From positions 4,759 to 68,758 of the IMG/VR virus record IMGVR_UViG_3300028786_000009: 64,000 nt of DNA; one strand, 5' to 3'. The translations under genes were made by a program, and so were the position numbers. Shown in pieces: positions 1 through 64,000 of the stretch (position 1 is its first letter; each line of letters starts with the position of its first letter). The notes beneath the pieces were generated by a model, which ran no database searches, was not told the DNA's origin, and saw nothing but the letters and a program-made list of their open reading frames with translations. This stretch comes from a virus.

Positions 1-1
1 C

Positions 2-775
2 ATCACGCGCTACCTGCTCGGCCAGGACACCGCTACCAAGGCGCGCCACCAGATCGTGAGCAACGTGCTCGACCAATTCGCCTTCGACCCGGTGCCGCAG
101 ATGATCCGCCCGGGGCTCAACGCGTGGGCCAACAAGGACACTTTCCGCGACCGCCCGATCGAGAACATGGCCGACGAGTTCAAGCTGCCCAGCGAGCGCT
201 ACTCGAAGATGACTTCGCCCACCGCCGTCGGGCTGCTGCACGCAGCGCCTGGCGCGGCCGACGCGATCGGGCTGAGCCCGAAGAAGCTCGAGTACCTGGT
301 GCAGGGCTACCTCGGCACGATCGGGCTGTACGCGCTGGGCCTGTCGGACATGGCGCTGCGCGCGATGGAAAAGGACAAGCCGCCGGCCCCGGCGCGACGC
401 CCCGACGACCTGCCGATCGTCAAGAGTTTTTACCAAGTCGAGCCCGCGCGCGGCACCGTCTACGAAGACGACCTGTACAAGATGCGCCGCGAGGTCGAGC
501 AGATCTACCGTACCGTCAAGGCGCTCGAAGACGACGCCAAGGACGAGGCGGCCGAGGAGCTGCGCGCCAAGCACGAGGCCAAGCTGGACGTGCGCGAGAT
601 GGTGGTGGCCACGACCGAGGCCATGACCGATCTCAACAAGCAGCGTGACGCGGTGTACGAGGACCCGGACATGAGCCCGGCGGAAAAGCGCCGCGCGCTC
701 GACGAGATCGCGCGCGACAAGGCCGAGCTGGCGCGCGAGACGATGAAAGAGCCCGAGGTGATGGCCGCGCAGTAG
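2..775 (+). CDS. C-terminal part of a large polyvalent virion protein (LPD38-like domain), 5'-truncated by the window edge
   Basis: Frame is open from base 2. P.P...P.L..WANKD.F..RPIE, SP.K.EYL..GY.G..G and a helical tail (MSPAEKRRALDEI) resemble LPD38. Confidence 0.7.
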   Translation: MTRYLLGQDTATKARHQIVSNVLDQFAFDPVPQMIRPGLNAWANKDTFRDRPIENMADEFKLPSERYSKMTSPTAVGLLHAAPGAADAIGLSPKKLEYLVQGYLGTIGLYALGLSDMALRAMEKDKPPAPARRPDDLPIVKSFYQVEPARGTVYEDDLYKMRREVEQIYRTVKALEDDAKDEAAEELRAKHEAKLDVREMVVATTEAMTDLNKQRDAVYEDPDMSPAEKRRALDEIARDKAELARETMKEPEVMAAQ

Positions 776-784
776 GAGGGGGCG

Positions 785-1360
785 ATGCCCGACGACAAGG
801 AATTTCCGAACACCGAGCCGTACACCGGGCCGCGGCAGATGCCCCCGGCTCCGATGAGCGACTGGCGTGCTCAGGTGCAGCGCCACAACCGTGCCCTGGA
901 GCGGCGGCGGCGCTCGCGCGAGGGCAACCTGTGGCAGCACGTCATCACGGTGTGCCTGCGCATCCTGTGGCACTCGCACGCCTCGACGATCCGCGCCATG
1001 CTCGGGCTGTCCAGCCTGCTGTGGGCGATCGGCGTTTACACGCACCCGCAGTCGCTGTTCGAGTACCCCTACACCATCTTCACGCGGCTGACGCTCGGCC
1101 CCGCGCCCGAGATGTGGGTCGCGCTGTTCGGCGTGCACTTCCTGGGCACGCTGTGGCGCCTGTTCGATCCGCGCCAGCGCGTGAAGTGGGGCCTGGTGGT
1201 CAACAGCTACGGCCTGGCGCTGTGGCTGCTGGTGACGATCGGGCTGACGGTGGAGCTGCGCGGCCTGTCGCCGGCCAACGCCACCACCTGGGCGATCACG
1301 CTGTTCAGCGGCTGGGCGCTGTACAAGACGGGGGCGCGCGACGATCGTGTCAGCGCGTAG
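785..1360 (+). CDS. Multi-pass membrane protein in the lysis region
   Basis: GGAGG SD; about 4 hydrophobic segments; lies upstream of holin and endolysin. Confidence 0.6.
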   Translation: MPDDKEFPNTEPYTGPRQMPPAPMSDWRAQVQRHNRALERRRRSREGNLWQHVITVCLRILWHSHASTIRAMLGLSSLLWAIGVYTHPQSLFEYPYTIFTRLTLGPAPEMWVALFGVHFLGTLWRLFDPRQRVKWGLVVNSYGLALWLLVTIGLTVELRGLSPANATTWAITLFSGWALYKTGARDDRVSA

Positions 1361-1366
1361 CACAAC

Positions 1367-1774
1367 GTGCCAGGCCCCGACATCATGGCACTCCTCCCCG
1401 AGGGCGGCGTATTGGGCGCGGTGGCCGGCATCGTGGCCGGCGTGCTGGTGCTGCGCCGGCGCTGGTCGAGCGACAACAAGCTGATCGCCACCGAGCAGGC
1501 CGAGACGAGCTTCCAGCTCGTGCTCCAGCGCCGCCTGGATGCCACGCTGCAAGCGCTCGACGCGCTCCAGCGCGAGCACAACGCGGTGCAGCTCGAGCTG
1601 GGCTCGCTGCGCGAGCGGGTCAACACGCAGGCGCGCGAGCTGGTGGTCAAGAGCAACCGCATCCGCCGCCTGGAACGCAAGCTGAACATCTACATCGAAT
1701 CCGAGCACGGCGAACTCGACGACGCGCCGCGCGACGAGAGTGGGCAACCCAAACCGAGAGGACCACCACCATGA
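1367..1774 (+). CDS. Protein with N-terminal TM helix and coiled coil (lysis-associated)
   Basis: GVLGAVAGIVAGVLVL followed by RRR and a heptad-rich tail. Confidence 0.55.
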   Translation: MPGPDIMALLPEGGVLGAVAGIVAGVLVLRRRWSSDNKLIATEQAETSFQLVLQRRLDATLQALDALQREHNAVQLELGSLRERVNTQARELVVKSNRIRRLERKLNIYIESEHGELDDAPRDESGQPKPRGPPP

Positions 1775-2058
1775 GCGACATCACACTGAGCGACGCCATC
1801 CCCGTGAAGAAGACCTGGCAGGAGTGTTTCCGCATCGCGTGGCACCACTACTCGACCTGGTTCGTGCTGGCGCTGCACGCCGCGCTCGCCTACTTCCTGA
1901 CCCAACTGGGGCCTGAAAAGCAGGCCGCGATCATCTCGGTGGTGCCGGGGCTGGCGCCGTTCGCGAGTTTCATCGTGTTCGTGCTCACGAAGTCGATCCC
2001 GCAGGTGCTGACGGTCAAGGCCGCCGACCCGCCGGAGCCGATGGAGCCGACATCATGA
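1771..2058 (+). CDS. Putative holin
   Basis: 95 aa with two hydrophobic helices (MSDITLSD...); ATGA overlaps with both neighbours; near the endolysin. Confidence 0.55.
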   Translation: MSDITLSDAIPVKKTWQECFRIAWHHYSTWFVLALHAALAYFLTQLGPEKQAAIISVVPGLAPFASFIVFVLTKSIPQVLTVKAADPPEPMEPTS

Positions 2059-2237
2059 AGCCCCCGGACGACGACGACGGGCGCGATCCCTTCCCGCTGG
2101 GCATACCCACCAATCGCAAATCCCCGCCACCCGACCTGACCCCGATTCCGGGGCGCCCCCACTGGTACTACGATCGCCAGCGACACGAGATCTATCAAGA
2201 ACGAGAACCGGTGAAAAAGGAACCCCCATCATGCTGA
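2055..2237 (+). CDS. Hypothetical Pro-rich protein
   Basis: 60 aa ORF overlapping both neighbours. Confidence 0.4.
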   Translation: MKPPDDDDGRDPFPLGIPTNRKSPPPDLTPIPGRPHWYYDRQRHEIYQEREPVKKEPPSC

Positions 2238-2896
2238 CCAGGGTGCTGATCGATGTGGGGGTAACGCCCACGCTGGCCAAGCTGTACGCCGCCCCGCTGG
2301 TCAAGGTGATGGCCCGCTTCGAGATCAACACGATGCCTCGCAGCGCGGCCTTCCTCGCCCAGATCCTGCACGAGTCGAGTCGCCTGGCGCGCATGGAGGA
2401 GAGCCTGTGGTACACGACGCCCGAGCGCATCGTGGCTACGTTCGACCGGCTCAAGTCGTTGCCCGCAGACGAGCTGAAAGCGCTGTGCCGCAACCCGCAC
2501 GGCCTGGCCAACATGGCGTACGGCTCGCGCAACGGCAACCGCGGCGTGATGAGCGGCGACGGCTGGCGCTACCGCGGCTCGGGCGCGATCCAGATCACCG
2601 GCCTGGCCGCCTTCGTCGCAGCCCAGAAGGCGAGCGGGCGGCCCTACGTCGACCACCCTGAGCTGGTGCGCGAGAACCCCGAGGACGCGATCATGAGCGC
2701 GGGCCTGTACTGGGACGCCCACGGCTGCAACAAGATCGTCGACGAAGACGACTTCGACGGCGTGTCCAAGCTGATCAACCTGGGCAACCGCAAGGCGTTG
2801 CCTTCGCCCAACGGGGCACAGGACCGGCGCGACCTGTACGACGAGGCACGCCTGGCGCTGGTCAACGCCGACCCGGCGCTGCTGAGCCCGCCTTGA
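2231..2896 (+). CDS. Endolysin, glycoside hydrolase family 19
   Basis: AAFLAQILHES, GDGWRYRGSGAIQITG and SAGLYW motifs. Confidence 0.9.
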   Translation: MLTRVLIDVGVTPTLAKLYAAPLVKVMARFEINTMPRSAAFLAQILHESSRLARMEESLWYTTPERIVATFDRLKSLPADELKALCRNPHGLANMAYGSRNGNRGVMSGDGWRYRGSGAIQITGLAAFVAAQKASGRPYVDHPELVRENPEDAIMSAGLYWDAHGCNKIVDEDDFDGVSKLINLGNRKALPSPNGAQDRRDLYDEARLALVNADPALLSPP

Positions 2897-2900
2897 GCCC

Positions 2901-3455
2901 TCACTTGCCCTTGCGCAGCACCTCGGTGAACTCGTGCGGCAGCGCGCAGTTGGGCGGTGCACCGGCGAACATCGGCGCGATCCAGAACGGCGTGTAGCCG
3001 GCCAGGCCGCAGCCCACCGCGGTGAGCCGAAAGCGCAGCTCCGGGTGCTCGCGCGCGTAGGCCAGGAAGCGCTCGACGTACACGCGAATCGCCGCCAGCT
3101 CGAGCGGGCGCAGCATCCGGTCCTTGGTCGGGATGGCGTAGGAATTGCCCTGGCGGCCCTCGCCCACGCCGTAGATCGCGCCGTGCTCGCACGCGGCGGC
3201 CAGCGCCGCACCCTTGCCGTGGCGCCCCGCCAGGTTCGAGCCGAAGACGAAGATCTCGCACCGCTCGGGTCGCGCGAAGTGGGAGTACGACTGCGCGGCG
3301 CGCACGCAGCGCTCGTTGTCCAGGCAGTAGCGAACGTTGTGCAGGATGGTGCCCTTGGCGAAGCCGCGCAGCTCGCTGATGTCGGTCTGGTGCACGCCGA
3401 TGTCGGCATCGTCGCGCTCGATGCCGCAGATGTGGCAGGTCCAGGTCAGGCTCAC
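2901..3455 (-). CDS. A1S_2505-like phage protein with an N-terminal Cys-rich extension
   Basis: IFVFGSNLAGRHGKGAA...SYAIPTK...VGCGLAG; GTG start overlaps the upstream stop. Confidence 0.75.
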   Translation of the reverse strand: MSLTWTCHICGIERDDADIGVHQTDISELRGFAKGTILHNVRYCLDNERCVRAAQSYSHFARPERCEIFVFGSNLAGRHGKGAALAAACEHGAIYGVGEGRQGNSYAIPTKDRMLRPLELAAIRVYVERFLAYAREHPELRFRLTAVGCGLAGYTPFWIAPMFAGAPPNCALPHEFTEVLRKGK

Positions 3456-3760
3456 GGCGAGCCTTGCGCGCGCAGCACCGACAGCATCATCGCGTGGCCG
3501 GCCATCGCGTCGTCCCAGGTCTGGTAGCGGCGCCCGGTGAGGTGGTGCTCGCGCGTGTCGTCGAAGATCAGCGTTTCGAACAGAATCGGCCCGCCGGGGC
3601 GCAGCCAGCCGAGGTCGATGCCGAGGAACACGGTGCTGAGATTCGCCGAGCCGACCGAGTCGAAGGCCAATTGGCGCCCAGTGCCGTCCATCCACACCGC
3701 CCATTCCATGAAGTCCTCGCACGGCACTGGCTGGTGGCCTTCGAGCACGTACAGACCCAT
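3452..3760 (-). CDS. Hypothetical phage protein
   Basis: STVFLGID...PILFETLIF...RY.TWDDA.AGH pattern is common in small phage proteins. Confidence 0.65.
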   Translation of the reverse strand: MGLYVLEGHQPVPCEDFMEWAVWMDGTGRQLAFDSVGSANLSTVFLGIDLGWLRPGGPILFETLIFDDTREHHLTGRRYQTWDDAMAGHAMMLSVLRAQGSP

Positions 3761-3771
3761 CAGCGCCGTCT

Positions 3772-3981
3772 TCAATGCAGCTCCGACGGCGAGGCGCGCA
3801 GCTCGCGCACCACCTGATCGAGCAGGTCGGCCAGCACCGCGGGCCCCAGCGGCGTTTGCGTCTGCACCGAAAAGCCGGTGCCGCGGCGGCCGTTGAGCAC
3901 GATCACGATCGCCGCCTGGGCCTGCGCCATCTCGCGCACCAGGGTGCACTCCGAGTCATATTTTCCGGGTCCTTGCGGCAT
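3772..3981 (-). CDS. Hypothetical protein
   Basis: MPQGPGKYD...; AAGGGA SD upstream. Confidence 0.6.
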   Translation of the reverse strand: MPQGPGKYDSECTLVREMAQAQAAIVIVLNGRRGTGFSVQTQTPLGPAVLADLLDQVVRELRASPSELH

Positions 3982-3997
3982 CGTCGATCCCTTTCTT

Positions 3998-4094
3998 AAA
4001 TATGGCGCGTAAATATGGCGCCTGCGGGCTGTGCCAATATGGCACCACGCCATATTAGTCACGCCATATTATTGGCGCACGAGGCGCCATATTT
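3998..4094. promoter_or_regulatory. Cluster of six AATATGGC half-sites including a perfect AATATGGC-N5-GCCATATT palindrome (4036-4056)
   Basis: Read directly; AT-richer intergenic gap. Confidence 0.65.
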
Positions 4095-4401
4095 ACCAAT
4101 ACTGCTTGACCTGCTGCGCGTACAGGTCGGCGCCGTGCGCCAGGTCCTCGAGCATGGCCGCGCCGCCGGGGTTGCCCGCCATTGTTGCCTGCTCGGCCAG
4201 CGTGTCGCGCAGTTGCTGCGGGTCGAAGTGGCCGGTGGCCAGCAGCGACAGCAGCACGCCGCGCATCGTGGCCTGGACGCTGTCCATCGCGCCGGCGAAG
4301 AAGGTCTGGAACTCGCCGCGCGTGAGCGGTGCGCTCATGTCGGCGCGCCATATTTCCTCGGGGATGATCCACTCGGGCAAGGGCTTGTCGGTGGTGCTCA
4401 T
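4093..4401 (-). CDS. Hypothetical protein
   Basis: MSTTDKPLPEW...; coupled start/stop overlap. Confidence 0.6.
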   Translation of the reverse strand: MSTTDKPLPEWIIPEEIWRADMSAPLTRGEFQTFFAGAMDSVQATMRGVLLSLLATGHFDPQQLRDTLAEQATMAGNPGGAAMLEDLAHGADLYAQQVKQYW

Positions 4402-4727
4402 TGGTTGGGCTCTCCCTTGGATGTCGAGGGGAAAGCGATGTCCAGCCTCACCGCCCCGGCGGCCTTCATATCCTCGATCGTGGGGGGACCGAGAACCTCG
4501 AGGGCACACTGCGAGAAGGCGCGCATCACCGTCACGAACTGAGGCCACGAGGTGAGCACCACCGCGGGCACGGGCTGGCTCAGATCCTGGTCCTCGATCG
4601 GATCGGCCAGCAGGGAGATCACCAGCACGGGCTTGCCCTCGAACGACTCCTCGCCGAGCTGGAACTTGCCGGGGCGTGCCGTGATCGGCGGCGCGCCGCC
4701 TTCTTCGGGCGTCACCGGCCGGCTCAT
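4398..4727 (-). CDS. Hypothetical protein
   Basis: MSRPVTPEEG...; ATGA overlaps. Confidence 0.6.
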   Translation of the reverse strand: MSRPVTPEEGGAPPITARPGKFQLGEESFEGKPVLVISLLADPIEDQDLSQPVPAVVLTSWPQFVTVMRAFSQCALEVLGPPTIEDMKAAGAVRLDIAFPSTSKGEPNQ

Positions 4728-5035
4728 TGCAGCGGCCCGTCGCCAGGGCCTTCGCCGGGCCGCCCGATCACCATCATCGTGCAGCCGGTCGCATCGGGCG
4801 GGCCGAACACCGCGTTGGCCGTCTCCATCAGCAGGCCGACGACGCGGATCACCGCGCCCCAGTCGTCGAGCATCACCGCCGGGTGCAAGGTGCCGTCGTT
4901 GGGCTTCTGGCCCTCGCCGAGGATCGACAGCATCAGCATGCGCTCTTGGCAGTCGTCGCACACGATCAGCCCCATGTTCAGCGTGCCGGGCGCGGTCTTG
5001 ACGTGCCCGTGGGGCTCCTGGTTCATCTGCGTCAT
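4724..5035 (-). CDS. Hypothetical protein (CxxC)
   Basis: AGGAG SD; coupled overlap. Confidence 0.6.
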   Translation of the reverse strand: MTQMNQEPHGHVKTAPGTLNMGLIVCDDCQERMLMLSILGEGQKPNDGTLHPAVMLDDWGAVIRVVGLLMETANAVFGPPDATGCTMMVIGRPGEGPGDGPLQ

Positions 5036-5283
5036 CGTGGTTCTCCTTCTGGTCGGGTCGGGTGGGTGGCAAGCTGTTCTAGCTTAGACGCCAGGGTGCG
5101 CATGACAACCGCTTCGCGCTCGCGAATCGCCGCGCCTTCGAGCAGCCAGCGCGCCTTGTCGAGCAGCGTGACGCGGCTGTTCTCCAGGAGCTGCAACTGC
5201 TTCGCGTCGGTGGCCAGCGACAGCTCCATCAGGTGGACGAGCAGGCCCAGAATCACTTCCGCCGCGGGGCTGGTTGTGCTCAT
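5032..5283 (-). CDS. Hypothetical protein
   Basis: Fills the coupled operon. Confidence 0.5.
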   Translation of the reverse strand: MSTTSPAAEVILGLLVHLMELSLATDAKQLQLLENSRVTLLDKARWLLEGAAIREREAVVMRTLASKLEQLATHPTRPEGEPR

Positions 5284-5981
5284 GTCAAATCAGCCTCGGC
5301 GGGGGGCGGAAACAGCATGTCGGCCATGCCGCCGAGCCCGAAAACGCTCACCGCCGCGCTGTAGACGATCTCGGCATTCCAGGCCACGAACACCGTCACC
5401 TGGCTGTTGATGCCGTCGTCGGTGCTGCACGCCGAGGGCTTGCTGGTGACGAAATACTTGCGGCACGCCATCGGCCGGTGCGCGTAGACCTTGCATCGGT
5501 CGTCGGCGCCGAGGAACACGCAGCGCCGATCGGGCGCGTCCAGCTCGTGCCAGTTGCGCAGCCGCACGCCGGCCTGGCGCGCGAGCCGGGCGCGGTCGAT
5601 GTGGATGCCCTTGCGCGCGGCGATGATGCGCAGCAGCACGCCCTCGGCCTCGGTGATGCCGGTGTGCAGCTTGCAGCAGTGGGCACAGCCCTCGCTGCAC
5701 CGCACCTTGCGCGCCTGCTTGTCGTTCGCCTGGTGCCAGCGGATGGCGCTGTCCATGAGCTGGTGCAGCGTGGCCGCGATGTTCTGCGGCTCCTCGTCGC
5801 GGATGCGCCGGAACTCGGCCTCCCAGTGGTCGTGCCGATCGCGCAGCCCGGGGATGTCGGCATCGGTGATGGCGCCTTGGCGGATCGCCTCGAGCAGCGC
5901 CATGCTGTTCAGGCGCAGGCCCTGGTACAGCTCGCCCAGCGCCAGGCCGCGCGCGAACATCGTGATCGGTTGCTCGGTCAT
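5280..5981 (-). CDS. YkgJ-family (CxxGCxxCC) Zn/Fe-S cluster protein
   Basis: CSEGCAHCC...CVFL...CKVYAHRPMACRKY. Confidence 0.85.
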   Translation of the reverse strand: MTEQPITMFARGLALGELYQGLRLNSMALLEAIRQGAITDADIPGLRDRHDHWEAEFRRIRDEEPQNIAATLHQLMDSAIRWHQANDKQARKVRCSEGCAHCCKLHTGITEAEGVLLRIIAARKGIHIDRARLARQAGVRLRNWHELDAPDRRCVFLGADDRCKVYAHRPMACRKYFVTSKPSACSTDDGINSQVTVFVAWNAEIVYSAAVSVFGLGGMADMLFPPPAEADLT

Positions 5982-6631
5982 GGCTTGCCCCAGATGGCCA
6001 GGTAGTCGCGCCCGTCGGACATCGCGCGCGAGTACAGCCAGCTCGGGTACTCGACGTAGTGCTCCAGCCGGCGAATCGGCTTGCGATGGTGCACCCCCTC
6101 GTGGCCGATGTGGATGTAGGTCTGGCAGCGCTTCAAGATCCAGCCCTCGTCGACGCCCACCTCGTTGCCCTTGTCCAGGGGCCGGCGCGGGTCGTAGCGG
6201 TGCGTCACCCAGCAGCCGATCACCACCTCGGGGCGGTGCTTTTCGATCGCCGCGCGCGCGTCCAGGGGCTCCACGTTCCGCCCGTAGGGCGCGATGCCCT
6301 GGCCCATCGCCTTGTACTGGAGCAGGTACTTCGGCACGAGCTGCTGGTAGCTGTCGGTGGCCGGGATGTGCAGCGCCTCGGCCAGCACGCCGTGGCCGGC
6401 GCCGATCTCGATCGCGCGGCGCGGCCCGATGATCTCGCGCAGCCGCTGCACCAGCTCGACGGTGGGAAAGCTGTACAGCCCGTTGCGCACGCCGAACAAG
6501 GCCCGCTCCTCGCGACGGGTGGCCGCCCAGAACGCGGCGCTCAGCACGCGCAGCCGCCCGTCCTCGGGATCCAGCGCCTCGTCCAGCGTTCGCAGGCCGG
6601 CGGTGTTGAGCAAGTAGGTGTCGTTCTTCAT
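5978..6631 (-). CDS. SAM-dependent methyltransferase-like protein
   Basis: AIEIGAGHG motif I; FPT.ELV and VIGCWVTH. Confidence 0.6.
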   Translation of the reverse strand: MKNDTYLLNTAGLRTLDEALDPEDGRLRVLSAAFWAATRREERALFGVRNGLYSFPTVELVQRLREIIGPRRAIEIGAGHGVLAEALHIPATDSYQQLVPKYLLQYKAMGQGIAPYGRNVEPLDARAAIEKHRPEVVIGCWVTHRYDPRRPLDKGNEVGVDEGWILKRCQTYIHIGHEGVHHRKPIRRLEHYVEYPSWLYSRAMSDGRDYLAIWGKP

Positions 6632-7167
6632 CAGTCGACCCTCGCGCCGTGCTGCCACCACTGCACCACCGTCCAGGGGCCGGCGCGCAGCACCGCCGAG
6701 GGCACCTTGGTCGTCAGGTCCATCAGGAGCTGGGCCTTGTAGCTCATCGTGCTGGCCAGGCCGAAGCGCTCGGGGCGCCGCGTCGACACGTGGTCGTTCA
6801 CGTTGAGCACCACGCCCTCGCCCATGTCCACCTCGGCGTCGATGAACTTGAAGCGCGGCAGCGCCAGGAACGGGCACACGCGCAGCGCGAACACGGCGCA
6901 CGGGAAGTGCATCGGCAAGTCGGTGAAGACGTGGCTGTCGATCGAGCCCGGCCCGCCGATGAACCACACGCGCTCGCCCATGCGCTGGCCACAGATGCCG
7001 CAGCCGCGCGCGTGGTACAGCGCCTGCCATTTCTCCATGTCGATGACGCGAAAGTTGGGCACGCCCCAGGCATCGTCGAGCACCATCGACGGCACCGGCA
7101 GGCCCTTGTGGCGGCGCAGCGCGGCGATGCGCTTGGGCATCGGGACGCGGGGGTCGAGTTGCATCAT
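6631..7167 (-). CDS. Cys/His (Zn-binding) phage protein, paralog of 11833-12507
   Basis: GLPVP...CGICG...PMHFPCAVFALRVCPFL. Confidence 0.7.
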   Translation of the reverse strand: MMQLDPRVPMPKRIAALRRHKGLPVPSMVLDDAWGVPNFRVIDMEKWQALYHARGCGICGQRMGERVWFIGGPGSIDSHVFTDLPMHFPCAVFALRVCPFLALPRFKFIDAEVDMGEGVVLNVNDHVSTRRPERFGLASTMSYKAQLLMDLTTKVPSAVLRAGPWTVVQWWQHGARVD

Positions 7168-7427
7168 GGGGTGTCCTCGAACATCGTTGCCAGCGCCCGG
7201 TTGATCTCGGTCTCGATTTCCTGAATCGTCGCCCAGCGGCCCCGTGGGAACCACTCGGGCCGGTCTTCCGGCGCACGCTTGGCGGCCTCGACGATCAGCA
7301 TGGCGATCTCAACCGCGACGAAACTGTGCACCCACTCGTGCGGGCCGATGGCCGCTTCGAGCATCAGGCGAAGGCCGTCCAGCGTGTCGCTGTGGTTCGA
7401 AATGAAAACGCTGTCGTCGTACATCAC
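7164..7427 (-). CDS. Hypothetical protein
   Basis: Coupled ORF with GGAGG SD. Confidence 0.55.
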   Translation of the reverse strand: MMYDDSVFISNHSDTLDGLRLMLEAAIGPHEWVHSFVAVEIAMLIVEAAKRAPEDRPEWFPRGRWATIQEIETEINRALATMFEDTP

Positions 7428-7657
7428 GCCCGCCCCTCCAAGACGGCCTTGCCGAAGGCGTCGAGTTCCTGATCGATGCCGTCCAGGATCGCGGCACCGG
7501 CGTCGTCGCTGACCTCGCCGATGTCATTCATCAGGCGCAGCAGCGCGCGCGCACCCGAGTAGAAGGCGCGGCGCATCTCGATGCGCTGCACCGCTGGCGC
7601 GCCCTTGGGCACGATGCGCTGCTCGAAGTCGGCCCACAGGTCGGCAACGGTGTTCAT
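7424..7657 (-). CDS. Hypothetical protein
   Basis: VQRIEMRRAFYSGA motif is common in phage ORFs. Confidence 0.65.
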   Translation of the reverse strand: MNTVADLWADFEQRIVPKGAPAVQRIEMRRAFYSGARALLRLMNDIGEVSDDAGAAILDGIDQELDAFGKAVLEGRA

Positions 7658-7941
7658 GACGGCGCCCGCTTGGTGGCCAGGAACACGGGGCGCTCGGGCT
7701 CCTCGAGCACCAGGCCATGGCCCAGCGCCACCGCCTGGGGACCGGCGAGTTCGACCGGGTTCTTGCGCATCGACTCGGCCACATCCTCCAGGTCCCAGTC
7801 GGCGCCCAGCAGCACGCCCATGCCCGGGGTGACGAACGTGTGCACGGTGGTGCGGCCGTCCTCGTGGGTCTTGATGTCCAGCATCTCCATCGCCTGCGCG
7901 ATGCTGACGATCACGCGCTCATTGGCGTCGGCGTCGCTCAT
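7654..7941 (-). CDS. Hypothetical protein
   Basis: VHTF...LLGADW; coupled. Confidence 0.6.
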   Translation of the reverse strand: MSDADANERVIVSIAQAMEMLDIKTHEDGRTTVHTFVTPGMGVLLGADWDLEDVAESMRKNPVELAGPQAVALGHGLVLEEPERPVFLATKRAPS

Positions 7942-8192
7942 TGCGCCCTCGGCGTCAGGCGCAGCGCCGGGTCGACGCTCACGGTGGTGTCAGGCCCGAC
8001 GAACTGCATGACGAAGTCGCGCAGCGCCTCGATGTCCTTGCCGACCATGATGTGGATCGTGCCGTGGCCGCCCATCTGAGCCAGGTCGACCCTGAGCATC
8101 TCGCCTTCGCGCATGCGCCTCACGTTCTCCTCGGTCAGGCCGAACAGGAATATCGGGTTGCCGTTGGCATCGTCCGCACGGGCTTTCAGCAT
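7938..8192 (-). CDS. Hypothetical protein
   Basis: AGGAG SD; coupled. Confidence 0.6.
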   Translation of the reverse strand: MLKARADDANGNPIFLFGLTEENVRRMREGEMLRVDLAQMGGHGTIHIMVGKDIEALRDFVMQFVGPDTTVSVDPALRLTPRAQ

Positions 8193-8202
8193 GGTGTTCT
8201 CC

Positions 8203-8502
8203 TTAGAACCAGGTTTCGACGACGTTGGGGTGATCGCCGGGCGAGCGGGGCATGCGCGTGAGGCCCGGCGGGATCAGCGAGCGCACATCTTCGAGCGTGC
8301 GCCCGAGCAGCATCACGACGGTGGGCAGGTCGTAGTGGAACGCGCGCGCGACGAAGAAGTCGGGCTGGTCGCGCGGGTGGTCGAACACCACCCAGTTGAC
8401 CAGCGGGTCGTCGTGGCGCGCGTCCCAGGGGCCGCCGCAGTTGGCCGGGTCGGCGCAGTGAATCATGTTCGCGGCTCGGCACGGCTCGCAGCGCTTGCTC
8501 AT
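8203..8502 (-). CDS. Hypothetical protein
   Basis: WVVFDHPRD.PD.FVAR...IPPGL.R..R...D.P.VVETW. Confidence 0.65.
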   Translation of the reverse strand: MSKRCEPCRAANMIHCADPANCGGPWDARHDDPLVNWVVFDHPRDQPDFFVARAFHYDLPTVVMLLGRTLEDVRSLIPPGLTRMPRSPGDHPNVVETWF

Positions 8503-8652
8503 CTCCCAACCCCTATGTTTTCCGACATGCGATTATTGGCGAACTGCAAACGCTGTCGCGGCTGAACTGCAAACGCTTACGAACCAAAACGCATGGCGGA
8601 TGCGGTTGTTCTCGCGGTTGCGAACCTAAGTCCTTGTCACACAAGGTGAGAG

Positions 8653-8701
8653 GCGGATTGCAAATCCGGTCAGGAGGGTTCGACTCCCTCTCGCGCCTCC
8701 A
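8653..8701 (+). mobile_element. Putative attP core: 3' half of tRNA-Cys(GCA)
   Basis: Anticodon arm CGGATTGCAAATCCG, T-arm GAGGGTTCGACTCCCTC and acceptor 3' strand ending CCA; no matching 5' half; about 190 bp upstream of the integrase. Confidence 0.8.
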
Positions 8702-8715
8702 AAAAACTCCTTCTA

Positions 8716-8728
8716 AATCAACACGTTA
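8716..8728 (+). promoter_or_regulatory. IHF consensus site next to attP
   Basis: AATCAAcacgTTA matches WATCAANNNNTTR. Confidence 0.5.
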
Positions 8729-8891
8729 GCTAGAAGGCCCCGAAACTCAGGCGACCTCGCGGGGTCCTCAAGTGCGTAAAAAGCACCCTCGAAGTAAGCG
8801 GGAACGCGGTTGCAACCGCACGAAAACGGCCTGTTAGGTGGTCCAGTCGAGTTAGGATGTTTGCACTTTTGCAAACACAGATGGAACACGC

Positions 8892-10121
8892 ATGGCTAGC
8901 ATTCGGCAGATCAAGTCGACCGGGAAATGGGAGGCCGCATTTCAGGCCAAGGACCTGTTCGTGGGCAGGAAGACGATCAACTTCCCGACCGAGCGCGAGT
9001 GCAGGCTGCGCGCCGCCCAGATCCAGGATCAGCTCGACATGGGCCTGGTGCCCAAGGAGCTGGCAGACGGACCCAAGGCGCCGGCCGAGCGCGCCCAGCT
9101 TCGTTCAGTGATCAACGAGTATCTGGCCGAGGGGCGCGCGCCATCGACCGACACGACACTGACGCTCGTGGCCGAGGAGGTCGGCCATATTCCCTTGGCC
9201 GCCTTGAACACCGAATGGCTGGATTCGTATATCCGCCAGCTCAAGGTCGACGCGAAGCACAACCTGGCGCCAGGCACGATTCGCAAGCGCGTGGGCGCCC
9301 TCAAGCGTGCCTATATGTGGTTCGTGCGCAAGCACCAGGACTACAACCTGCCCAACCCATTCCAGCACCTGGACGACGCGTATTCGACCTATAACGACAC
9401 CGACGCGGAGCTGGCCGAGCGCAATGGCGGCGATGCGCGAATCGATGTCGAGCGCAACCGGCGCTTGCACCCGGGCGAATACGAGCGAGTGGTGGCCGCC
9501 CTGTCGGGCGTGAAGCGTGAGGACCGGGAGCGCGCGCTGAAAGACGAAGACGGCGCGCTGCTGATGCTGTTTCAGCTCATCGTGTGGACCGGGGCGCGCC
9601 TGATCGAGGCTTACACGATGAACGTCGGCCAGGTGGACCTAGAGCGCCGCTCGGTCACCTTCAAGACATCCAAGCAGCGCAAGAAGCGCACGAAGCGCTC
9701 GCCGCCGCTGACGCGCACCGTGCCGATCCGCCCGGAGCTGATGGGCGCACTGAGCGACTGGATGCGCAAGCGCCAGGCCGCCGGCTCGCTGCTCGTCTTC
9801 CCCTTCTGGGACGGCAGCGCCGACACCCTGCGCAAGACCACCGGCAAGCTGTCGCAGCGCTTCGCCAGCACATTCGCCTACGCCGGGCTGGAAGACATCA
9901 CCGAGCACGACCTGCGCCACGAGGCGTGCTGCCGCTGGTACGAAATGCGCAACGCCTCGGGCGGCTGGCTGTTTCGCACCGAGCAGATCCCCACGCTGAT
10001 GGGCTGGGGGCCGGGCTCGCCGATGCCCGAGCGCTACGCGTCCTTCCGCGGTGAGGACATGGCGGCGGAGATGTACCGGGACATGGCGCCTATCTATCAA
10101 ATTACCCGAAACGCGGGTTGA
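8892..10121 (+). CDS. int: Tyrosine recombinase / phage integrase
   Basis: TGARLIE (R), HDLRHEA (H-x-x-R), MPERY (Y). Confidence 0.92.
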   Translation: MASIRQIKSTGKWEAAFQAKDLFVGRKTINFPTERECRLRAAQIQDQLDMGLVPKELADGPKAPAERAQLRSVINEYLAEGRAPSTDTTLTLVAEEVGHIPLAALNTEWLDSYIRQLKVDAKHNLAPGTIRKRVGALKRAYMWFVRKHQDYNLPNPFQHLDDAYSTYNDTDAELAERNGGDARIDVERNRRLHPGEYERVVAALSGVKREDRERALKDEDGALLMLFQLIVWTGARLIEAYTMNVGQVDLERRSVTFKTSKQRKKRTKRSPPLTRTVPIRPELMGALSDWMRKRQAAGSLLVFPFWDGSADTLRKTTGKLSQRFASTFAYAGLEDITEHDLRHEACCRWYEMRNASGGWLFRTEQIPTLMGWGPGSPMPERYASFRGEDMAAEMYRDMAPIYQITRNAG

Positions 10122-10146
10122 CGCGCGTGTTGACGCGTAATACGCT
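10118..10146 (+). promoter_or_regulatory. Sigma70-like promoter for the XRE gene
   Basis: TTGACG-N17-TACGCT. Confidence 0.5.
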
Positions 10147-10177
10147 GTACGTGTTTTCCAACATAGGACGTGTGTAA

Positions 10178-11272
10178 ATGACTACCCCGATCAACAATCT
10201 GCGCAAGCTGCGCGACGGCCGCCACTTGACTCAGGCCGACCTTGCCCAGCAGCTCGGCACGACTCAACAGACCATCGGGCGTTGGGAAACTGGCAAGAAC
10301 GAGCCGAACTTCTCGGCGCTGCGCGACATGGCGATCATCTTCGGCACGAGCGTCGACGATCTGCTCGGGCACAACCCGATGTCAGACAAGCTGGAGACGG
10401 CCTCGCCGAGGTACAACAACTTCGATACGGAAAGCGGGTTCTGGGGCCACGTTGGCGTGAAGCTGCCCACGGCGACGCACAGTCGCTGGTATCCGATCAC
10501 CCTGGAGGTTGCCAACAGGATCGGGCACAGCATGCGCCGTGCGACCCGCGACGAGCCGTGGATCACCTTCCACACCCTGAACAACCGGGTGCTTCTCGTC
10601 AATGCCTTGGCGGTGCACAAGGTATGGACCCTCACCGACGACGCCGACGAGGCGTTTGGCGATTGGGAGCTGGGCCAGCTCGACTACGCCGGCTATCCGG
10701 CCGAGGTGTATCGGTGCCTGCACGACTACCTCGATGGGGGCCTGGACGAAGCCGAAACCGAGTATTCGCAAGGCTTCAAGGACACCCTCGCCGCCATCGT
10801 GGCCGAGGACGACTGGGACAGCGCAAACGTCTACGAGCGGCTGCTGGAAACCCACGTGCACTACGTGAGCGGCGGGGTCGACTCTCGGTACATCGACAAC
10901 GTCGGGCCTGCTGAGCTTCTCGAAGACGTGCAACTGAACCCAGGGCTCGCGATGTTCGCGATTCCCGCGTCGGATCTGGGCTTTCACATCTACGTGCCGT
11001 CGGCGACGGTGGTGATGATCGACATGCCGCTGCACTTGGTCGTGCAGCATGCCACCGAGTTAAGGCAGGAGTACCTGCAAGACGTGTCGCAAGTCGAAAG
11101 CCTGGCCGCGGTCAAGAAGGCGATGGCCGTTACCGCTCGGGTCAAACGTTTGCCGGGCCGCCCGCGCAAGCACGATGCCGACGCTAGTCCTTCGGCAGCG
11201 GCCCCAGCGACGATTCCAGCGACGCCGCCCGAGTCTGCCGACGCGGGGGAACCACCGCCATCAGCGACTTAG
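10178..11272 (+). CDS. XRE-family HTH regulator with a large C-terminal domain (candidate repressor)
   Basis: LRKLR...LTQADLAQQLGTTQQTIGRWETGKNEP; C-terminal GRPRK (AT-hook-like). Confidence 0.85.
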   Translation: MTTPINNLRKLRDGRHLTQADLAQQLGTTQQTIGRWETGKNEPNFSALRDMAIIFGTSVDDLLGHNPMSDKLETASPRYNNFDTESGFWGHVGVKLPTATHSRWYPITLEVANRIGHSMRRATRDEPWITFHTLNNRVLLVNALAVHKVWTLTDDADEAFGDWELGQLDYAGYPAEVYRCLHDYLDGGLDEAETEYSQGFKDTLAAIVAEDDWDSANVYERLLETHVHYVSGGVDSRYIDNVGPAELLEDVQLNPGLAMFAIPASDLGFHIYVPSATVVMIDMPLHLVVQHATELRQEYLQDVSQVESLAAVKKAMAVTARVKRLPGRPRKHDADASPSAAAPATIPATPPESADAGEPPPSAT

Positions 11273-11474
11273 GACCCGGCGCAACGGGCCGGTCCTTCAT
11301 GTTCTTGCGCCCGCACACGGCGATCGTTTGGATCAGCTCGCTGCGCGCGTAGACCCAGCCGCGGCCGAACTTCACACCGGGCAGCTCGCCCGCCCGGGTG
11401 CGGTTTTCAACCGTCGCCACATCACAGTGCAATAGGTCGGCCACCTGCTCGGCGGTGAGGATGTCGGCATCCAC
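11184..11474 (-). CDS. Excisionase-like HTH (HTH_17) protein
   Basis: ILTAEQVADLL...RAGELPGVKFGRGW. Confidence 0.8.
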   Translation of the reverse strand: MDADILTAEQVADLLHCDVATVENRTRAGELPGVKFGRGWVYARSELIQTIAVCGRKNMKDRPVAPGPKSLMAVVPPRRQTRAASLESSLGPLPKD

Positions 11475-11483
11475 GATCAGCTC

Positions 11484-11840
11484 CTAGTTCAACGTCTTCG
11501 CCTTGGCCGCCGCGTAGTGTTCCTCGCAGCAGAACCCCTGGCCCATCCAGCCGATGTGGCTGGGCCGCCCGCAGGCGCAGCGCGGGCACAGGTTGTTCGG
11601 GCTGTGCTCGTTGAACCACATCTGCGCCTCGCGCCCGTACGGCGCGTCCGCGTCGGGCAGCAGGCCCGGCCCCGCGAGCGTGTTGACCACCCATTGCAGC
11701 GCGGCATCGGCGCCGCGCCCGTGCTTCCACTCGATCAGCACCGCCTGCATCACCACCAGCAGCTCCTCCATGCTCTTGGTGCGCTCGCCCAGCAGCCGCT
11801 CGACCTGCTGGACCCGGGTTTCCTCGGCTGGCTTAGGCAT
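11484..11840 (-). CDS. Hypothetical protein with C-terminal Cys cluster
   Basis: GGAGG SD; CPRCACG...FCC. Confidence 0.65.
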   Translation of the reverse strand: MPKPAEETRVQQVERLLGERTKSMEELLVVMQAVLIEWKHGRGADAALQWVVNTLAGPGLLPDADAPYGREAQMWFNEHSPNNLCPRCACGRPSHIGWMGQGFCCEEHYAAAKAKTLN

Positions 11841-12507
11841 TGGCGGCCTCCGGTCTGATGTCGCGCTCGACGATGCGCTTGAGCGCGGCCACCTGCTCGC
11901 CCACGAGCAGCGCGTCGGTGGCCGACTCGCACAGGTCCAGCAGCAGCGGCACGCCCGAGTCGATCGACAAGGTCACCTCCTCGAGGGTGGCGGGGCGGCC
12001 CTGCGAGAACCAGCGCGTGCGCAGCGGCGCGCCCATCTGAAACAGCACGCCGGGCTGGCCGTACTGCGCCGAGTAGGCCCGCACCTTGCCGGTGATCCAC
12101 ACGCACACGCAGCCCGGGTTGCGCTCGATCATGTGGCCGGCCGGCATGCGCAGCGGCTTGTCGGGCAGGCCAGCGTCGCGCCGGTGCGCGTGCGGGCGCG
12201 ACAGGAACGGGCAGGCGCTGGCCGCGTACGCCGCGCACTCCTCGTGCGAGGGCGGCTCGCTGTTGGTCCTGGTCACGCCGCACATCGGGCCGATGCAAAA
12301 CGCCAGCTCGCGCGCCAGCGGCAGGCCGCAGATCCAGCACCGGCCGTGCTTGATGCACGCGTCCATGGCGCGGGGCTCGACGACGCGGTGGTCGGGCTCG
12401 CCGTTGATGCGCGCTACGAAGTAGGGGACCGGGAAGCCGCGCTTGTCGATCGGCAGGTGGCGCATCTTCAACGGCAGCGGCGGCAGGCCCTCGCGCAGCG
12501 TGCTCAT
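11833..12507 (-). CDS. Cys/His (Zn-binding) phage protein, paralog of 6631-7167
   Basis: RGFPVPYF...CWICG...EPPSHEECAAYAASACPFL. Confidence 0.75.
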   Translation of the reverse strand: MSTLREGLPPLPLKMRHLPIDKRGFPVPYFVARINGEPDHRVVEPRAMDACIKHGRCWICGLPLARELAFCIGPMCGVTRTNSEPPSHEECAAYAASACPFLSRPHAHRRDAGLPDKPLRMPAGHMIERNPGCVCVWITGKVRAYSAQYGQPGVLFQMGAPLRTRWFSQGRPATLEEVTLSIDSGVPLLLDLCESATDALLVGEQVAALKRIVERDIRPEAANA

Positions 12508-12746
12508 ATCGGGGCTCCGATCCACGCGCTGTCGAGCAGCACCCGGTTGAGCTGGTCGCGCAGGCCCAGCAGGTGGCCGCGCAGCGCGTTGTCCTGGCGC
12601 GCGAAGTCGACGACGACGCTGCGCAGCTCGGGCTTCGTCAGGCCGCCGTGCAGCATGCCCAGGATGGTGGTCAGCTCCAGCGCCTTGTAGAACTCCTTTT
12701 CCGCCTCGTCCAGCGATAGCCGGGGCTTGTCGGATCTTTCGGTCAT
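12504..12746 (-). CDS. Hypothetical protein
   Basis: GGAGGAG SD; coupled. Confidence 0.55.
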   Translation of the reverse strand: MTERSDKPRLSLDEAEKEFYKALELTTILGMLHGGLTKPELRSVVVDFARQDNALRGHLLGLRDQLNRVLLDSAWIGAPI

Positions 12747-13360
12747 CTCAGCTCCTCCAGTGCCCGGTCGCGGGCCACGTTGATCTCGGCCAGGCGCTTG
12801 GTGTCGCCGCCGCGATCAGGATGGTGCAAGCCGCTCAGCTTGCGGTGAGCCAGGCGCACCTCCTCGGCGGTGGCGCGGCGCTCGAGGCCGAGCACCTGCC
12901 ACCACGGCAGCTCGTCGGCGGCGGGTGCGGGTAAGGCCAGGAAGCCGGTGAACGCGCGCTCCAGGATCACCGCCCCGCCGTGGCGCTCGATCGCGCGCAT
13001 CGCCTCCAGGGTGGCCGCCACCGCCGCCAGGTTGTCGCCGGTGCGCTCGTAGTGGTCGACCGCCATCACGCGCGGCGTGTCGCGGAAGGCGTCGCGCCAG
13101 TAGACCGCCACGCCGGTGTCGTCGGGCTCGGGATCGCCGCTGCGCGGCAGGCCGTCCAGGCGCAGCCGGGTGTTGGTGGAGATCACCACCTCCTGCCGGT
13201 CGACCGCCAGGCGCTCGAGCTCGAGCAGCACGCGCGTGCAGCCCTCGTGGACCGTCACGTAGGCGCTCTTGCCGCGGAACTTGCCGCTGCGCCGCGCGCT
13301 CGCCGGGGTGCGCTTCCAGCCGATCGGCCAGGCCAGCGGGTAGGCGTTGATCGTGGTCAT
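12743..13360 (-). CDS. Phage J-domain (DnaJ-like) protein
   Basis: AYPLAWP.GW.RT N-terminus; WWQVLG...HHPDRGG J-domain. Confidence 0.85.
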   Translation of the reverse strand: MTTINAYPLAWPIGWKRTPASARRSGKFRGKSAYVTVHEGCTRVLLELERLAVDRQEVVISTNTRLRLDGLPRSGDPEPDDTGVAVYWRDAFRDTPRVMAVDHYERTGDNLAAVAATLEAMRAIERHGGAVILERAFTGFLALPAPAADELPWWQVLGLERRATAEEVRLAHRKLSGLHHPDRGGDTKRLAEINVARDRALEELR

Positions 13361-13479
13361 GCCGGCTTGTCCAGCAGCGCCAGCAGGTGGCGGATACGGA
13401 TCATCGCCAGGTACAGGATCAGGCTGCGCCGCTCCTCGGCGGTCAGGCCATGCTCGCGAAAGAGTTCGTCGAATGTCAT
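13357..13479 (-). CDS. Small hypothetical protein (40 aa)
   Basis: MTFDELFREHGLTAEERR...; ATGA-coupled on both sides; not in the ORF track. Confidence 0.5.
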   Translation of the reverse strand: MTFDELFREHGLTAEERRSLILYLAMIRIRHLLALLDKPA

Positions 13480-13652
13480 GGCAGGCTTTCCGGTTTCGCG
13501 CTCTCGCTGCGATTAGGCGAAAGGGCGCGCTCCAGCACGTCTTCGAGATCGCCGCTGTCGCGGCAGTCCTCGCAGTAGCCGCACAGGCGCTCGGCATCGA
13601 ACAGCTCGCCGCCGCACAGGTCGCAGTGGGTGTACAGGGCGGGCTCGCTCAT
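13476..13652 (-). CDS. Small Zn-finger protein (58 aa)
   Basis: MSEPALYTHCDLCGG...CGYCEDC; coupled. Confidence 0.5.
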   Translation of the reverse strand: MSEPALYTHCDLCGGELFDAERLCGYCEDCRDSGDLEDVLERALSPNRSESAKPESLP

Positions 13653-14137
13653 CGCAGCTCTCCTGGGATCGGATCACGCAGGTTCCAGCGCTGGGCCGCG
13701 ATCTCGGGGCGCAACGCCGCAACTTCGGTGGTGGCCACGCCGCACGAGTCGCACGACACGCGCCAGGCGCGGTAGCCCAGACTCAGGCGGGCGCGACCGC
13801 AGCAAAACGGGCAGCGCTCCAGCGCCAGCGGCGGCGCCGGGTACGGCGTGACCTGGTCGTCCCATTGGACCTTGCGCGGCGGCCCGATCACCTCCGGGTC
13901 GTCGTCGATCCACACGTCCACGATGAAGCCGTCCAGCGCCGCAGCGTGGCGCTTGTACAGGTTGCCCGCGAGCACCAGCGGCACGTCGCGCATCAGGCGC
14001 GCCGGCGGCTGCGGTGGCTCGGTACGCCCGGTCACGCACACGAACGTGTGGCCGTGCAGCCGGCCGGCGTCGATCACGCTGTCCCAGAACTGCGGGTCGA
14101 CGGTGTAGGTCAGGTCGTAGTCGATGGCGATCAGCAC
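13649..14137 (-). CDS. HAD-like domain fused to a Lar-like Zn ribbon
   Basis: IAIDYDLT...VTGR...WIDDDP, then CPFC...CDSC...AAQRWN. Confidence 0.7.
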   Translation of the reverse strand: MLIAIDYDLTYTVDPQFWDSVIDAGRLHGHTFVCVTGRTEPPQPPARLMRDVPLVLAGNLYKRHAAALDGFIVDVWIDDDPEVIGPPRKVQWDDQVTPYPAPPLALERCPFCCGRARLSLGYRAWRVSCDSCGVATTEVAALRPEIAAQRWNLRDPIPGELR

Positions 14138-14152
14138 GGCGTGCTCCTGGGC

Positions 14153-14368
14153 TCACTCGCCGGCGCGGCGCGCGTAGCGCATCAGCGTTGCTGCCACCTC
14201 GAAGGCTTGCAGCGGCGTCAGCTCGATTCGGCCATCGTCGTCGGCACCAGGCAGGCGCATGGCGACGCGACCTGGCTCGATCAGGCCGATCTCGACCAGG
14301 GCCTTGGAAGTGCGCGGGGCCAGCTTGGACGGGCCGGCAGGGGCGGCGGCGATCGGATCAATGCTCAT
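14153..14368 (-). CDS. Hypothetical protein
   Basis: MSIDPIAAAPAG... Confidence 0.5.
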   Translation of the reverse strand: MSIDPIAAAPAGPSKLAPRTSKALVEIGLIEPGRVAMRLPGADDDGRIELTPLQAFEVAATLMRYARRAGE

Positions 14369-14783
14369 GTGTCGGCTCGGGGAATAGGTCAAGCGTCGCG
14401 GCGCGCTGTTTACGCGTCGTGTACGCGGTCTGTTGGTGGTGCTCGCGGTCGTAGGCGAGGTGGTGCTTCTGGCACCAGGCGCGCAGGTTGCGGCGGTCGC
14501 AATTTTCGGGCCGGTGGTCCAGGTGGGCGATGGTGAGCACGATGCGGATGACGTGGTATCCGAGGTAGCACCCATCGACATCAGCCAGGTCGGCCACGGT
14601 GGCGAACTCGTCGTCGTCCTCGAGGCGCTGGAAGATGCCGCGCTCGTCGCGGTAGCCGATCCAGCCGTGGCCGATGCCGCACCCGGGCCACTCGCACTGA
14701 TAGCTGGCGCGCGCCAGCACCTCGGCGCGGATCTCGCGCCAGTCCGGGGGGTAGCGGTGTCGGTTTTCAGGCTTGATCGGCAT
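14358..14783 (-). CDS. HNH-like endonuclease-family phage protein
   Basis: MPIKPENRHRYP.DW...CE..GC...LTIAHLDH.PENC...NLRAWCQKHH. Confidence 0.8.
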   Translation of the reverse strand: MPIKPENRHRYPPDWREIRAEVLARASYQCEWPGCGIGHGWIGYRDERGIFQRLEDDDEFATVADLADVDGCYLGYHVIRIVLTIAHLDHRPENCDRRNLRAWCQKHHLAYDREHHQQTAYTTRKQRAATLDLFPEPTHEH

Positions 14784-14790
14784 GGCGTTC

Positions 14791-14991
14791 TCACGAGTCG
14801 ATCCCTTCGATCCAGAAGGAGTGATGGCAGACCATGCAGCGGTACTGGTAGTCCGTCCAGCCGCCGCACCGCGAGTCCCACACACGCTCGTGGAGCTGCG
14901 GGGCCGGGCAGTCGCAGCGCGGCTTTTCCGCGCTCGGTTGCCAGTCCCCGAACACCCCGTCGGCATCGGCCATCGGTGCGGCGTGCGTCAC
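14791..14991 (-). CDS. Small Zn-ribbon protein
   Basis: CDC...WDS.CGGW.DY.Y.C..C..S.W.EG.D. Confidence 0.55.
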   Translation of the reverse strand: MTHAAPMADADGVFGDWQPSAEKPRCDCPAPQLHERVWDSRCGGWTDYQYRCMVCHHSFWIEGIDS

Positions 14992-15353
14992 AGGTAACCC
15001 TCCAGGTCGGCGCCTTCTTCCTGGGCGAAGTCGTCGTCGGGCACCAGCACCGCATCGCCGCGGATCGGCGGCGGGTCGCTGTCGGGGTAGCACTTGCTCC
15101 AGTACAGCTCGGTGGCGTTGCGGTTGATCGGGCGCAGGTCCACTCGCATCAGGCCGATCTCGTCGCACATCAGCACGTGCAGCGGGCCTTCCCAGTGCGT
15201 CATGGCCACGGTGTCGAAGCCGCCCACGTCGCACAGCTCCATGAGCTGGAACATCGACATCGGCTTGTCCAGCGGCATCACCGTGCCGTCGGCGCGCAGC
15301 AGCAGGCGCTGGCGCTGGCCGGGCTCGCGCAGGGGTAGGGTGTGCAGCGTCAC
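14988..15353 (-). CDS. DUF3846-like protein
   Basis: CDE.G....PIN..AT.LY...IRGDAVLV. Confidence 0.6.
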   Translation of the reverse strand: MTLHTLPLREPGQRQRLLLRADGTVMPLDKPMSMFQLMELCDVGGFDTVAMTHWEGPLHVLMCDEIGLMRVDLRPINRNATELYWSKCYPDSDPPPIRGDAVLVPDDDFAQEEGADLEGYL

Positions 15354-15754
15354 GTCGTGGCCTCCAGCACCGCCTTGGCGTTCTCGTAGCACTTCTCGTA
15401 GCGTGCCGTGGCCTCGCGCCACAGGCTGGCGCTGGACAGCTCCCCCTCGGCCAGGCGCAGGGTGCGGCTGGCGTCGAAGTAGTCGCGCAGCGCCATCATC
15501 GTGCGCGCGTTGGCGCAGCGGCGCAGCACCTCGAACTCGACGCGCCGCGCCAGTTGCACCGCGGTCTGCACGTCGGGTCGCGCGGCGATGCGCTCGATCT
15601 CGTCGATGCGCAGCAGCATCTGAGGCAGCTCGCCGCGGCGCAGCTTGATGCCGGCCAGGTTATCCAGGTCGCGGTGGCCGACGCTGGTGACGGCCGCAAG
15701 CAGCTCGTCGTAGGTCGCTGGAGTTACCTCCAGCGCGGTGGCAGTGCAGGTCAT
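15350..15754 (-). CDS. Hypothetical protein
   Basis: GAGGAG SD; coupled. Confidence 0.55.
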   Translation of the reverse strand: MTCTATALEVTPATYDELLAAVTSVGHRDLDNLAGIKLRRGELPQMLLRIDEIERIAARPDVQTAVQLARRVEFEVLRRCANARTMMALRDYFDASRTLRLAEGELSSASLWREATARYEKCYENAKAVLEATT

Positions 15755-16218
15755 GGGTTCTCCTCGTTTTCTCGCATAAATCGAACGAGTGCCTCGGCCG
15801 CCTCGGTCAGGGGCGGCGTGGGCAGGCCGTTGATGGATCTGTCGTTGATGGCCATCATCAGCGCGCGGTCTGCACCGTGGCGCTTGATGGAGTAGGTGGT
15901 GCGCTTCGCAATCGGTAGACCGGTCTTCTTGTTGATCTTGGGGTTGCCGTGCTTGTCCTTGACGGTCCAGGACGTGCACACGTACAGCAGCATCGCCGTC
16001 TCGCCGCGCTTGGTGCTCGGTCGACGTTGGAACGTGATGCCTGCCAGGCCGCTCTTGTTGCCCTCGATCGTCTTGCCGGTGTTGCGCGCGCCTCCGCGCT
16101 TGCCCTTCTTCTTCAATTCATCGTCCTCGCCCCCGGTGGGGGTTTGAAACTCGATGCCGCCGTTGTGGGGTTCGGCGGTCACTGCTCCCTGGGTCCGTAC
16201 GTCGAAAGGGGTCGCCAT
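15751..16218 (-). CDS. AP2-like DNA-binding domain protein
   Basis: NKSGLAGI...W...TYSIKRHG..RA...A...R resembles the AP2 pattern. Confidence 0.5.
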   Translation of the reverse strand: MATPFDVRTQGAVTAEPHNGGIEFQTPTGGEDDELKKKGKRGGARNTGKTIEGNKSGLAGITFQRRPSTKRGETAMLLYVCTSWTVKDKHGNPKINKKTGLPIAKRTTYSIKRHGADRALMMAINDRSINGLPTPPLTEAAEALVRFMRENEENP

Positions 16219-16222
16219 CGCG

Positions 16223-16501
16223 TCACTCCGCGGCAAGGCCCCGGGCCTCCTTTTGTTCCTTGCCACAGCGTTCGAACTCGAACTTGTGGCGCACGTGCTT
16301 GTAGATGTAGCTTCCCTTGGAGCTGGCCGCTGCCAGGGCGTCGGCCGTCTCGCGCGGCACCTCCAGGTAGTGGTAGGTGCAGTCCGAGAAGTTGGTTTTG
16401 TACTCCACCGCCAGGGTGCGGCTCGCCGGGTCGTAGCCGTAGCCATGAACCTGGGTCGATTCGGGCGTCAGCGTCAGGGCGATGTTCGAAAGAGCCTTCA
16501 T
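16223..16501 (-). CDS. KTSC domain protein
   Basis: ST.V..YGYDPASRTLAVEY...YHY..VP...L.AA.SKGSY. Confidence 0.85.
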   Translation of the reverse strand: MKALSNIALTLTPESTQVHGYGYDPASRTLAVEYKTNFSDCTYHYLEVPRETADALAAASSKGSYIYKHVRHKFEFERCGKEQKEARGLAAE

Positions 16502-16529
16502 GTTCTTCTCCTCCTTGGTGGTGGGCGGG

Positions 16530-16832
16530 TCAGGCGGCGGCCGGCGGGTCGGCGGCGGGCGGTGCCGCGGCGTAGTGGTGCTTGGCCTGGCCGATCTGGT
16601 AGTCCATCCAGTAGCACTCGCCGTAGCGGGCCTCGCGCCCGTGCGCGAGCGTCACCGTCTTGGGCGTCATCGGATAGCCGATGTCGTTGACCACCGAGAT
16701 CACGATCGTGTCGTCGTCGATCACGTGCGCGATCGAGGCGTCGAAGGGCTGCGCGTGGTCGGAGCTGCGCTCGTTGGGGTACGGGCGGTAGTAGATCTTG
16801 CGCCCGACAGTGGGCGCGATGAGCTTGGTCAT
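16530..16832 (-). CDS. Hypothetical protein
   Basis: IAPTVGRKIYYRP...WM.YQ.GQA. Confidence 0.65.
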   Translation of the reverse strand: MTKLIAPTVGRKIYYRPYPNERSSDHAQPFDASIAHVIDDDTIVISVVNDIGYPMTPKTVTLAHGREARYGECYWMDYQIGQAKHHYAAAPPAADPPAAA

Positions 16833-16860
16833 TGGTGTTCTCCTGCCTAGTGCACCGCGC

Positions 16861-17634
16861 TCAATGGGGGCGCGCGGTTTGCCCGGCGGCGGGCTTGCTG
16901 GCCGCCGCCTTCTTGAGCGCCGCCGCAGCGCGCGCCTTGAAACTGTGTCCCTTGGCCTTCTTGGCGGCCACCGGCGCACCGGCCTGGTCGGCGTGGGTGG
17001 CGGCCTGCTCGCCGTGCTGCGCGGCGAAGATGTCGCCGGCCTCGGGCTGCGTCTCGGTCTGCGCGTCGCCATCGGTATCGCCGTCGCCATCGCCGTCGCC
17101 GGCGGCGTCGCCATCGCCATCGCCGTCGGCCTCGTCGCGCATCGCCGAGGGCTCGGCCATGATCTTCACGGCGTGGCCGTCCAGCTCGTCGATCAGGCCC
17201 AGCAGCTTGCCCTCCAGGCCCGACATCTGGGTGCGAAACGTGATGTCGCACCAGCCGCTGGCCAGGGGCGTGACGCGCATCTTGTTCACGTCCACGCCCC
17301 ACAGGTCGATGCAGCTTTTCTCATCACCGCGCCCGCGGTCGACCGTGAAGTGGTAGCCCAGACCCTCGAACACCAGCTTGAACGGCGGCTCGAGGCGATC
17401 GGTGCGCAGCACGGTCGTCTTCTCGGGCACGCCCTCGATCGTGGCGCTGGTCGGCAGCTCGTAGAAGCTGTGGCGCACGTCCGGGCCGAACCAGTCGTCG
17501 AGCTGCGAGTTGGGCACCGAGATCTTCCAGAACACGTCCTTGGCGTGCACGGTCTCGTCGCCGTGCTGCTCGACGCGCTTGTTGATCTTGGTCACCTGGG
17601 CGGGGGTGAACTCGGGGAGGCTGAATTGCTGCAT
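16861..17634 (-). CDS. Hypothetical protein with acidic DG-repeat tail
   Basis: 257 aa; GC3-rich codons; (DG)n low-complexity stretch. Confidence 0.65.
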   Translation of the reverse strand: MQQFSLPEFTPAQVTKINKRVEQHGDETVHAKDVFWKISVPNSQLDDWFGPDVRHSFYELPTSATIEGVPEKTTVLRTDRLEPPFKLVFEGLGYHFTVDRGRGDEKSCIDLWGVDVNKMRVTPLASGWCDITFRTQMSGLEGKLLGLIDELDGHAVKIMAEPSAMRDEADGDGDGDAAGDGDGDGDTDGDAQTETQPEAGDIFAAQHGEQAATHADQAGAPVAAKKAKGHSFKARAAAALKKAAASKPAAGQTARPH

Positions 17635-17661
17635 GGATGGCTTTCAAGGGTGGTGCGGCCT

Positions 17662-18105
17662 TCACAGGTCGCGTGGGTTTGCCGGGAGGTGCACTCCCAG
17701 CTCGGTGGCCGCGTAGGCGGCAATCTGTTGCAGGTACAAGGTCATTTCGGCCTTGTTCAGATCACTGGTGCTCATCATCAAACGACGGTCCCCCTTGGGC
17801 AGGTACTGCCATTTGTCGATGCCTCTTGCGCACACGTCCGGTAGAAACTCTTCCTTGAATTGCTCATTCCAAACCTCAGCGCTGTAGCGCCGCCCGGCGG
17901 CCCAATACTGCTCGGCCACGGGCTCCAAAATGCCGACCCACATATAGGCGTTCTGTTCGAGGGATCGGCTCGTCTTGTACTCGGAAACGACAGCCTGGAG
18001 CCAGCGCTCCTGGGCCGCCATGGGCGCGAGGTTCGCCTTCATGAACGCGATGAACTTCTGCCAGTCCACCGCGCTGTAGAAAACGAACCGCCGCACCAAC
18101 ATCAT
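17662..18105 (-). CDS. ninB: NinB-family recombination protein
   Basis: RSLEQNAYMW...W...FK...STSDL...EM..Y...I.AYA. Confidence 0.8.
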   Translation of the reverse strand: MMLVRRFVFYSAVDWQKFIAFMKANLAPMAAQERWLQAVVSEYKTSRSLEQNAYMWVGILEPVAEQYWAAGRRYSAEVWNEQFKEEFLPDVCARGIDKWQYLPKGDRRLMMSTSDLNKAEMTLYLQQIAAYAATELGVHLPANPRDL

Positions 18106-18122
18106 GACATCTCCTGCTCAGC

Positions 18123-18446
18123 TCATTTCGGGGCGTCGAAGGGCACCAGTGGATGCGCGTCGTGCTGGTGCTGCACCAGGCCCACCGCCTTGACGCGGCG
18201 CAGGCAGATCGGGCAGGCAACCTTGTCGACGACGGCGGGCCTGGCGGCGGCGCGCTTGGCGGCCGGGCTCACCGGCGTCACGTTCTGGTAGTGCTTGCCC
18301 AAGCGCTGGATCACCGCGCCCTCGCGGCCCAGCTCGGTGGCGCAGCGCTTGCACAGCAGCGGCACATCGAAGGCGGTGCCGCCGATGAACTCGCCGCACT
18401 GCTCGCACAGCGTGCCGTCGAGCCGCATTTCAGCGTGCTCGCCCAT
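18123..18446 (-). CDS. Hypothetical Zn-finger protein
   Basis: CEQCGE...CKRC and C2H2-like CPIC...H...H. Confidence 0.65.
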   Translation of the reverse strand: MGEHAEMRLDGTLCEQCGEFIGGTAFDVPLLCKRCATELGREGAVIQRLGKHYQNVTPVSPAAKRAAARPAVVDKVACPICLRRVKAVGLVQHQHDAHPLVPFDAPK

Positions 18447-18448
18447 GG

Positions 18449-19228
18449 TCAGCCCCGCACCGTCACGCCGGTCTTGGGGAACACGCGCACGCCGGGCAGG
18501 TCGGTCTTAGCGCCCATCATCTTCACCTGCGCGCGCATCTTCACGCTGTCGATGCCCAGCAGCACGATCAGGTCGGCTCGCTTGGTCACGATGAACGTGG
18601 CCAGCTCCAACATGCTGGTCAGCTCGAAGTCGTAGGTCTTGCTGGTGCTGATGCCAGCGCCCTTGTAGACCGTGACGGGAGCGGGTTGCGCGATCACGAC
18701 TTCGGCGGTCTGCTCGAGGGCGATGGCCTGCGCTTCGAGGGCCATGTCGCCGGTGCTGGCGGCCTGCTCGCGCAGCACCTCGGCCTCGCGAGCGATGCGC
18801 TCGCGCTCCTCTTCGGCTTGGCGCTCGGCGGCCTGGCGCGTCTCGTTGGCCAGGCGCTCCTGTTCGGTCAGCCAGGTGGAGATCTTGCCCTTGACGATCT
18901 CCTCGGCGCTCTTGAGCGTCTTCAAGTGCGGCTGGAAGCGCGCGTTGAGCTTGCCCAGCACCTCGTTCATCGGCTTGGTGAAGCTGGTGCGATCGGCCTC
19001 CATGTCATCCCAGGCGGCCTTGAGCGATTTCAGCTCCTCCACCGCCATGTCGTAGTCGTCCTGGGTGACGATCGCCAGCTCGTTGACGGTGGCCAGGAAC
19101 ATCGCGGCGCGGCGCTGGTTGCGCGCCTCGTCGGGGGCGGCCTTCTTGGCCACCAGGCCCATCTCGATGGTCAGCTCGTCGTTAGCCGCGTTGGGGGTGC
19201 TCAGATCGGTCGTCATAACAGCGCTCAT
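18449..19228 (-). CDS. Coiled-coil protein of the recombination module
   Basis: Long heptad helix and C-terminal LPGVRV; sits downstream of exo and erf. Confidence 0.65.
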   Translation of the reverse strand: MSAVMTTDLSTPNAANDELTIEMGLVAKKAAPDEARNQRRAAMFLATVNELAIVTQDDYDMAVEELKSLKAAWDDMEADRTSFTKPMNEVLGKLNARFQPHLKTLKSAEEIVKGKISTWLTEQERLANETRQAAERQAEEERERIAREAEVLREQAASTGDMALEAQAIALEQTAEVVIAQPAPVTVYKGAGISTSKTYDFELTSMLELATFIVTKRADLIVLLGIDSVKMRAQVKMMGAKTDLPGVRVFPKTGVTVRG

Positions 19229-19869
19229 AGCTTGTGCCTCAGTTTCCAGGTTCGAAGGGTGGTCAGGGAGACGAACACAGGCCAGTCCTGCGCGTCTTCC
19301 CATTGAAGGAGCCGATAGGTGCCGTCCTCGCGGAGCTGCACCGTGAAGCGGGGCGCATCGGGGCACCCGGCCGCGTGGTTGTAGGCCATGGTCTGCACGC
19401 CCCAGCAGGGGTGTGCGTCCAGGCCCGTCTTGATGTCGACTTGAGCGAGCGGGATGTGTCTCCCCTTGATCGTCAGCTCGCCGAAACGGTCAGGCGTGCC
19501 GGCGTAGCGCAGCAGCGGGTGGAACAGCGGTTTCTCGATCGCCGACCAGATCGGGTCAGCGTCCAGCGTGAAGCGCTTCCAGCCTTGCAGGTAGCCGCGC
19601 ACCTTGGGCGTCAGCTCGTCCTCGTCCAGGTCCGCCTCGTCGAAGTACCAGCACGCCTGGTGCACGTGCGTGCCGCGCTCGGCCGCGGCCTCGAGCACGT
19701 CGGGCGAGACACCGGCGAACGGGTGCAGCTCGCGCAGCACCTGGGTCACGCTGGGCACCGACACGCCGTCGTACAGGTAGCGGTGGTGCTCCTGGTCGAA
19801 CTCCAGCAGCGCCGGGTTGTAGGCGGCCGGGCGGCGCAGCGGTGTGACGGTGGCGGGCACGGCGCTCAC
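19225..19869 (-). CDS. PD-(D/E)XK exonuclease
   Basis: VPSVTQVL, ERGT.VH, YAGTPD and DIKTG motifs. Confidence 0.85.
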   Translation of the reverse strand: MSAVPATVTPLRRPAAYNPALLEFDQEHHRYLYDGVSVPSVTQVLRELHPFAGVSPDVLEAAAERGTHVHQACWYFDEADLDEDELTPKVRGYLQGWKRFTLDADPIWSAIEKPLFHPLLRYAGTPDRFGELTIKGRHIPLAQVDIKTGLDAHPCWGVQTMAYNHAAGCPDAPRFTVQLREDGTYRLLQWEDAQDWPVFVSLTTLRTWKLRHKL

Positions 19870-20714
19870 CGGGCGGCCTTCTCGACTTCGGCCTTGACCA
19901 GCTTCCATTCGGCCTGCGTCATCTTGGCGTCGATCGCCGCCACCTTGAGCCGCACCAGCATCGCGGTGACGGCGTCAGCGTCCAGGCCCAGCGCCTTGAT
20001 CTTCACGCGCAGGTTCGCGAGCTGGCCCTCGCCGACCAGGTCGCCGCCGGTGGCCGCCGCGGGGCCAGGCGCAGCCGCGGGTGCGGGCTCGGCGTTGGCA
20101 GCGCTGGCGCTGGCGCTCTTGCGTGCGGGCGCGGGCGCCGGCGGGTTGCGCGTGGTGGTGCGCTCGCCGGGCTCGTTGCCGTTGTCGTCGAGATCATCGT
20201 CGGCGGCGATGCACAGCGCCGACGACAGCATGTAGCGGCGCATGTAGGTGATCAGCCCGCCGTAGATCTTCGGGTCCTCGGTCGGGCTCGGCGCCGGGAT
20301 GCGCGACTCCAGGATGCCGCCGTCGCCGTGCGTGATCAGCGTCACGAGCCACGAGTTGCCCTCGGTGTCGGGCACGATCGGCTGCGCGATGCCCAGACCG
20401 TTGGCCGACAGCGCCGGGCGCACCGCCTGCAAGATGCCGTCGAGGTCCGCGAAGTCGAACTCATAGGCCGGCTTGTCGCGCGGGCGGATCTGCACGTGGC
20501 GGTTCTTGGCGATCGGGGGGAACGCGCCCTGCGCCTTGGCCAGCGCGGCGAACAGCGCGGGCAGCTTGGCCGGGTCCGAGGGGAACAGCGGCGCGCGGTT
20601 GGTGCGCATCGCGCGGTCGCGCTCGAACAGCTTGATCAGCAGCGCCTGTATCTGATCGAGCGTCGGCCCGGTGGGGGCCGCCGGGGCAGCGGCTTGGTCG
20701 ACGACGGCGCTCAT
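19866..20714 (-). CDS. erf: ERF-family single-strand annealing protein
   Basis: ALAKAQ..F..I.KN...ADL..I...VRPAL..NGL...G..ITY.RRY.L...L.IA.DDD.D. Confidence 0.88.
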   Translation of the reverse strand: MSAVVDQAAAPAAPTGPTLDQIQALLIKLFERDRAMRTNRAPLFPSDPAKLPALFAALAKAQGAFPPIAKNRHVQIRPRDKPAYEFDFADLDGILQAVRPALSANGLGIAQPIVPDTEGNSWLVTLITHGDGGILESRIPAPSPTEDPKIYGGLITYMRRYMLSSALCIAADDDLDDNGNEPGERTTTRNPPAPAPARKSASASAANAEPAPAAAPGPAAATGGDLVGEGQLANLRVKIKALGLDADAVTAMLVRLKVAAIDAKMTQAEWKLVKAEVEKAAR

Positions 20715-20998
20715 TGCACACCGCCGATCGCGTAGTCCGCCGGGCAGTGGGCGTTCCAGATCGCGGCGTCGGCATCGATAGCCAAACGCTCGGCCACCAG
20801 GTGCGCGCGTTCGCGCCGGCCTTCGCCCCAGACGCGGTGATCGTCGCTGTAGTCATACGACCAGTCGTGCCGCTCGAGCGACGAGATGTAAGCCGCGCGG
20901 CGGTCCTCGGCGAGGGCGCTGGGCGGGGCGTTTTGGGGCGCGCAAATCCCGTGAGAAACGAGTATTTCCGCGAAGAGTGGGTGAAGGTTCGAGTCCAT
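20711..20998 (-). CDS. Hypothetical protein, first gene of the leftward early operon
   Basis: L..HDW.Y.YSDD..VW..G motif. Confidence 0.65.
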   Translation of the reverse strand: MDSNLHPLFAEILVSHGICAPQNAPPSALAEDRRAAYISSLERHDWSYDYSDDHRVWGEGRRERAHLVAERLAIDADAAIWNAHCPADYAIGGVQ

Positions 20999-21284
20999 TT
21001 TGAGAGGGAAGACGCTGCAAAACGTCGTGGTTTGAGATGAGCAGAATTATGGGTGTCTTTTTGCCAACATGCAACCGCGACTGAGCGAAACGAAAGCATA
21101 TGCGACCTGCACGAATCCGCAACAGCATATAAATTTGCTTGCAACTTGGATGTCGAATGCCTAGAACTGTGACCTAACCAGGGGAGTCCCCGTAAGGGTT
21201 GCCACGCAGTGGGCAGCAACGTACGGGGTCTTTTTAGACATGAGCAGAAAATCGAGCACCCGAAAGGTGCGTTTCGAGGGCACC
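20999..21284. promoter_or_regulatory. Divergent early control region
   Basis: AT-richer gap between divergently oriented operons. Confidence 0.6.
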
Positions 21285-21497
21285 ATGGAAACAGCGATTG
21301 CAATCGAGCTAGCAGGCGGGCGCGACAAGCTCGCCGCCCTGCTGGGCGTGGCCACCATCACCACCTACCACTGGATCGGCATGCTGCCGGCCAAGCACGA
21401 GACGCTGCTGCGCGCGAAGCGGCCGAGGTGGTTCCGAGAGATCGAGCGCCTGCGCGCCGAGCAGGCCGCGGAGACTGCCGCCAACGCCGAGTCGTGA
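21285..21497 (+). CDS. Cro-like HTH protein
   Basis: AIELAGGRDKLAALLGVATITTYHW; first rightward gene. Confidence 0.7.
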   Translation: METAIAIELAGGRDKLAALLGVATITTYHWIGMLPAKHETLLRAKRPRWFREIERLRAEQAAETAANAES

Positions 21498-21511
21498 CGC
21501 GGGGGCCGGCG

Positions 21512-21835
21512 ATGTCACAAGAACAGATCCCGCTCGACTTCGACACCCTGCCTATCCACATCGAGACGACGACCAGCACGCGCTGGTCCGAGATCGCCTG
21601 GATGCATGCACAGGCTTACCTGGCCGGCCTGTCGTCGGGCACCCCCGTCACCGCCGAGCGAATGCGCATCGTCGCCGAGGAGCACGGCTGTCCGGTGCCC
21701 GTCGACCGGCGCGCCTGGGGCGGCGTGATCAACCGCGCCGCCAGCGCGCGCCTGGTGGTCAAGACCGACGATCAGGTTCGCGCCACGCTGCGCAACGTGC
21801 ACCGCCAGCTCATCACCCAGTGGGTGCGGTCATGA
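21512..21835 (+). CDS. Hypothetical protein (wHTH-like)
   Basis: D.RAWG.V..RA motif. Confidence 0.6.
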   Translation: MSQEQIPLDFDTLPIHIETTTSTRWSEIAWMHAQAYLAGLSSGTPVTAERMRIVAEEHGCPVPVDRRAWGGVINRAASARLVVKTDDQVRATLRNVHRQLITQWVRS

Positions 21836-22974
21836 GCGCGGCCGAGATGGCCCCGGCGGCCAAGCCCCCGGGGCGCTACCGCAAGGTCGAGGTACGCACG
21901 TGGGGCGACGAGCGCTTTCGCGCCCTGTCCAAGCTGCCGCCGTGCGGGCAGGGGCTGTGGCTGTACCTGATGGTCGGCCCGCGCACCGGGCAGATCCCCG
22001 GGCTCATCTGCGCCGGCCCGGCGGCGATGGCCGAAGACCTGGGTTGGCCGCTGAAAGGCTTCCAGGAAGCCTTTCGGGAAGCCTTCGCCTATGGCATGGC
22101 GCAAGCCGACTTCGAGGCCCGCCTGGTGTGGCTGCCGAACGCCATTCGCCATAATCCACCGGCCTCGCCGAACGTGGTCAAAAGCTGGGGCGCGGAGTTC
22201 GATTTGGTGCCCGAATGCGCCCTGAAACGTACCGCGTACGATGCGCTAAGAGTGAGCATTCATGCGGTCGGCGAAGCCTTCGGGCAAGCCTTCGACAAGT
22301 CTTGGCGAAAGCCTTCCGCTAAGCCTTCCCCTAAGCCTTCCCTTATGCCTTCACCGAACCAGGAACAGGAACAGGAACAGGAACAGGAGCAGGAATTCAA
22401 CAGCCTATCGGACCCTAACGGGTCCTCGTCGACGCCGCTGGCGCCGACCGCCGGGACCCCCGGAAATATGGCGAATGGGGGAAATATGGCGAATGGCGAA
22501 GCGCCCCCGAAGCCAGCCAGGAAGGCCAAGAAAACGGCCGAGCCGAAACCGGGGCTCTTGCCCTGCCCGTACAAGGCCATCATCGCCCTGTACCACGAGC
22601 ACCTGCCGATGCTGCCGCGCGTGGTCCTCGAAAACGACCGACGCCACGCGCTGATGCGCAAGTTCTGGGCGTTCCCCCTCACGAGCATCCGCAGGGACGG
22701 CACACGCCGCGCCAATAACGCCGAAGAGGCGCTCGCCTGGATCGGCCAATACTTCGAACGCGCATCGCATAACCCGTTCCTGATGGGGGAGGGGCGGCGC
22801 GACGGCGAGCATGCGAACTGGCGCTGCGACTTCGATTTCCTCATGAGCGAGCGGGGCATGAAGCAGGTGATCGAGAAAACCCAGGTGCCAGCGTCCGACG
22901 AACCGCCGGCACTGCCGGCACCCCCGCCCAGCGTTCCCGATCAAGCCCTGTTGGCCCTGGAGGCAGCATCGTGA
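21832..22974 (+). CDS. Phage replication initiator (lambda O-like position)
   Basis: YRKV..R.W.D..F..LS N-terminus, NQEQEQEQ linker, W.CDFDFLM C-terminus; upstream of DnaB. Confidence 0.8.
   Translation: MSAAEMAPAAKPPGRYRKVEVRTWGDERFRALSKLPPCGQGLWLYLMVGPRTGQIPGLICAGPAAMAEDLGWPLKGFQEAFREAFAYGMAQADFEARLVWLPNAIRHNPPASPNVVKSWGAEFDLVPECALKRTAYDALRVSIHAVGEAFGQAFDKSWRKPSAKPSPKPSLMPSPNQEQEQEQEQEQEFNSLSDPNGSSSTPLAPTAGTPGNMANGGNMANGEAPPKPARKAKKTAEPKPGLLPCPYKAIIALYHEHLPMLPRVVLENDRRHALMRKFWAFPLTSIRRDGTRRANNAEEALAWIGQYFERASHNPFLMGEGRRDGEHANWRCDFDFLMSERGMKQVIEKTQVPASDEPPALPAPPPSVPDQALLALEAAS
22274..22352 (+). repeat. ~12-bp periodic AAGCCTTC iteron-like array (putative origin)
   Basis: Copies at 22274, 22286, 22309, 22321 and 22333; degenerate copies at 22297 and 22345. 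Confidence 0.6.
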
Positions 22975-23234
22975 TGAACTACCGTTCGAGGCAATGGTTT
23001 CGGCGCGCACCGCTCAACGGCTTGCCGGCCAACACGCTGCGCGAGGTGGACCCCTCGGCGCTGGACTGGTGGGAAGACACCGCGGGGGCCGCGCAGCGCG
23101 AGCGCTGGCAGCGTGAGCACCTGGGCTGGCAACCCTCGCGGCGGGGCACCGTCGGCTGCGCGCTGGTGGCGCTGGCGCTGCTGGCGGTGATCGCCTGGCA
23201 CACGCTGGCGCTGTGGGCCTGGTGGCAGGCATGA
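22971..23234 (+). CDS. Hypothetical membrane-anchored protein
   Basis: C-terminal hydrophobic helix; coupled overlaps. Confidence 0.5.
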   Translation: MMNYRSRQWFRRAPLNGLPANTLREVDPSALDWWEDTAGAAQRERWQREHLGWQPSRRGTVGCALVALALLAVIAWHTLALWAWWQA

Positions 23235-24682
23235 CGGCGCGCTTCGTCCCGCGTGAGGCCGACGACGGCGCCGGCGGCTATCCGGCCCTGCTCGACACGC
23301 CGCGCGTGCCCTGGAGCCCCGAGGCCGAGCAGTCGGTGCTGGGCGGCCTGCTGCTCGACAACGCGGCCCACGACCGCATCGCCGGGGTGCTGGAGGCGAA
23401 CAGCTTTTTCTCCCAGCAGCACACGCTCGTCTGGGGCGTCATCACCGGGCTGATCGCCGCGGGCAAGCCGGCCGACGTGATCACGGTGTTCGAGGAGCTG
23501 CGCGAGCGTGGCCTAGGCGAGCGCTCGGGCGGCCTGGCCTACCTCAACGCGCTGGCCCAGTCGGTGCCGAGCGCGGCCAACATCCGCCGCTACGCCGAGA
23601 TCGTGCGCGAGCGCCACGGCGAGCGGATGCTGCGGTTTGCCTGCGACGAGGCGCTGACGATGGCGCTTGGCACCGGCTCGATGGCCACCAAGCTGGACGC
23701 CATCCAGGGCAAGTTCTCGGCGCTGTCGCGCCACCAGGTGCGCTCGATGCCGGTGTCCATGCGCGGCGTGGCCGCGGCCTGCCTCGAGGCGGTGCAGAAC
23801 GTCGCCGAGGGCAACGGCCCCGAGTGCTGGAGCACGCACCTCGGGGTGCTCGACCGGCTGCTGCTGGGCGGCTTCCGGCCGGGCCGGGTCTACTTCGTCG
23901 GCGCGCGCCCCTCGGTGGGCAAGAGCGCGCTGGCGCAGTGGTGGACGCTGCAACTGGCGCGCGCCACCGAGGCGGTGACATCGCTGATCCTGTCCCAGGA
24001 GATGCCCAAGCGCGAGGTGGGCGACCGCGCGCTGGCGATGGTCGCGCAGGTGCCCTACGAGGGCATCCAGACCGGCACCCTGTCGCAGGCGCAGTGGAGC
24101 GCGCTGAGCGAGGCCACCGACATCCTGGCCGGCCTGCCGACCTACGTCGACGACCAGGCCGACCTGACGATCGGCGACATCCGCATGAAGGCGCGCTACG
24201 TGCCAGGCATGCGGCTGCTGGTGGTCGACTACGTGCAGTTGTGCAAGGGCGCCGACGAGGGCAACCCGAACCGCAACCAGGAGCTCGAGATCATCAGCCG
24301 CGGGCTCAAGAGCCTGGCCAAGGAGCTGGACTGCGCCGTCGTCGTGCTCTCGCAGCTCAAGCGCTACGTCGACGAGCGCCCGCACAAGCGCCCGATCATG
24401 AGCGACCTCAAGGACTGCGGCGGCCTGGAGCAAGACGCCGACGCGGTGATCCTGCTGTTCCCGGTGATGTGGCGCCGGCACGAGGGCATCTGGCTCATCG
24501 GCATGGACCTGCCGAAGAACCGCCAAGGCCCCAAGGGCAGCGGCCTGCTCGCGTTCAAGCCGACCACGCTCGACTGGTGGGAGGAAACGCGCTACGACCT
24601 GGACGAGCTGCTCAAGCCCGGGGCGCGCCAGTCGAAGACATCCCTGGCCTCGTTGCCGGCACAACAGCAAAAGGAGCTGTAG
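23231..24682 (+). CDS. dnaB: Replicative DNA helicase, DnaB family
   Basis: EAEQSVLGGLL, GARPSVGKS, VVDYVQL, LSQL.R, EQDAD. Confidence 0.95.
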   Translation: MTARFVPREADDGAGGYPALLDTPRVPWSPEAEQSVLGGLLLDNAAHDRIAGVLEANSFFSQQHTLVWGVITGLIAAGKPADVITVFEELRERGLGERSGGLAYLNALAQSVPSAANIRRYAEIVRERHGERMLRFACDEALTMALGTGSMATKLDAIQGKFSALSRHQVRSMPVSMRGVAAACLEAVQNVAEGNGPECWSTHLGVLDRLLLGGFRPGRVYFVGARPSVGKSALAQWWTLQLARATEAVTSLILSQEMPKREVGDRALAMVAQVPYEGIQTGTLSQAQWSALSEATDILAGLPTYVDDQADLTIGDIRMKARYVPGMRLLVVDYVQLCKGADEGNPNRNQELEIISRGLKSLAKELDCAVVVLSQLKRYVDERPHKRPIMSDLKDCGGLEQDADAVILLFPVMWRRHEGIWLIGMDLPKNRQGPKGSGLLAFKPTTLDWWEETRYDLDELLKPGARQSKTSLASLPAQQQKEL

Positions 24683-24685
24683 ACC

Positions 24686-25399
24686 ATGACCAACGACCAG
24701 CACTCACGCATGCGTCAGGCCGCGCGCCACCTGTTGGACCTGTCGCAAACCGGCACCGCGGTGGATGCGCTGGCGGTGCAGTGGGCGCGCAAGGTGCTGG
24801 CCAGCAAGGGGCCGGCCGCGCGCGTGGCCTTCCAGCGCGAGAAGATCCTGGCGGTGCTGCGCAGCGCGCCGCCGCAGGGCATGACGGCAGTGCAGATCCG
24901 CCAGGTCTGCGACATGAGCGCCAACACCTGCAACTTCACGTTGCACTGCATGGTCGAGCGCGGCCTGACGGCACGGCTGATGGTGCACGGGCGCAGTCGC
25001 TACTTCACCGACATCGAGGCGCTGGAGGTGGGCCGCCCGCTGGTGGCCGCCGAGGAGCGCGAGCGCGAGTTCGCGCGCATGCCACCGCCCAAGCCCAAGC
25101 CCGAGCCCAAGCCGCAGCCCGAGCCCGAGCCGCACGTGGAGCCGCGAGCCAAGCGCGCGATCAAGGTCCGAGGCGGGGGCAGCAGCAGCAGCGGCGGGGG
25201 CGGCGGTGGCGGTGGCGGTGGCGCGCCCATGCGCTGGGCTCCTGCGCCACGCACACCGCCCGCGGCGCTGCCCGACGGCGTGCCGGTGACGGTGCTGCCC
25301 AGCCACCTCGGGGCGCGCTTCCAGGTGCGCGAGCCGGTCGAGGGCATCGGCGCCATGGCCGAGTGGCTGCGCCGACGCAGCCTCGAGCTGCCGGCATGA
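24686..25399 (+). CDS. Hypothetical protein with wHTH-like segment and low-complexity tail
   Basis: AAGGAG SD; GMT..QI...C.MS.NT...L..M...GL. Confidence 0.55.
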   Translation: MTNDQHSRMRQAARHLLDLSQTGTAVDALAVQWARKVLASKGPAARVAFQREKILAVLRSAPPQGMTAVQIRQVCDMSANTCNFTLHCMVERGLTARLMVHGRSRYFTDIEALEVGRPLVAAEEREREFARMPPPKPKPEPKPQPEPEPHVEPRAKRAIKVRGGGSSSSGGGGGGGGGGAPMRWAPAPRTPPAALPDGVPVTVLPSHLGARFQVREPVEGIGAMAEWLRRRSLELPA

Positions 25400-25899
25400 G
25401 CACGCTGGTGCTGCGCCTGCCGTACCCGATCTCGGGCAACGACTACTGGGCGCACCGCTGCTACTACGACAAGAAGACGCGCGCCTATCGTGCCGTCACG
25501 CACCGCACCCACGAGGCCAACGCGTACATCGACGAGTGCCGCTGGATCGCCAAGAAGGCCGGCATCTACCAGCCGCTGTCGGGCCGCCTGGTGGTGGGCT
25601 ACCGGCTGTACCCGCACCGCCCGCAGGACTGGGCCACGCGCCAGCGCAAGCTGGGCGAGTGGTGGGACGACGGCGTGCGCTGCATCGACCTGGGCAACGC
25701 CGAGAAAGTGGTGTCCGACGCGATGCAGGGGCTGCTGTATGCCGACGATGCACAGTTTCGCAAACTGGTGCTCGAACGCATGGAGCCCGACGCCAACGGG
25801 GCGCGGCTGATGGCCTTCATCCAGCGCGTGGAGCGTGCGCAGCTCACGCTGCTGGCGTCGCCACCGCTGCGTGACGTCGTAATTTCTGCTCATGTCTGA
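25396..25899 (+). CDS. rusA: RusA-family Holliday junction resolvase
   Basis: LPYPISGN.YW...DLGNAEK.VSDAMQG..Y.DD.Q. Confidence 0.85.
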   Translation: MSTLVLRLPYPISGNDYWAHRCYYDKKTRAYRAVTHRTHEANAYIDECRWIAKKAGIYQPLSGRLVVGYRLYPHRPQDWATRQRKLGEWWDDGVRCIDLGNAEKVVSDAMQGLLYADDAQFRKLVLERMEPDANGARLMAFIQRVERAQLTLLASPPLRDVVISAHV

Positions 25900-25971
25900 G
25901 ATGGGGTATTCCAACGGGGTCATTCGGCGTGATACGATGAAATCTCCTCATTTCAAACCAAGGATGCTTGC

Positions 25972-26208
25972 ATGCTTAAATTACTCACCACCCTGGGCGC
26001 CGCGCTCGTTCTGAGCACCGCCGCCCACGCTGTCGGCCTGGCCGACGTGATCGCCGCCGACGAGGCGATCGAGGCCGCCAAGGCGCAGAAGAAGGCCGCG
26101 ATGAAGGGCCTGACCCCGGTCGAGCGCGCCGAGGTGCGCCTGGCCAACGCGCAGCGCTCGCTGGACAAGGCGCGCCGCTCCGGCGAGCGCAAGGAGGCCA
26201 GCAAGTGA
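25972..26208 (+). CDS. Small exported protein (signal peptide)
   Basis: MLKLLTTLGAALVLSTAAHA: Sec-type signal ending A-H-A. Confidence 0.55.
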   Translation: MLKLLTTLGAALVLSTAAHAVGLADVIAADEAIEAAKAQKKAAMKGLTPVERAEVRLANAQRSLDKARRSGERKEASK

Positions 26209-26525
26209 GCATCACCACCGTCAAGCCGATCGCCACGCGCACGTTCACCACGGCGCTGGTCGAGCACGGGTCCTGGGGCGGGCGCGCGCTGGGCGAGCAC
26301 GAGTCGACGATGGAGCTGTTCCACGACGAGGCCGACCCGCTGCGCGGCTACATCGAGTGGGACATCCCCGCGCTCGAAACCGGCGAGGGCATCGGCCTGA
26401 CCTACGAGCTGATGCCCGATGGCCGGCGCGAGCTGGTCGAGTACGACGGCATCATGAGCCTGCCGCTCGAAGCCAAGCTGATCCTCGAATCGGTGGGCAT
26501 CGTGGTGGGCGAGGACATGGTGTGA
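26205..26525 (+). CDS. Hypothetical acidic protein
   Basis: AGGAGG SD; coupled. Confidence 0.6.
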   Translation: MSITTVKPIATRTFTTALVEHGSWGGRALGEHESTMELFHDEADPLRGYIEWDIPALETGEGIGLTYELMPDGRRELVEYDGIMSLPLEAKLILESVGIVVGEDMV

Positions 26526-26857
26526 TGATCGAGCCCTACAACTTCGAAGCGCTGCCGGCGCGCGCGGTCGAGTCGCTGACGCGCTGGATCGAGCGCGGCC
26601 AGTTGCCAAGCAGCGGCTTTCTCGGCGCGGTGCTGCGCAACGACTTGTGCGATGCCTGCGCGCGCGCTGACAGCACCAACGCCGGCTTGCTGCGGGTCTA
26701 CATGGCCTGGCTGTCCAAGGTGGCGCCCTCGGTGTGCTGGGGCTCGCCGGCCAAGGTCGACGCGTGGGTGCGCTTTCACGCCGGCACGCCCGACCAGGCC
26801 GAGCGCGACGCACTCGGCTACAACCGCCCGGTCCACGGGCTGCGAGGCCGGTCATGA
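26525..26857 (+). CDS. Hypothetical protein
   Basis: GFL.AVL.NDL..A..RAD..N...CWGS...V..W, a common phage pattern. Confidence 0.65.
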   Translation: MIEPYNFEALPARAVESLTRWIERGQLPSSGFLGAVLRNDLCDACARADSTNAGLLRVYMAWLSKVAPSVCWGSPAKVDAWVRFHAGTPDQAERDALGYNRPVHGLRGRS

Positions 26858-27081
26858 CGCGCTCGCGCGGCACCTTGCGCTGGCTGACGTGCTGCGTGTG
26901 CGGCGCTGATGCCGGGCGCTTCGAGCAGCACTGGAACCGCGACGACTTCTTCGGCATCTGTGTGCGCTGCGTGATGTGGGAGCGCACCCGGCTCGAAGAG
27001 GAAGAAATCACGCGGCTGTACGGCGTGCAGGGCGTCAACTTCGCCGCACCAGTCGACCAACCGGAGGTCAGCGCACCATGA
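26854..27081 (+). CDS. Small Zn-binding protein
   Basis: CC.CG...QHWNRD..FG.C..C. Confidence 0.6.
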   Translation: MTRSRGTLRWLTCCVCGADAGRFEQHWNRDDFFGICVRCVMWERTRLEEEEITRLYGVQGVNFAAPVDQPEVSAP

Positions 27082-27299
27082 GCAGCACCGCAGACATCGC
27101 GAGCCTCGAGCCCAAGGACCACCCCCCGACGGCGAGCGCGGTGGCAGCGGGTATGGACAACGTGGCCGACAGGGTCGACACGCAGTGCCCGGCGTGCAGC
27201 GGCGAGAGCATGCTGCTCGGGCGCCACGCGCGCCAGTTGCACCTGCGCTGCCGGCGCTGCGGCTGGGTCTTCGCGGTGTCGATCCCGCCCGACGGCTGA
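27078..27299 (+). CDS. Small Zn-ribbon protein
   Basis: CPAC...CRRCGW; GGAGG SD. Confidence 0.55.
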   Translation: MSSTADIASLEPKDHPPTASAVAAGMDNVADRVDTQCPACSGESMLLGRHARQLHLRCRRCGWVFAVSIPPDG

Positions 27300-27319
27300 A
27301 CCGACTTACCACCAGGTGT

Positions 27320-27349
27320 GATGACGGCCCTTCGGGGCCGTTGTCGTTT
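27320..27349 (+). terminator. Probable intrinsic terminator
   Basis: GATGACGGCCC-TTCG-GGGCCGTTGTC followed by GTTT. Confidence 0.6.
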
Positions 27350-27368
27350 GTCGCCTATGCTGGCTCGC

Positions 27369-27632
27369 ATGGCTGTCTACGTCGTGCGCGCGACCAAGAT
27401 CCCGGGCGTGGTGCACGTCGAGATCGATGGCGGCATCCCGAAACGATATGTCGACCTGGCCGGGCCGCCGGCCGGTATCGACTGGGCCAAATTACCGCAA
27501 TCCGTGCGAGTCGCCGTGTTAGCTCACTTCGAGCGCATGCGTGCGGGCGAGGAACTCATCGCTAGGGCCGAGATTGCCCGCCTCGATATTCCCGATATTG
27601 GTGCGGCGGGCGACATGCTCGGGGATTCTTGA
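27369..27632 (+). CDS. Hypothetical protein
   Basis: 87 aa plausible globular ORF. Confidence 0.45.
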   Translation: MAVYVVRATKIPGVVHVEIDGGIPKRYVDLAGPPAGIDWAKLPQSVRVAVLAHFERMRAGEELIARAEIARLDIPDIGAAGDMLGDS

Positions 27633-27944
27633 AAAATGCAGTTACATCGATGCGGGTAATTAGTGCGCTCGGCGCCTATTGCGGTGCAACAAGTGTGAAC
27701 TACAGTACGGGCCGTGCCATCTTTTGCAACACTGCAAATCACGTGATAGACAAACCACCACGTTGTGACGCGCCAGACCCGGGGCGCGACGAGGTCGTCT
27801 ATACCCGACGACTGCGACGACGACGGTGGAGTAACCAAAACTGCGAGCCCCTGCTGATGCGCATCCCTGAGAGAGGGATCAGTGCATATCCGCGGGCGTT
27901 TCCAGCGCCCGGCTTGAGAAGTTTCACGTTCAAGGAGAAAAAGC

Positions 27945-28973
27945 ATGCCTACCGGTTATGTGTCAGATGGCACCCCAAGGGTGTTCTGGACCGAGGAAGA
28001 GAAGGCGATCATCGTTCGCGAAGCAGTCAAGCTGCTGGACGATTGCGCCGTGGACAGCGAGGTCGCAGCGGTGCGACAGGCCGCCATCAATGCGCTGCCC
28101 GTCGAGCGACAGCGCAACAAGCTGGTCGCGATCACGCAATTGGACTGGTGGCCGGAGGCGGCGCTGACGGAGCGGCGGCGCAAGCGCGACCGAGAGCGCA
28201 AGAAGCTCGAGCGCCTGAACACGAAAGAGGTGCTGATCGCCGCGGCGCAGGCCAAGCTGGACCAGGCCGAGGATGCCGCCGACGAGCCGCTGATGACGTT
28301 GCCGATGCACGTGCTCAACGAGCCCACAGGCGAGGCTGCAACCCCCGCACCCGCCACTACCCCCTTACCCACGCCCAAAATCACGCCCAGCGCCCCGGTC
28401 CTGGCGGCTGCTGCGGCTCCTGCGGCGGTATCGCCGCGCATCCCCGCACCCATCCCCGTGCCCATCCCCGTGCCCGCTGTTGCCGCTGCCGCTGCCGGCG
28501 CCGATCGGCTGGTGCTGTTGCGCGAGCTGCTGGTCGACACGCTGGCCGAGATCGTGAGCGACGCGGTCACCAAGGCACTGAGCAAGGCCATCTCAGCGAA
28601 CCTGCTGGCGCGCCCGACCGCGCCGATCGAGATCCCCCAGGCCGCCATCCCCGAGAGCGTGGTGGTGCAGTCCACGCCGCGCAGCGCGGTGCTGGTGGTG
28701 GGCCTGGGCGGCTTGCAGCACGTGGAGATCGAAAAACGCTTCCATCGCCACCTGTGCCTGCGCTTCGTCTCACCCGACGAGTCCAAGGACAAGCTGCGCG
28801 ACGAGGCAGACCGCGCCGCCACGGTGGTGGTGATGACCCAGCGCTTGACGCAGTCGCAGTGCGACATCGTCAAGGCCCGCACCAAGGACCTGATCGAGGT
28901 CCACGGTGGCGTGCATGAGCTGAACCAGCGCTTGGGCACCTTAGTCGGCTGGAACGGCGCCGCCGCGCACTGA
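27945..28973 (+). CDS. Hypothetical protein (N-terminal W-T-x-E-E helix domain, Pro/Ala linker, C-terminal alpha/beta domain)
   Basis: AAGGAG SD; 342 aa. Confidence 0.65.
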   Translation: MPTGYVSDGTPRVFWTEEEKAIIVREAVKLLDDCAVDSEVAAVRQAAINALPVERQRNKLVAITQLDWWPEAALTERRRKRDRERKKLERLNTKEVLIAAAQAKLDQAEDAADEPLMTLPMHVLNEPTGEAATPAPATTPLPTPKITPSAPVLAAAAAPAAVSPRIPAPIPVPIPVPAVAAAAAGADRLVLLRELLVDTLAEIVSDAVTKALSKAISANLLARPTAPIEIPQAAIPESVVVQSTPRSAVLVVGLGGLQHVEIEKRFHRHLCLRFVSPDESKDKLRDEADRAATVVVMTQRLTQSQCDIVKARTKDLIEVHGGVHELNQRLGTLVGWNGAAAH

Positions 28974-28977
28974 GAAG

Positions 28978-29160
28978 ATGAACTACCCAGACGAGCCGCC
29001 GCGCAGCGATGCGCAGGCGAAGCTGCTGCGTTTTCGCCAAGGCGGAGCGGTGGAGTTCCTGTTCGTGGCTGTGATGGGCGCAGGCGCGTGGCAGATTGTC
29101 AGTTGGCTGCACTTGCTGTGGCAAACGATCACCGGGCGAGGAGGAGGTGCCTGCTCATGA
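28978..29160 (+). CDS. Small membrane protein
   Basis: Single hydrophobic helix; overlaps the next gene. Confidence 0.4.
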   Translation: MNYPDEPPRSDAQAKLLRFRQGGAVEFLFVAVMGAGAWQIVSWLHLLWQTITGRGGGACS

Positions 29161-29591
29161 CGCGAAAGTCTCACATTGACCGGCGCATCCCCGCCGGGCC
29201 GAATCACCAGGTGGTGTCGGTGGTGTCGACGCCGAAGACCAAGGACGACACGTACCCGTACCGGCGCAGCCCCTGCGCCACGTGCCCCTGGCGCGTCGAC
29301 GCGGTGGGCGAGTTCCCGCCCCAAGCGTTCCTGATCTCGGCCCACATCGCCTACGACCAGGCCATGGAGACGTTCGGCTGCCACGAGTCGGGCGTCAAGC
29401 ACGCCACCACCTGCGCGGGCTTCATCCTGCGCTCGGAGCACAACCTGGCGCTGCGCATTCTGCTGGCGCGCGACAAGGTGAACCTGGACCAGATCGACGA
29501 CGGCGGCCACGAGCTGCACGCCGACTACCGCGCCATGGCCATCGCCAACGGCGTGGACCCCGACGACACGGTGCTGGTGCCCTGCCGCTGA
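29157..29591 (+). CDS. DUF6283-like Cys-rich protein
   Basis: PC..CPWR.DA.GEFP..AF...F.CH.S.....CAGF. Confidence 0.7.
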   Translation: MTRKSHIDRRIPAGPNHQVVSVVSTPKTKDDTYPYRRSPCATCPWRVDAVGEFPPQAFLISAHIAYDQAMETFGCHESGVKHATTCAGFILRSEHNLALRILLARDKVNLDQIDDGGHELHADYRAMAIANGVDPDDTVLVPCR

Positions 29592-29625
29592 CCCCCCCCG
29601 TGAACAAGTGAGGCCCGACGTGCGA

Positions 29626-29670
29626 AAATATGGCGCGTTGGCCTTACTTAATATGGCGTGATGCCATATT
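29626..29670 (+). promoter_or_regulatory. AATATGGC-N5-GCCATATT palindrome plus an extra half-site
   Basis: TAATATGGCGTGATGCCATATT (29649-29670) matches the reverse complement of 4036-4057 at 21/22 positions. Confidence 0.65.
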
Positions 29671-29713
29671 ATTGGGGTGGGGCGATCGTGCCCCGGCAAC
29701 AAGGGACAAGCGA

Positions 29714-30130
29714 ATGGATACAGCAGTGGATCGCAGCGTGGTGATCGACACGCCCGAGGGCAAGCGGGAGTTCGACATCGCCAGCGACGCGTACGAGGCG
29801 GGCAAGAGGGACGATGGCCACCCGTTCATCGCCGAGAACTACTACGTGACGATGACAAACGAGCGCGGCGAGCGCTGGGCGCACAAGCTGCGCTGGGTCG
29901 GCTGCGAGGTCGACCAGGACGAGGAGGGCTACAACTGCTTCACCGACGTGCGCGCGCACGCGCTGGAGCAGGCCGCCAAGCTGCTGGGCGCCATCGTCGA
30001 GGCCGGTGGCGCGGTGAACCTGGAGCACTGGGACCAGGCCCGCCCGGTGTACGGCTCCGACGCCTACGTGGAGTACGGTCAGTACGACGACTGGGTGCTC
30101 GAGCGCAAGGAAGCGGGAGTCGCCCTGTGA
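29714..30130 (+). CDS. Hypothetical acidic protein
   Basis: MDTAVDRS...P.YGS.AY. Confidence 0.65.
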   Translation: MDTAVDRSVVIDTPEGKREFDIASDAYEAGKRDDGHPFIAENYYVTMTNERGERWAHKLRWVGCEVDQDEEGYNCFTDVRAHALEQAAKLLGAIVEAGGAVNLEHWDQARPVYGSDAYVEYGQYDDWVLERKEAGVAL

Positions 30131-30357
30131 GCACCACCACCCGCCAGTTCGCTGCGATCGTGCGCCGCCGCACGTCGACGTTCCCGTGCCGCATGGGCGT
30201 GTACTTCGACTGCACCGCGCACGGCGGGGGCTACTACCGCGCCGTCGGCGTGCCCGGTGCGATCGTGATCAACAGCACCACGGGCACGATGCTCGACCTG
30301 CGCTCGGGCGAGATCTACCACGACGCGCGCTTCGAGGCCGCCAAGGAGGCCGCATGA
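30127..30357 (+). CDS. Hypothetical protein
   Basis: GTGA-coupled. Confidence 0.5.
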   Translation: MSTTTRQFAAIVRRRTSTFPCRMGVYFDCTAHGGGYYRAVGVPGAIVINSTTGTMLDLRSGEIYHDARFEAAKEAA

Positions 30358-30452
30358 AAAAGATCACCGAGGCGCGCTGGTATCCCTTCGTGGTCACGGC
30401 CCTGGCGTTCGCGGCCGGCGCCGTGTTCGCCCTGTACCTGGGGGTCGCATGA
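30354..30452 (+). CDS. Small single-TM peptide (32 aa)
   Basis: AAGGAGG SD; MKKITEARWYPFVVTALAF... Confidence 0.5.
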   Translation: MKKITEARWYPFVVTALAFAAGAVFALYLGVA

Positions 30453-30673
30453 ACGACACCACCACCATCGACACCGGCGCTGAGCTGCGCGCCATCGTCA
30501 GCGAGATCGAGAGCGCGTACCTGCACCTCACGCGCATGGCGCTGGCGCTGTCGGACGCGTGGGGCGCCAACACGCGCGGGTTCGGCAACGCCGAGCACGC
30601 GTTCGACATCGCGGTGCGCCGCTACAGCGCTGCCGTGCTGGCGCAGCGCGCCTTCTTCGGCAGGCAGACATGA
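30449..30673 (+). CDS. Hypothetical protein
   Basis: Coupled. Confidence 0.5.
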   Translation: MNDTTTIDTGAELRAIVSEIESAYLHLTRMALALSDAWGANTRGFGNAEHAFDIAVRRYSAAVLAQRAFFGRQT

Positions 30674-30879
30674 CCCAGGCGCTGAGCCTGGCCGAACACA
30701 AGACCACCAAGGAGATCGACAAGATGGACGCTGAAATCGACAAGCTGCGCGCCGAGACGCGCAAGGTGCTGCGCGAGACGGTGGTGATCCCGTTCCTGGC
30801 CGGCGCTGCCGTGATGGGTGGGCTCACCGCGCTGGTGGGCGCCATCGCCGCGATCGTCGTCAAGCTGTGGGTGGCGTGA
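30670..30879 (+). CDS. Coiled-coil protein with C-terminal TM helix
   Basis: AEIDKLRAETRK followed by a hydrophobic tail. Confidence 0.55.
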   Translation: MTQALSLAEHKTTKEIDKMDAEIDKLRAETRKVLRETVVIPFLAGAAVMGGLTALVGAIAAIVVKLWVA

Positions 30880-31094
30880 TGGCCATGTCACGCACCGCCA
30901 ACGTCGAACGCGCCATCAAGGCGTGCCACAAGGGGATGGGGCCGGCCGAGGCCGCACGCAAGTTCGCAGTCGACCTGCGCAACCTGCAACGCGCGCTGCG
31001 CGCCGAGGGCGTGGCCGCTCGACCCGTGGGCCGCCCACGCAAGCAACACCTCGAAACACACCCCCCGGTAGACGAGGCAGTTGCGGACTTCTGA
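30879..31094 (+). CDS. Small HTH protein with AT-hook-like GRPRK
   Basis: GMGPAEAARKFAVD...L.RAL...VGRPRK. Confidence 0.55.
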   Translation: MAMSRTANVERAIKACHKGMGPAEAARKFAVDLRNLQRALRAEGVAARPVGRPRKQHLETHPPVDEAVADF

Positions 31095-31111
31095 GCGCAC
31101 CACCGCGTGTC

Positions 31112-31240
31112 ATGATTCGCCTGTGCTGACGCCGGTCGGCGCATTTCCTCCTTGAATCGCGGCTGTCTCCTCCTCACTCCCTAGCCGCCGGGGTTTTACG
31201 GGGCCAGACGTTCCTCCCTTCGTCTGGCCCCGCTTATTTC
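31112..31240 (+). ncRNA. Candidate sRNA with CCUCC anti-SD loops
   Basis: Hairpins GCGGCT-[GTCTCCTCCTCACTCCCT]-AGCCGC and GGGGCCAGACG-[TTCCTCCCTT]-CGTCTGGCCCC. Confidence 0.4.
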
Positions 31241-31279
31241 ACAGCTTCATAAGCGGGCTTTCGCATATCTTGCGCGCCC

Positions 31280-32044
31280 ATGAACGCGCGCGCGACCAAA
31301 CCGCCCAAGCCTGAGCCCAAGCTGCCCAAGGAGCCAGCCAGCAAGCTCTTGCCGCCTGACTGGGCAGGCATGGAGCTGGCGTGGCGCACAGGCATTCGCT
31401 CGGTGCGCTCCATCGCCATGGAGTTCGGTGTCAGCGGCGCAGCAGTGCACCAGCACTTCACCAAGCTGGGCATTCCCAGGGACCTGAGAGCACGCATTCA
31501 GGCCAAGGCGCAGGAGAAACTTAACAGGGCAGCGTTAACCCCGAAGGCGGACGTTAAGGCCCCTCCTGCGACCGAAGCGGCGATCGTGGAGGTCAATGCG
31601 CAGGTGCTGGCGCACGTCCAGACAGCGCACCGAAAGCACATCGGGCGTGCTCGCGAGCTGGCCTTCACGATGCTGGCCGAGCTGGAGGAAGTCACCGGCG
31701 CCAAGCCGATCCTCGAGCGCATCAGCTCGGAGATGCGCTCGCTCGACGAGGGCGAGATGCGCAGCGCACTGCAAGAGCTGGCGATGCTGGTGCGCAACCT
31801 GCCGAGCCGAGTCAAGGTGATGCGCGACCTGGCCGAGACGCTGCGCACGCTGGTGGGCATGGAGCGCGAGGCGTTCGGGCTGAACACCACCGCGGGCAGC
31901 GACGGCCGCCCGCTGGTGATCATTCGCGACTTCACCGGCCGCGGCGATCCCGACGCGCCGCGCCGCAACGCGCCGCCTGCCGAGGAGGCCACCGTGGTGC
32001 CGTGGGTGTCGCTGGTGGGCGATGGCGAGGGCGAGGCGGCGTGA
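31280..32044 (+). CDS. Terminase small subunit (putative)
   Basis: N-terminal HTH (DW..E...R.G..S.R.IA...GVS), ER.AFGL; upstream of TerL. Confidence 0.75.
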   Translation: MNARATKPPKPEPKLPKEPASKLLPPDWAGMELAWRTGIRSVRSIAMEFGVSGAAVHQHFTKLGIPRDLRARIQAKAQEKLNRAALTPKADVKAPPATEAAIVEVNAQVLAHVQTAHRKHIGRARELAFTMLAELEEVTGAKPILERISSEMRSLDEGEMRSALQELAMLVRNLPSRVKVMRDLAETLRTLVGMEREAFGLNTTAGSDGRPLVIIRDFTGRGDPDAPRRNAPPAEEATVVPWVSLVGDGEGEAA

Positions 32045-32397
32045 ACATGAAGCTGCGCGCTCTCGACCCCGAGCTGCTGCGCTACGAGGCGCGTGCGGGC
32101 TACATGGCGATGCCGCACGCCGACAGCCTGGAGCAAGCGCAGGGCCTGATGTTCCTGTGCCCGAAGTGCTTCGTGGCCAACGAGGGCCGCGTGGGCACGC
32201 ACCGCGTGATCTGCTGGTCACGCTCGCGCGGGGTGCCCGACGACGCGCTGCCAGGCCCGGGGCGCTGGCGCCTGCTGGGCACGAGCTTCGACGACCTGAC
32301 GCTCGAAGGCGAGAACGGCGGGGCACGCTCGGTGCTGCTCACCGGTGGGTGCCAGTGGCACGGCTTCATCACCGACGGCGAGGTGACGCAGTCATGA
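32041..32397 (+). CDS. DUF6527-like protein
   Basis: LMFLCPKC...W...G....LTL...SV.....C.WHGFITDG. Confidence 0.6.
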   Translation: MNMKLRALDPELLRYEARAGYMAMPHADSLEQAQGLMFLCPKCFVANEGRVGTHRVICWSRSRGVPDDALPGPGRWRLLGTSFDDLTLEGENGGARSVLLTGGCQWHGFITDGEVTQS

Positions 32398-33911
32398 CGA
32401 CGATGTCTGGCGCCCTGCTCGACGCTGGCAACCAGCGCATCGAGTTCAGCTACAAGCCGCAGGGGCCGATCGCCGACGCCTACATCCGAGACCGCAGCCA
32501 GCGCGCGTTCATCATGGGACCGCTGGGCTCGGGCAAGACCAACGCCTCATGCTGGAAGGCGTTTCGGTGCATGTGCGATCAGAAGCCCGACTTCAACGGC
32601 ATCCGGCGCACGCGCATCGCCGCCATCCGCAACACCTACAGCGACCTGCTCTCCACGACCGCCAAGGACTGGCTCGAGATGTTCGAGCCGCTCGGGCACT
32701 GGAGCAGCGGCGGACGCGAGCCCCCGCAGCACACGCTGGACTTCATGCTGCCGCCTGAGCGGCCGGGCGACGCGCCCACGCGGGTGCAGGCCGAGCTGGT
32801 GTTCCTGGCGCTCGACCGCGAGGAGCACGTGCGCAAGCTGCGCGGCATGCAGCTCACCGCGGCGATGCTGAGCGAAGCCAAGGAGCTGCCGTTCGCGGTG
32901 CTCCAGATGTGCGACCTGCGCGTGGGCCGCTACCCGATGGGCGAGGTGCAGGCGACCTGGTACGGCATGTTCGGCGACACCAACGCGCCCGACACCGACC
33001 ATTGGTACTACCGCATGGCCGAGGAAAAGCGGCCCGAGGGCTGGCTGTTCTACCGCCAGCCCGGCGGGGTGATGCGCGACACGCGCGACAGCCCCTGGCG
33101 CACCAACCCCGAGGCCGAGAACCTGCGCAACCTGCCGCGCGACTACTACACCAAGGGCGCGCAGGGCAAGGACGAGGGCTGGATTCTGGTCAACCTGGCC
33201 AACGAGTACGGGTTCGTGGCCGACGGCAAGGCGGTGTACCCGGACTATCGCGACAGCACGATGTGCCACGAGTTCGAGCTGGTGCGCGAGCTGGGGATCT
33301 ACGCCGGCATGGACTTCGGGCTGACCCCGGCGCTGCTGGTGGGCCAGCAGACCCTGGCGGGCCAGTGGCGCATCCGCCACGAGCTGGTGACCGAGAACAC
33401 CGGCATCCTGCGCTTCGCCGACGAGGTGAACCTGTTCATGCAGCGCCACTACCTGGGCTGGCCGCTGCTGGGGATCTACGGCGATCCGGCGGGCGACCAG
33501 CGCCAGGCCGGCGATGTGGAGGAGCGCACCGCCTTCCAGCTCCTGGCGCACAAGAACATCAAGGCCAGCCCGGCACCGGGCAACAACGACTTCGTGCTGC
33601 GCTCCGAGGCGTTCAGCGCGCCCATGCGCAGGTACATCGACGGCGAGCCCGGGCTGCTGATCCACCCCGATTGCCGCGTCACGCGCAAGGGCCTGCAAGG
33701 CGGCTACGCCTACAAGCGCGTCAAGGTGGCCGGCGATGAGCGCTACCGCGACCTGCCCGACAAGAACAAGTACAGCCACCCGTGCGAGGCGGGCCAGTAC
33801 ATGCTGCTCGGAGCGGGCGAGGGCGCCTACGTGATGTCGAGCACGCAGTCCGACCGGGCCATGGATGTGGTGGGCTTTCGCCAGCGCATGGGCTACGAGG
33901 CCGCAGCGTGA
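32394..33911 (+). CDS. Terminase large subunit
   Basis: GPLGSGKT Walker A, IRNTY, LSEAKE, DTNAP, GMDFGLTPA, GDPAG, SH.CEA.QY. Confidence 0.93.
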   Translation: MTTMSGALLDAGNQRIEFSYKPQGPIADAYIRDRSQRAFIMGPLGSGKTNASCWKAFRCMCDQKPDFNGIRRTRIAAIRNTYSDLLSTTAKDWLEMFEPLGHWSSGGREPPQHTLDFMLPPERPGDAPTRVQAELVFLALDREEHVRKLRGMQLTAAMLSEAKELPFAVLQMCDLRVGRYPMGEVQATWYGMFGDTNAPDTDHWYYRMAEEKRPEGWLFYRQPGGVMRDTRDSPWRTNPEAENLRNLPRDYYTKGAQGKDEGWILVNLANEYGFVADGKAVYPDYRDSTMCHEFELVRELGIYAGMDFGLTPALLVGQQTLAGQWRIRHELVTENTGILRFADEVNLFMQRHYLGWPLLGIYGDPAGDQRQAGDVEERTAFQLLAHKNIKASPAPGNNDFVLRSEAFSAPMRRYIDGEPGLLIHPDCRVTRKGLQGGYAYKRVKVAGDERYRDLPDKNKYSHPCEAGQYMLLGAGEGAYVMSSTQSDRAMDVVGFRQRMGYEAAA

Positions 33912-34516
33912 GCACCAACGTCGTCGCGCTGCACCCGGGCTGCTTCGGCACCCGCAGCTACGTCGGCAGCGTGCCGGTGCTGCTCACCGAGTGGGACCGC
34001 GAGCGCGCCGAGCGCTGGCAGCAAGAGATCGACGCCACCGCCATGAACCAGCGCCCGAGCGCCACCGGGATCTATCACGAGGGCCGCTACCGCATCGGCT
34101 GGCTCGGCGAGCTGGCATTCTTGCGCTGGGCGCGCTCGTTCGGCGCAGTGTGCCATCACAGCGTGGCCACCGACGGCAAGCCAGGCCATGAACCCGAGTT
34201 CAGGGTCAGGCGCAACGGGCGCACCCTGCTGCTGGACGTGAAGACGCGCACGAGCATGCCCGATGCACTGGCGGTGCACGAGCGCGAGAAGCTCGACGCC
34301 GACGTGTTCGTGCTGGCCCACATCTGGGACCGCAGCAACCGCCTGGTGGAGCTGGTGGGCTGGGCCTACCGCGACGAGCTGGCGAGCACGCCGATCACGC
34401 CCATCCCCGACTTCAAGAACAAGCCAGGGCACTCGCTGTCGCGCCATGCGCTGCGCGACATGCGCGTGCTGATGCTCGGGCTGGACCCGGACGACAACCC
34501 GTTCGACGAGACGTGA
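33908..34516 (+). CDS. PD-(D/E)XK-like nuclease-fold protein
   Basis: G.LGE.AF...EF......DVKT pattern. Confidence 0.5.
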   Translation: MSTNVVALHPGCFGTRSYVGSVPVLLTEWDRERAERWQQEIDATAMNQRPSATGIYHEGRYRIGWLGELAFLRWARSFGAVCHHSVATDGKPGHEPEFRVRRNGRTLLLDVKTRTSMPDALAVHEREKLDADVFVLAHIWDRSNRLVELVGWAYRDELASTPITPIPDFKNKPGHSLSRHALRDMRVLMLGLDPDDNPFDET

Positions 34517-36786
34517 AGGAGAACGACATGGGACCCATGCAGCAGCCCCCCGTCAGCGCGCAGCAGATGGCGCTGCCCCCGCAGTTGGCCGCGGGCTCCA
34601 CGATGCGACCGCAGACCCCGCCGCCCGAGCAGCAGCAGCCCCCGCAGTTCCAGCCCGAGCTGAACCCGCGCGTGCTCGGGCGCCCGCCGCTCACGCCGAT
34701 CGCCGACGACACGCCCGACCGGCACAGCATCTACGACGAGGCCAAGGACGGCTTCAACCTCACGCGGCTGTGCTCGCTGGTGGCCGACTGCGAGGATCAG
34801 CCCGACTGGCGCCGCCGCTCGACGCTGGCCGCCGCCTACGTCGACGGCAAGCAGTTCACGCCCGAGCAGGAGAGCGCGGCGCGCGCGGAAGGGCTGGGCG
34901 ATGTGCGCCCGATCAACCTCATCGGGCGGGTGATCCGCTCGGTGTGCGGTCAGGAGGCCAAGGCACGCACCGACGTGAAGATCGAGGCCGACGACGACGA
35001 GGTGGCCGACGTGTGCGACGTGCTCAACGCGCGGCTGAAAGAGGCGCAGCGCGAGACGTACGCCGACATGGCGGTGAGCCAGGCCTACTTCGGCCAGGTG
35101 GGGCCGGGCATCGGCTGGGTCGAGGTGGCGCGCAATGCCGACCCGCTGGACTACCCGTACCGCGTGGCCGAGGTGCACCGCGACGAGATGTGGTGGGACT
35201 GGCACGACCCGGACCTGATGATCCGCGGCGCGCGCTGGGTGGCCAGGAAGCGCTGGCAGGACCTGGACGAGCTGGAGGCGGCGATGCCGCAGTTCCGCCG
35301 GCTGCTGCGCCAGGTGAGCAACGGCTGGAGCGGCTTCACGTGGGACAACACCATCGACGAGGCGATGATCCAGCACTGGCAGGACGATCACCGCTTCAAC
35401 GTCTACCAGCGCCGCTCGGAGTGGTACGACGGGGCGCGCAAGCGCATCAAGCTGTATGAGATCTGGTACAAGGTGCCGGCCATGGGCGTGGTGATGTTCC
35501 TCTCGCCCACGCGCCGGGTGCTGTTCAACCAGGCCAACCCGGCGCACGTGCAGGCGGTGGCCACCAACCAGGTGCGGGTGCAGCGCTGTCTCACGCGCCA
35601 GGTGCGCTGTGCGCTGTTCGCCGGCCCCCACCGGCTGCTGGACCACGGCACGACGCGGCGCAACTTCCCCTACGTGCCGTTCTTCGCCTACCGCGACGAC
35701 GAGGACCTGAGCCCCTACGGTCTGGTCGAGGGCATGATCGCGCCGCAGGACGGCTACAACCGCCGGCGGCTGCGCATCGAGTGGATGCTCAAGGCGCGCC
35801 AGATCTACGTCGACAACGACGCGCTGGACACCAAGGCGAACACGCTGGCCGAGATCGCCGACCGGGTGATGCGCCCCGACCTGGTGGTGGTGCTGGATGC
35901 GAACCGCAAGCACGGCGACGGCATCAGGGTCACCAGCGACTTGCAGCTCCAGAAGGAGCAGATCGCGGTGATGGGCGACGACAAGCAGCTCATCCAGGAC
36001 GTGCCGGGCGTGTACGGCTCGCAGCTCGGCCAGGCCCAGACCGGAGTCACCAGCGGCATCGCCAACAGCTTGCTCATCGAGCAGGGCGCGGTGGCCATGA
36101 ACGACCTGAACGACAACTACCGGCACTCGCGCCGCATGGTCTACGAGAACCTGGTGGACCTGATCGTGCAGGATCACATGGTGCCCAACCTGCCGGTCAA
36201 GCTCGGCCGCGGCAGCTCGCGCCGCGTGGTGGTGCTCAACGCGTGGGACCCGCAGCAGCAGGCCCTGATCAACAACGTCGAGGATGCGCCGGTGCGCGTG
36301 GGCCTGGGCGAGGTGCCGGCCACGCCCGCGTTCCGCATGCAGCAGCAGCAGCAGATTGCCCAGATCGTGCAGGCGCTGGCGCAGACCAGCCCGCAGGCCG
36401 CCGCGGTGCTCGCGCCGAGCTTCATCGAAGCCACCGACCTGCCCGATCGCATGGAGCGCGCCGACGACGTGCGCCGGGTGCTGGGTCTGCCGACGGCGGG
36501 CGACCGCCAGGCCGCGCAAGCCGCGCAGCAGCAGCAGGCCGAGCAGCAGCAAAAGCAGGCTGCGATGGCCGAGGCCGCCGGCCAGCTCGCCATGGAGAAG
36601 GAGGCCGCCGAGGTCGACGAGACCAAGAGCAAGACCGCGCTGAACAAGGCCAAGGTGGTCGAGCTGGGCCACGGGCTGGCGATGGCGTCGATGCAGCAAG
36701 CGCACGCCGAGCAGCCCGAGCCGGCGGACCCCGACGCCCAGCAGCAGCGGCTGATCCAGGAGGCCCTGGCCGAGGCGATGCAATGA
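34513..36786 (+). CDS. Portal protein (P22-like)
   Basis: 757 aa after TerL; Y.DG.Q, N.I...I..V.G.E, G.GW.EV, FPYVPF, PYG.V..M..PQD.YN. Confidence 0.88.
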   Translation: MKENDMGPMQQPPVSAQQMALPPQLAAGSTMRPQTPPPEQQQPPQFQPELNPRVLGRPPLTPIADDTPDRHSIYDEAKDGFNLTRLCSLVADCEDQPDWRRRSTLAAAYVDGKQFTPEQESAARAEGLGDVRPINLIGRVIRSVCGQEAKARTDVKIEADDDEVADVCDVLNARLKEAQRETYADMAVSQAYFGQVGPGIGWVEVARNADPLDYPYRVAEVHRDEMWWDWHDPDLMIRGARWVARKRWQDLDELEAAMPQFRRLLRQVSNGWSGFTWDNTIDEAMIQHWQDDHRFNVYQRRSEWYDGARKRIKLYEIWYKVPAMGVVMFLSPTRRVLFNQANPAHVQAVATNQVRVQRCLTRQVRCALFAGPHRLLDHGTTRRNFPYVPFFAYRDDEDLSPYGLVEGMIAPQDGYNRRRLRIEWMLKARQIYVDNDALDTKANTLAEIADRVMRPDLVVVLDANRKHGDGIRVTSDLQLQKEQIAVMGDDKQLIQDVPGVYGSQLGQAQTGVTSGIANSLLIEQGAVAMNDLNDNYRHSRRMVYENLVDLIVQDHMVPNLPVKLGRGSSRRVVVLNAWDPQQQALINNVEDAPVRVGLGEVPATPAFRMQQQQQIAQIVQALAQTSPQAAAVLAPSFIEATDLPDRMERADDVRRVLGLPTAGDRQAAQAAQQQQAEQQQKQAAMAEAAGQLAMEKEAAEVDETKSKTALNKAKVVELGHGLAMASMQQAHAEQPEPADPDAQQQRLIQEALAEAMQ

Positions 36787-37046
36787 ACAGCGCCGACATG
36801 CGCATGGTGCGCGCCCGAGCTGCCGGCGCCGACGTGCGCCCCTCGCCGTACGACCAGGTAGGCTTTCGCACCAATCAGCTCAAGGCGTTCGCCAACAGCG
36901 TGCGTGCCGGGCTCGGCGAGCGGGCCATGGGCCACGCGCGCAACGCCGGGGCCAGCGTGGTGCAGGTGCCCTACGACCGCGTCACGTTCACGCACGCCCA
37001 GTTCGCGCGGTTCTGCCTGCTGCTGGGCATCAAGGAGACGGCATGA
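36783..37046 (+). CDS. Hypothetical protein
   Basis: ATGA-coupled. Confidence 0.5.
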   Translation: MNSADMRMVRARAAGADVRPSPYDQVGFRTNQLKAFANSVRAGLGERAMGHARNAGASVVQVPYDRVTFTHAQFARFCLLLGIKETA

Positions 37047-37288
37047 CCGAGGCGCTGACGATCGAGCGCATCGTCGAGATCGCGCAGCAGCTCGGGGCGA
37101 TCGTGGAACCGCCGCCGCGCGTGCGCATGACGCTCGAGACGATGCACGACGTGACGCGCTACGTGGGCTCGTCCATCAACGGCGCGCAGTGCTCCAAGCT
37201 GATCCGCCGCATCGGCGCCATCCGCGAGGGCGAGCACATCGTGCTCACGCGCGAGCAGCTCCAGCGCTTCATCCAAGCCATCTTGTAG
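37043..37288 (+). CDS. Hypothetical protein
   Basis: AAGGAG SD. Confidence 0.55.
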   Translation: MTEALTIERIVEIAQQLGAIVEPPPRVRMTLETMHDVTRYVGSSINGAQCSKLIRRIGAIREGEHIVLTREQLQRFIQAIL

Positions 37289-37298
37289 GAGCCAGGCC

Positions 37299-37640
37299 AT
37301 GGAGCAGAAGAAGCACGCGACGATGGGCCGGCGTCTGTCGCCCAAGCTGCACGAGGGCATGCCGGGGCTGCTGATGCACTGGTGCCCGGGATGCGCGGCG
37401 CTGCACCCGGTCAAGGTGGCCGGCGCCGGGTCCTGGAGCTGGAACGGGGACCGCATCAAGCCGACCTTCTACCCCTCGGTCAAGCACACGATGCCGTGGA
37501 CCACGATCGACGGCAAGGACGAGCCGATCGAGCGGATCTGCCACTACTACGTGACCGGTGGCGCCATCAGCTACTGCGAAGACTCGACGCACGAGCTGGG
37601 CGGCAAGACAATCTATCTGCCCGACATCCCTTTCGATTGA
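37299..37640 (+). CDS. DUF6527-like protein
   Basis: HWCPGC...H...W.WNGD..KPTF.PSV...CHY.VT.G.I.YC.DSTH.L.G. Confidence 0.75.
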   Translation: MEQKKHATMGRRLSPKLHEGMPGLLMHWCPGCAALHPVKVAGAGSWSWNGDRIKPTFYPSVKHTMPWTTIDGKDEPIERICHYYVTGGAISYCEDSTHELGGKTIYLPDIPFD

Positions 37641-37645
37641 CCACC

Positions 37646-37912
37646 ATGCCTGTCAGCATGCCCCGCGACAAGATCGCCCACCACCTGGCGGGGGCGGCCA
37701 TCGCGCTGGCGGTGTACCTGGCCGGCTGGCTGGTGCAGGCCCCGCTGTTGCAGCGCCTGGTGGTCGGCGCGCTGCTGGTGCTGGCGGTGGCCGCGAGCAA
37801 GGAGTGCTTCGACCAGGGCGACATCACCCACCACACGGTGGACTGGCTCGACTTCGCCGCGACGATCGCCGGCGGGGCCTACGCGTTGGCGCTGCTGGCC
37901 GCGTTCGGCTGA
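37646..37912 (+). CDS. Small membrane protein (DK..H...KE..D, VanZ-like)
   Basis: Three hydrophobic helices. Confidence 0.6.
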   Translation: MPVSMPRDKIAHHLAGAAIALAVYLAGWLVQAPLLQRLVVGALLVLAVAASKECFDQGDITHHTVDWLDFAATIAGGAYALALLAAFG

Positions 37913-37914
37913 GC

Positions 37915-38160
37915 CTAGCGCCGCGCTTCGGTCCAGCCCTCGCCTTCCATGCAGGCCGTGTAGATCGCGTCGCGCGTGCCCATCTCGTTGATCGAGCGGC
38001 CCGAATTGCCGTAGCCGGCCTGCGCCAGGCACCCCGAGTGCGAACGCATCAGCTCCTGGCGGGTGCCACCGGGCTTGTCCCACAGGCGCTGAGGCAGCGC
38101 GCAGGCGGTGAGGGTGGCGATGAGGGCAAGGGCAAGGGCAAGGGCAAGGGCAGCACGCAT
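37915..38160 (-). CDS. Lipoprotein (moron-like, antisense to the late operon)
   Basis: Signal peptide with lipobox LTAC; W.KPG...C...CM..EGW. Confidence 0.7.
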   Translation of the reverse strand: MRAALALALALALIATLTACALPQRLWDKPGGTRQELMRSHSGCLAQAGYGNSGRSINEMGTRDAIYTACMEGEGWTEARR

Positions 38161-38414
38161 TCGAATCACAGTCTGGTTAGGGTGTGGATAGACACCTCGA
38201 AATACTAGGCGCTGGGGCGCTTGCTAGCTCGCAGCGCGTTTGCAGTTGTGCAAAAACCTGCCGTGCAGATCACACGCTTTCGGGCGGTGCAGGAGGTGTG
38301 GGGAGTCTGGCCGGCGGGTTGAACGCGCTGGCAGCAGCGCCTATAGTCTGCCCACGACGCCAAGCCGTGCCAGTGTGCGATGCGAAGACAAACTGCAACC
38401 TCGTTGCAATGAAA

Positions 38415-38453
38415 GAAGGCCCCCGAGCTGATCACTCGGGGGCCTTCCCTTTT
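38415..38453. terminator. Strong hairpin terminator, possibly bidirectional
   Basis: GAAGGCCCCCGAG-N7-CTCGGGGGCCTTC followed by CCTTTT. Confidence 0.7.
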
Positions 38454-38471
38454 GTGGCGTCGCCTCGTGGG

Positions 38472-38660
38472 CTACAGCCGCAGCACCGGCACCTGCACGT
38501 TGCCGAACAGCACGCCCAGCAGCACCAGCACGATGATGAGCACGAACACCACCCGCACGATCTGAGCGAACGGTGCGGGCAGTGGCAGCATCGTGATCGC
38601 CCACCACAGCAGCCCCGCCACGATGGCGAGGATGAGCAGCGAGACGAGCAGGTTGATCAC
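38472..38660 (-). CDS. Small two-TM membrane protein (Thivi_2564-like)
   Basis: LL..LLI..IV.GLLWW.I..LP.P.PF. Confidence 0.6.
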   Translation of the reverse strand: MINLLVSLLILAIVAGLLWWAITMLPLPAPFAQIVRVVFVLIIVLVLLGVLFGNVQVPVLRL

Positions 38661-38675
38661 GGCGCGGTGTGGTGA

Positions 38676-38978
38676 TCAGGACTGCGCCGGTGCCGCCGGG
38701 GTGTTCTCCGAGATCGCCGCTGCCAGGGCATTGCCGCTGGCGTCCAGCGCGGCCGACAGCGCCGTGAGGGCGTTCGGGTCGCCGCTGGCGATGGCCTCGT
38801 CGAGCTTGGCCTTCAAGCCGGTGATCGCCGTTACCGCAGACTCCATGATCGTTTTCGCTTCCGAGACTTCGGCGGTGAGGGTGTCGAGTGCAGCCATGAT
38901 GGTTCGTCCTTGCTGAAAAATAGCGTCTAGGCGGGCACGCATGTCCCAGTCGGCGATCCATCCGATGATCGTAGCCAT
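38676..38978 (-). CDS. Helical Ala-rich hypothetical protein
   Basis: L.AEV.......SA...I.GL...L..A...D..AL..L...L...LAAAI..NT. Confidence 0.55.
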   Translation of the reverse strand: MATIIGWIADWDMRARLDAIFQQGRTIMAALDTLTAEVSEAKTIMESAVTAITGLKAKLDEAIASGDPNALTALSAALDASGNALAAAISENTPAAPAQS

Positions 38979-39311
38979 GGTGGTGGGGCGCTCCAGGGGC
39001 GATGAGTGAGTGCGCATTGTCTGCACCCAGCGCGTTGCGGGCAACTTATGCGAGAAGCGCACCTGTCGGGATTGACAGTTGACACGGTGCACTTGCCCTG
39101 TTCACCGAGCGCGCAACACAATCGCCATCACCAAGCCGTCGATGAGTCGCCGCAACTTATTCGACGCGTAACTAAGCGGATGCCAGGCGTTCGGAGTCGT
39201 CCCTCGATTCGCCTGTGGAGCTTGCGGGACGTGGCACCAAGCCCCTCACGGGGTCGAGTGCCCTCGGGTTGCCACCCGTACGAATGGCCGAGGGTCAAAA
39301 GGATCACGTTC

Positions 39312-40334
39312 ATGGAAGACTCAAGAGCCGAGTTCAACGAAGCCGAAAGCAAGCTGCTCGATCAGGCCCGTGTGGAAACCGAAGCTGCCGATGCAGCGCT
39401 GGTGGCCGCCGCGGAGTCTGCCGAGCCGGCTGCTGCGCCGACGCCTGCGCCGGCTGCTGCACCGCCACCGTCCGAGGCTAGCGCCCCGGCACCGGCCGCA
39501 GCGCCCACGCCCGCCAGCGCACCCGCCAGCGCGCCCGCCAGCGCACCGGCAGCAGCGGCACCAGCACCGGAGGCCGCACCTGCTGCTGCCCCTGCTGCTA
39601 GCGCCCCTGCTGCCGCGGCACCGGCCCCGGTCGAGCCCCAAGGCAGCGCCCGCGCTGCGCTGCGGGCATCGCGCCAGGCCGAGCGGCGCCTTCGCAACGA
39701 GAACGAAGCCCTGCGTGCCCGGCTGGACAAGGCCGGTGTCAAGGACGACACCGCCGCCACGCCCGAGGCGCCCGACGAATCGCAGCTCAACGACGTGCGC
39801 GAGTACGCCCCCAAGGTCGCCCAACACCTGGACGCCTTGGCCGCCGAAAACGCCGCGTTGAAGGCTCGCGTTGCCTCCGCTGCCCCTGCGCCAGCGGCTG
39901 ATGCGGGCTACCTGCCCGACAGCCTGCCCGACGACGTGCAAGAGGCGGTCGATGAGTCCCCGGAATTGCTCCTGTGGTGGTCGACTCAGGAACATCGCGA
40001 CAGGTGGGAAGCGGCGAAAGCTGCTGACGGGCTGCTGATGCGCTCGCCCGCCTGGCAAGGCAAGCCGATGGCCGAAAGGTTCAAGGCAGTCGTTGCGATG
40101 GTCAACAAGGAGATCGCTGCGCCCTCGAAGGCTCCCGCACCCGCGGCAACCCTCGAAGACGCCAATCGTGTCATCGCGGCAACGAGCGCAGCGCCCGCTG
40201 CACCGTTGACGGTAGGGGATCTGCGTGGTGGGGGGAAACCCGACGCCGCAAGCCACATCCCCGACTACCACGCGATGAAGCGTGAAGGCATGTCCGACGA
40301 GTCGATCATCGCAAGCCTTCCCGTGATGCCGTGA
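39312..40334 (+). CDS. Capsid scaffolding protein (putative)
   Basis: Ala/Pro-rich with coiled coil, directly upstream of the major capsid gene. Confidence 0.7.
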   Translation: MEDSRAEFNEAESKLLDQARVETEAADAALVAAAESAEPAAAPTPAPAAAPPPSEASAPAPAAAPTPASAPASAPASAPAAAAPAPEAAPAAAPAASAPAAAAPAPVEPQGSARAALRASRQAERRLRNENEALRARLDKAGVKDDTAATPEAPDESQLNDVREYAPKVAQHLDALAAENAALKARVASAAPAPAADAGYLPDSLPDDVQEAVDESPELLLWWSTQEHRDRWEAAKAADGLLMRSPAWQGKPMAERFKAVVAMVNKEIAAPSKAPAPAATLEDANRVIAATSAAPAAPLTVGDLRGGGKPDAASHIPDYHAMKREGMSDESIIASLPVMP

Positions 40335-40371
40335 CGGTCGGGGCTTGGGGCTGCAACCCCCAGGACCCGAA

Positions 40372-41673
40372 ATGTCAACCACCTCCATCCCCAGCGGCTC
40401 GACGCTGGCCAACAAGCAGTACAGCAAGGCGCTCGCGGCGATGGCCGTGCGCGCCCCGACCCCCCTCAAAACGCTCTCAGGCGACATGCCCAGCGAAGAC
40501 CAGGCGATGCGCAAGCTGCGACAGCAATCGACTGTCGAGATGCCCGTCGTCAAGGTCGACGAGCTGCAAAAAGGGCCAGGCGACACGGTGCAGGTCGACT
40601 GCGCGCACGTCGTCAAGCTGCGCCCGATCATGGGCGACCGCAATGCCGAGGGCATGGGCGCGCAGCTCAAGTACAGCTCGCAGGACATCAAGATCGACAT
40701 GGCCACGCTGCCCGTGTCGGCCGGCGGCAAGATGACCCAGCAGCGCACGCCTCACAGCATGCGCACCAACGCGCTGATGCAGTTGAAGGGCGGCATGCCG
40801 CGGTTCCGCTGGCAGCGTGCGCTGGCCATGCTCGCCGGTGCGCGCGGGGTGCAAGACGGCACCGACTGGATCTTGCCGCTGTCCAGCGACCCGGACTTCG
40901 TCGAGATGATGATCAACACGGTCAAGGCGCCGACCTACAACCGCCACTGGGTGGTCAACGGCACGGGCCTGACGCAAGGCGGCGCGCAGCTCGCCACGAT
41001 CGCCACCACCGACTCGCTCAAGCTCGGGCACATCGACGAGTTCGCGGCGATCTGGTCGGAGATGGCCACGCGCATGGCCCCGATCAGCATCCCGGGCGAC
41101 CCGGCCGCCGGTGACGACCCGATCAAGGGCATCTTCCTGTGCGACGAGCTGGTGTGGAACGACATGCTGACCGACACCACCGCCAGCAACAACCTGCGCA
41201 CGTTCCAGCAAAACGCCATCGCGCGCGCCAGCTACGGCTCGCTCAACAAGCACCCGCTGTTCTCGGGCGAGGTGCTGATGTGGCGCGGCATCCTGTTTCG
41301 CAAGATCCAGCAAGCGGTGCGCTTCGGCGCGAGCGCGCTGGTGCCCCACGTCACGGTGGGCAACCGGCTCACCGCCACCGAGACGAACGTGACGGTGGCT
41401 GCGGGCCTGTCGACGACGCACCAGGTGTCGCGCTGCCTGTTCCTGGGCGCGCAGGCCCTGGCGTGCGCCTCGGGTGCGAACCAGGACAGCGAGGAAACCT
41501 ACTCGCTGCTCGAGAACCGGACCAACTTCGGGCGCAACCTGGAGTTCGCCGGCGAGATCGTGGGCGCCGAGCAGAAGCTGCGCTGGAGCCTGCCCAACGA
41601 GAACCAGGACCTGGAGCCCACGGACTTCGGGGTATCGGTGATCGACTGCGTCACGCGCAAGCGCAACGTCTGA
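40372..41673 (+). CDS. Major capsid protein, N4-gp56/DUF4043-like
   Basis: PVV.V.EL.K.PGD.V..D...P.MGD...EG, GG.MTQQRT, HPLF.G....W.G. Confidence 0.85.
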   Translation: MSTTSIPSGSTLANKQYSKALAAMAVRAPTPLKTLSGDMPSEDQAMRKLRQQSTVEMPVVKVDELQKGPGDTVQVDCAHVVKLRPIMGDRNAEGMGAQLKYSSQDIKIDMATLPVSAGGKMTQQRTPHSMRTNALMQLKGGMPRFRWQRALAMLAGARGVQDGTDWILPLSSDPDFVEMMINTVKAPTYNRHWVVNGTGLTQGGAQLATIATTDSLKLGHIDEFAAIWSEMATRMAPISIPGDPAAGDDPIKGIFLCDELVWNDMLTDTTASNNLRTFQQNAIARASYGSLNKHPLFSGEVLMWRGILFRKIQQAVRFGASALVPHVTVGNRLTATETNVTVAAGLSTTHQVSRCLFLGAQALACASGANQDSEETYSLLENRTNFGRNLEFAGEIVGAEQKLRWSLPNENQDLEPTDFGVSVIDCVTRKRNV

Positions 41674-41707
41674 TCCACCGCATCAACCGAGAGACAGGAG
41701 TTAAACC

Positions 41708-42148
41708 ATGTCAAGCCTCAAGGCTCAAAAAGCGCTGGCGCCGCAGTCGATGCGTGTCGACGGCACCGCGCGGTTCATCACCGACAAGTACGTGGCCGCT
41801 GCCGCTCCCGTGGCGGCCGACACGATCGACTTCCGCATCCCCGGGGGCTCCGAGCTGTGCACGCTGGAGTTCTACCTGGACGATGCCGACACCGGCACGG
41901 CGTTCGTCTTCGGCGTGGGCTACCGCGCCGTGGACAGCTCGTCGTCGCTGGCCACCAGTGCGGCCTACTTCGCTGCGGCGGGCCAGACCACGGGCCAGGC
42001 CGGCGGACGCCTGGAGTGCTCGTTCAAGCCGATCAAGTTCGAAGAGGATGTCTACATCCAGCTTCTCGTCGGCACGGCACCGGCGGGGATCGCGGGCGCC
42101 CCCGAGATCCACATGATCGCCGGCATCAACCAGATCGGCCCGAAGTGA
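41708..42148 (+). CDS. Capsid-associated (decoration-like) protein
   Basis: Beta-rich 146 aa after MCP; AGGAG SD; followed by a terminator. Confidence 0.6.
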   Translation: MSSLKAQKALAPQSMRVDGTARFITDKYVAAAAPVAADTIDFRIPGGSELCTLEFYLDDADTGTAFVFGVGYRAVDSSSSLATSAAYFAAAGQTTGQAGGRLECSFKPIKFEEDVYIQLLVGTAPAGIAGAPEIHMIAGINQIGPK

Positions 42149-42152
42149 TCGG

Positions 42153-42174
42153 AGGGGGCTCCGGCCCCCTTTTT
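42153..42174 (+). terminator. Intrinsic terminator
   Basis: AGGGGGC-TCCG-GCCCCCT-TTTT. Confidence 0.7.
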
Positions 42175-42199
42175 CCGCTTCATTGAAGGAGATTTGGCA

Positions 42200-42655
42200 A
42201 TGACCGACACCGTACGCGTGCGGCTGGTCTGGCCTGAGTCGCGTGGCGCCAAGAACGACTGCCGGGCTGGCACCGCTGTCGTCTGGAGCCACCACGGCGA
42301 CGTGCAGGACTACCCGGCAGCGCTGTGGCCACGCCTGGCCGCCCATCCCGACGTTTGGCAGCTCGTGCCGAGCGACACCCAAGCCGCGCCGCCCCCGACC
42401 CCGCTGCGCCCGCTGGACCCGATCGTCGTCAAGGCCGCCAAGGAGCACGCGCGCGGGCTCAACACCGACTTGGTGGTGGCGGTGGTCGACACCGCGCCGC
42501 TGGACGAGGAGCAACTGGCGGCGATGGCCGATGCCGACATCCACGAGCTGGCCAAGCGCCGCGGCTACGTGCTGCACCCGCGGCTGAACCCGATCAACCT
42601 GCGCGCGCGCTTCCTCGAGGCGCAGGCAGGCGCACCGACGGGGGCTGAACCGTGA
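42200..42655 (+). CDS. Hypothetical head-module protein
   Basis: AAGGAG SD; L..HPDVW motif. Confidence 0.6.
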   Translation: MTDTVRVRLVWPESRGAKNDCRAGTAVVWSHHGDVQDYPAALWPRLAAHPDVWQLVPSDTQAAPPPTPLRPLDPIVVKAAKEHARGLNTDLVVAVVDTAPLDEEQLAAMADADIHELAKRRGYVLHPRLNPINLRARFLEAQAGAPTGAEP

Positions 42656-43299
42656 CCATCCTCGCCAGCGCCATCATCGCCAACTGCCGCACGATCTTGC
42701 TGGACCCCGCGCCGGGCACGACCTGGCTCGATGCCGACCTGCTGACCATGCTCAACCAGGCCGAGCGCTTCGCGTGCAACCTGCGCCCCGAGCTGTACAC
42801 CGCGCGCGCAGCCATCGCGATGGCCACCGGCATCCACCAGACACTGCCGGCTGGCGGCAACGTGCTGATGCGCCTGGACGAGAACGCCACCAGCAAGCGG
42901 CGCTGCCGCCTGGTCGACTCGGCGCTGCTGGACGCGGCGCTGGCGACCTGGCCGGCCACTGCCGAGGCCACCGACGTGGTCGAGTACGCGATCGACGCCA
43001 AGGACCGCAAGCGCTTCGTCGTCTACCCGCCCAACAACGGCACCGGCTCGGTGGTGGCGCTGTACGGGCGCACGCCGGCCGCGCTCGCCGCGGTGGGCAA
43101 CGCCATCAACCTGGATGACATCTACGAGATGGCGCTGCAAAACTTCGTGCTCGGTCAAGCCTACTCGGCCAACACCAAGCGCCAGGACCTGGCCAAGGCG
43201 GGCAGCTACGCGACGATGTGTGAGAAGGCGCTGGGCGTCAACGCTCAGTCGACCGTGGCCGTGCTGCCCAAGTACGGCAACACCCCGGGAGGTGCGTGA
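42652..43299 (+). CDS. Head-tail adaptor (DUF6682-like)
   Basis: R.IL.D.....W...LL..LN.A......RP...Q.LP...F.VYPP. Confidence 0.7.
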   Translation: MTILASAIIANCRTILLDPAPGTTWLDADLLTMLNQAERFACNLRPELYTARAAIAMATGIHQTLPAGGNVLMRLDENATSKRRCRLVDSALLDAALATWPATAEATDVVEYAIDAKDRKRFVVYPPNNGTGSVVALYGRTPAALAAVGNAINLDDIYEMALQNFVLGQAYSANTKRQDLAKAGSYATMCEKALGVNAQSTVAVLPKYGNTPGGA

Positions 43300-43991
43300 T
43301 GGCACTCGTGGACATCGACACCTTGCTGGGCGAAGTCTCGGCCACCTGCCGCGAGGCGCCGATGCTGACGATGCGCTCGGCCTACCTGCGCGCCGCGCGC
43401 GAGCTGTGCGACAAGTCGCACTGGCTGCTGCGCTCCACCAGCGCGCTGGCCACCGTGATCGACCAGCAGGTCAGCACGCTGGAGCTGGACGACCCGTACG
43501 CCGACGCCGAAGACGTGCTGGGCATCCGCGCCATGTCGGTGATCGTGGGCGCGCTCGACGTGCGCGCGCTGACCGACATCGACTCGGGAGAGATCGACCC
43601 GAACGACACCAGCGTGAGCACCGACGGGGTGCCCGAGTTCTATCAGTACCTGCCGACCGACCAGTTCGCGCTGTTCGGCACGCCCAGCGCGGTGTACTCG
43701 ATGCACGCGACGCTGATCGTGCAGCCCAAGCGCACGGCCACATCGATCGACGAGCACCTGGTCAACGCCTGGGACCGCGCGCTGACCGCCGGCACGCTGC
43801 ACTTCATGCTCAACCTGCCGCGCTGCCCGTGGACCGACAAGCAGCAGGCCGAGCAGAACCGCCTGTACTTCGTCGGCCAGTGCAACCAGGCCCACATGAG
43901 CGCGCTGCGCGCCTACAACGCCGGGGCGCGGCTGACCGACCGCGACGCTTCGCAATCCGGGGCGTTGCGCACGCGCACGCTGCCGATCTAG
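43299..43991 (+). CDS. Second adaptor/connector protein
   Basis: A.RE.C..S..L, G.L..ML..P..PW; position. Confidence 0.6.
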   Translation: MALVDIDTLLGEVSATCREAPMLTMRSAYLRAARELCDKSHWLLRSTSALATVIDQQVSTLELDDPYADAEDVLGIRAMSVIVGALDVRALTDIDSGEIDPNDTSVSTDGVPEFYQYLPTDQFALFGTPSAVYSMHATLIVQPKRTATSIDEHLVNAWDRALTAGTLHFMLNLPRCPWTDKQQAEQNRLYFVGQCNQAHMSALRAYNAGARLTDRDASQSGALRTRTLPI

Positions 43992-44004
43992 GAGAGGCAC
44001 GACC

Positions 44005-44439
44005 ATGACACATCGAGCCTGGCCGGCGGTGACCCGCGCAACGCCCGCGCCGTCGATCCCGGGCGTGGCCGCCTGGTTCGATCCGGTCGCGGACCCCGAC
44101 ACGGGCGTGCTGCTGGAGACGAACCAGGGCACGATCTACGGCTACGGCGGGGCCGGCGACTTCTTCGCTGGCATCATCAACTTCGACCCCGATGCGGAGC
44201 TGGTGTGGACGCCGCTATGGGTCGCAGGCCCGGAGATTCAGACCCCAACGCTGACCGACATGGGCGACGGCGTGCTCAAGGTCAACATCCTCGCGACCTC
44301 GACTCCGACCTTCAAGGTCGGCGTGCTGACCCTGATCGCCACCATCGACGGCGAGGACGCGGGCGCGCTGGTGCTGGACATGACCGTGCCGGGCGGCGAC
44401 GAGTTCGCGCCGTTCACGCACTGGGGACCGGCGCCGTGA
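44005..44439 (+). CDS. Hypothetical virion protein
   Basis: AGGAG SD; beta-rich. Confidence 0.55.
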   Translation: MTHRAWPAVTRATPAPSIPGVAAWFDPVADPDTGVLLETNQGTIYGYGGAGDFFAGIINFDPDAELVWTPLWVAGPEIQTPTLTDMGDGVLKVNILATSTPTFKVGVLTLIATIDGEDAGALVLDMTVPGGDEFAPFTHWGPAP

Positions 44440-44951
44440 AGATCGCCATCGACTCCTTCCGCGGCGAGGTGCCGCGCATCACCCCACGCGGCTTGCCGCC
44501 CAACGCCGCGCAGGAGGCCACCAACTGCCGCTTGCAGACCGGGGACCTGGAGAGCTGGCGCCAGTTCGCGCTGACCAAGACGCTGGCGCAGACCACCACG
44601 CCGGTGCAGACGATCTACCTGCTGAAAGACAAGTGGCTGAGCTGGAACGACCAGGTCGACGTGGCACGCGGCGTGATCCAGGACAACGACTGGCGCACCT
44701 ACCTCACGTGCCCGGACCTGTACGACGAACCGCGCTTCACCACCTACGCGCTGGCCACCACCGGCGCCGAGCCGTTCCCGGTGGTCACGCGCCCGATCGG
44801 CGTGCCCGCACCCGGCTCGAGGCCCACGGTGGTGCTGTCGTCGGCGGCGACGCCAGATCCCACGGTCTTCAACATCCTCGTCGACGACGACCATGGCGAC
44901 CTGCTCGAAACCGCCTGGGAACACTCGCCGAAGGTGCCTTACTCGGACTGA
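44436..44951 (+). CDS. Tail nozzle/stabilization protein, N-terminal part
   Basis: I..FRGE.PR..P..LP.NAAQ.A.NC.L..G.L; ends at TGA in frame with the next ORF. Confidence 0.65.
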   Translation: MKIAIDSFRGEVPRITPRGLPPNAAQEATNCRLQTGDLESWRQFALTKTLAQTTTPVQTIYLLKDKWLSWNDQVDVARGVIQDNDWRTYLTCPDLYDEPRFTTYALATTGAEPFPVVTRPIGVPAPGSRPTVVLSSAATPDPTVFNILVDDDHGDLLETAWEHSPKVPYSD

Positions 44952-44954
44952 ACC

Positions 44955-46820
44955 ATGGCCTTCTCCTCCGAAGTCAAGCAACTCGACAGCGGCGGGCGTC
45001 TCGGGGGCGACTGCTACGAGCTGCGCTGGCAAGACACCGTCGGGGGCGGCATCCCGTGCTACATGGCGCGCAACTTCGGGGTCAAGTCGGCCTCGCTGAT
45101 CGACCTGCGCGGCGACTGGCGCGCCAGCGACGTGAGCGGCCACGCGCGCGCGGGCTGGGGGATGCTGCGCAACACCGCCGGCAAGGGCATCGCGGTGCTG
45201 GTGACGGGCGACGCCGGGGTCTGGAAGCTCCAGATCGGCACCGCCGACACCTGGGCGCAGCCGGGCAGCTTCGTCAAGACGGTGAGCGGCATCACCACCA
45301 TCGACGCGGGCGAGTGGTACACGATCCACATCAAGTGCGAGGTGACCGAGGACAAGGCTGTCACCGTCACCGCCGAGATCCTGACCATCGACGACCCCGA
45401 GGACGTGGTCACGCTGGCCGAGGCGACGTGCACGCTCAACGTCGAGCGCGACGACTTCTGCGGCTTCTACGGCGCCGACGAGCAGACCGGGGGCACTCAG
45501 ACCGCGCGCTACGACGGCCCGACGGTGTCGGCCAGCGGCTCGATCGCCGAGGTGGTGGAGACGACCGCAACGGCCTACGTCGTGACGTTCAACAACGACC
45601 TGGGGCAAGAAGGCCCGCCGAGCCTGCCGAGCAAGACCAAGCTGCGCAGCGACGGCGCCGAGGCGACGGTGACGATGCCCACCACCGCGCCGGCCGAGTA
45701 CGGCATCGTCAGCAAGAACCTGTACCGGGCGGTCACCGGGGCCACCGGCACCGTGTTCGTGCTGGTGGCCGCCGAGATCGCGCTGGCCACCGCCACCTAC
45801 GTCGACGCGCTGGACGATGCCGAGATCGCCAACAACGACATCCTCGAATCCGACGAGTGGGACCTGCCGCCCGACGACCTGGAGGGCATCATCGCGCTGC
45901 CCAACGGCATCATGGCGGGCTTCCGGCGCAACCAGTTGTGCCTGAGCGAGGCCAACCGCCCGCACGCCTGGCCGGTGCGCTACCGCAAGCCCGTGGACAC
46001 CGACATCGTGGCGATTGCCAACATCGACAACACGATCGTCATCGGCACCAAGAGCTTCGTCTACACCGCCACCGGCAACACCCCGGGCTCCTACTCGATG
46101 AGCAAGCCCGGCGAGCCGCAGGCGTGCGTGAGCAAGCGCGGCATGGTCTACCTCACCGACGTGGGCGTGGTGTTCCCCAGCCCCGACGGCTTCATGGTGT
46201 GCGCGGGCAGCGCCGGCCAGGTGAGCAACCTCACCAGCTCGATGTTCACCAAGCGCCAATGGCAGGCGCTGCACCCCGAGTCGATCATCTGCGCGGTGCA
46301 CGACGGGGTGCTGTTCTTTTGGTGCGACGGGCCGAACCCGGACAGCGGCTACGCGCTGGACATCCAGAAAGACGGGTTCGGGCTGATCCGGCTGTCGCAC
46401 CACGCCAGCGCCGTGCACGTGGACCCGCTGACCGATGCGCTGTACCTGGTGCTGGACGCCAACAGCGAGCCCACCGACGTGCTGCTGCCCGAGGCCAGCA
46501 CGGCGCCTGCGGTCAACGGCAAGAAGATCTACGAGTTCGATGCCGGCTCGGGCTCGCTGGTGTTTCGCTGGCGCGGCAAGCTCAACCTGATGCCCTACCC
46601 GGTGACGTTCGAGATTGCGCAAGTGCGCGCCCCGAGCTACGCCAACATCGTGTTGCGGGTCTACGGCGACGGCGCCCTGATCCATGAGCGCGTGCTGACC
46701 AACATCCGCGAGTTCGTGCTGCCCGCCTTCGACACCTACGACACGGTTGAGCTCGAGCTGATCGGCACCACCACCGTGCGCACCGTGCAGGTTGCCGAAG
46801 ACGTGCAGGAGCTGGCGTAA
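44955..46820 (+). CDS. Tail nozzle/stabilization protein, C-terminal part
   Basis: YV.TF....G.EGPPS.PS, W..PP..L.G...LPNG.MAGF, PHAWP..Y, CVS.R. Confidence 0.7.
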   Translation: MAFSSEVKQLDSGGRLGGDCYELRWQDTVGGGIPCYMARNFGVKSASLIDLRGDWRASDVSGHARAGWGMLRNTAGKGIAVLVTGDAGVWKLQIGTADTWAQPGSFVKTVSGITTIDAGEWYTIHIKCEVTEDKAVTVTAEILTIDDPEDVVTLAEATCTLNVERDDFCGFYGADEQTGGTQTARYDGPTVSASGSIAEVVETTATAYVVTFNNDLGQEGPPSLPSKTKLRSDGAEATVTMPTTAPAEYGIVSKNLYRAVTGATGTVFVLVAAEIALATATYVDALDDAEIANNDILESDEWDLPPDDLEGIIALPNGIMAGFRRNQLCLSEANRPHAWPVRYRKPVDTDIVAIANIDNTIVIGTKSFVYTATGNTPGSYSMSKPGEPQACVSKRGMVYLTDVGVVFPSPDGFMVCAGSAGQVSNLTSSMFTKRQWQALHPESIICAVHDGVLFFWCDGPNPDSGYALDIQKDGFGLIRLSHHASAVHVDPLTDALYLVLDANSEPTDVLLPEASTAPAVNGKKIYEFDAGSGSLVFRWRGKLNLMPYPVTFEIAQVRAPSYANIVLRVYGDGALIHERVLTNIREFVLPAFDTYDTVELELIGTTTVRTVQVAEDVQELA

Positions 46821-47536
46821 TGGCGACTTCGCGCCAGGCCGCCCAGACTCCCGCGATCCCGGCGATCCCCACGCCCGCGGCGCTGGAGCTGCGCCAGGTG
46901 CAGTCGGCGATCGACAACATCCGCGAGGGCTTGCAGCGGCTGCAAGCGCGCATCAACCAGACCACGCTCGAAGTCGGCGAGACGCGCACCCAGGTGGCCA
47001 AGGGCTCGGGCAACGTGGTCAACCTGCGCGCCAAGGTGCTCAAGCTCGAAGACGAGCTGGAAGACCTGTCACGCCTGGTGTTGGCGGGCACCGGCGCGAG
47101 CGGCGCGACGGTGCTGCGCCTGATGCTGGGCGCCGACGGCGAGGACGGCGAAGACGGCCAGTCGATCCCGGGGCCGCGCGGCGAGCTGCCGCTGTACGTC
47201 GAGTTTCCGGCGGCCACAGCACTCGGGGGCAACCGTGCGGTGCGCCTGGTCGCGGGTGAGGCGACCTACGCCGACAACGCCAGCGTGGCCGACGCGAACC
47301 TGGTGCTCGGGATCACGCGCGGCGCCGTCGTGCTCGGCGACATCGTGCAGATCCAGGTGACCGGGCTCATGACCGAGCCGAGCTGGGCCTGGACGAGCGA
47401 CGCCCCGGTGTTCGTCGGCGCGGCCGGCGTGCTCACGCAAACGTCGCCGAGCACCGGCTACACGCTGATCGTGGGCATCGCGACCAGCCCCACCCAGATC
47501 CTGATCGGCGCACGCATGCCGATCGTTGTCGTCTAG
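46820..47536 (+). CDS. Virion protein: coiled coil, short collagen-like motif and cement-like C-domain
   Basis: GEDGEDG...PGPRG; ALGG.RAV...LGIT...W.W....PVF.G..G.LTQ. Confidence 0.6.
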   Translation: MATSRQAAQTPAIPAIPTPAALELRQVQSAIDNIREGLQRLQARINQTTLEVGETRTQVAKGSGNVVNLRAKVLKLEDELEDLSRLVLAGTGASGATVLRLMLGADGEDGEDGQSIPGPRGELPLYVEFPAATALGGNRAVRLVAGEATYADNASVADANLVLGITRGAVVLGDIVQIQVTGLMTEPSWAWTSDAPVFVGAAGVLTQTSPSTGYTLIVGIATSPTQILIGARMPIVVV

Positions 47537-47546
47537 GAGTCACCCC

Positions 47547-48149
47547 ATGGGAACCGCATCGAGCAAGAAGTTCATCAAGCAAGTCAGCGGCACCTTGACC
47601 GAGGAGGCGGCGCTGACCACCTCGGCCGGCGCGGGCGACGCTGACAAACTCCCGGCGCTCAACGCCAGCGGGGTGCTGGACATCACCATCACCAACGGCA
47701 AGAACACCAGCGCGGGCGCGGGCGACGCGGGCAAGGTGGTGGTGCTGGACGCGGCCGGGCGCATCGACTCGACCATGATGCCGGTGGGCATCGGCGCTGA
47801 CACCGCCTCGATCACCACCAGCGAGGCGCTGGCGGCCGGCGATTTCGTGAACATTTGGGATTCTTCGGGCGCCAAGGCGCGCAAGGCCGACGCCACCACC
47901 AGCGGCAAGGAAGCGCACGGCTTCGTGCTGGCCGCCTACGGCTCGGCGGTGGCCGCCACGGTCTACTTCGAGGGCACGAACACGGGTGTGACCGGGCTCA
48001 CGCCGGGGCGCCAGTTCTTGTCGACCAGCGCGGGCCTTGCCACCGCCACCGCACCCTCGGGCTCGGGCAACGTGGTGCAGCGCATCGGCGTGGCGGTGAG
48101 TGCCACGGCGCTGAACTTCGAGAGCAACGTGCCGATCGTGCTGGCCTGA
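47547..48149 (+). CDS. Virion protein with DUF2190/cement-like C-domain
   Basis: SAGAGDA.K repeat; E.L.AGD.VN...ADA...A.GFV...GLTPG. Confidence 0.65.
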   Translation: MGTASSKKFIKQVSGTLTEEAALTTSAGAGDADKLPALNASGVLDITITNGKNTSAGAGDAGKVVVLDAAGRIDSTMMPVGIGADTASITTSEALAAGDFVNIWDSSGAKARKADATTSGKEAHGFVLAAYGSAVAATVYFEGTNTGVTGLTPGRQFLSTSAGLATATAPSGSGNVVQRIGVAVSATALNFESNVPIVLA

Positions 48150-48153
48150 CGCG

Positions 48154-49305
48154 ATGGCCAATCGGCTCGCGCTCGCCCTCGTCAGCGGCCAGATCCAGGA
48201 GATCTCGGCCAGCACCGACACGCTCACGGTGGGCAGTCTGACCACGGTGGGCGGCGTGACCGTGGGCGGCACGCTCGATGTCTCGGGGCCGCTGACGGGA
48301 ACGTATGGAACTTTCAGCGGTGCGGTCTACGTTCCGGGAGCGGTCGGCAGCGGCAACCTGCCCAACACGTCGGCGCAAAGCGTAGTTGTCGACTCGACCG
48401 GCAGCGCCGGCATGTCGGTGCTCTCCGACGCCGCAGGCATCGGGTACTTCTTTTTCGGCGATACCACCGTCAACTCGATGGCCGGGCTGCGCTACATGCA
48501 CGCCACTGACACGCTCGGGATCAAGGCGGGCAACGTCTATATCGCCGCGTTGACATCCACCGACATGACGGTCAACGGCTCACTCACCCCCGACACGCTG
48601 CGCATCACGGGCAACAATGATCTGAGCCTGTCATCGACTGATCATCCGTTTCAGATCGGCCCGACCTCGGGCGCGAACATGGTCATCGACCCCAACGAAA
48701 TGGAAGCGCGCAACAACGGCGCGGCGGCCGCGCTCGCGATCAACAATGACGGGGGCTTGGTCGCGGTCGGCCCTGGTGGGTTCGTGACGCGCAACGGCAA
48801 GCTGTCATCGAACTACGCTTCTGGCGCCGTTGCGCCCACGTTCGGCACCCCGGGCGATGTCTTCGCGGCGCGCAACAGCACCGACGGCGTGTATTACTTC
48901 GGCGAGAGCAGCAGCACCTACCTGTACTTCGACGGGGCCAAGTACCGCTTCGGCGTGGGCGGCTACGTCGAACTCGAAGACACCGCGATCATCAACGGCA
49001 ACCAGGTCGGCTTTCGCAACAAGCCGCGCAGCAACACCAACACGATCAACGCGACGTTCGTCGGCTGGAGCAAGGCGGTGACCGCCGGCATCACGATCCC
49101 CAACGCGGTGTTCGCCGCGGGCGACCGGTTCAGCGTCTACAACAACAGCTCGGCGAGCATCACGATCACGCAGGGCAGCGGGATGACGCTGCGCCTGGCC
49201 GGCACCGCCACCACCGGCAACCGCACCCTCGCGCAACGCGGCTTCATCGAGATCTACTTCAACGCCACGAACGATTCCGTCGTTTGGGGCACGGGGGTGA
49301 CGTGA
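48154..49305 (+). CDS. Tail fibre/spike protein
   Basis: G/T/S/N-rich, 383 aa, in the tail module. Confidence 0.65.
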   Translation: MANRLALALVSGQIQEISASTDTLTVGSLTTVGGVTVGGTLDVSGPLTGTYGTFSGAVYVPGAVGSGNLPNTSAQSVVVDSTGSAGMSVLSDAAGIGYFFFGDTTVNSMAGLRYMHATDTLGIKAGNVYIAALTSTDMTVNGSLTPDTLRITGNNDLSLSSTDHPFQIGPTSGANMVIDPNEMEARNNGAAAALAINNDGGLVAVGPGGFVTRNGKLSSNYASGAVAPTFGTPGDVFAARNSTDGVYYFGESSSTYLYFDGAKYRFGVGGYVELEDTAIINGNQVGFRNKPRSNTNTINATFVGWSKAVTAGITIPNAVFAAGDRFSVYNNSSASITITQGSGMTLRLAGTATTGNRTLAQRGFIEIYFNATNDSVVWGTGVT

Positions 49306-49356
49306 TGGAGCCCACGCCCCACACTCTCAACACACTCCAACCAGGATGAGTTAGGC

Positions 49357-49692
49357 ATGGCCGACTATCGCGAAACCAGCAAGACCGTCACGACCTGGCG
49401 GCGCATCGGCGCGGTGCACATCGACAATCCGCTCGTGGGCGGCAATGCCGAGCGGCGCATCCGCTACAGCGAGGAAGACGTGATGCGCAACCCCGACCTG
49501 TCGGTGGTGGTCACCAAGGCGACAGAACTCTCCGCCCCGTTCGCGCCGCTGGCGTACTCGTTCCCCCTCATCAACCCCAACACCGGCGACCCGATCGGGG
49601 CTCAAACCGCCACCCTCAACGACATCTTCATCGCGCTGTACAGCCTGTATCGGGACATGGCTGCCAGGCGCGACGCGGGGACCCTGCCATGA
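49357..49692 (+). CDS. Tail-fibre-associated protein (chaperone-like)
   Basis: W.R...V.I.NP...FPL.NP.TG..LYSLY. Confidence 0.55.
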   Translation: MADYRETSKTVTTWRRIGAVHIDNPLVGGNAERRIRYSEEDVMRNPDLSVVVTKATELSAPFAPLAYSFPLINPNTGDPIGAQTATLNDIFIALYSLYRDMAARRDAGTLP

Positions 49693-50036
49693 CCCATCCG
49701 AACGGACAGATCGATCAAGCGACCTTGGCCAGCGAGATCGCCAACAAGCTCCAGGCCGAGCGCGAGCAGCAAGCGCCGATTCCGCCGGCGCGAATGCAGA
49801 TCAGCGAGACCCGCGTCAACGCGATGCTGATGACGATCCAGACCCAGCGCGACCACGCCCTGAACCAGTGGGTGATGGTGTCGGCCGACCTGGCGATGGT
49901 GCGCGAAGACCTGGAGATCAAGCGCAGGGAGTGCGCGCAGCTCGAGCAGCGGCTGCTGAGCCTGGCGCTGCTCGAGCACCCCGAAGCGCCGCCGCCCGAT
50001 GTCGGGATGACCGAGCCCGCGCCGGTCGAGCACTGA
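49689..50036 (+). CDS. Coiled-coil hypothetical protein
   Basis: QRD.ALN and heptads; coupled. Confidence 0.55.
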   Translation: MTHPNGQIDQATLASEIANKLQAEREQQAPIPPARMQISETRVNAMLMTIQTQRDHALNQWVMVSADLAMVREDLEIKRRECAQLEQRLLSLALLEHPEAPPPDVGMTEPAPVEH

Positions 50037-50050
50037 AAGGAGCGCAAGCC

Positions 50051-50422
50051 ATGTCGAGCAACAAGGCGTTTCGATTCGGGCCGCTGCTGCTGACCACGAC
50101 GATGACGACCAACCTGCTGAACCCGCCGGCGGCCAGCGGGGGCGTCAACGCCGGCAGCTCGCCTGCCTTCATCGCGCTGCGCCACCTGCGCGTGAGCAAC
50201 AAGTCGGGCGCGCAGGCGACGTTCTCGCTGTGGCTGGGTGCGAGCGGGGCGAACGCCAGCGGCACCGAGTTCGTGGGCGCCAACATCAAGGTCGAGCCCG
50301 GCGCCGCGTACGACTGGTACGGCGCCAACGCGCGCATCGAGTCGTCGCAGTTCCTGGTCGGTGGCGCCAGCGCGACCAATGCGCTCACGATCAGCGGCGA
50401 AGGCGAGATCGGGCTCGCGTGA
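50051..50422 (+). CDS. Hypothetical virion protein
   Basis: AAGGAG SD; beta-sandwich-like. Confidence 0.6.
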   Translation: MSSNKAFRFGPLLLTTTMTTNLLNPPAASGGVNAGSSPAFIALRHLRVSNKSGAQATFSLWLGASGANASGTEFVGANIKVEPGAAYDWYGANARIESSQFLVGGASATNALTISGEGEIGLA

Positions 50423-50817
50423 TGATCGCCGGCACCGCGTTTCGGATCGTCGATGCGCGCCACGCATGGGGGACGATCTACGCACGCACGGTGCGCACGC
50501 GCAGTGATCCCTGGACCTGCGAGGAGATCGCCGAGCTGTGCGAGCGCGGCGATGCGGTGTGCCTGTCGTGCCCCGACGGCGTGGTGGTGATCAAGCTCAT
50601 CGGCTCCGAGCGCGTGGGCCTCGAGGCCGAGGTGGTGCTGGGCGTGTCCAGCGGCAAGCCCGGCGCCTACGAGCGCACCGAGGACGAGCTGATGGCGGTG
50701 CTGCGCGACATGGGCGTGCGCAGCGTGTTCTTTCGCACCGATCGGGTCGGCTGGCTGCGCATGCTCGGCCCCGAGTGGCGCCAGCTTGGCAACGACCTGT
50801 ACGAAAGGAGCGTGTGA
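50422..50817 (+). CDS. Hypothetical protein (possible GNAT-like fold)
   Basis: R..G...V.F.T.R.GW; precedes the ejection genes. Confidence 0.5.
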   Translation: MIAGTAFRIVDARHAWGTIYARTVRTRSDPWTCEEIAELCERGDAVCLSCPDGVVVIKLIGSERVGLEAEVVLGVSSGKPGAYERTEDELMAVLRDMGVRSVFFRTDRVGWLRMLGPEWRQLGNDLYERSV

Positions 50818-51455
50818 TGGGCAAGAAGCAAGAGGTGCAGGAAACCGAACAGCAGCGCGCGATGGCGCAGGTCGGCAAGCAGCAGTTGCAGGACTTCAAG
50901 AACCGCTGGTTGCCCTTGCAGCGCCGACTGATGGGCAAGATTGCCGACAGCGGCGACCCGAACAGCTTCCAGGCGCGGCGCGCGACCACGATGGCCGGCG
51001 TCGACACCGGGGTGCAGTTCGGCCAGGCGCGCGCCAAGCTCGATGAGCAGGCGGCCGGTGCCGGCGGCGGGGTCCAGGGCAGCGCCTACAAGCTGGGCGT
51101 CATGGGCCTGGACACCGACGCGGCCACCTCGGGCGCGCTGTCGGGCGTGGCCGCCGAGCAAGGCGTGGCCGACCAGTACACGCACGGGCTGCAAGCGGTC
51201 ACCGCGATGGGGCGCGGCGAGAAGACGATGGCGATCTCCGGCATGGCGCAGCAAGCGCAGGCCAGCGGCCAGCAAGCCCAAGTCGACGCCCAGCACGCCC
51301 TCGAGGACCGCGCCGGCAACATGGCGCTGGCCAGCAAGGCGATCGGCACCGGCGCCTACCTGTACGGCACGCAGCCGGCGGCCGACCCGGGGCTCAACTC
51401 GACCGGCGACCCGCGCGTCAACCAGACCAATCTCAACGGCTCGCTGTACACCTAG
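50817..51455 (+). CDS. Internal virion/ejection protein
   Basis: A/Q/G-rich helical protein; AAGGAG SD. Confidence 0.6.
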   Translation: MGKKQEVQETEQQRAMAQVGKQQLQDFKNRWLPLQRRLMGKIADSGDPNSFQARRATTMAGVDTGVQFGQARAKLDEQAAGAGGGVQGSAYKLGVMGLDTDAATSGALSGVAAEQGVADQYTHGLQAVTAMGRGEKTMAISGMAQQAQASGQQAQVDAQHALEDRAGNMALASKAIGTGAYLYGTQPAADPGLNSTGDPRVNQTNLNGSLYT

Positions 51456-51464
51456 GAGATCGCC

Positions 51465-51845
51465 ATGGGCTATGCAACCGACACCTTCGCGCAGATGACG
51501 CGCGACCAGTGGCAGACGTACGTGAAGGACTACATCCCGTACGAGAACAAGCTGATCGACTACGCCACCGACCCGAACACGGTCAGCGACGCGATGAGCC
51601 AGGCCAGCGACACCGTCGCCAGCGCCTTCGATGCGCGCGCCGCGTCGTCGCAGCGCCACCTGCGCGGGCTCGGGCTCACGCTGGACGCCGACGAGCAGCA
51701 GGCGGCCACGCGCTCGACCGCGCTGGCGCGCAGCCTGGCCGACGTGAACGCGCAGAACACCGTGCGCGACGCCACCATGACGCGCCAGGCGAGCATCCTG
51801 GGCAATCCGGCCCCGAAGATCGGCGCAGGAGGGCTCGGATCATGA
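51465..51845 (+). CDS. Internal virion/ejection protein
   Basis: A.MTR.QW..Y...Y.PYE..L. Confidence 0.6.
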   Translation: MGYATDTFAQMTRDQWQTYVKDYIPYENKLIDYATDPNTVSDAMSQASDTVASAFDARAASSQRHLRGLGLTLDADEQQAATRSTALARSLADVNAQNTVRDATMTRQASILGNPAPKIGAGGLGS

Positions 51846-52156
51846 ACAGCGGAACCTACGGACTCGGAACCAGCGTGCGCGGCCCCGGCGGCGCGGGCGC
51901 GGGCCTGGCAGCGATGGGCCAGGACCAGGAGCGCCAGGCGATGGGGCTGCTCGGCGCCGCCGCCGGCCAGGAGCAGCAGCGCGAGCAGGCCAACGTCGAA
52001 GCCGAGCGGCAGCGCAAGGCCGGCAACGCCCAGCTCGGCAGCAGCGTCGGAGCAGCGGCCGGCATGTACGTCGGCATGCAGTACGGCGCGACCATGGGTC
52101 CATGGGGCGCGCTGATCGGTGGCGTCGTGGGCGGCCTGGCCGGCGGCGCGTTCTAA
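51842..52156 (+). CDS. Glycine-zipper ejection protein
   Basis: G..MGPWGALIGGVVGGLAG. Confidence 0.6.
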   Translation: MNSGTYGLGTSVRGPGGAGAGLAAMGQDQERQAMGLLGAAAGQEQQREQANVEAERQRKAGNAQLGSSVGAAAGMYVGMQYGATMGPWGALIGGVVGGLAGGAF

Positions 52157-52171
52157 CCCAGGAGACTCATC

Positions 52172-53791
52172 ATGCCCAGCGTTGGAGAGAGCGCCGCCCG
52201 CGGCCTGGAAAGCGGTGTCCGACTGGCGATGGACATCACCGAAGCGCAGCGCCGAGCGCAGCGCGAGACGCGCCTGGACGACCAGTCGCAGCAGGTGTTC
52301 GCCGCGCATATGGAGGATCGAGCCAACGCCCAAACGCGCCAGACCGACGCCGACGCGATGGCCGCCACCGACGCGCAGCTCGCCGATCTCAGGACTCAAG
52401 GCCCCGGCCTGGTCAACGCCACGCCCGAAGCGCAGGCGGCCTGGCGCCAGCAAATCGGCGCGGCCGAGGAAGGCCGGCGCAAGCTGCTGGTCAAGCGCGG
52501 CGCACCCGACACCAAGGCGCTGGCCGACAAGGCGCGCGCGTCGGTCGAAGCGGTCAAAAGCGGCCAGGTGAGCGACCCCGAGACGCTGGTGGCGGGCGTG
52601 GCCGGCGCCACCGGTCACCCGATCAGCTTCTTTCTGCCCGACAAGGATGGCGTGGCGCCCGCGCAGCGCTCGGCCATGAAGGTGCTGAGCGGCCAGGAGC
52701 AGCAGAACATGCCGATGATCCTGGAGGGCCTGAACGAGTCGATCGGCCCGCAGCTCCAGCGCAACCTGGGCAAGGAAACGCAGCACGGCGGCAAGGCGGT
52801 GTTCAAGGAGATCGTCGGGCTGACCCCCGATCCGAACTCACCGAGCGACGACCCGCGCTACATCCCGGTGATCCGCACCTACATCGACCGCGGCAAGGAC
52901 TTTCGCGGCCCCAAGCGCAAGGTGGGCAACGGCGTCGAGGCCGATGGCCACTACGACGCACCGATGACGCAAGGCGGCAGCGCCGACTCGAAGGCCGACC
53001 CGCTGGTGCAGTCGCTGAGCTTGAAGCGCGGCATGGGCTACCTGGACAACCAGCTCAAGCTGGCCGAGGGGCTGGCCGCACCCGAGGCCCAGAAGTACCT
53101 CGCCGGCTACCTGCAACAAGGCGGCAGCGATGGCACAGACTTCGCCGCGGCGCTGGCCGAACACGGGCTGCGGGCGCCCACCAACACGACCAAGAACACC
53201 TCGATCGGCTCGGGCGGGCTGCTGCGCGAGACCTACGACGCGCAGGGCAACAAGATCGGCGAGAGCGTGATCCAGCCCCCGCCCAAGGAAAGCGCGCAAG
53301 GCGGCTTGCAGCAGGACATCAGCACCATCCAGCGCCAGGTCGACGCGAAGCTGATCACCCAGGCCGAGGCCGACCGGCTCAAGAGATCCGCGCTCGAAAA
53401 GGACTCGACGCGCGCGCCCAAGGGCGGCGGCGCGGGCGGCGGGGGCGAGGGGGGCGGCGGCCTGAGCAAGGCCGATGAGCGCGCGGTCAAGGCCCAGCAG
53501 GCGCAGATCAAGTCGCGCCTGGACCGGCTGAAAGAGAACAAGGCCGACGCGCTCAAGAAGTACGAGATCGACATCAAGGGCAAGCCCAAGCGCGTGCAGC
53601 AAGAGCGTGAGGCCGAGTACCGCAGCGCGGTGAGCACCTTCGACGCCCAGATCCAGAACCTCGAGGAGCAGGACTCGAAGCTGGGCGACCAGCTCACCGG
53701 CGTGGTCGAGCGCACCCCGGGCCTGGCCGGCGCCAGGCCGGCACCCGCACCGGCCAACAGCGGCAAGGGCTACTCATCACTGTGGAAGTAA
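52172..53791 (+). CDS. Large internal virion/ejection protein
   Basis: 539 aa; AGGAG SD; directly precedes the giant gene. Confidence 0.65.
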   Translation: MPSVGESAARGLESGVRLAMDITEAQRRAQRETRLDDQSQQVFAAHMEDRANAQTRQTDADAMAATDAQLADLRTQGPGLVNATPEAQAAWRQQIGAAEEGRRKLLVKRGAPDTKALADKARASVEAVKSGQVSDPETLVAGVAGATGHPISFFLPDKDGVAPAQRSAMKVLSGQEQQNMPMILEGLNESIGPQLQRNLGKETQHGGKAVFKEIVGLTPDPNSPSDDPRYIPVIRTYIDRGKDFRGPKRKVGNGVEADGHYDAPMTQGGSADSKADPLVQSLSLKRGMGYLDNQLKLAEGLAAPEAQKYLAGYLQQGGSDGTDFAAALAEHGLRAPTNTTKNTSIGSGGLLRETYDAQGNKIGESVIQPPPKESAQGGLQQDISTIQRQVDAKLITQAEADRLKRSALEKDSTRAPKGGGAGGGGEGGGGLSKADERAVKAQQAQIKSRLDRLKENKADALKKYEIDIKGKPKRVQQEREAEYRSAVSTFDAQIQNLEEQDSKLGDQLTGVVERTPGLAGARPAPAPANSGKGYSSLWK

Positions 53792-53794
53792 GCC

Positions 53795-56700
53795 ATGGCT
53801 AAGAAATGGGCCGAAGTCACCGCGCTGCCGGCGTACCAGGCGCTCACGCCTGACGACCAGGACGCGGCCAAACAGCAATACTTCGACGAAGTCATCCGCC
53901 CGCAGGTGCCGCGCGCCAGGCAGGATGTCGCCTACGAGGAGTTCAAGGCTGACACCGGCTACGGCGAGCGCGACAGCGCCGAGCTGACGCACCCCGGCGG
54001 CCTGGGCTCGGGGCGGCCCGCCTCAAACGATGAGCGCATCGCCGCGCGCGGGCTGAGCAGCGTCGCACCGCCGCCGCCCAGCACCGGCGTGCTCGCGGGC
54101 ATCCGCGAGAACGAGGCCGCGCGCAATCAGCGCTTCGGCCTGGTCGAGCCGCCCGTGCCGCCAGCGCCGGCCCCCGCGCCGCGCGAGGAGCCCAAGCCGT
54201 TCAAGGACAAGTTCGAAGCCGTCAACGACGCGGTCGACCGCATCGAGATGGGCGCCGACCGCGACAAGGTGTTCGAGGCGTTCACCAAGATCGGCATCAA
54301 GCCCAGCGAGATCGAGGCGCGCGGGGTTGCGCTGGGCGGCGCTGCGTTCAAGCGCTTCGACGCCGCCCCGGGCGTGAAGGCTCCCGTCGGCCCGATGCAG
54401 GCCGATGGCGAGATCAAGGCCACGCCGACCCCCAATCGCAACATCTTCGCCGTCGTCAACGACTCGATGATCAACGTGGCCAACGCCGCGGTGGGCACCG
54501 TCAAGACGCTGAGCGATCTCACCGGCCCCGACAGCCAGAACTCCAAGGACCTGGAGCGCTTCATCAAGCAGGGCCAGCGCGCGCAGTCGGAGTGGCAGAA
54601 GAACAAGCGCTCCGAGCTGAGCGACTCGCTGGCCGACAGCACCGGCCAGGTCGACAAGGCCGGGCGCTACCTGATGCACGCGATCGTCGACGACCCGCTG
54701 GCGACGATGTCCGAGGCCGCCGGCAACATCGGCGCGTTCGGCGCGCTGGGCCGCGCCACCGCGGCGCTCCAGGCCGGCACCGCCACCAAGGCGAGCATGG
54801 CGATTGCCGGCATGGCCGGCGCTGGCGAGGTGCGCGGCAACATCTGGGACGCGGTCAACGGCAAGTCGGACAAGGAGCTGATGCAGTCCAGCCCCGAGTA
54901 CAAGAAGCTGCGCGAGGGCGGCATGGACGAGGGCCGGGCCAAGCGCGAGATCGGCGCCAACTTGCTGCGCAACCTGCCCGAGCTGGTGGCCACCGGCCTG
55001 GTGGCGTCGCTGGGCGGCAAGTACGGCCTGGAAGCGCTCGCCACGGGTGCGCGGGTGAGCACCGGGCGCATCAGCGGCGCGCTGATCGGCCTGATCGACG
55101 AGGGCACGCAGGGCGCGCTCGAGCAGGTGGCCACCAACATCGGCGTGAAGCGCGCTGAGCCGGGCCAGAAGATCCTCGACGACGTGCTGCTGAACGCAGT
55201 CAGCGAGGGCCTGGTGGGTTCGCTTGGCGGCGCGATGACGGGCGGCAACGCCCACGAGGTGGCGGCGCTCAAGTACGAAGACGCGCGCAAGAAGGGCCTG
55301 AACGTCGACCCGCCGCTGTCGAGCGACCCGCCCGATGTGCAGCGCGCCAAGACGGTGGGCATCTTCGATTCGCTGGCCGCGCAGTACGGCATCCCGAAGG
55401 CCGCCGTCGACCAGGTGAAGAAGGCCACCGAAGGCGTGCCGTTGGAGCAGCTTGGCGGCGTGCTGGCGAAGTTCGCGAGCGCGCTGCAACAGCGCAACCT
55501 GACGGGCACGCCGCTGGACGATCACGCGCTGGCCGTGCTCACCGCGGGCGCGGTGGCGCCGCCGCCGGCTGAGGGCGACGCCATGGTCTGGCGCTCCAAG
55601 GACAGCGAGCAGCCGGTGACGCTGGGCAAGGGCACGGCGGTGACCGCCCCCGACGGGCGCAAGTACCAACCGGTGATCGGCTCCAACGGCGTGCCCAGCT
55701 TCGTGCCGGCCGACGAGCTGCACCCGCCAGGTGCGAAAACGCAAACCGCCGCGGCCCCTGCTGCGGCACCGGCTACGGCTGCTGACACTTCGACGCGCGC
55801 GGCGGCCACGAGCGCACCGGCCCCTGCACCCAGTGTTTCGAGGCAAAACGCAACGCCCGCCGATGAGGACTTTTCGGGCCTGTCCGAGACAAGCGCCGAG
55901 CCTGCAACCGCTGCTGACACTTCGACGCGCGCGCCGGCCGTGCCCGATGCCGGCGTGGACCCGGCGACCGGCACCCCGCTGAGCAACGCCGAGGCGGTGG
56001 CCGCCGCGCCGGCGCCCGAGATCAAGACCACGGTCGACGAGGCCGCGCACGCTGCCGCCAGCTCGCCGCTGAACGACAAGAGCGAGCCCACGCGCGCGCA
56101 GATCGAGGCCGGCAACGCGCCGCTGGGCCACCCGAAGGTGGGCGGCATGAACGTCAGCGTCGAAACCGCCGAGGGCGGCATCCGGCGCTCCAAGCCCGGC
56201 GCGCTGGTCCAGTGGGCGACGAAGATGGTGGGCGCCAGCTACGGCTACATCCGCGGCACCAAGGGCATGGACGGCGAGCAGATCGACGCGTTCGTGAAGC
56301 CGGGCACCGACGAGAAGTGGGACGGCACGGTGTTCGTCATCGACCAGCTCGACCCGGACAGCGGAAAGCCCGACGAGCACAAGGTCATGCTCGGCTACGC
56401 CAACGTGCAGGAGGCCCAAAAGACCTATCTTGCGAACTACCAGCCCGGCTGGAAGGGCATGGGCGAGGTGCGCGCCGTGCCGCTGGCCAGCTTCAAGAAG
56501 TGGCTGGCCGAGGGCGACACCTCGCAGCCGTTCGCGACCCGCAAGGCCGCACCGAAGGGGAAGCCAAGTGAACCATCACAGCCTGACGTATCAGGCACTG
56601 CCGCGCCTGCTGCGGGTGCCGCTGAGCCTGGGAGTCATCAGCCAGGCGGAAGCCGCGGAGATCTGGGACGTGATGCTGCAACAGCACCCGCCGAACAACC

Positions 56701-59700
56701 GGGTGGTGCTGCCGCAGCACCTGAAACCGGCGGCCGACCGGCTGGAGTTCTACGCGATGGAGGTGACGGCAAGGCTCCAGTAGGCCCGCGCGTCATCGCC
56801 CGCGCCGGCACCAGCACCAAGCTGGCCACCGACATCGAGCTGCGCGCCAACGCCGACGGCACGCTGACACCGATGCACGAAGGCCGCGAGCTGCTCGACT
56901 ACGACAGCGGCGAGCCGATCTCGCTCGCGGCCGGCACCAGCGACAAGGATGCGATCCAGGCGATCCGCGACGCGGGCGCGTTCGGGCGCAAGACGAAGAT
57001 CTTCCCGAGCGACAAAACCGCCGCGCCGGCACCAGAACCGGCCGCTGCGGCGAGCGCCGCGCCGGCCCCTGCTCCGAGTGCTACCGAGCCTGCCGCGGCG
57101 CCTGTAGCCTCGCCTATGGCGCCCGAGCCCGAGCCCGAGCCGGCACCGGCACCGGCACCGGCACCGGCACCGGCACCGACGCCCGAGCCTGCGCCAGCAC
57201 CTGCGAGCGCGCCGGCACCGATCGCTGAAACGGCCCCGAAAGAGCCCGATTCGGGGCAAAAAGAGCCCGAAACGACAGCGGTTACCCCGCGTACCCCTGT
57301 TACCCCTGAACCCCCGTTCACCCCTCCTGCGCCGACGCCCGACCTGATCCAGGCGCGCCGCGCCACCCGCGAGCGCGAGCGCGAGGTGTACCGCGACCTG
57401 ATCGCGCAGCCCGAGATGGTCGGAAAGTCGCTGGACGACCTGATCGCCGCCGTCACCGCGCGCACCGAGGGGCCGAACCTGCCCTGGGCGCGGCTGCGCA
57501 TCGAGCGCCTGGCGCGTGCGCTGCACAAGGCCATCGCCAAGAACGCCGTCGAGCTGGCCCGCCAAAAGCACCGCAGCCCCGAGGTGCGCGCCACCGCGCT
57601 GGGCGCTGCCGTCACGGCCTGGAACCCGAGCGCCGACATTCCGGTGGACCAGCACGGCGCGTTCATCGCCGGCTTCGACCACGCGCTGGCCGGCAAGACG
57701 CGCAGCACCCTCACCGGCGATCACCCGATCGACCGCATGTCGGGCTACAAGGCCGCGCAGACCTGGCTCGAAACCGAGGAGGGCGCCGCCTACTTCGAGG
57801 GCCGACCGGTCAACAAGCTCCAGAACACCGGGGTCGACCTGCGCCGCTGGTACGACAAGCTCAAGGCCCAGATGCTGGCCGGCGAGTCGGATGTCGACAA
57901 GGCGTGGAAGCAAATCGAGCGCGCCACCGCGCGCGCCGACCTGTTCGCCCCGCTGCTGCCCGAGGGCGTGAGCCCGGGCTACCGCACCTACATCGAGGGC
58001 GGGCTGCGGCGCTTGGTCTCGCCGTTCAAGACCTGGCTGCTGCACAGCGACGTGAGCCGCTACACCGGCGAGTACGAGTGGGAGAAGAACGCCAAGGCGC
58101 GCGAGAAGTCGCAGCTCGACTCGATCATCGCCGGGCGCCGCCAGCCGAGTGAGCTGTCGAGCGAGGACCGCGAGCGCTTCGCGTCAGAACCGTCCTACAG
58201 GGCGCAGTGGCTGCGCGACAAGGCGGACGCCTACATCACCGAGGTGCGCAAGATCACCGAGCTGCTGGAAAACGCCAGCTCGGTCGACGAGGCCGCGCGC
58301 CGCTGGGCCGAGCGCTACGTCACCAACGACACCGACAAGGGCTACGCCGAGCCCAACGCGGCCGGCCAGAAGCTGGCTGGCGGGGCGATGTGGCTGGGCG
58401 GCTGGCGCGAGATCACCGACATGCGCCGGTTCAGCGCCTGGGTGAAGAACCTGGTGGCCAACGAGGCGACGATCGTGCTGCCCACGCGGGCCACGCCGCT
58501 GACGCCGCCCAAGCTGGACCACGTCACGCGCGACGGCCCCGACCTGCGCGCGGGCAAGGATGTGACGCCGGCCGAGGTCAAGGCCAAGTTCAGCTTCGCC
58601 GACATCGGTTTCGGCAACTGGGTGGGCGCCAAGCAGGACCAGGACCACCTGAACTACGCGCACGACGCGCTCGCCGACCTGGCCAAGCACTTCGGCGCCC
58701 CGCCCGAGGGGGTGGGCTTCGGCGGTGCGCTGCACCTGACGATCGGCGCGCTCGGCGCGGGCAGCAAGGCCGCGGCGCACTTCCAGAAGATGCAGCCGAG
58801 CCCGAACGGCCCGGTGCCGGTGATCAACCTCACGAACACGAAGGGCGACGGCACCGTCTACCACGAGTGGATTCACGCCCTGGATCACTTCCTGGGCGGC
58901 GACTGGGCCAAGCTGGTGCGACCCGAGATGGTCCGCTACCTCCAGCGCGGCGTGCTCACGGTCAAGAACGTCGAAGACGAGGCGCGCAAGTTCCTGTTCG
59001 GCGGCTGGTACTGGCAGGGCAACAAGAAGCTCGACAAGGTCGAGGCGGCGGTGCGCGGCGTGCGCCAGGGCAGCGGCATGAGGCGCGCCAGCGCGTTCAA
59101 GCAGAACAGCGACCAGCTCGGCGCCGACTACTGGGGAAACGAGCACGAAATGATCGCGCGCGCCGGCGAGGCGTGGGCTACCGACACCCTCGGGCACACC
59201 AGCAACTACCTGGTCAACACCAACTGGAGCGCCGAGGGCAAGGTCACGCAGGCCGCGGGCTTTCGCGGCACCCCGTACCCGACCGGCGAGGAGCGGCGCC
59301 TGTTCAACCTGCTGTACACGGCGCTGGCCAAGTCGGTCAAGTGGGAGAACGGCCGCCCGACGGTTGATCACCTGGACTTCCGCAAGGCGCTGCCCGAGGA
59401 GTTCAAGGCCGGCGTGCAGCGCCAGCAGGAGCTGAACGACATCGACGAGATGCGCTCGTTCTACGAGGCCGAGCAGGCCAAGCGCGCTGATGCCGCCGCC
59501 GAAGCCGCCGAGCTGGCCGCCCAGAAGCAGCGCGAGGAGGAGGCCGAGATGGACCGCCTGGCGCGCGAGAAGCTGGGCAAGGAGCCCGAGCGCGAGCCCG
59601 GCCCGGCGACGGTCGACGCCCCGCCGGTAGGCGAGCACACCGGGCCGCTGTCAGACGACGAGCTGTCGGCGCTGTTCGACGAGGCGGCGGCCGAGCTGCG

Positions 59701-62700
59701 CGAGAAGGCATCCGAGGAGCCCGACACGCCCCCGCCGGGCGAGCCCCCCGCTGCACCGGCCCCCGCACCGGCCCCCGCACCTGCGCCGGCCCCCGAGGAC
59801 GAGGCCGCCGCCGAGCTGCGCTACCAGCGCCAGCAGGCCGCCAAGGAAGCGCCCAGCGGCGCCGACATCGCGTTCCTGCGCGACCTGATCGCGCGCGGCC
59901 AGATGGTGCTGCTGTCGGGCAACGCGTGGGCGCGCTTTCACGGCATCCCGACGATCCATTCGATCCAGCAGCTCGAAAGCAAGGGCGAGGGCAAGGTGCG
60001 CCATGTCGGCTTCGGCATGTTCGAGTTCCACGGGCGCGACCTGAAAGCGACCTGGGACGCGGGCGGCGCGATGCAAAAGGCCCCCGACGGCACCTCCTAC
60101 TCACTGCTTCACGTGGAACGTGGCACGTTCGAGTACCCGAAGGCGCGCATTCTCGACATGCTGAGCAAGATGGGCACGCTGCCCACGCCGCCCGCCGCAC
60201 CGCCCGCCGCACCGCCCGCCGCACCAGCGCCCAGCCGCGCCGAGGCGAGCGCCGCCGAGCTGATCGCCAAGGCCGCGCAGCTCGGGGTCAAGGGCGCCGA
60301 CGAGGCGCTGACCGGCCTGGCCAAGCTGTTCGGCGGCCCGGGGCGGCTCAACTCGTTCCCCGGCGGCTTCGACGAAGAGACCTACAAGCAGGCCAAGCCG
60401 CACTTCCAGGCCGCGCTCCAGTCGTTCCAGGAGGCCGGCAAGTCGCTGAAAGACCTGTTCAAGATGCTGATCACGCAGTTCGGCGACGGCATCAAGGACT
60501 ACGCGCTGCGCTTCGCCAAGGACGAGGCGCTGGGCGCGCAGCTCGGCGCCAAGGTCAGCGCCAGCTCGCAGGTAGCCGACCAGGTAGCCGCGCAGCTCGA
60601 ACGCGGCGAGGCGTTCACCTGGCGCGAGCTGTTCGGCTGGGCCGACGCCGCGTACGGCGGCACTCAGGCCGCCGGCACCTACAGCGTCAAGGACGCCTAC
60701 GACGCGATGGAAGCGGGCATGAACCGCTACCTCCTGGCGCATCCGCAGGCGTTCAACCCGGCGGTGCCGTTCGAGGATGCGCTGCGCGCGGTGGCCGCGC
60801 TCGAGCAGCTCACCGCCAAGCTGCCCACGCAGACCAAGCGCACCGAGGAACAGAACCTGTACCAGCAGTTCAGCACCGTGCCGGCCTTCGCCTACGCGGC
60901 CAACTGGGCGGCCAACCTGAGCCAGACCGACACCGTCGGCGAGTTCTCGGCCGGCATCGGCGGGCTGGCGGTGTTCGCCAAGAACGCGGGCGCCAAGCTG
61001 ATCTTGAACGAGCTGTCGAGCCGGCGCGCGGCGGTGCTGCAAGAGGTCTTCCCCGACACCACGGTGCACCACGAGAACGCCGAGCAGATCCACAACATCC
61101 TGCCCGACCACCTGGTGCCCACCGCGGTGGTGATCAACCCGCCGTTCAGCTCCAGCGCCGAAACCGGGCGCAAGAAGACCGCCGTCGGCGCCGAGCACCT
61201 GGAGCAAGCGCTGCTGCGCCTGGCCGACGGCGGGCGCCTGGTGGCGATCGTGGGCGAGGGCATGGCGCGCGACAAGCCGGCTTTTGCCGCCTGGTGGAAG
61301 AAGATCGACGCCAAGTACCACGTGCGCGCGGCGGTGCCGGTGTCGGGTGCGGGCTACGCCAAGTACGGCACGACGTTCGACAACGTGCTGATCGTGATCG
61401 ACAAGGTCAACCCCCCGGACAAGGCGGTGCCCCCTGTCGTGAGCCCCGCGGCCGACTACACTGAGCTGGTTCGGCTGCTAGCAGGAGTGCGAAATGATCG
61501 ACCAGCAGTTTCAGCCGGGGTCAGCGACGTTGATGCGGCTCAACCAGACCCCGACCGCGGAGCACGTGGCGAGCCTCCTCGAGGAGGCGAAGGTGCCGAC
61601 GCACGGGCGCCTGGTGATAGCGGTGCTCCTGGAGTGGGCACTGGAGCACCTGGCGGCCGAACGGGTGTGGGCACAGGCGGTCGAGCAGGCGGCGGTTCTC
61701 GGGGAGGAAAGGGACCCGGAGGGACTGTCGGAGAACCTGGAAACGCAGCGGATGCTGGAAGCAACGACGCTGGACGAAGCGGGCCGAGCGATCCTGTCGT
61801 CGGTGGCGGACTTCGTGCTGCCGGGGACGCAACCGGCGTAACCACGGGCGTCACGATCGGCGCGGCCACCAACGCCGCCGCCGCGCTGACCGATTCCGTC
61901 TTCGAGGGCTACACGCCGCAGCGCTTGCAGGTGCCCGGCGCCAAGCCGCACCCCGGCGCGCTGGTGCAGTCCGCGGCGATGGCCTCGGTGCTGCCGCCCG
62001 CGCCCACCTACACGCCGAACCTGCCGCGCGAGACGATCGACAAGGGGCTGCTGTCGATCGCCCAGATCGAGGCGATCGTCTACGCCGGCCAGGCGCACGG
62101 CCAGATGCTCGACACCACCGTCGACGACAAGACGGCGACCAAGCACGGCATCAAGGCCGGCACGCCCTACCGGCGCGGCTTCTTCATCGGTGACGGCACC
62201 GGCGTGGGCAAGGGCCGCGAGGTCAGCGGCATCCTGCTCGACAACCTGCGCCAGGGCCGCACCAAGCACGTCTGGGTGTCGGAGAAACAGGGTCTGCTCA
62301 ACGACGCCAAGCGCGACTTCAAGGGCGTGGGCGGCGAAGAAGCGCTGCTGTTCAACCAGAACAAGACCAAGGCCGAGGACAAGATCGACGCCAAGGGCGG
62401 GATTGTCTTCACCACCTACTCGACGCTGCGCTCGGGCGCGCAGAACGTGACCGCGGGCGGCTTCAAGAAGGGTGCCCCGGTGCGCGTGGGCCGCCCGTTC
62501 GGCCAGGTCTTCGAAACCGGCGAGGGCCACGACTACGACACCGGCGAGCTGGTCAAGGTCGACGCGGGGCGCAACCAGGTGCACGTGAAGTCGAAGCAGA
62601 CCGGCAAGATCTCGATTCACCCGTTCGGCCAGATCCTGGCGATCGGCGGCAACGAGCACTGGCTGGACGCCGTCGACGACCCGAAGAAGGCGCCGAAGTC

Positions 62701-64000
62701 GCGCCTGGACCAGCTCGTCGAGTGGCTGGGCAAGGACTTCGACGGCGTGATCGCCTTCGACGAGGCGCACAACGCGGGCAACGCCGAGGCGATCAGGGGC
62801 GATCGTGGCATGAGCGATCCCTCGGCGCAGGCGCTGGCGGTGGTCGAGCTGCAAGCGCGCTTGCCCAACGCGCGCGTGGTCTACGTCAGCGCCACCGGCG
62901 CCACCGAGGTCAGCAACCTCGCCTTCGCCACCCGGCTCGGGCTGTGGGGCGCGGGCACCGCGTTCCCGACGGTGCAGAACTTCATCGCCGAGATGACGGC
63001 CGGCGGCCTGGCGACGATGGAGCTGGTGGCGCGCGACATGAAACAGGCGGGCTCCTACCTGGCGCGCAGCCTGTCGTTCGACGGCGTGAGCTACTCGCGC
63101 ATCGAGCACGAGCTGACGCCGCTGCAACGCCAGATCTACGACCGCCTGGCCGAAGCGTGGCAGGTGACGCTCCAGAATTTCATGGCCGCCCTCGAGGCGA
63201 CCGGGGTGATCAACGAGCAGGGCACGACGAAGAACTCCAAGGCGCTGGCCGCCGCCAAGTCGGCGTACTGGGGCGCGCAGCAGCGCTTTTTCAACCAGGT
63301 GATCACCAGCATGCAGATGCCCTCGGTGATCGAGCAGATCGAGCGCGACGTGGCCGCCGGCCATGCGATCGTGCTGCAACTGGTCAACACCAACGAGGCG
63401 CAGCAAGAGCGCGCGGTGGCCAAGAAGAAGGAGGAGGGCGAAACCGATCTCGAAGACCTGGACCTGACGCCGCGCGATCAGCTCATCCAGATGGTGCAGA
63501 AGTCGTTCCCCACGCAGCAGTTCGTCGAGGAGGTCAACCCCGAGACGGGCGCCACGCGGATGGTGCCCGCGCTCAACTCCAAGGGCGAGCCGATCGAGAA
63601 CAAGGCCGCGGTCGCGATGCGCGACAAGCTGCTCAAGGACCTGGCCGACATCAAGGTGCCCGACGGCCCGCTGGAGCTGATCCTGAATCACTTCGGCCCC
63701 GAGATGGTGGGCGAGGTGACCGGGCGCAAGCAGCGCGTGGTGCGCCTGCCCGACGCCGATGGCAACCTCAAGGCGCAGATCCAGGCGCGCGGCGCGAGCG
63801 CGGCGCGAGCCGACGCCGACGCCTTCATGGCCGACAAGAAGCGCATCCTGGTGTTCTCCGACGCCGGCGGGACCGGGTTCAGCTTCCAGGCCGACCTGAC
63901 CAAGCCGAACCAGCGCAAGCGCCAGCACTACCTGCTGCAACCGGGCTGGCGCGCCAACAAGGCGGTGCAGGGCCTGGGCCGCTCGCACCGCACCAACCAG
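53795..64000 (+). CDS. Giant polyvalent (DarB-like) virion protein: InPase-like + LPD1 + N6-adenine MTase + strawberry-notch SF2 helicase; 3'-truncated
   Basis: Starts MAKKWAEV and is still in the same frame at the window end (AVQGLGRSHRTNQ). Motifs: YGYIRGTKG.DG..ID/DEHKVMLG (~56100-56500), HEWIHALD (~58860), QQFST/SAG.G/NPPF (~60860-61150), GDGTGVGKGRE (~62190), FDEAH (~62755). Confidence 0.88.
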   Translation, partial: MAKKWAEVTALPAYQALTPDDQDAAKQQYFDEVIRPQVPRARQDVAYEEFKADTGYGERDSAELTHPGGLGSGRPASNDERIAARGLSSVAPPPPSTGVLAGIRENEAARNQRFGLVEPPVPPAPAPAPREEPKPFKDKFEAVNDAVDRIEMGADRDKVFEAFTKIGIKPSEIEARGVALGGAAFKRFDAAPGVKAPVGPMQADGEIKATPTPNRNIFAVVNDSMINVANAAVGTVKTLSDLTGPDSQNSKDLERFIKQGQRAQSEWQKNKRSELSDSLADSTGQVDKAGRYLMHAIVDDPLATMSEAAGNIGAFGALGRATAALQAGTATKASMAIAGMAGAGEVRGNIWDAVNGKSDKELMQSSPEYKKLREGGMDEGRAKREIGANLLRNLPELVATGLVASLGGKYGLEALATGARVSTGRISGALIGLIDEGTQGALEQVATNIGVKRAEPGQKILDDVLLNAVSEGLVGSLGGAMTGGNAHEVAALKYEDARKKGLNVDPPLSSDPPDVQRAKTVGIFDSLAAQYGIPKAAVDQVKKATEGVPLEQLGGVLAKFASALQQRNLTGTPLDDHALAVLTAGAVAPPPAEGDAMVWRSKDSEQPVTLGKGTAVTAPDGRKYQPVIGSNGVPSFVPADELHPPGAKTQTAAAPAAAPATAADTSTRAAATSAPAPAPSVSRQNATPADEDFSGLSETSAEPATAADTSTRAPAVPDAGVDPATGTPLSNAEAVAAAPAPEIKTTVDEAAHAAASSPLNDKSEPTRAQIEAGNAPLGHPKVGGMNVSVETAEGGIRRSKPGALVQWATKMVGASYGYIRGTKGMDGEQIDAFVKPGTDEKWDGTVFVIDQLDPDSGKPDEHKVMLGYANVQEAQKTYLANYQPGWKGMGEVRAVPLASFKKWLAEGDTSQPFATRKAAPKGKPSEPSQPDVSGTAAPAAGAAEPGSHQPGGSRGDLGRDAATAPAEQPGGAAAAPETGGRPAGVLRDGGDGKAPVGPRVIARAGTSTKLATDIELRANADGTLTPMHEGRELLDYDSGEPISLAAGTSDKDAIQAIRDAGAFGRKTKIFPSDKTAAPAPEPAAAASAAPAPAPSATEPAAAPVASPMAPEPEPEPAPAPAPAPAPAPTPEPAPAPASAPAPIAETAPKEPDSGQKEPETTAVTPRTPVTPEPPFTPPAPTPDLIQARRATREREREVYRDLIAQPEMVGKSLDDLIAAVTARTEGPNLPWARLRIERLARALHKAIAKNAVELARQKHRSPEVRATALGAAVTAWNPSADIPVDQHGAFIAGFDHALAGKTRSTLTGDHPIDRMSGYKAAQTWLETEEGAAYFEGRPVNKLQNTGVDLRRWYDKLKAQMLAGESDVDKAWKQIERATARADLFAPLLPEGVSPGYRTYIEGGLRRLVSPFKTWLLHSDVSRYTGEYEWEKNAKAREKSQLDSIIAGRRQPSELSSEDRERFASEPSYRAQWLRDKADAYITEVRKITELLENASSVDEAARRWAERYVTNDTDKGYAEPNAAGQKLAGGAMWLGGWREITDMRRFSAWVKNLVANEATIVLPTRATPLTPPKLDHVTRDGPDLRAGKDVTPAEVKAKFSFADIGFGNWVGAKQDQDHLNYAHDALADLAKHFGAPPEGVGFGGALHLTIGALGAGSKAAAHFQKMQPSPNGPVPVINLTNTKGDGTVYHEWIHALDHFLGGDWAKLVRPEMVRYLQRGVLTVKNVEDEARKFLFGGWYWQGNKKLDKVEAAVRGVRQGSGMRRASAFKQNSDQLGADYWGNEHEMIARAGEAWATDTLGHTSNYLVNTNWSAEGKVTQAAGFRGTPYPTGEERRLFNLLYTALAKSVKWENGRPTVDHLDFRKALPEEFKAGVQRQQELNDIDEMRSFYEAEQAKRADAAAEAAELAAQKQREEEAEMDRLAREKLGKEPEREPGPATVDAPPVGEHTGPLSDDELSALFDEAAAELREKASEEPDTPPPGEPPAAPAPAPAPAPAPAPEDEAAAELRYQRQQAAKEAPSGADIAFLRDLIARGQMVLLSGNAWARFHGIPTIHSIQQLESKGEGKVRHVGFGMFEFHGRDLKATWDAGGAMQKAPDGTSYSLLHVERGTFEYPKARILDMLSKMGTLPTPPAAPPAAPPAAPAPSRAEASAAELIAKAAQLGVKGADEALTGLAKLFGGPGRLNSFPGGFDEETYKQAKPHFQAALQSFQEAGKSLKDLFKMLITQFGDGIKDYALRFAKDEALGAQLGAKVSASSQVADQVAAQLERGEAFTWRELFGWADAAYGGTQAAGTYSVKDAYDAMEAGMNRYLLAHPQAFNPAVPFEDALRAVAALEQLTAKLPTQTKRTEEQNLYQQFSTVPAFAYAANWAANLSQTDTVGEFSAGIGGLAVFAKNAGAKLILNELSSRRAAVLQEVFPDTTVHHENAEQIHNILPDHLVPTAVVINPPFSSSAETGRKKTAVGAEHLEQALLRLADGGRLVAIVGEGMARDKPAFAAWWKKIDAKYHVRAAVPVSGAGYAKYGTTFDNVLIVIDKVNPPDKAVPPVVSPAADYTELVRLLAGVRNDRPAVSAGVSDVDAAQPDPDRGARGEPPRGGEGADARAPGDSGAPGVGTGAPGGRTGVGTGGRAGGGSRGGKGPGGTVGEPGNAADAGSNDAGRSGPSDPVVGGGLRAAGDATGVTTGVTIGAATNAAAALTDSVFEGYTPQRLQVPGAKPHPGALVQSAAMASVLPPAPTYTPNLPRETIDKGLLSIAQIEAIVYAGQAHGQMLDTTVDDKTATKHGIKAGTPYRRGFFIGDGTGVGKGREVSGILLDNLRQGRTKHVWVSEKQGLLNDAKRDFKGVGGEEALLFNQNKTKAEDKIDAKGGIVFTTYSTLRSGAQNVTAGGFKKGAPVRVGRPFGQVFETGEGHDYDTGELVKVDAGRNQVHVKSKQTGKISIHPFGQILAIGGNEHWLDAVDDPKKAPKSRLDQLVEWLGKDFDGVIAFDEAHNAGNAEAIRGDRGMSDPSAQALAVVELQARLPNARVVYVSATGATEVSNLAFATRLGLWGAGTAFPTVQNFIAEMTAGGLATMELVARDMKQAGSYLARSLSFDGVSYSRIEHELTPLQRQIYDRLAEAWQVTLQNFMAALEATGVINEQGTTKNSKALAAAKSAYWGAQQRFFNQVITSMQMPSVIEQIERDVAAGHAIVLQLVNTNEAQQERAVAKKKEEGETDLEDLDLTPRDQLIQMVQKSFPTQQFVEEVNPETGATRMVPALNSKGEPIENKAAVAMRDKLLKDLADIKVPDGPLELILNHFGPEMVGEVTGRKQRVVRLPDADGNLKAQIQARGASAARADADAFMADKKRILVFSDAGGTGFSFQADLTKPNQRKRQHYLLQPGWRANKAVQGLGRSHRTNQ
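56568..56783 (+). CDS. Nested +1-frame gene inside the giant gene (71 aa)
   Basis: AAGGGG SD-like sequence then GTG; GC3-rich codons in this frame while the giant frame becomes A/T3-rich. Confidence 0.55.
   Translation: MNHHSLTYQALPRLLRVPLSLGVISQAEAAEIWDVMLQQHPPNNRVVLPQHLKPAADRLEFYAMEVTARLQ
61494..61841 (+). CDS. Nested +1-frame gene inside the giant gene (115 aa, acidic, helical)
   Basis: AGGAG SD 6 nt before ATG; in-frame TAG just upstream; codon bias switches to this frame. Confidence 0.65.
   Translation: MIDQQFQPGSATLMRLNQTPTAEHVASLLEEAKVPTHGRLVIAVLLEWALEHLAAERVWAQAVEQAAVLGEERDPEGLSENLETQRMLEATTLDEAGRAILSSVADFVLPGTQPA

Follow-up and report, generated by a model that had tools for sequence, protein, structure and literature searches.

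The plus strand of the window (the whole stretch of 64,000 nt of viral DNA analysed here) carries a giant ORF that starts with ATG at 53795 and runs to 64000, where the record ends and leaves the 3′ end of the gene open; its product is therefore longer than 3401 aa (3402 aa in the ORF list). The gene comes after those for the portal, major head and internal virion proteins, and the giant gene of Vibrio phage VvAW1 comes after a 'DNA ejection' gene. Pfam analysis of the translation identified an InPase domain (PF18823, E 7.4e-38) at giant residues 768–904 (nt 56096..56506, plus strand), LPD1 at 1774–1848, AAA_34 and Helicase_C_4 at about 2793–3401, and ResIII. The protein also contains a methyltransferase-like region, and its helicase is of the Strawberry-notch type. 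The giant proteins of relatives contain ddrB-ParB, Zeta_toxin, RelA_SpoT, MTase and SNF2 domains. With several unrelated domains that include InPase and LPD, the gene fits, by its sequence, the phage-type polyvalent class. It resembles the polyvalent proteins described in the main text of Iyer et al. 2017 (PMC5512222), in which many unrelated domains share one polypeptide; the paper names InPase and DdrB-ParB as domains of phage type, with probable packaging and injection.

A second ORF, here called F1, lies at 56568..56783 on the same strand, wholly within the giant ORF and in the +1 frame relative to it (ORF list). It starts with GTG at 56568–56570, stops with TAG at 56781–56783 and consists of 71 codons. 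Since the InPase domain ends at 56506, F1 begins 62 nt past it, in agreement with the first-pass annotation of this DNA, which had placed a 71-aa +1 ORF directly after the InPase domain. The purine-rich, SD-like stretch that it had seen before the GTG corresponds to GAAGGGG at 56554..56560 (plus strand), separated from the GTG by a 7-nt spacer. Its duplex with a generic anti-SD had an energy of − 7.9 kcal/mol, which places it among the lowest 6.3% of all positions in the surrounding ± 2 kb. The +1 frame, noted before as open from at least 56430, is open stop-to-stop from 56298, and its earliest start codon is TTG at 56430.

Codon usage changes abruptly over F1. The GC content at the three codon positions of the giant frame was 0.64/0.38/0.96 just upstream of the overlap, 0.88/0.75/0.38 within it and 0.69/0.63/0.87 downstream. 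Read in +1, the values within the overlap thus correspond to the normal coding pattern of the genome (about 0.75/0.38/0.88). The earlier description of GC3-rich nested codons set in an atypical host-frame linker was accurate, as GC3 of the giant frame falls from about 0.95 to 0.38. A similar switch occurs at 61370–61820, around a second nested ORF. In 11 related high-GC loci, host GC3 was 0.35–0.51 in the overlap and the +1 frame had the native pattern. Downstream, host GC3 recovered in the same frame to 0.78–0.97 in 9 of the 11 loci; it was 0.72 in L010 and 0.66 in L007, where the host frame stops 113 nt after the small gene.

F1 belongs to a conserved, unnamed family. A representative library of 1.84 billion proteins yielded 17 relatives (E ≤ 1e-3) of 68–88 aa that aligned end to end. 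Collection scans returned 27 loci; 25 were true members and two (L005 and L006) were false matches to tape-measure proteins. Together with the window and three GenBank phages, the set comprises 29 loci and 24 distinct proteins, with a size range of about 61–88 aa. The three GenBank members are cultured low-GC phages (Vibrio phages VvAW1 and vB_ValP_FGH and Thalassomonas phage BA3; GC 41–51%), and a profile built from high-GC members detected the +1 ORF of VvAW1 with 33.7 bits and an E-value of 3.4e-10 (among 194 peptides). F1 is kept across phages of 41% to 71% GC, with start, stop and length conserved, and measured 67–76 codons across 12 high-GC loci. In every one of the 29 loci the small ORF lies in +1 of a longer open frame (229 to > 2860 codons); the nested frame is therefore conserved in relatives, contrary to part of the outcome that the first-pass annotation had named as speaking against a gene. 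The observation at 56568–56783 is correct and, judged by its 17 full-length relatives and by the nesting in 29 of 29 related loci, F1 is more than a chance ORF. No F1 member was found in the 10.3–11.0-kb stretches of seven cultured phages that share the giant N-terminal region, which indicates that the gene is not obligatory for such giant proteins.

We consider it highly probable that 56568–56783 is a real protein-coding gene, nested in +1 in an inter-domain spacer of a giant polyvalent gene of the virion/ejection module. We infer that both the giant and the small protein are produced; the stretch was present in a single sequencing run, of DNA. One late mRNA would be read in two ways. Ribosomes that started at the giant ATG at 53795 would pass through the overlap and translate it as a flexible Gly/Ala/Pro spacer of ≈ 72 residues connecting the InPase module to the module that follows. 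Other ribosomes would initiate internally at GTG 56568, 7 nt after GAAGGGG, translate the +1 frame and terminate at TAG 56781–56783, releasing a separate three-helix protein of 71 aa. It is this small protein that would shape the sequence of the stretch; for the giant protein, an open frame would suffice.

The giant-frame reading of the overlap (56567..56785, plus strand; giant residues 925–997) is indeed a stop-free Gly/Ala/Pro-rich spacer of ≈ 72 residues with non-native codons. An open giant frame is, by itself, not a rare outcome: T-initial stops are rare in it because its first codon position coincides with the G/C-rich third position of the small gene. Given the small protein, the chance that the giant frame stays open was 0.69 in the window and 0.48–0.79 per locus. 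This leaves room for the view that F1 is real and that the 'giant gene' consists of separate upstream and downstream genes, apparently fused by a GC-rich frame that happens to lack stops. The host frame also ends 113–1500 nt past F1 in five loci (L002, L012, L004, L007 and L017), as if the giants were cut differently. Nevertheless, no giant-frame stop was found before or within F1 in any of the 29 loci, and these include phages of 41–51% GC, in which open alternative frames are unexpected. The product of the chance-open probabilities over 12 high-GC loci was 0.0066, an optimistic value as the loci are related. In all 12, the coding signatures upstream and downstream of F1 lie in one frame, despite intervening small genes of 67–76 codons. 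Finally, the next conserved giant module (56837..57013, plus strand; motif ELRxNxDGTLTP...LDxxSGxPI...PAGxxD..., common to the window, L002, L004, L010 and L012) begins, in the window, 36 nt ahead of the earliest canonical start codon (ATG, GTG or TTG) that the giant frame has after 56500; this codon, ATG 56873, is inside the module. Separate genes are therefore improbable.

The first-pass annotation had offered a different alternative, in which a programmed +1 frameshift soon after InPase yields a shorter isoform that carries the three-helix region as its C-terminus and ends at TAG 56783. Consistent with this, the +1 frame is open for 20–113 codons upstream of the start in most loci: from 56298 in the window, for 93–113 codons in L008, L009 and L012, for 36 in VvAW1 and for about 46 in BA3. 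However, the +1 frame of L007 and L015 contains a TGA just three codons ahead of the F1 start. In the alignment, the start codon itself falls at one shared position in every one of the 29 loci: it is ATG in seven, GTG in three and TTG in three of 13 loci listed, and ATG in all low-GC loci. An SD-like motif precedes it in most of the 29 loci. The SD:anti-SD energies of 15 loci had a median percentile of 0.085 and a Fisher combined p of 2e-5, which is optimistic since the loci are phylogenetically related and only partly independent; pairing was weak in L004 (percentile 0.70) and L002 (percentile 0.35). None of the 17 database relatives exceeded 88 aa, so no longer product with this C-terminus was found among the 1.84 billion representatives, and inspection of the 45 nt upstream of F1 in 13 loci revealed no shared slippery motif. 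The conserved, SD-enriched start, the TGA codons and the lengths of the database relatives disfavour the frameshift isoform, which we regard as quite unlikely; internal initiation of a nested gene is the preferred reading.

We also examined the overlap for signs of selection. Among 12 nucleotide rows, amino-acid identity was 0.467 in the small frame versus 0.375 in the host frame, and the synonymous share of differing codons was 0.21 versus 0.12. Divergence per codon position was nearly flat in the high-GC loci (0.387/0.376/0.409), indicating saturation and hence little power for that test. In six VvAW1-like contigs, 6 of the 47 conserved host codons within the overlap varied synonymously, compared with 146 of 323 upstream of it (Fisher p 1.2e-5). 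Mosaic recent ancestry could be a partial cause of this dip. A second synonymous dip was located 300 nt downstream in the VvAW1-like phages, coinciding with another nested ORF.

These data bear on the idea that the +1 signal is a relic. The giant protein might once have had this segment in frame as a domain, which two compensating indels then put out of frame, with no small protein made at all; native codons in +1 and non-native codons in the host frame are the trace expected of a recent double frameshift. Such a relic should decay, but conservation of the peptide, together with its start, stop and length, extends from 68%-GC phages to those of 41% GC, an in-frame version within a long protein was absent among the matches in the 1.84 billion representatives, and the host synonymous rate is lowered over F1. 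A fossil frame is therefore very improbable. Least credible is a chance ORF, compositional artefact or assembly error: the 68% GC window is rich in spurious ORFs (67 of ≥ 60 aa overlap 50000–64000), but every line of evidence for the nested gene speaks against this reading, above all the recurrence of the family in assemblies independent of one another and in the sequences of three cultured phages.

For the nested gene as we read it, AlphaFold2 with 29 sequences predicted three helices (pLDDT 83.9, pTM 0.68), and we are confident, at the level of this model, that the F1 product has a three-helix fold. No Pfam or PHROGs family matched F1. Foldseek comparison of the model with the PDB gave a best E-value of 2.4, and a wide VIA-align search a best Z of 4.0; the best BFVD match was an unnamed viral protein of 110 aa (TM 0.72, E 0.037). 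By eye, no signal peptide, lipobox or conserved Cys was seen in the 29-member alignment.

The distribution of neighbouring domains speaks to the possible role of F1. In 14 Pfam-scanned hosts, InPase was directly upstream of F1 in six (window, L002, L003, L004, L012 and L014) and missing in eight (L007, L008, L009, L016, L017 and three low-GC hosts). Hosts without InPase had ddrB-ParB downstream of F1 or no recognised neighbour domain. A tie of F1 to InPase, or to any single enzymatic module, was thus rejected. Hence, the question raised earlier, whether homologues are always nested after InPase, is answered in the affirmative for the nesting (29 of 29 loci) and in the negative for InPase, and the repeated design of an effector domain plus embedded partner gene suggested by the first-pass annotation is borne out as to repeated nesting, which extends to more unrelated families, while a constant pairing with an effector is unsupported. 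Our leading guess, which we put forward tentatively, is that F1 is encoded in cis as a partner to the giant ejected protein and acts in the producing cell, for example in holding, assembly or packaging. Failing that, F1 would be an independent small phage factor for which the spacer serves as a genomic shelter.

F1 is probably not the only nested gene in the window. A second +1 gene, F2 (61494..61841, plus strand; 115 aa), lies between the methyltransferase-like region and the helicase. The claim that the ORF at 61494 carries the same signature proved right: its ATG comes 7 nt after AGGAG, its GC3 pattern is native, and three homologues of 112–117 aa share its M-x-D start and PGTQPA end. Two further families, unrelated to these, are nested in +1 in other giants: F3 in VvAW1-like phages, and F4 in Pseudomonas phage Skulduggery, Vibrio phages 1.232.O and D274, L003 and L014. 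That several unrelated families (F1–F4), up to two per giant gene, are nested within giant polyvalent genes is well supported. Whether such genes are systematic carriers of +1 small genes in their spacers, each encoding a dedicated partner of the giant protein, is more speculative, and we would hold it with somewhat less assurance than the partner role of F1 itself. If so, the partners might maintain modules in an inactive or unfolded state suited to packaging, or bring the giant protein into the capsid, and a giant gene would encode cargo and handling factors in one stretch of DNA.

Out-of-frame nested genes are a classic feature of phages, yet to our knowledge just a handful of cases are known. 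In phage lambda, Rz1 lies wholly within Rz, on the same strand and in the +1 frame. The F1 candidate is similar in being a small phage gene with its own RBS in +1 of a longer same-strand gene; both Rz and Rz1 are made from one late transcript, as we propose by analogy for F1 and the giant gene. Rz1 is an outer-membrane lipoprotein that binds Rz, whereas the F1 alignment shows no signal peptide or lipobox. The host of F1 also differs, being a multi-domain virion/ejection protein of > 3400 aa, and the overlap falls in a non-conserved spacer, unlike the functional domain of Rz. A role of F1 as an Rz1-like o-spanin was considered separately and rejected, as neither an N-terminal lipoprotein signal nor a lipobox Cys was seen on inspection of the 29 members. 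In Bacillus subtilis, comS is a small out-of-frame ORF within the giant multi-modular gene srfA and is expressed from the transcript of that gene. F1 shares such an embedded position. However, comS is one isolated regulatory gene of a cell, set within an NRPS enzymatic module, whereas F1 is a family spread over many phages and located in linkers, and a polyvalent giant gene can hold several unrelated nested genes. Passages of PMC5295617 and PMC6139136 speak of the lambda spanin genes as 'embedded'. The main text of PMC5512222 does not describe nested genes inside polyvalent genes, and the words 'overlapping', 'frameshift' and 'linker' are absent from it. Its sole passage on a 'reading frame' concerns neighbouring ORFs.

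Nested genes stay invisible because standard gene callers forbid them. F1 occupies a spacer within its genome's largest gene, and no fewer than three other unrelated small genes are concealed likewise in giants of this class, which suggests that phage and metagenome annotation systematically overlooks a class of small proteins. Some polyvalent 'low-complexity linkers' would in part be the shadow of another gene, with consequences for domain analysis and structure prediction. The signature provides a search rule: a local flip of GC3 or codon signature into +1 within a long ORF, bounded by an SD and start codon and by a stop codon. As cultured phage–host pairs exist, the function of the small proteins and the making, packaging and ejection of the giant proteins are directly testable. 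The F1 gene is present yet unannotated in VvAW1 and vB_ValP_FGH. In BA3 (EU124666), we found no discussion of the F1 member BA3_0004 in the literature searched; it is annotated there as a 110-aa 'hypothetical protein', a CDS nested in +1 on the same strand within the giant BA3_0002. Its last 64 residues match F1 and its first 46 resemble an out-of-frame reading.

The virus record is 68,758 bp long (completeness 99 by CheckV), and the window, with a GC content of 68%, corresponds to its bases 4759–68758. Downstream of genes for portal, major head and internal virion proteins, a giant ORF on the plus strand starts with ATG at 53795 and runs for 3402 codons to 64000, its 3′ end being open at the end of the window. 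Pfam recognised four domain types in this ORF: InPase (residues 768–904), LPD1 (residues 1774–1848), and AAA_34 and Helicase_C_4, which make up a Strawberry-notch-type helicase (residues about 2793–3401). The product is a phage-type polyvalent protein, as the term is used by Iyer et al. 2017 (PMC5512222). The 3′ end of the gene is missing, though the record is classed as linear and 99% complete; the C-terminus may be encoded at the start of the record (1–4758) if the genome is circularly permuted. Within the giant gene, 62 nt past the end of the InPase domain, an ORF of 71 codons in the +1 frame extends on the plus strand from a GTG at 56568 to a TAG at 56781–56783. It is preceded by an SD-like GAAGGGG (56554–56560) with a 7-nt spacer to the GTG. 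Start codon, SD-like motif, length and frame are all present in the sequence as the first-pass annotation gave them.

The open frame alone carries no weight, because long spurious ORFs are abundant at 68% GC (between 50000 and 64000, 67 overlapping ORFs reach 60 aa or more). The GC3 of the giant frame is 0.90–1.00 almost throughout and drops to 0.36–0.46 in just two stretches, 56495–56790 and 61370–61820. In both, the GC peak shifts to the third position of the +1 frame. Over the overlap with the 71-codon ORF, GC1/2/3 of the +1 frame is about 0.75/0.38/0.88, which is the usual coding pattern of the genome. These data agree with the earlier proposal that the nested frame uses GC3-rich codons and the host frame atypical ones. 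GC3 is also lowered, to about 0.66–0.88, in three Pro/Ala-rich linkers of the giant protein (about 55670–55900, 57020–57300 and 59645–59750). None of these three showed a coding-like pattern in any alternative frame; therefore, not all linkers conceal a gene.

Relatives of the 71-aa product (family F1) could be reached only by an all-protein HMMER search and by alignment-based scans. As a single query, the peptide gave no match by tblastn against plasmids, by tblastn against phages (E ≤ 0.01) or in a viral-contig scan, and blastn of 56000–57400 against plasmids returned only short matches, to the InPase part or to a Pro/Ala repeat. HMMER analysis of 1.84 billion representative proteins yielded 17 matches at E ≤ 1e-3, aligned over near-full length; all were 68–88 aa long, with no long protein among them. 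The collections were scanned with a five-sequence alignment, the full 18-sequence alignment being too diverse for a pattern scan. This gave 16 loci across three collections: five in viral contigs, two in species-representative genomes (a Sulfuritalea MAG and a Proteobacteria MAG) and nine in metagenome contigs. Two of the viral-contig matches (L005 and L006) lie inside a tape-measure gene and were discarded as false. There was some redundancy, in that locus L011 duplicates L003, L013 duplicates L008, and L015 is near-identical to the Sulfuritalea locus, L007.

The family extends to cultured phages. A weak tblastn match (E 0.8) led to Vibrio phage VvAW1, where a 61-codon +1 ORF with GGAG and ATG lies inside an annotated DarB-like giant CDS; a profile of the high-GC members, run against the 194 six-frame peptides from this locus, matched the small ORF with 33.7 bits (E 3.4e-10). 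Vibrio phage vB_ValP_FGH has a 63-codon +1 ORF within a giant hypothetical CDS. Thalassomonas phage BA3 has an existing annotation for the F1 gene: the nested CDS BA3_0004, of 110 aa, with the family match confined to its last 64 residues. GenBank lists BA3_0004 as a 'hypothetical protein' without discussion, and the gene is not annotated in VvAW1 and FGH. A scan with these three sequences added 11 further viral contigs of 41–51% GC, two of which are BA3 and VvAW1 themselves.

In total, we obtained 29 F1 loci encoding 24 distinct small proteins. In all 29, a far longer open frame encloses the F1 gene, which is in +1 relative to it; the enclosing frame has between 229 codons, on a short contig, and over 2860 codons. 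Of the 17 database relatives, this count covers any that coincide with these loci. For the first-pass annotation, a lack of conservation of the nested frame in relatives, joined to a lack of peptides or ribosome footprints, would have refuted its reading; the nested frame was present at every locus. Values for the third frame cover 25 of these loci: its open stretch was 7–47 codons in 22 and longer (72–244 codons) only in L009, L010, L014 and L017. The giant frame is stop-free across the small gene in 29/29 loci. By synonymous resampling, the chance of an open host frame given the small protein was 0.48–0.79 per locus, and the product of these probabilities over 12 high-GC loci was 0.0066; the remaining frame was open in just 0.00–0.07 of shuffles. 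The +1 placement of such nested genes is explained by the coincidence of the host first position with the G/C-rich third position of the nested frame, where T-initial stops are rare.

The host coding signature was present on both flanks in one frame in 12 of 12 high-GC loci, despite a small-gene length of 67–76 codons. The next conserved module of the giant protein (ELRxNxDGTLTP...), common to the window and loci L002, L004, L010 and L012, begins at 56837; past 56500, the giant frame has its earliest ATG, GTG or TTG at 56873, within this module. Since the giant frame is stop-free, has the coding signature on both sides and enters the module before a start codon, the F1 stretch, whose giant-frame translation is Gly/Ala/Pro-rich, would most simply be a spacer of the giant protein. 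The host frame of the Sulfuritalea MAG ends 113 nt past the nested gene (6201–6314); the same frame is open to the contig end in L015, the near-identical metagenome contig. The long-read MAG may contain an indel error here, or the truncation may be real.

We compared selection on the two frames. Over the same columns of 12 nucleotide rows, amino acid identity was 0.467 in the small frame versus 0.375 in the host frame, and the synonymous share of differing codons was 0.21 versus 0.12, a frame comparison of little power given that the per-position divergence was near flat (0.387/0.376/0.409), that is, saturated. Among six closely related VvAW1-like contigs, host synonymous variation at conserved codons was 6/47 in the overlap versus 146/323 upstream (Fisher p 1.2e-5). 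Such a dip is expected where two reading frames share the DNA; part of it could stem from mosaic ancestry. The F1 motifs VIS.xEA... and LPxxLxxAxxRLxLW and a terminal H or Q are kept from 68%-GC to 41%-GC phages. Translated in the host frame, this stretch gives low-complexity sequences that are unrelated from phage to phage.

AlphaFold2, supplied with a 29-sequence alignment, predicted a fold of three helices for the F1 protein (mean pLDDT 83.9, pTM 0.68). Together, codon signature, family and predicted fold settle that the ORF is beyond chance. The family had no assignment in Pfam or PHROGs, and no solved structure matched above noise (best E 2.4 with Foldseek against the PDB; best Z 4.0 with VIA-align wide). 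Matches in the ESM Atlas were all to unnamed clusters of 64–71 aa, with scores of 0.80–0.81, under its trust level. The top viral-structure match was an unnamed 110-aa protein (TM 0.72, 30% identity, E 0.037), which we suspect, from the equal length, to be BA3_0004. Inspected by eye on the alignment, the F1 protein appears to be Leu/Trp-rich, neutral to acidic and without a signal peptide. A spanin identity was rejected for lack of a lipobox. Since the F1 gene is locked inside the giant gene across a wide diversity of phages and is necessarily co-transcribed with it, we infer that, within the producing cell, its product works together with this ejected giant protein as a putative holding, assembly or packaging factor. 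A small factor of unrelated role is equally compatible with these observations.

The F1 product could be made by internal initiation or, as the first-pass annotation offered as an alternative, by a programmed frameshift from the giant frame that would yield a shorter isoform with the F1 sequence as its C-terminus. A start codon is present at every locus, 2–5 codons ahead of SLT(W/Y)Q or, in the low-GC group, at MxEW. The 13 loci tabulated use ATG (7), GTG (3) and TTG (3); in the low-GC group, the start is ATG in all 11 contigs. The 18 nt upstream pair with a generic anti-SD more strongly than do most positions in these loci (median percentile 0.085), with a Fisher combined p of 2e-5 over 15 loci, an optimistic value as the loci are related; the pairing was weak at L004 and L002. 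In the Sulfuritalea MAG and in L015, a TGA shuts the +1 frame three codons upstream of the TTG start, so that ribosomes would have almost no room to slip out of the giant frame. Moreover, the HMMER search of 1.84 billion representatives found F1 sequence in no protein longer than 88 aa. The start codon with its SD pairing, the closed +1 frame and this length limit favour internal initiation as the probable source of the F1 product over the frameshift isoform. Among sequencing runs, no RNA run with the stretch was listed; a single DNA run, which may be the source sample, contains it. Sequencing error as the source of the ORF was rejected, since cultured phages and independently assembled contigs show the same arrangement.

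The repeated embedding of small +1 genes, suggested earlier from two cases, is supported by four unrelated nested families (F1–F4). F2 (61494–61841, plus strand, 115 aa, +1) sits in the window with a methyltransferase-like region on one side and the helicase on the other; its codon pattern is the native one, and AGGAG is found 7 nt upstream of its ATG; the stretch reads as a Gly/Arg-rich spacer in the giant frame. The protein database contains three F2 homologues of 112–117 aa that are 45–53% identical and share the start and the PGTQPA end. The nesting of F2 is as seen in the window; no further F2 match was obtained in viral contigs, in the collected F1 loci or in phages at E ≤ 10. F3 is a 109-aa +1 ORF (MNLQNW...) in VvAW1-like giant genes, about 300 nt downstream of F1 (L030 5502–5831; L018 about 6466–6795, both from the same phage, VvAW1), with 20 homologues of 87–124 aa; a second dip in host synonymous variation falls on it. 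A suspected resemblance of F3 to TnpV-like proteins was not supported, there being no Pfam match at E ≤ 1. F4 (MYQVP...), some 130 aa long and likewise in +1, was seen in the giant genes of three cultured phages, Skulduggery of Pseudomonas and 1.232.O and D274 of Vibrio, and of two metagenomic loci, L003 and L014, which carry both F4 and F1 (coordinates for F4: L033 8494–8886; L035 7846–8241; L038 7414–7809; L003 9970–10377; L014 11872–12180). Pairwise identity of F4 is 32–38% over GC contents of 45 to 68%, and host GC3 over F4 is 0.39–0.43 where the genome is GC-rich. The giant gene of BA3 has a second annotated nested CDS, BA3_0003 (L020 5036–5380, minus strand), likewise in +1, for which no relatives were seen among the other loci; its translation is Leu/Arg/Lys-rich and non-coding in appearance.

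Out-of-frame embedded genes are known from comS in srfA and from phiX174. Rz/Rz1 of lambda is a further case (PMC5295617, PMC6139136). A literature search, with supplements and subscription journals outside its coverage, turned up no account of genes nested within polyvalent or DarB-like phage genes, and term look-ups in PMC5512222, PMC3558961 and PMC9011153 returned no mention of them in the portions covered. Embedding as such is already known, and it is the location in polyvalent/DarB-like genes for which no description was found. We consider the F1 finding to be of fairly high interest, the nested genes being conserved, multiple and open to experiment.

A tie between the nested gene and InPase, as in the 'InPase plus partner' reading, fails because InPase is immediately upstream of F1 in only 6 of 14 Pfam-scanned host ORFs (the window, L002, L003, L004, L012 and L014). 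In L008 and L009, ddrB-ParB directly follows the nested gene instead, with Zeta_toxin (L008) or RelA_SpoT (L009) further on; these domain sets show how much the effector modules that follow the nested gene vary. Pfam recognised no domain in the host ORFs of L007, L016 and L017, and methyltransferase and helicase domains only in the three low-GC hosts. Common to the hosts is position: F1 lies 490–925 residues from the N-terminus, behind a weakly conserved N-terminal region. Seven cultured phages share this N-terminal region (Itty13, Skulduggery, 1.183.O, 1.232.O, PTXU04, 1.211.A and D274), and F1 was found in none of them in the stretches compared. Judged from these sequences, F1 is not obligatory for such giant proteins. 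The N-terminal region of the VvAW1 giant protein has a tblastn match in the GC-rich Pseudomonas phage Itty13 (NC_070969) that is opposite in strand to PQC19_gp03 and PQC19_gp02, the two long CDSs annotated at this site, and the giant gene of Itty13 may be annotated on the wrong strand.
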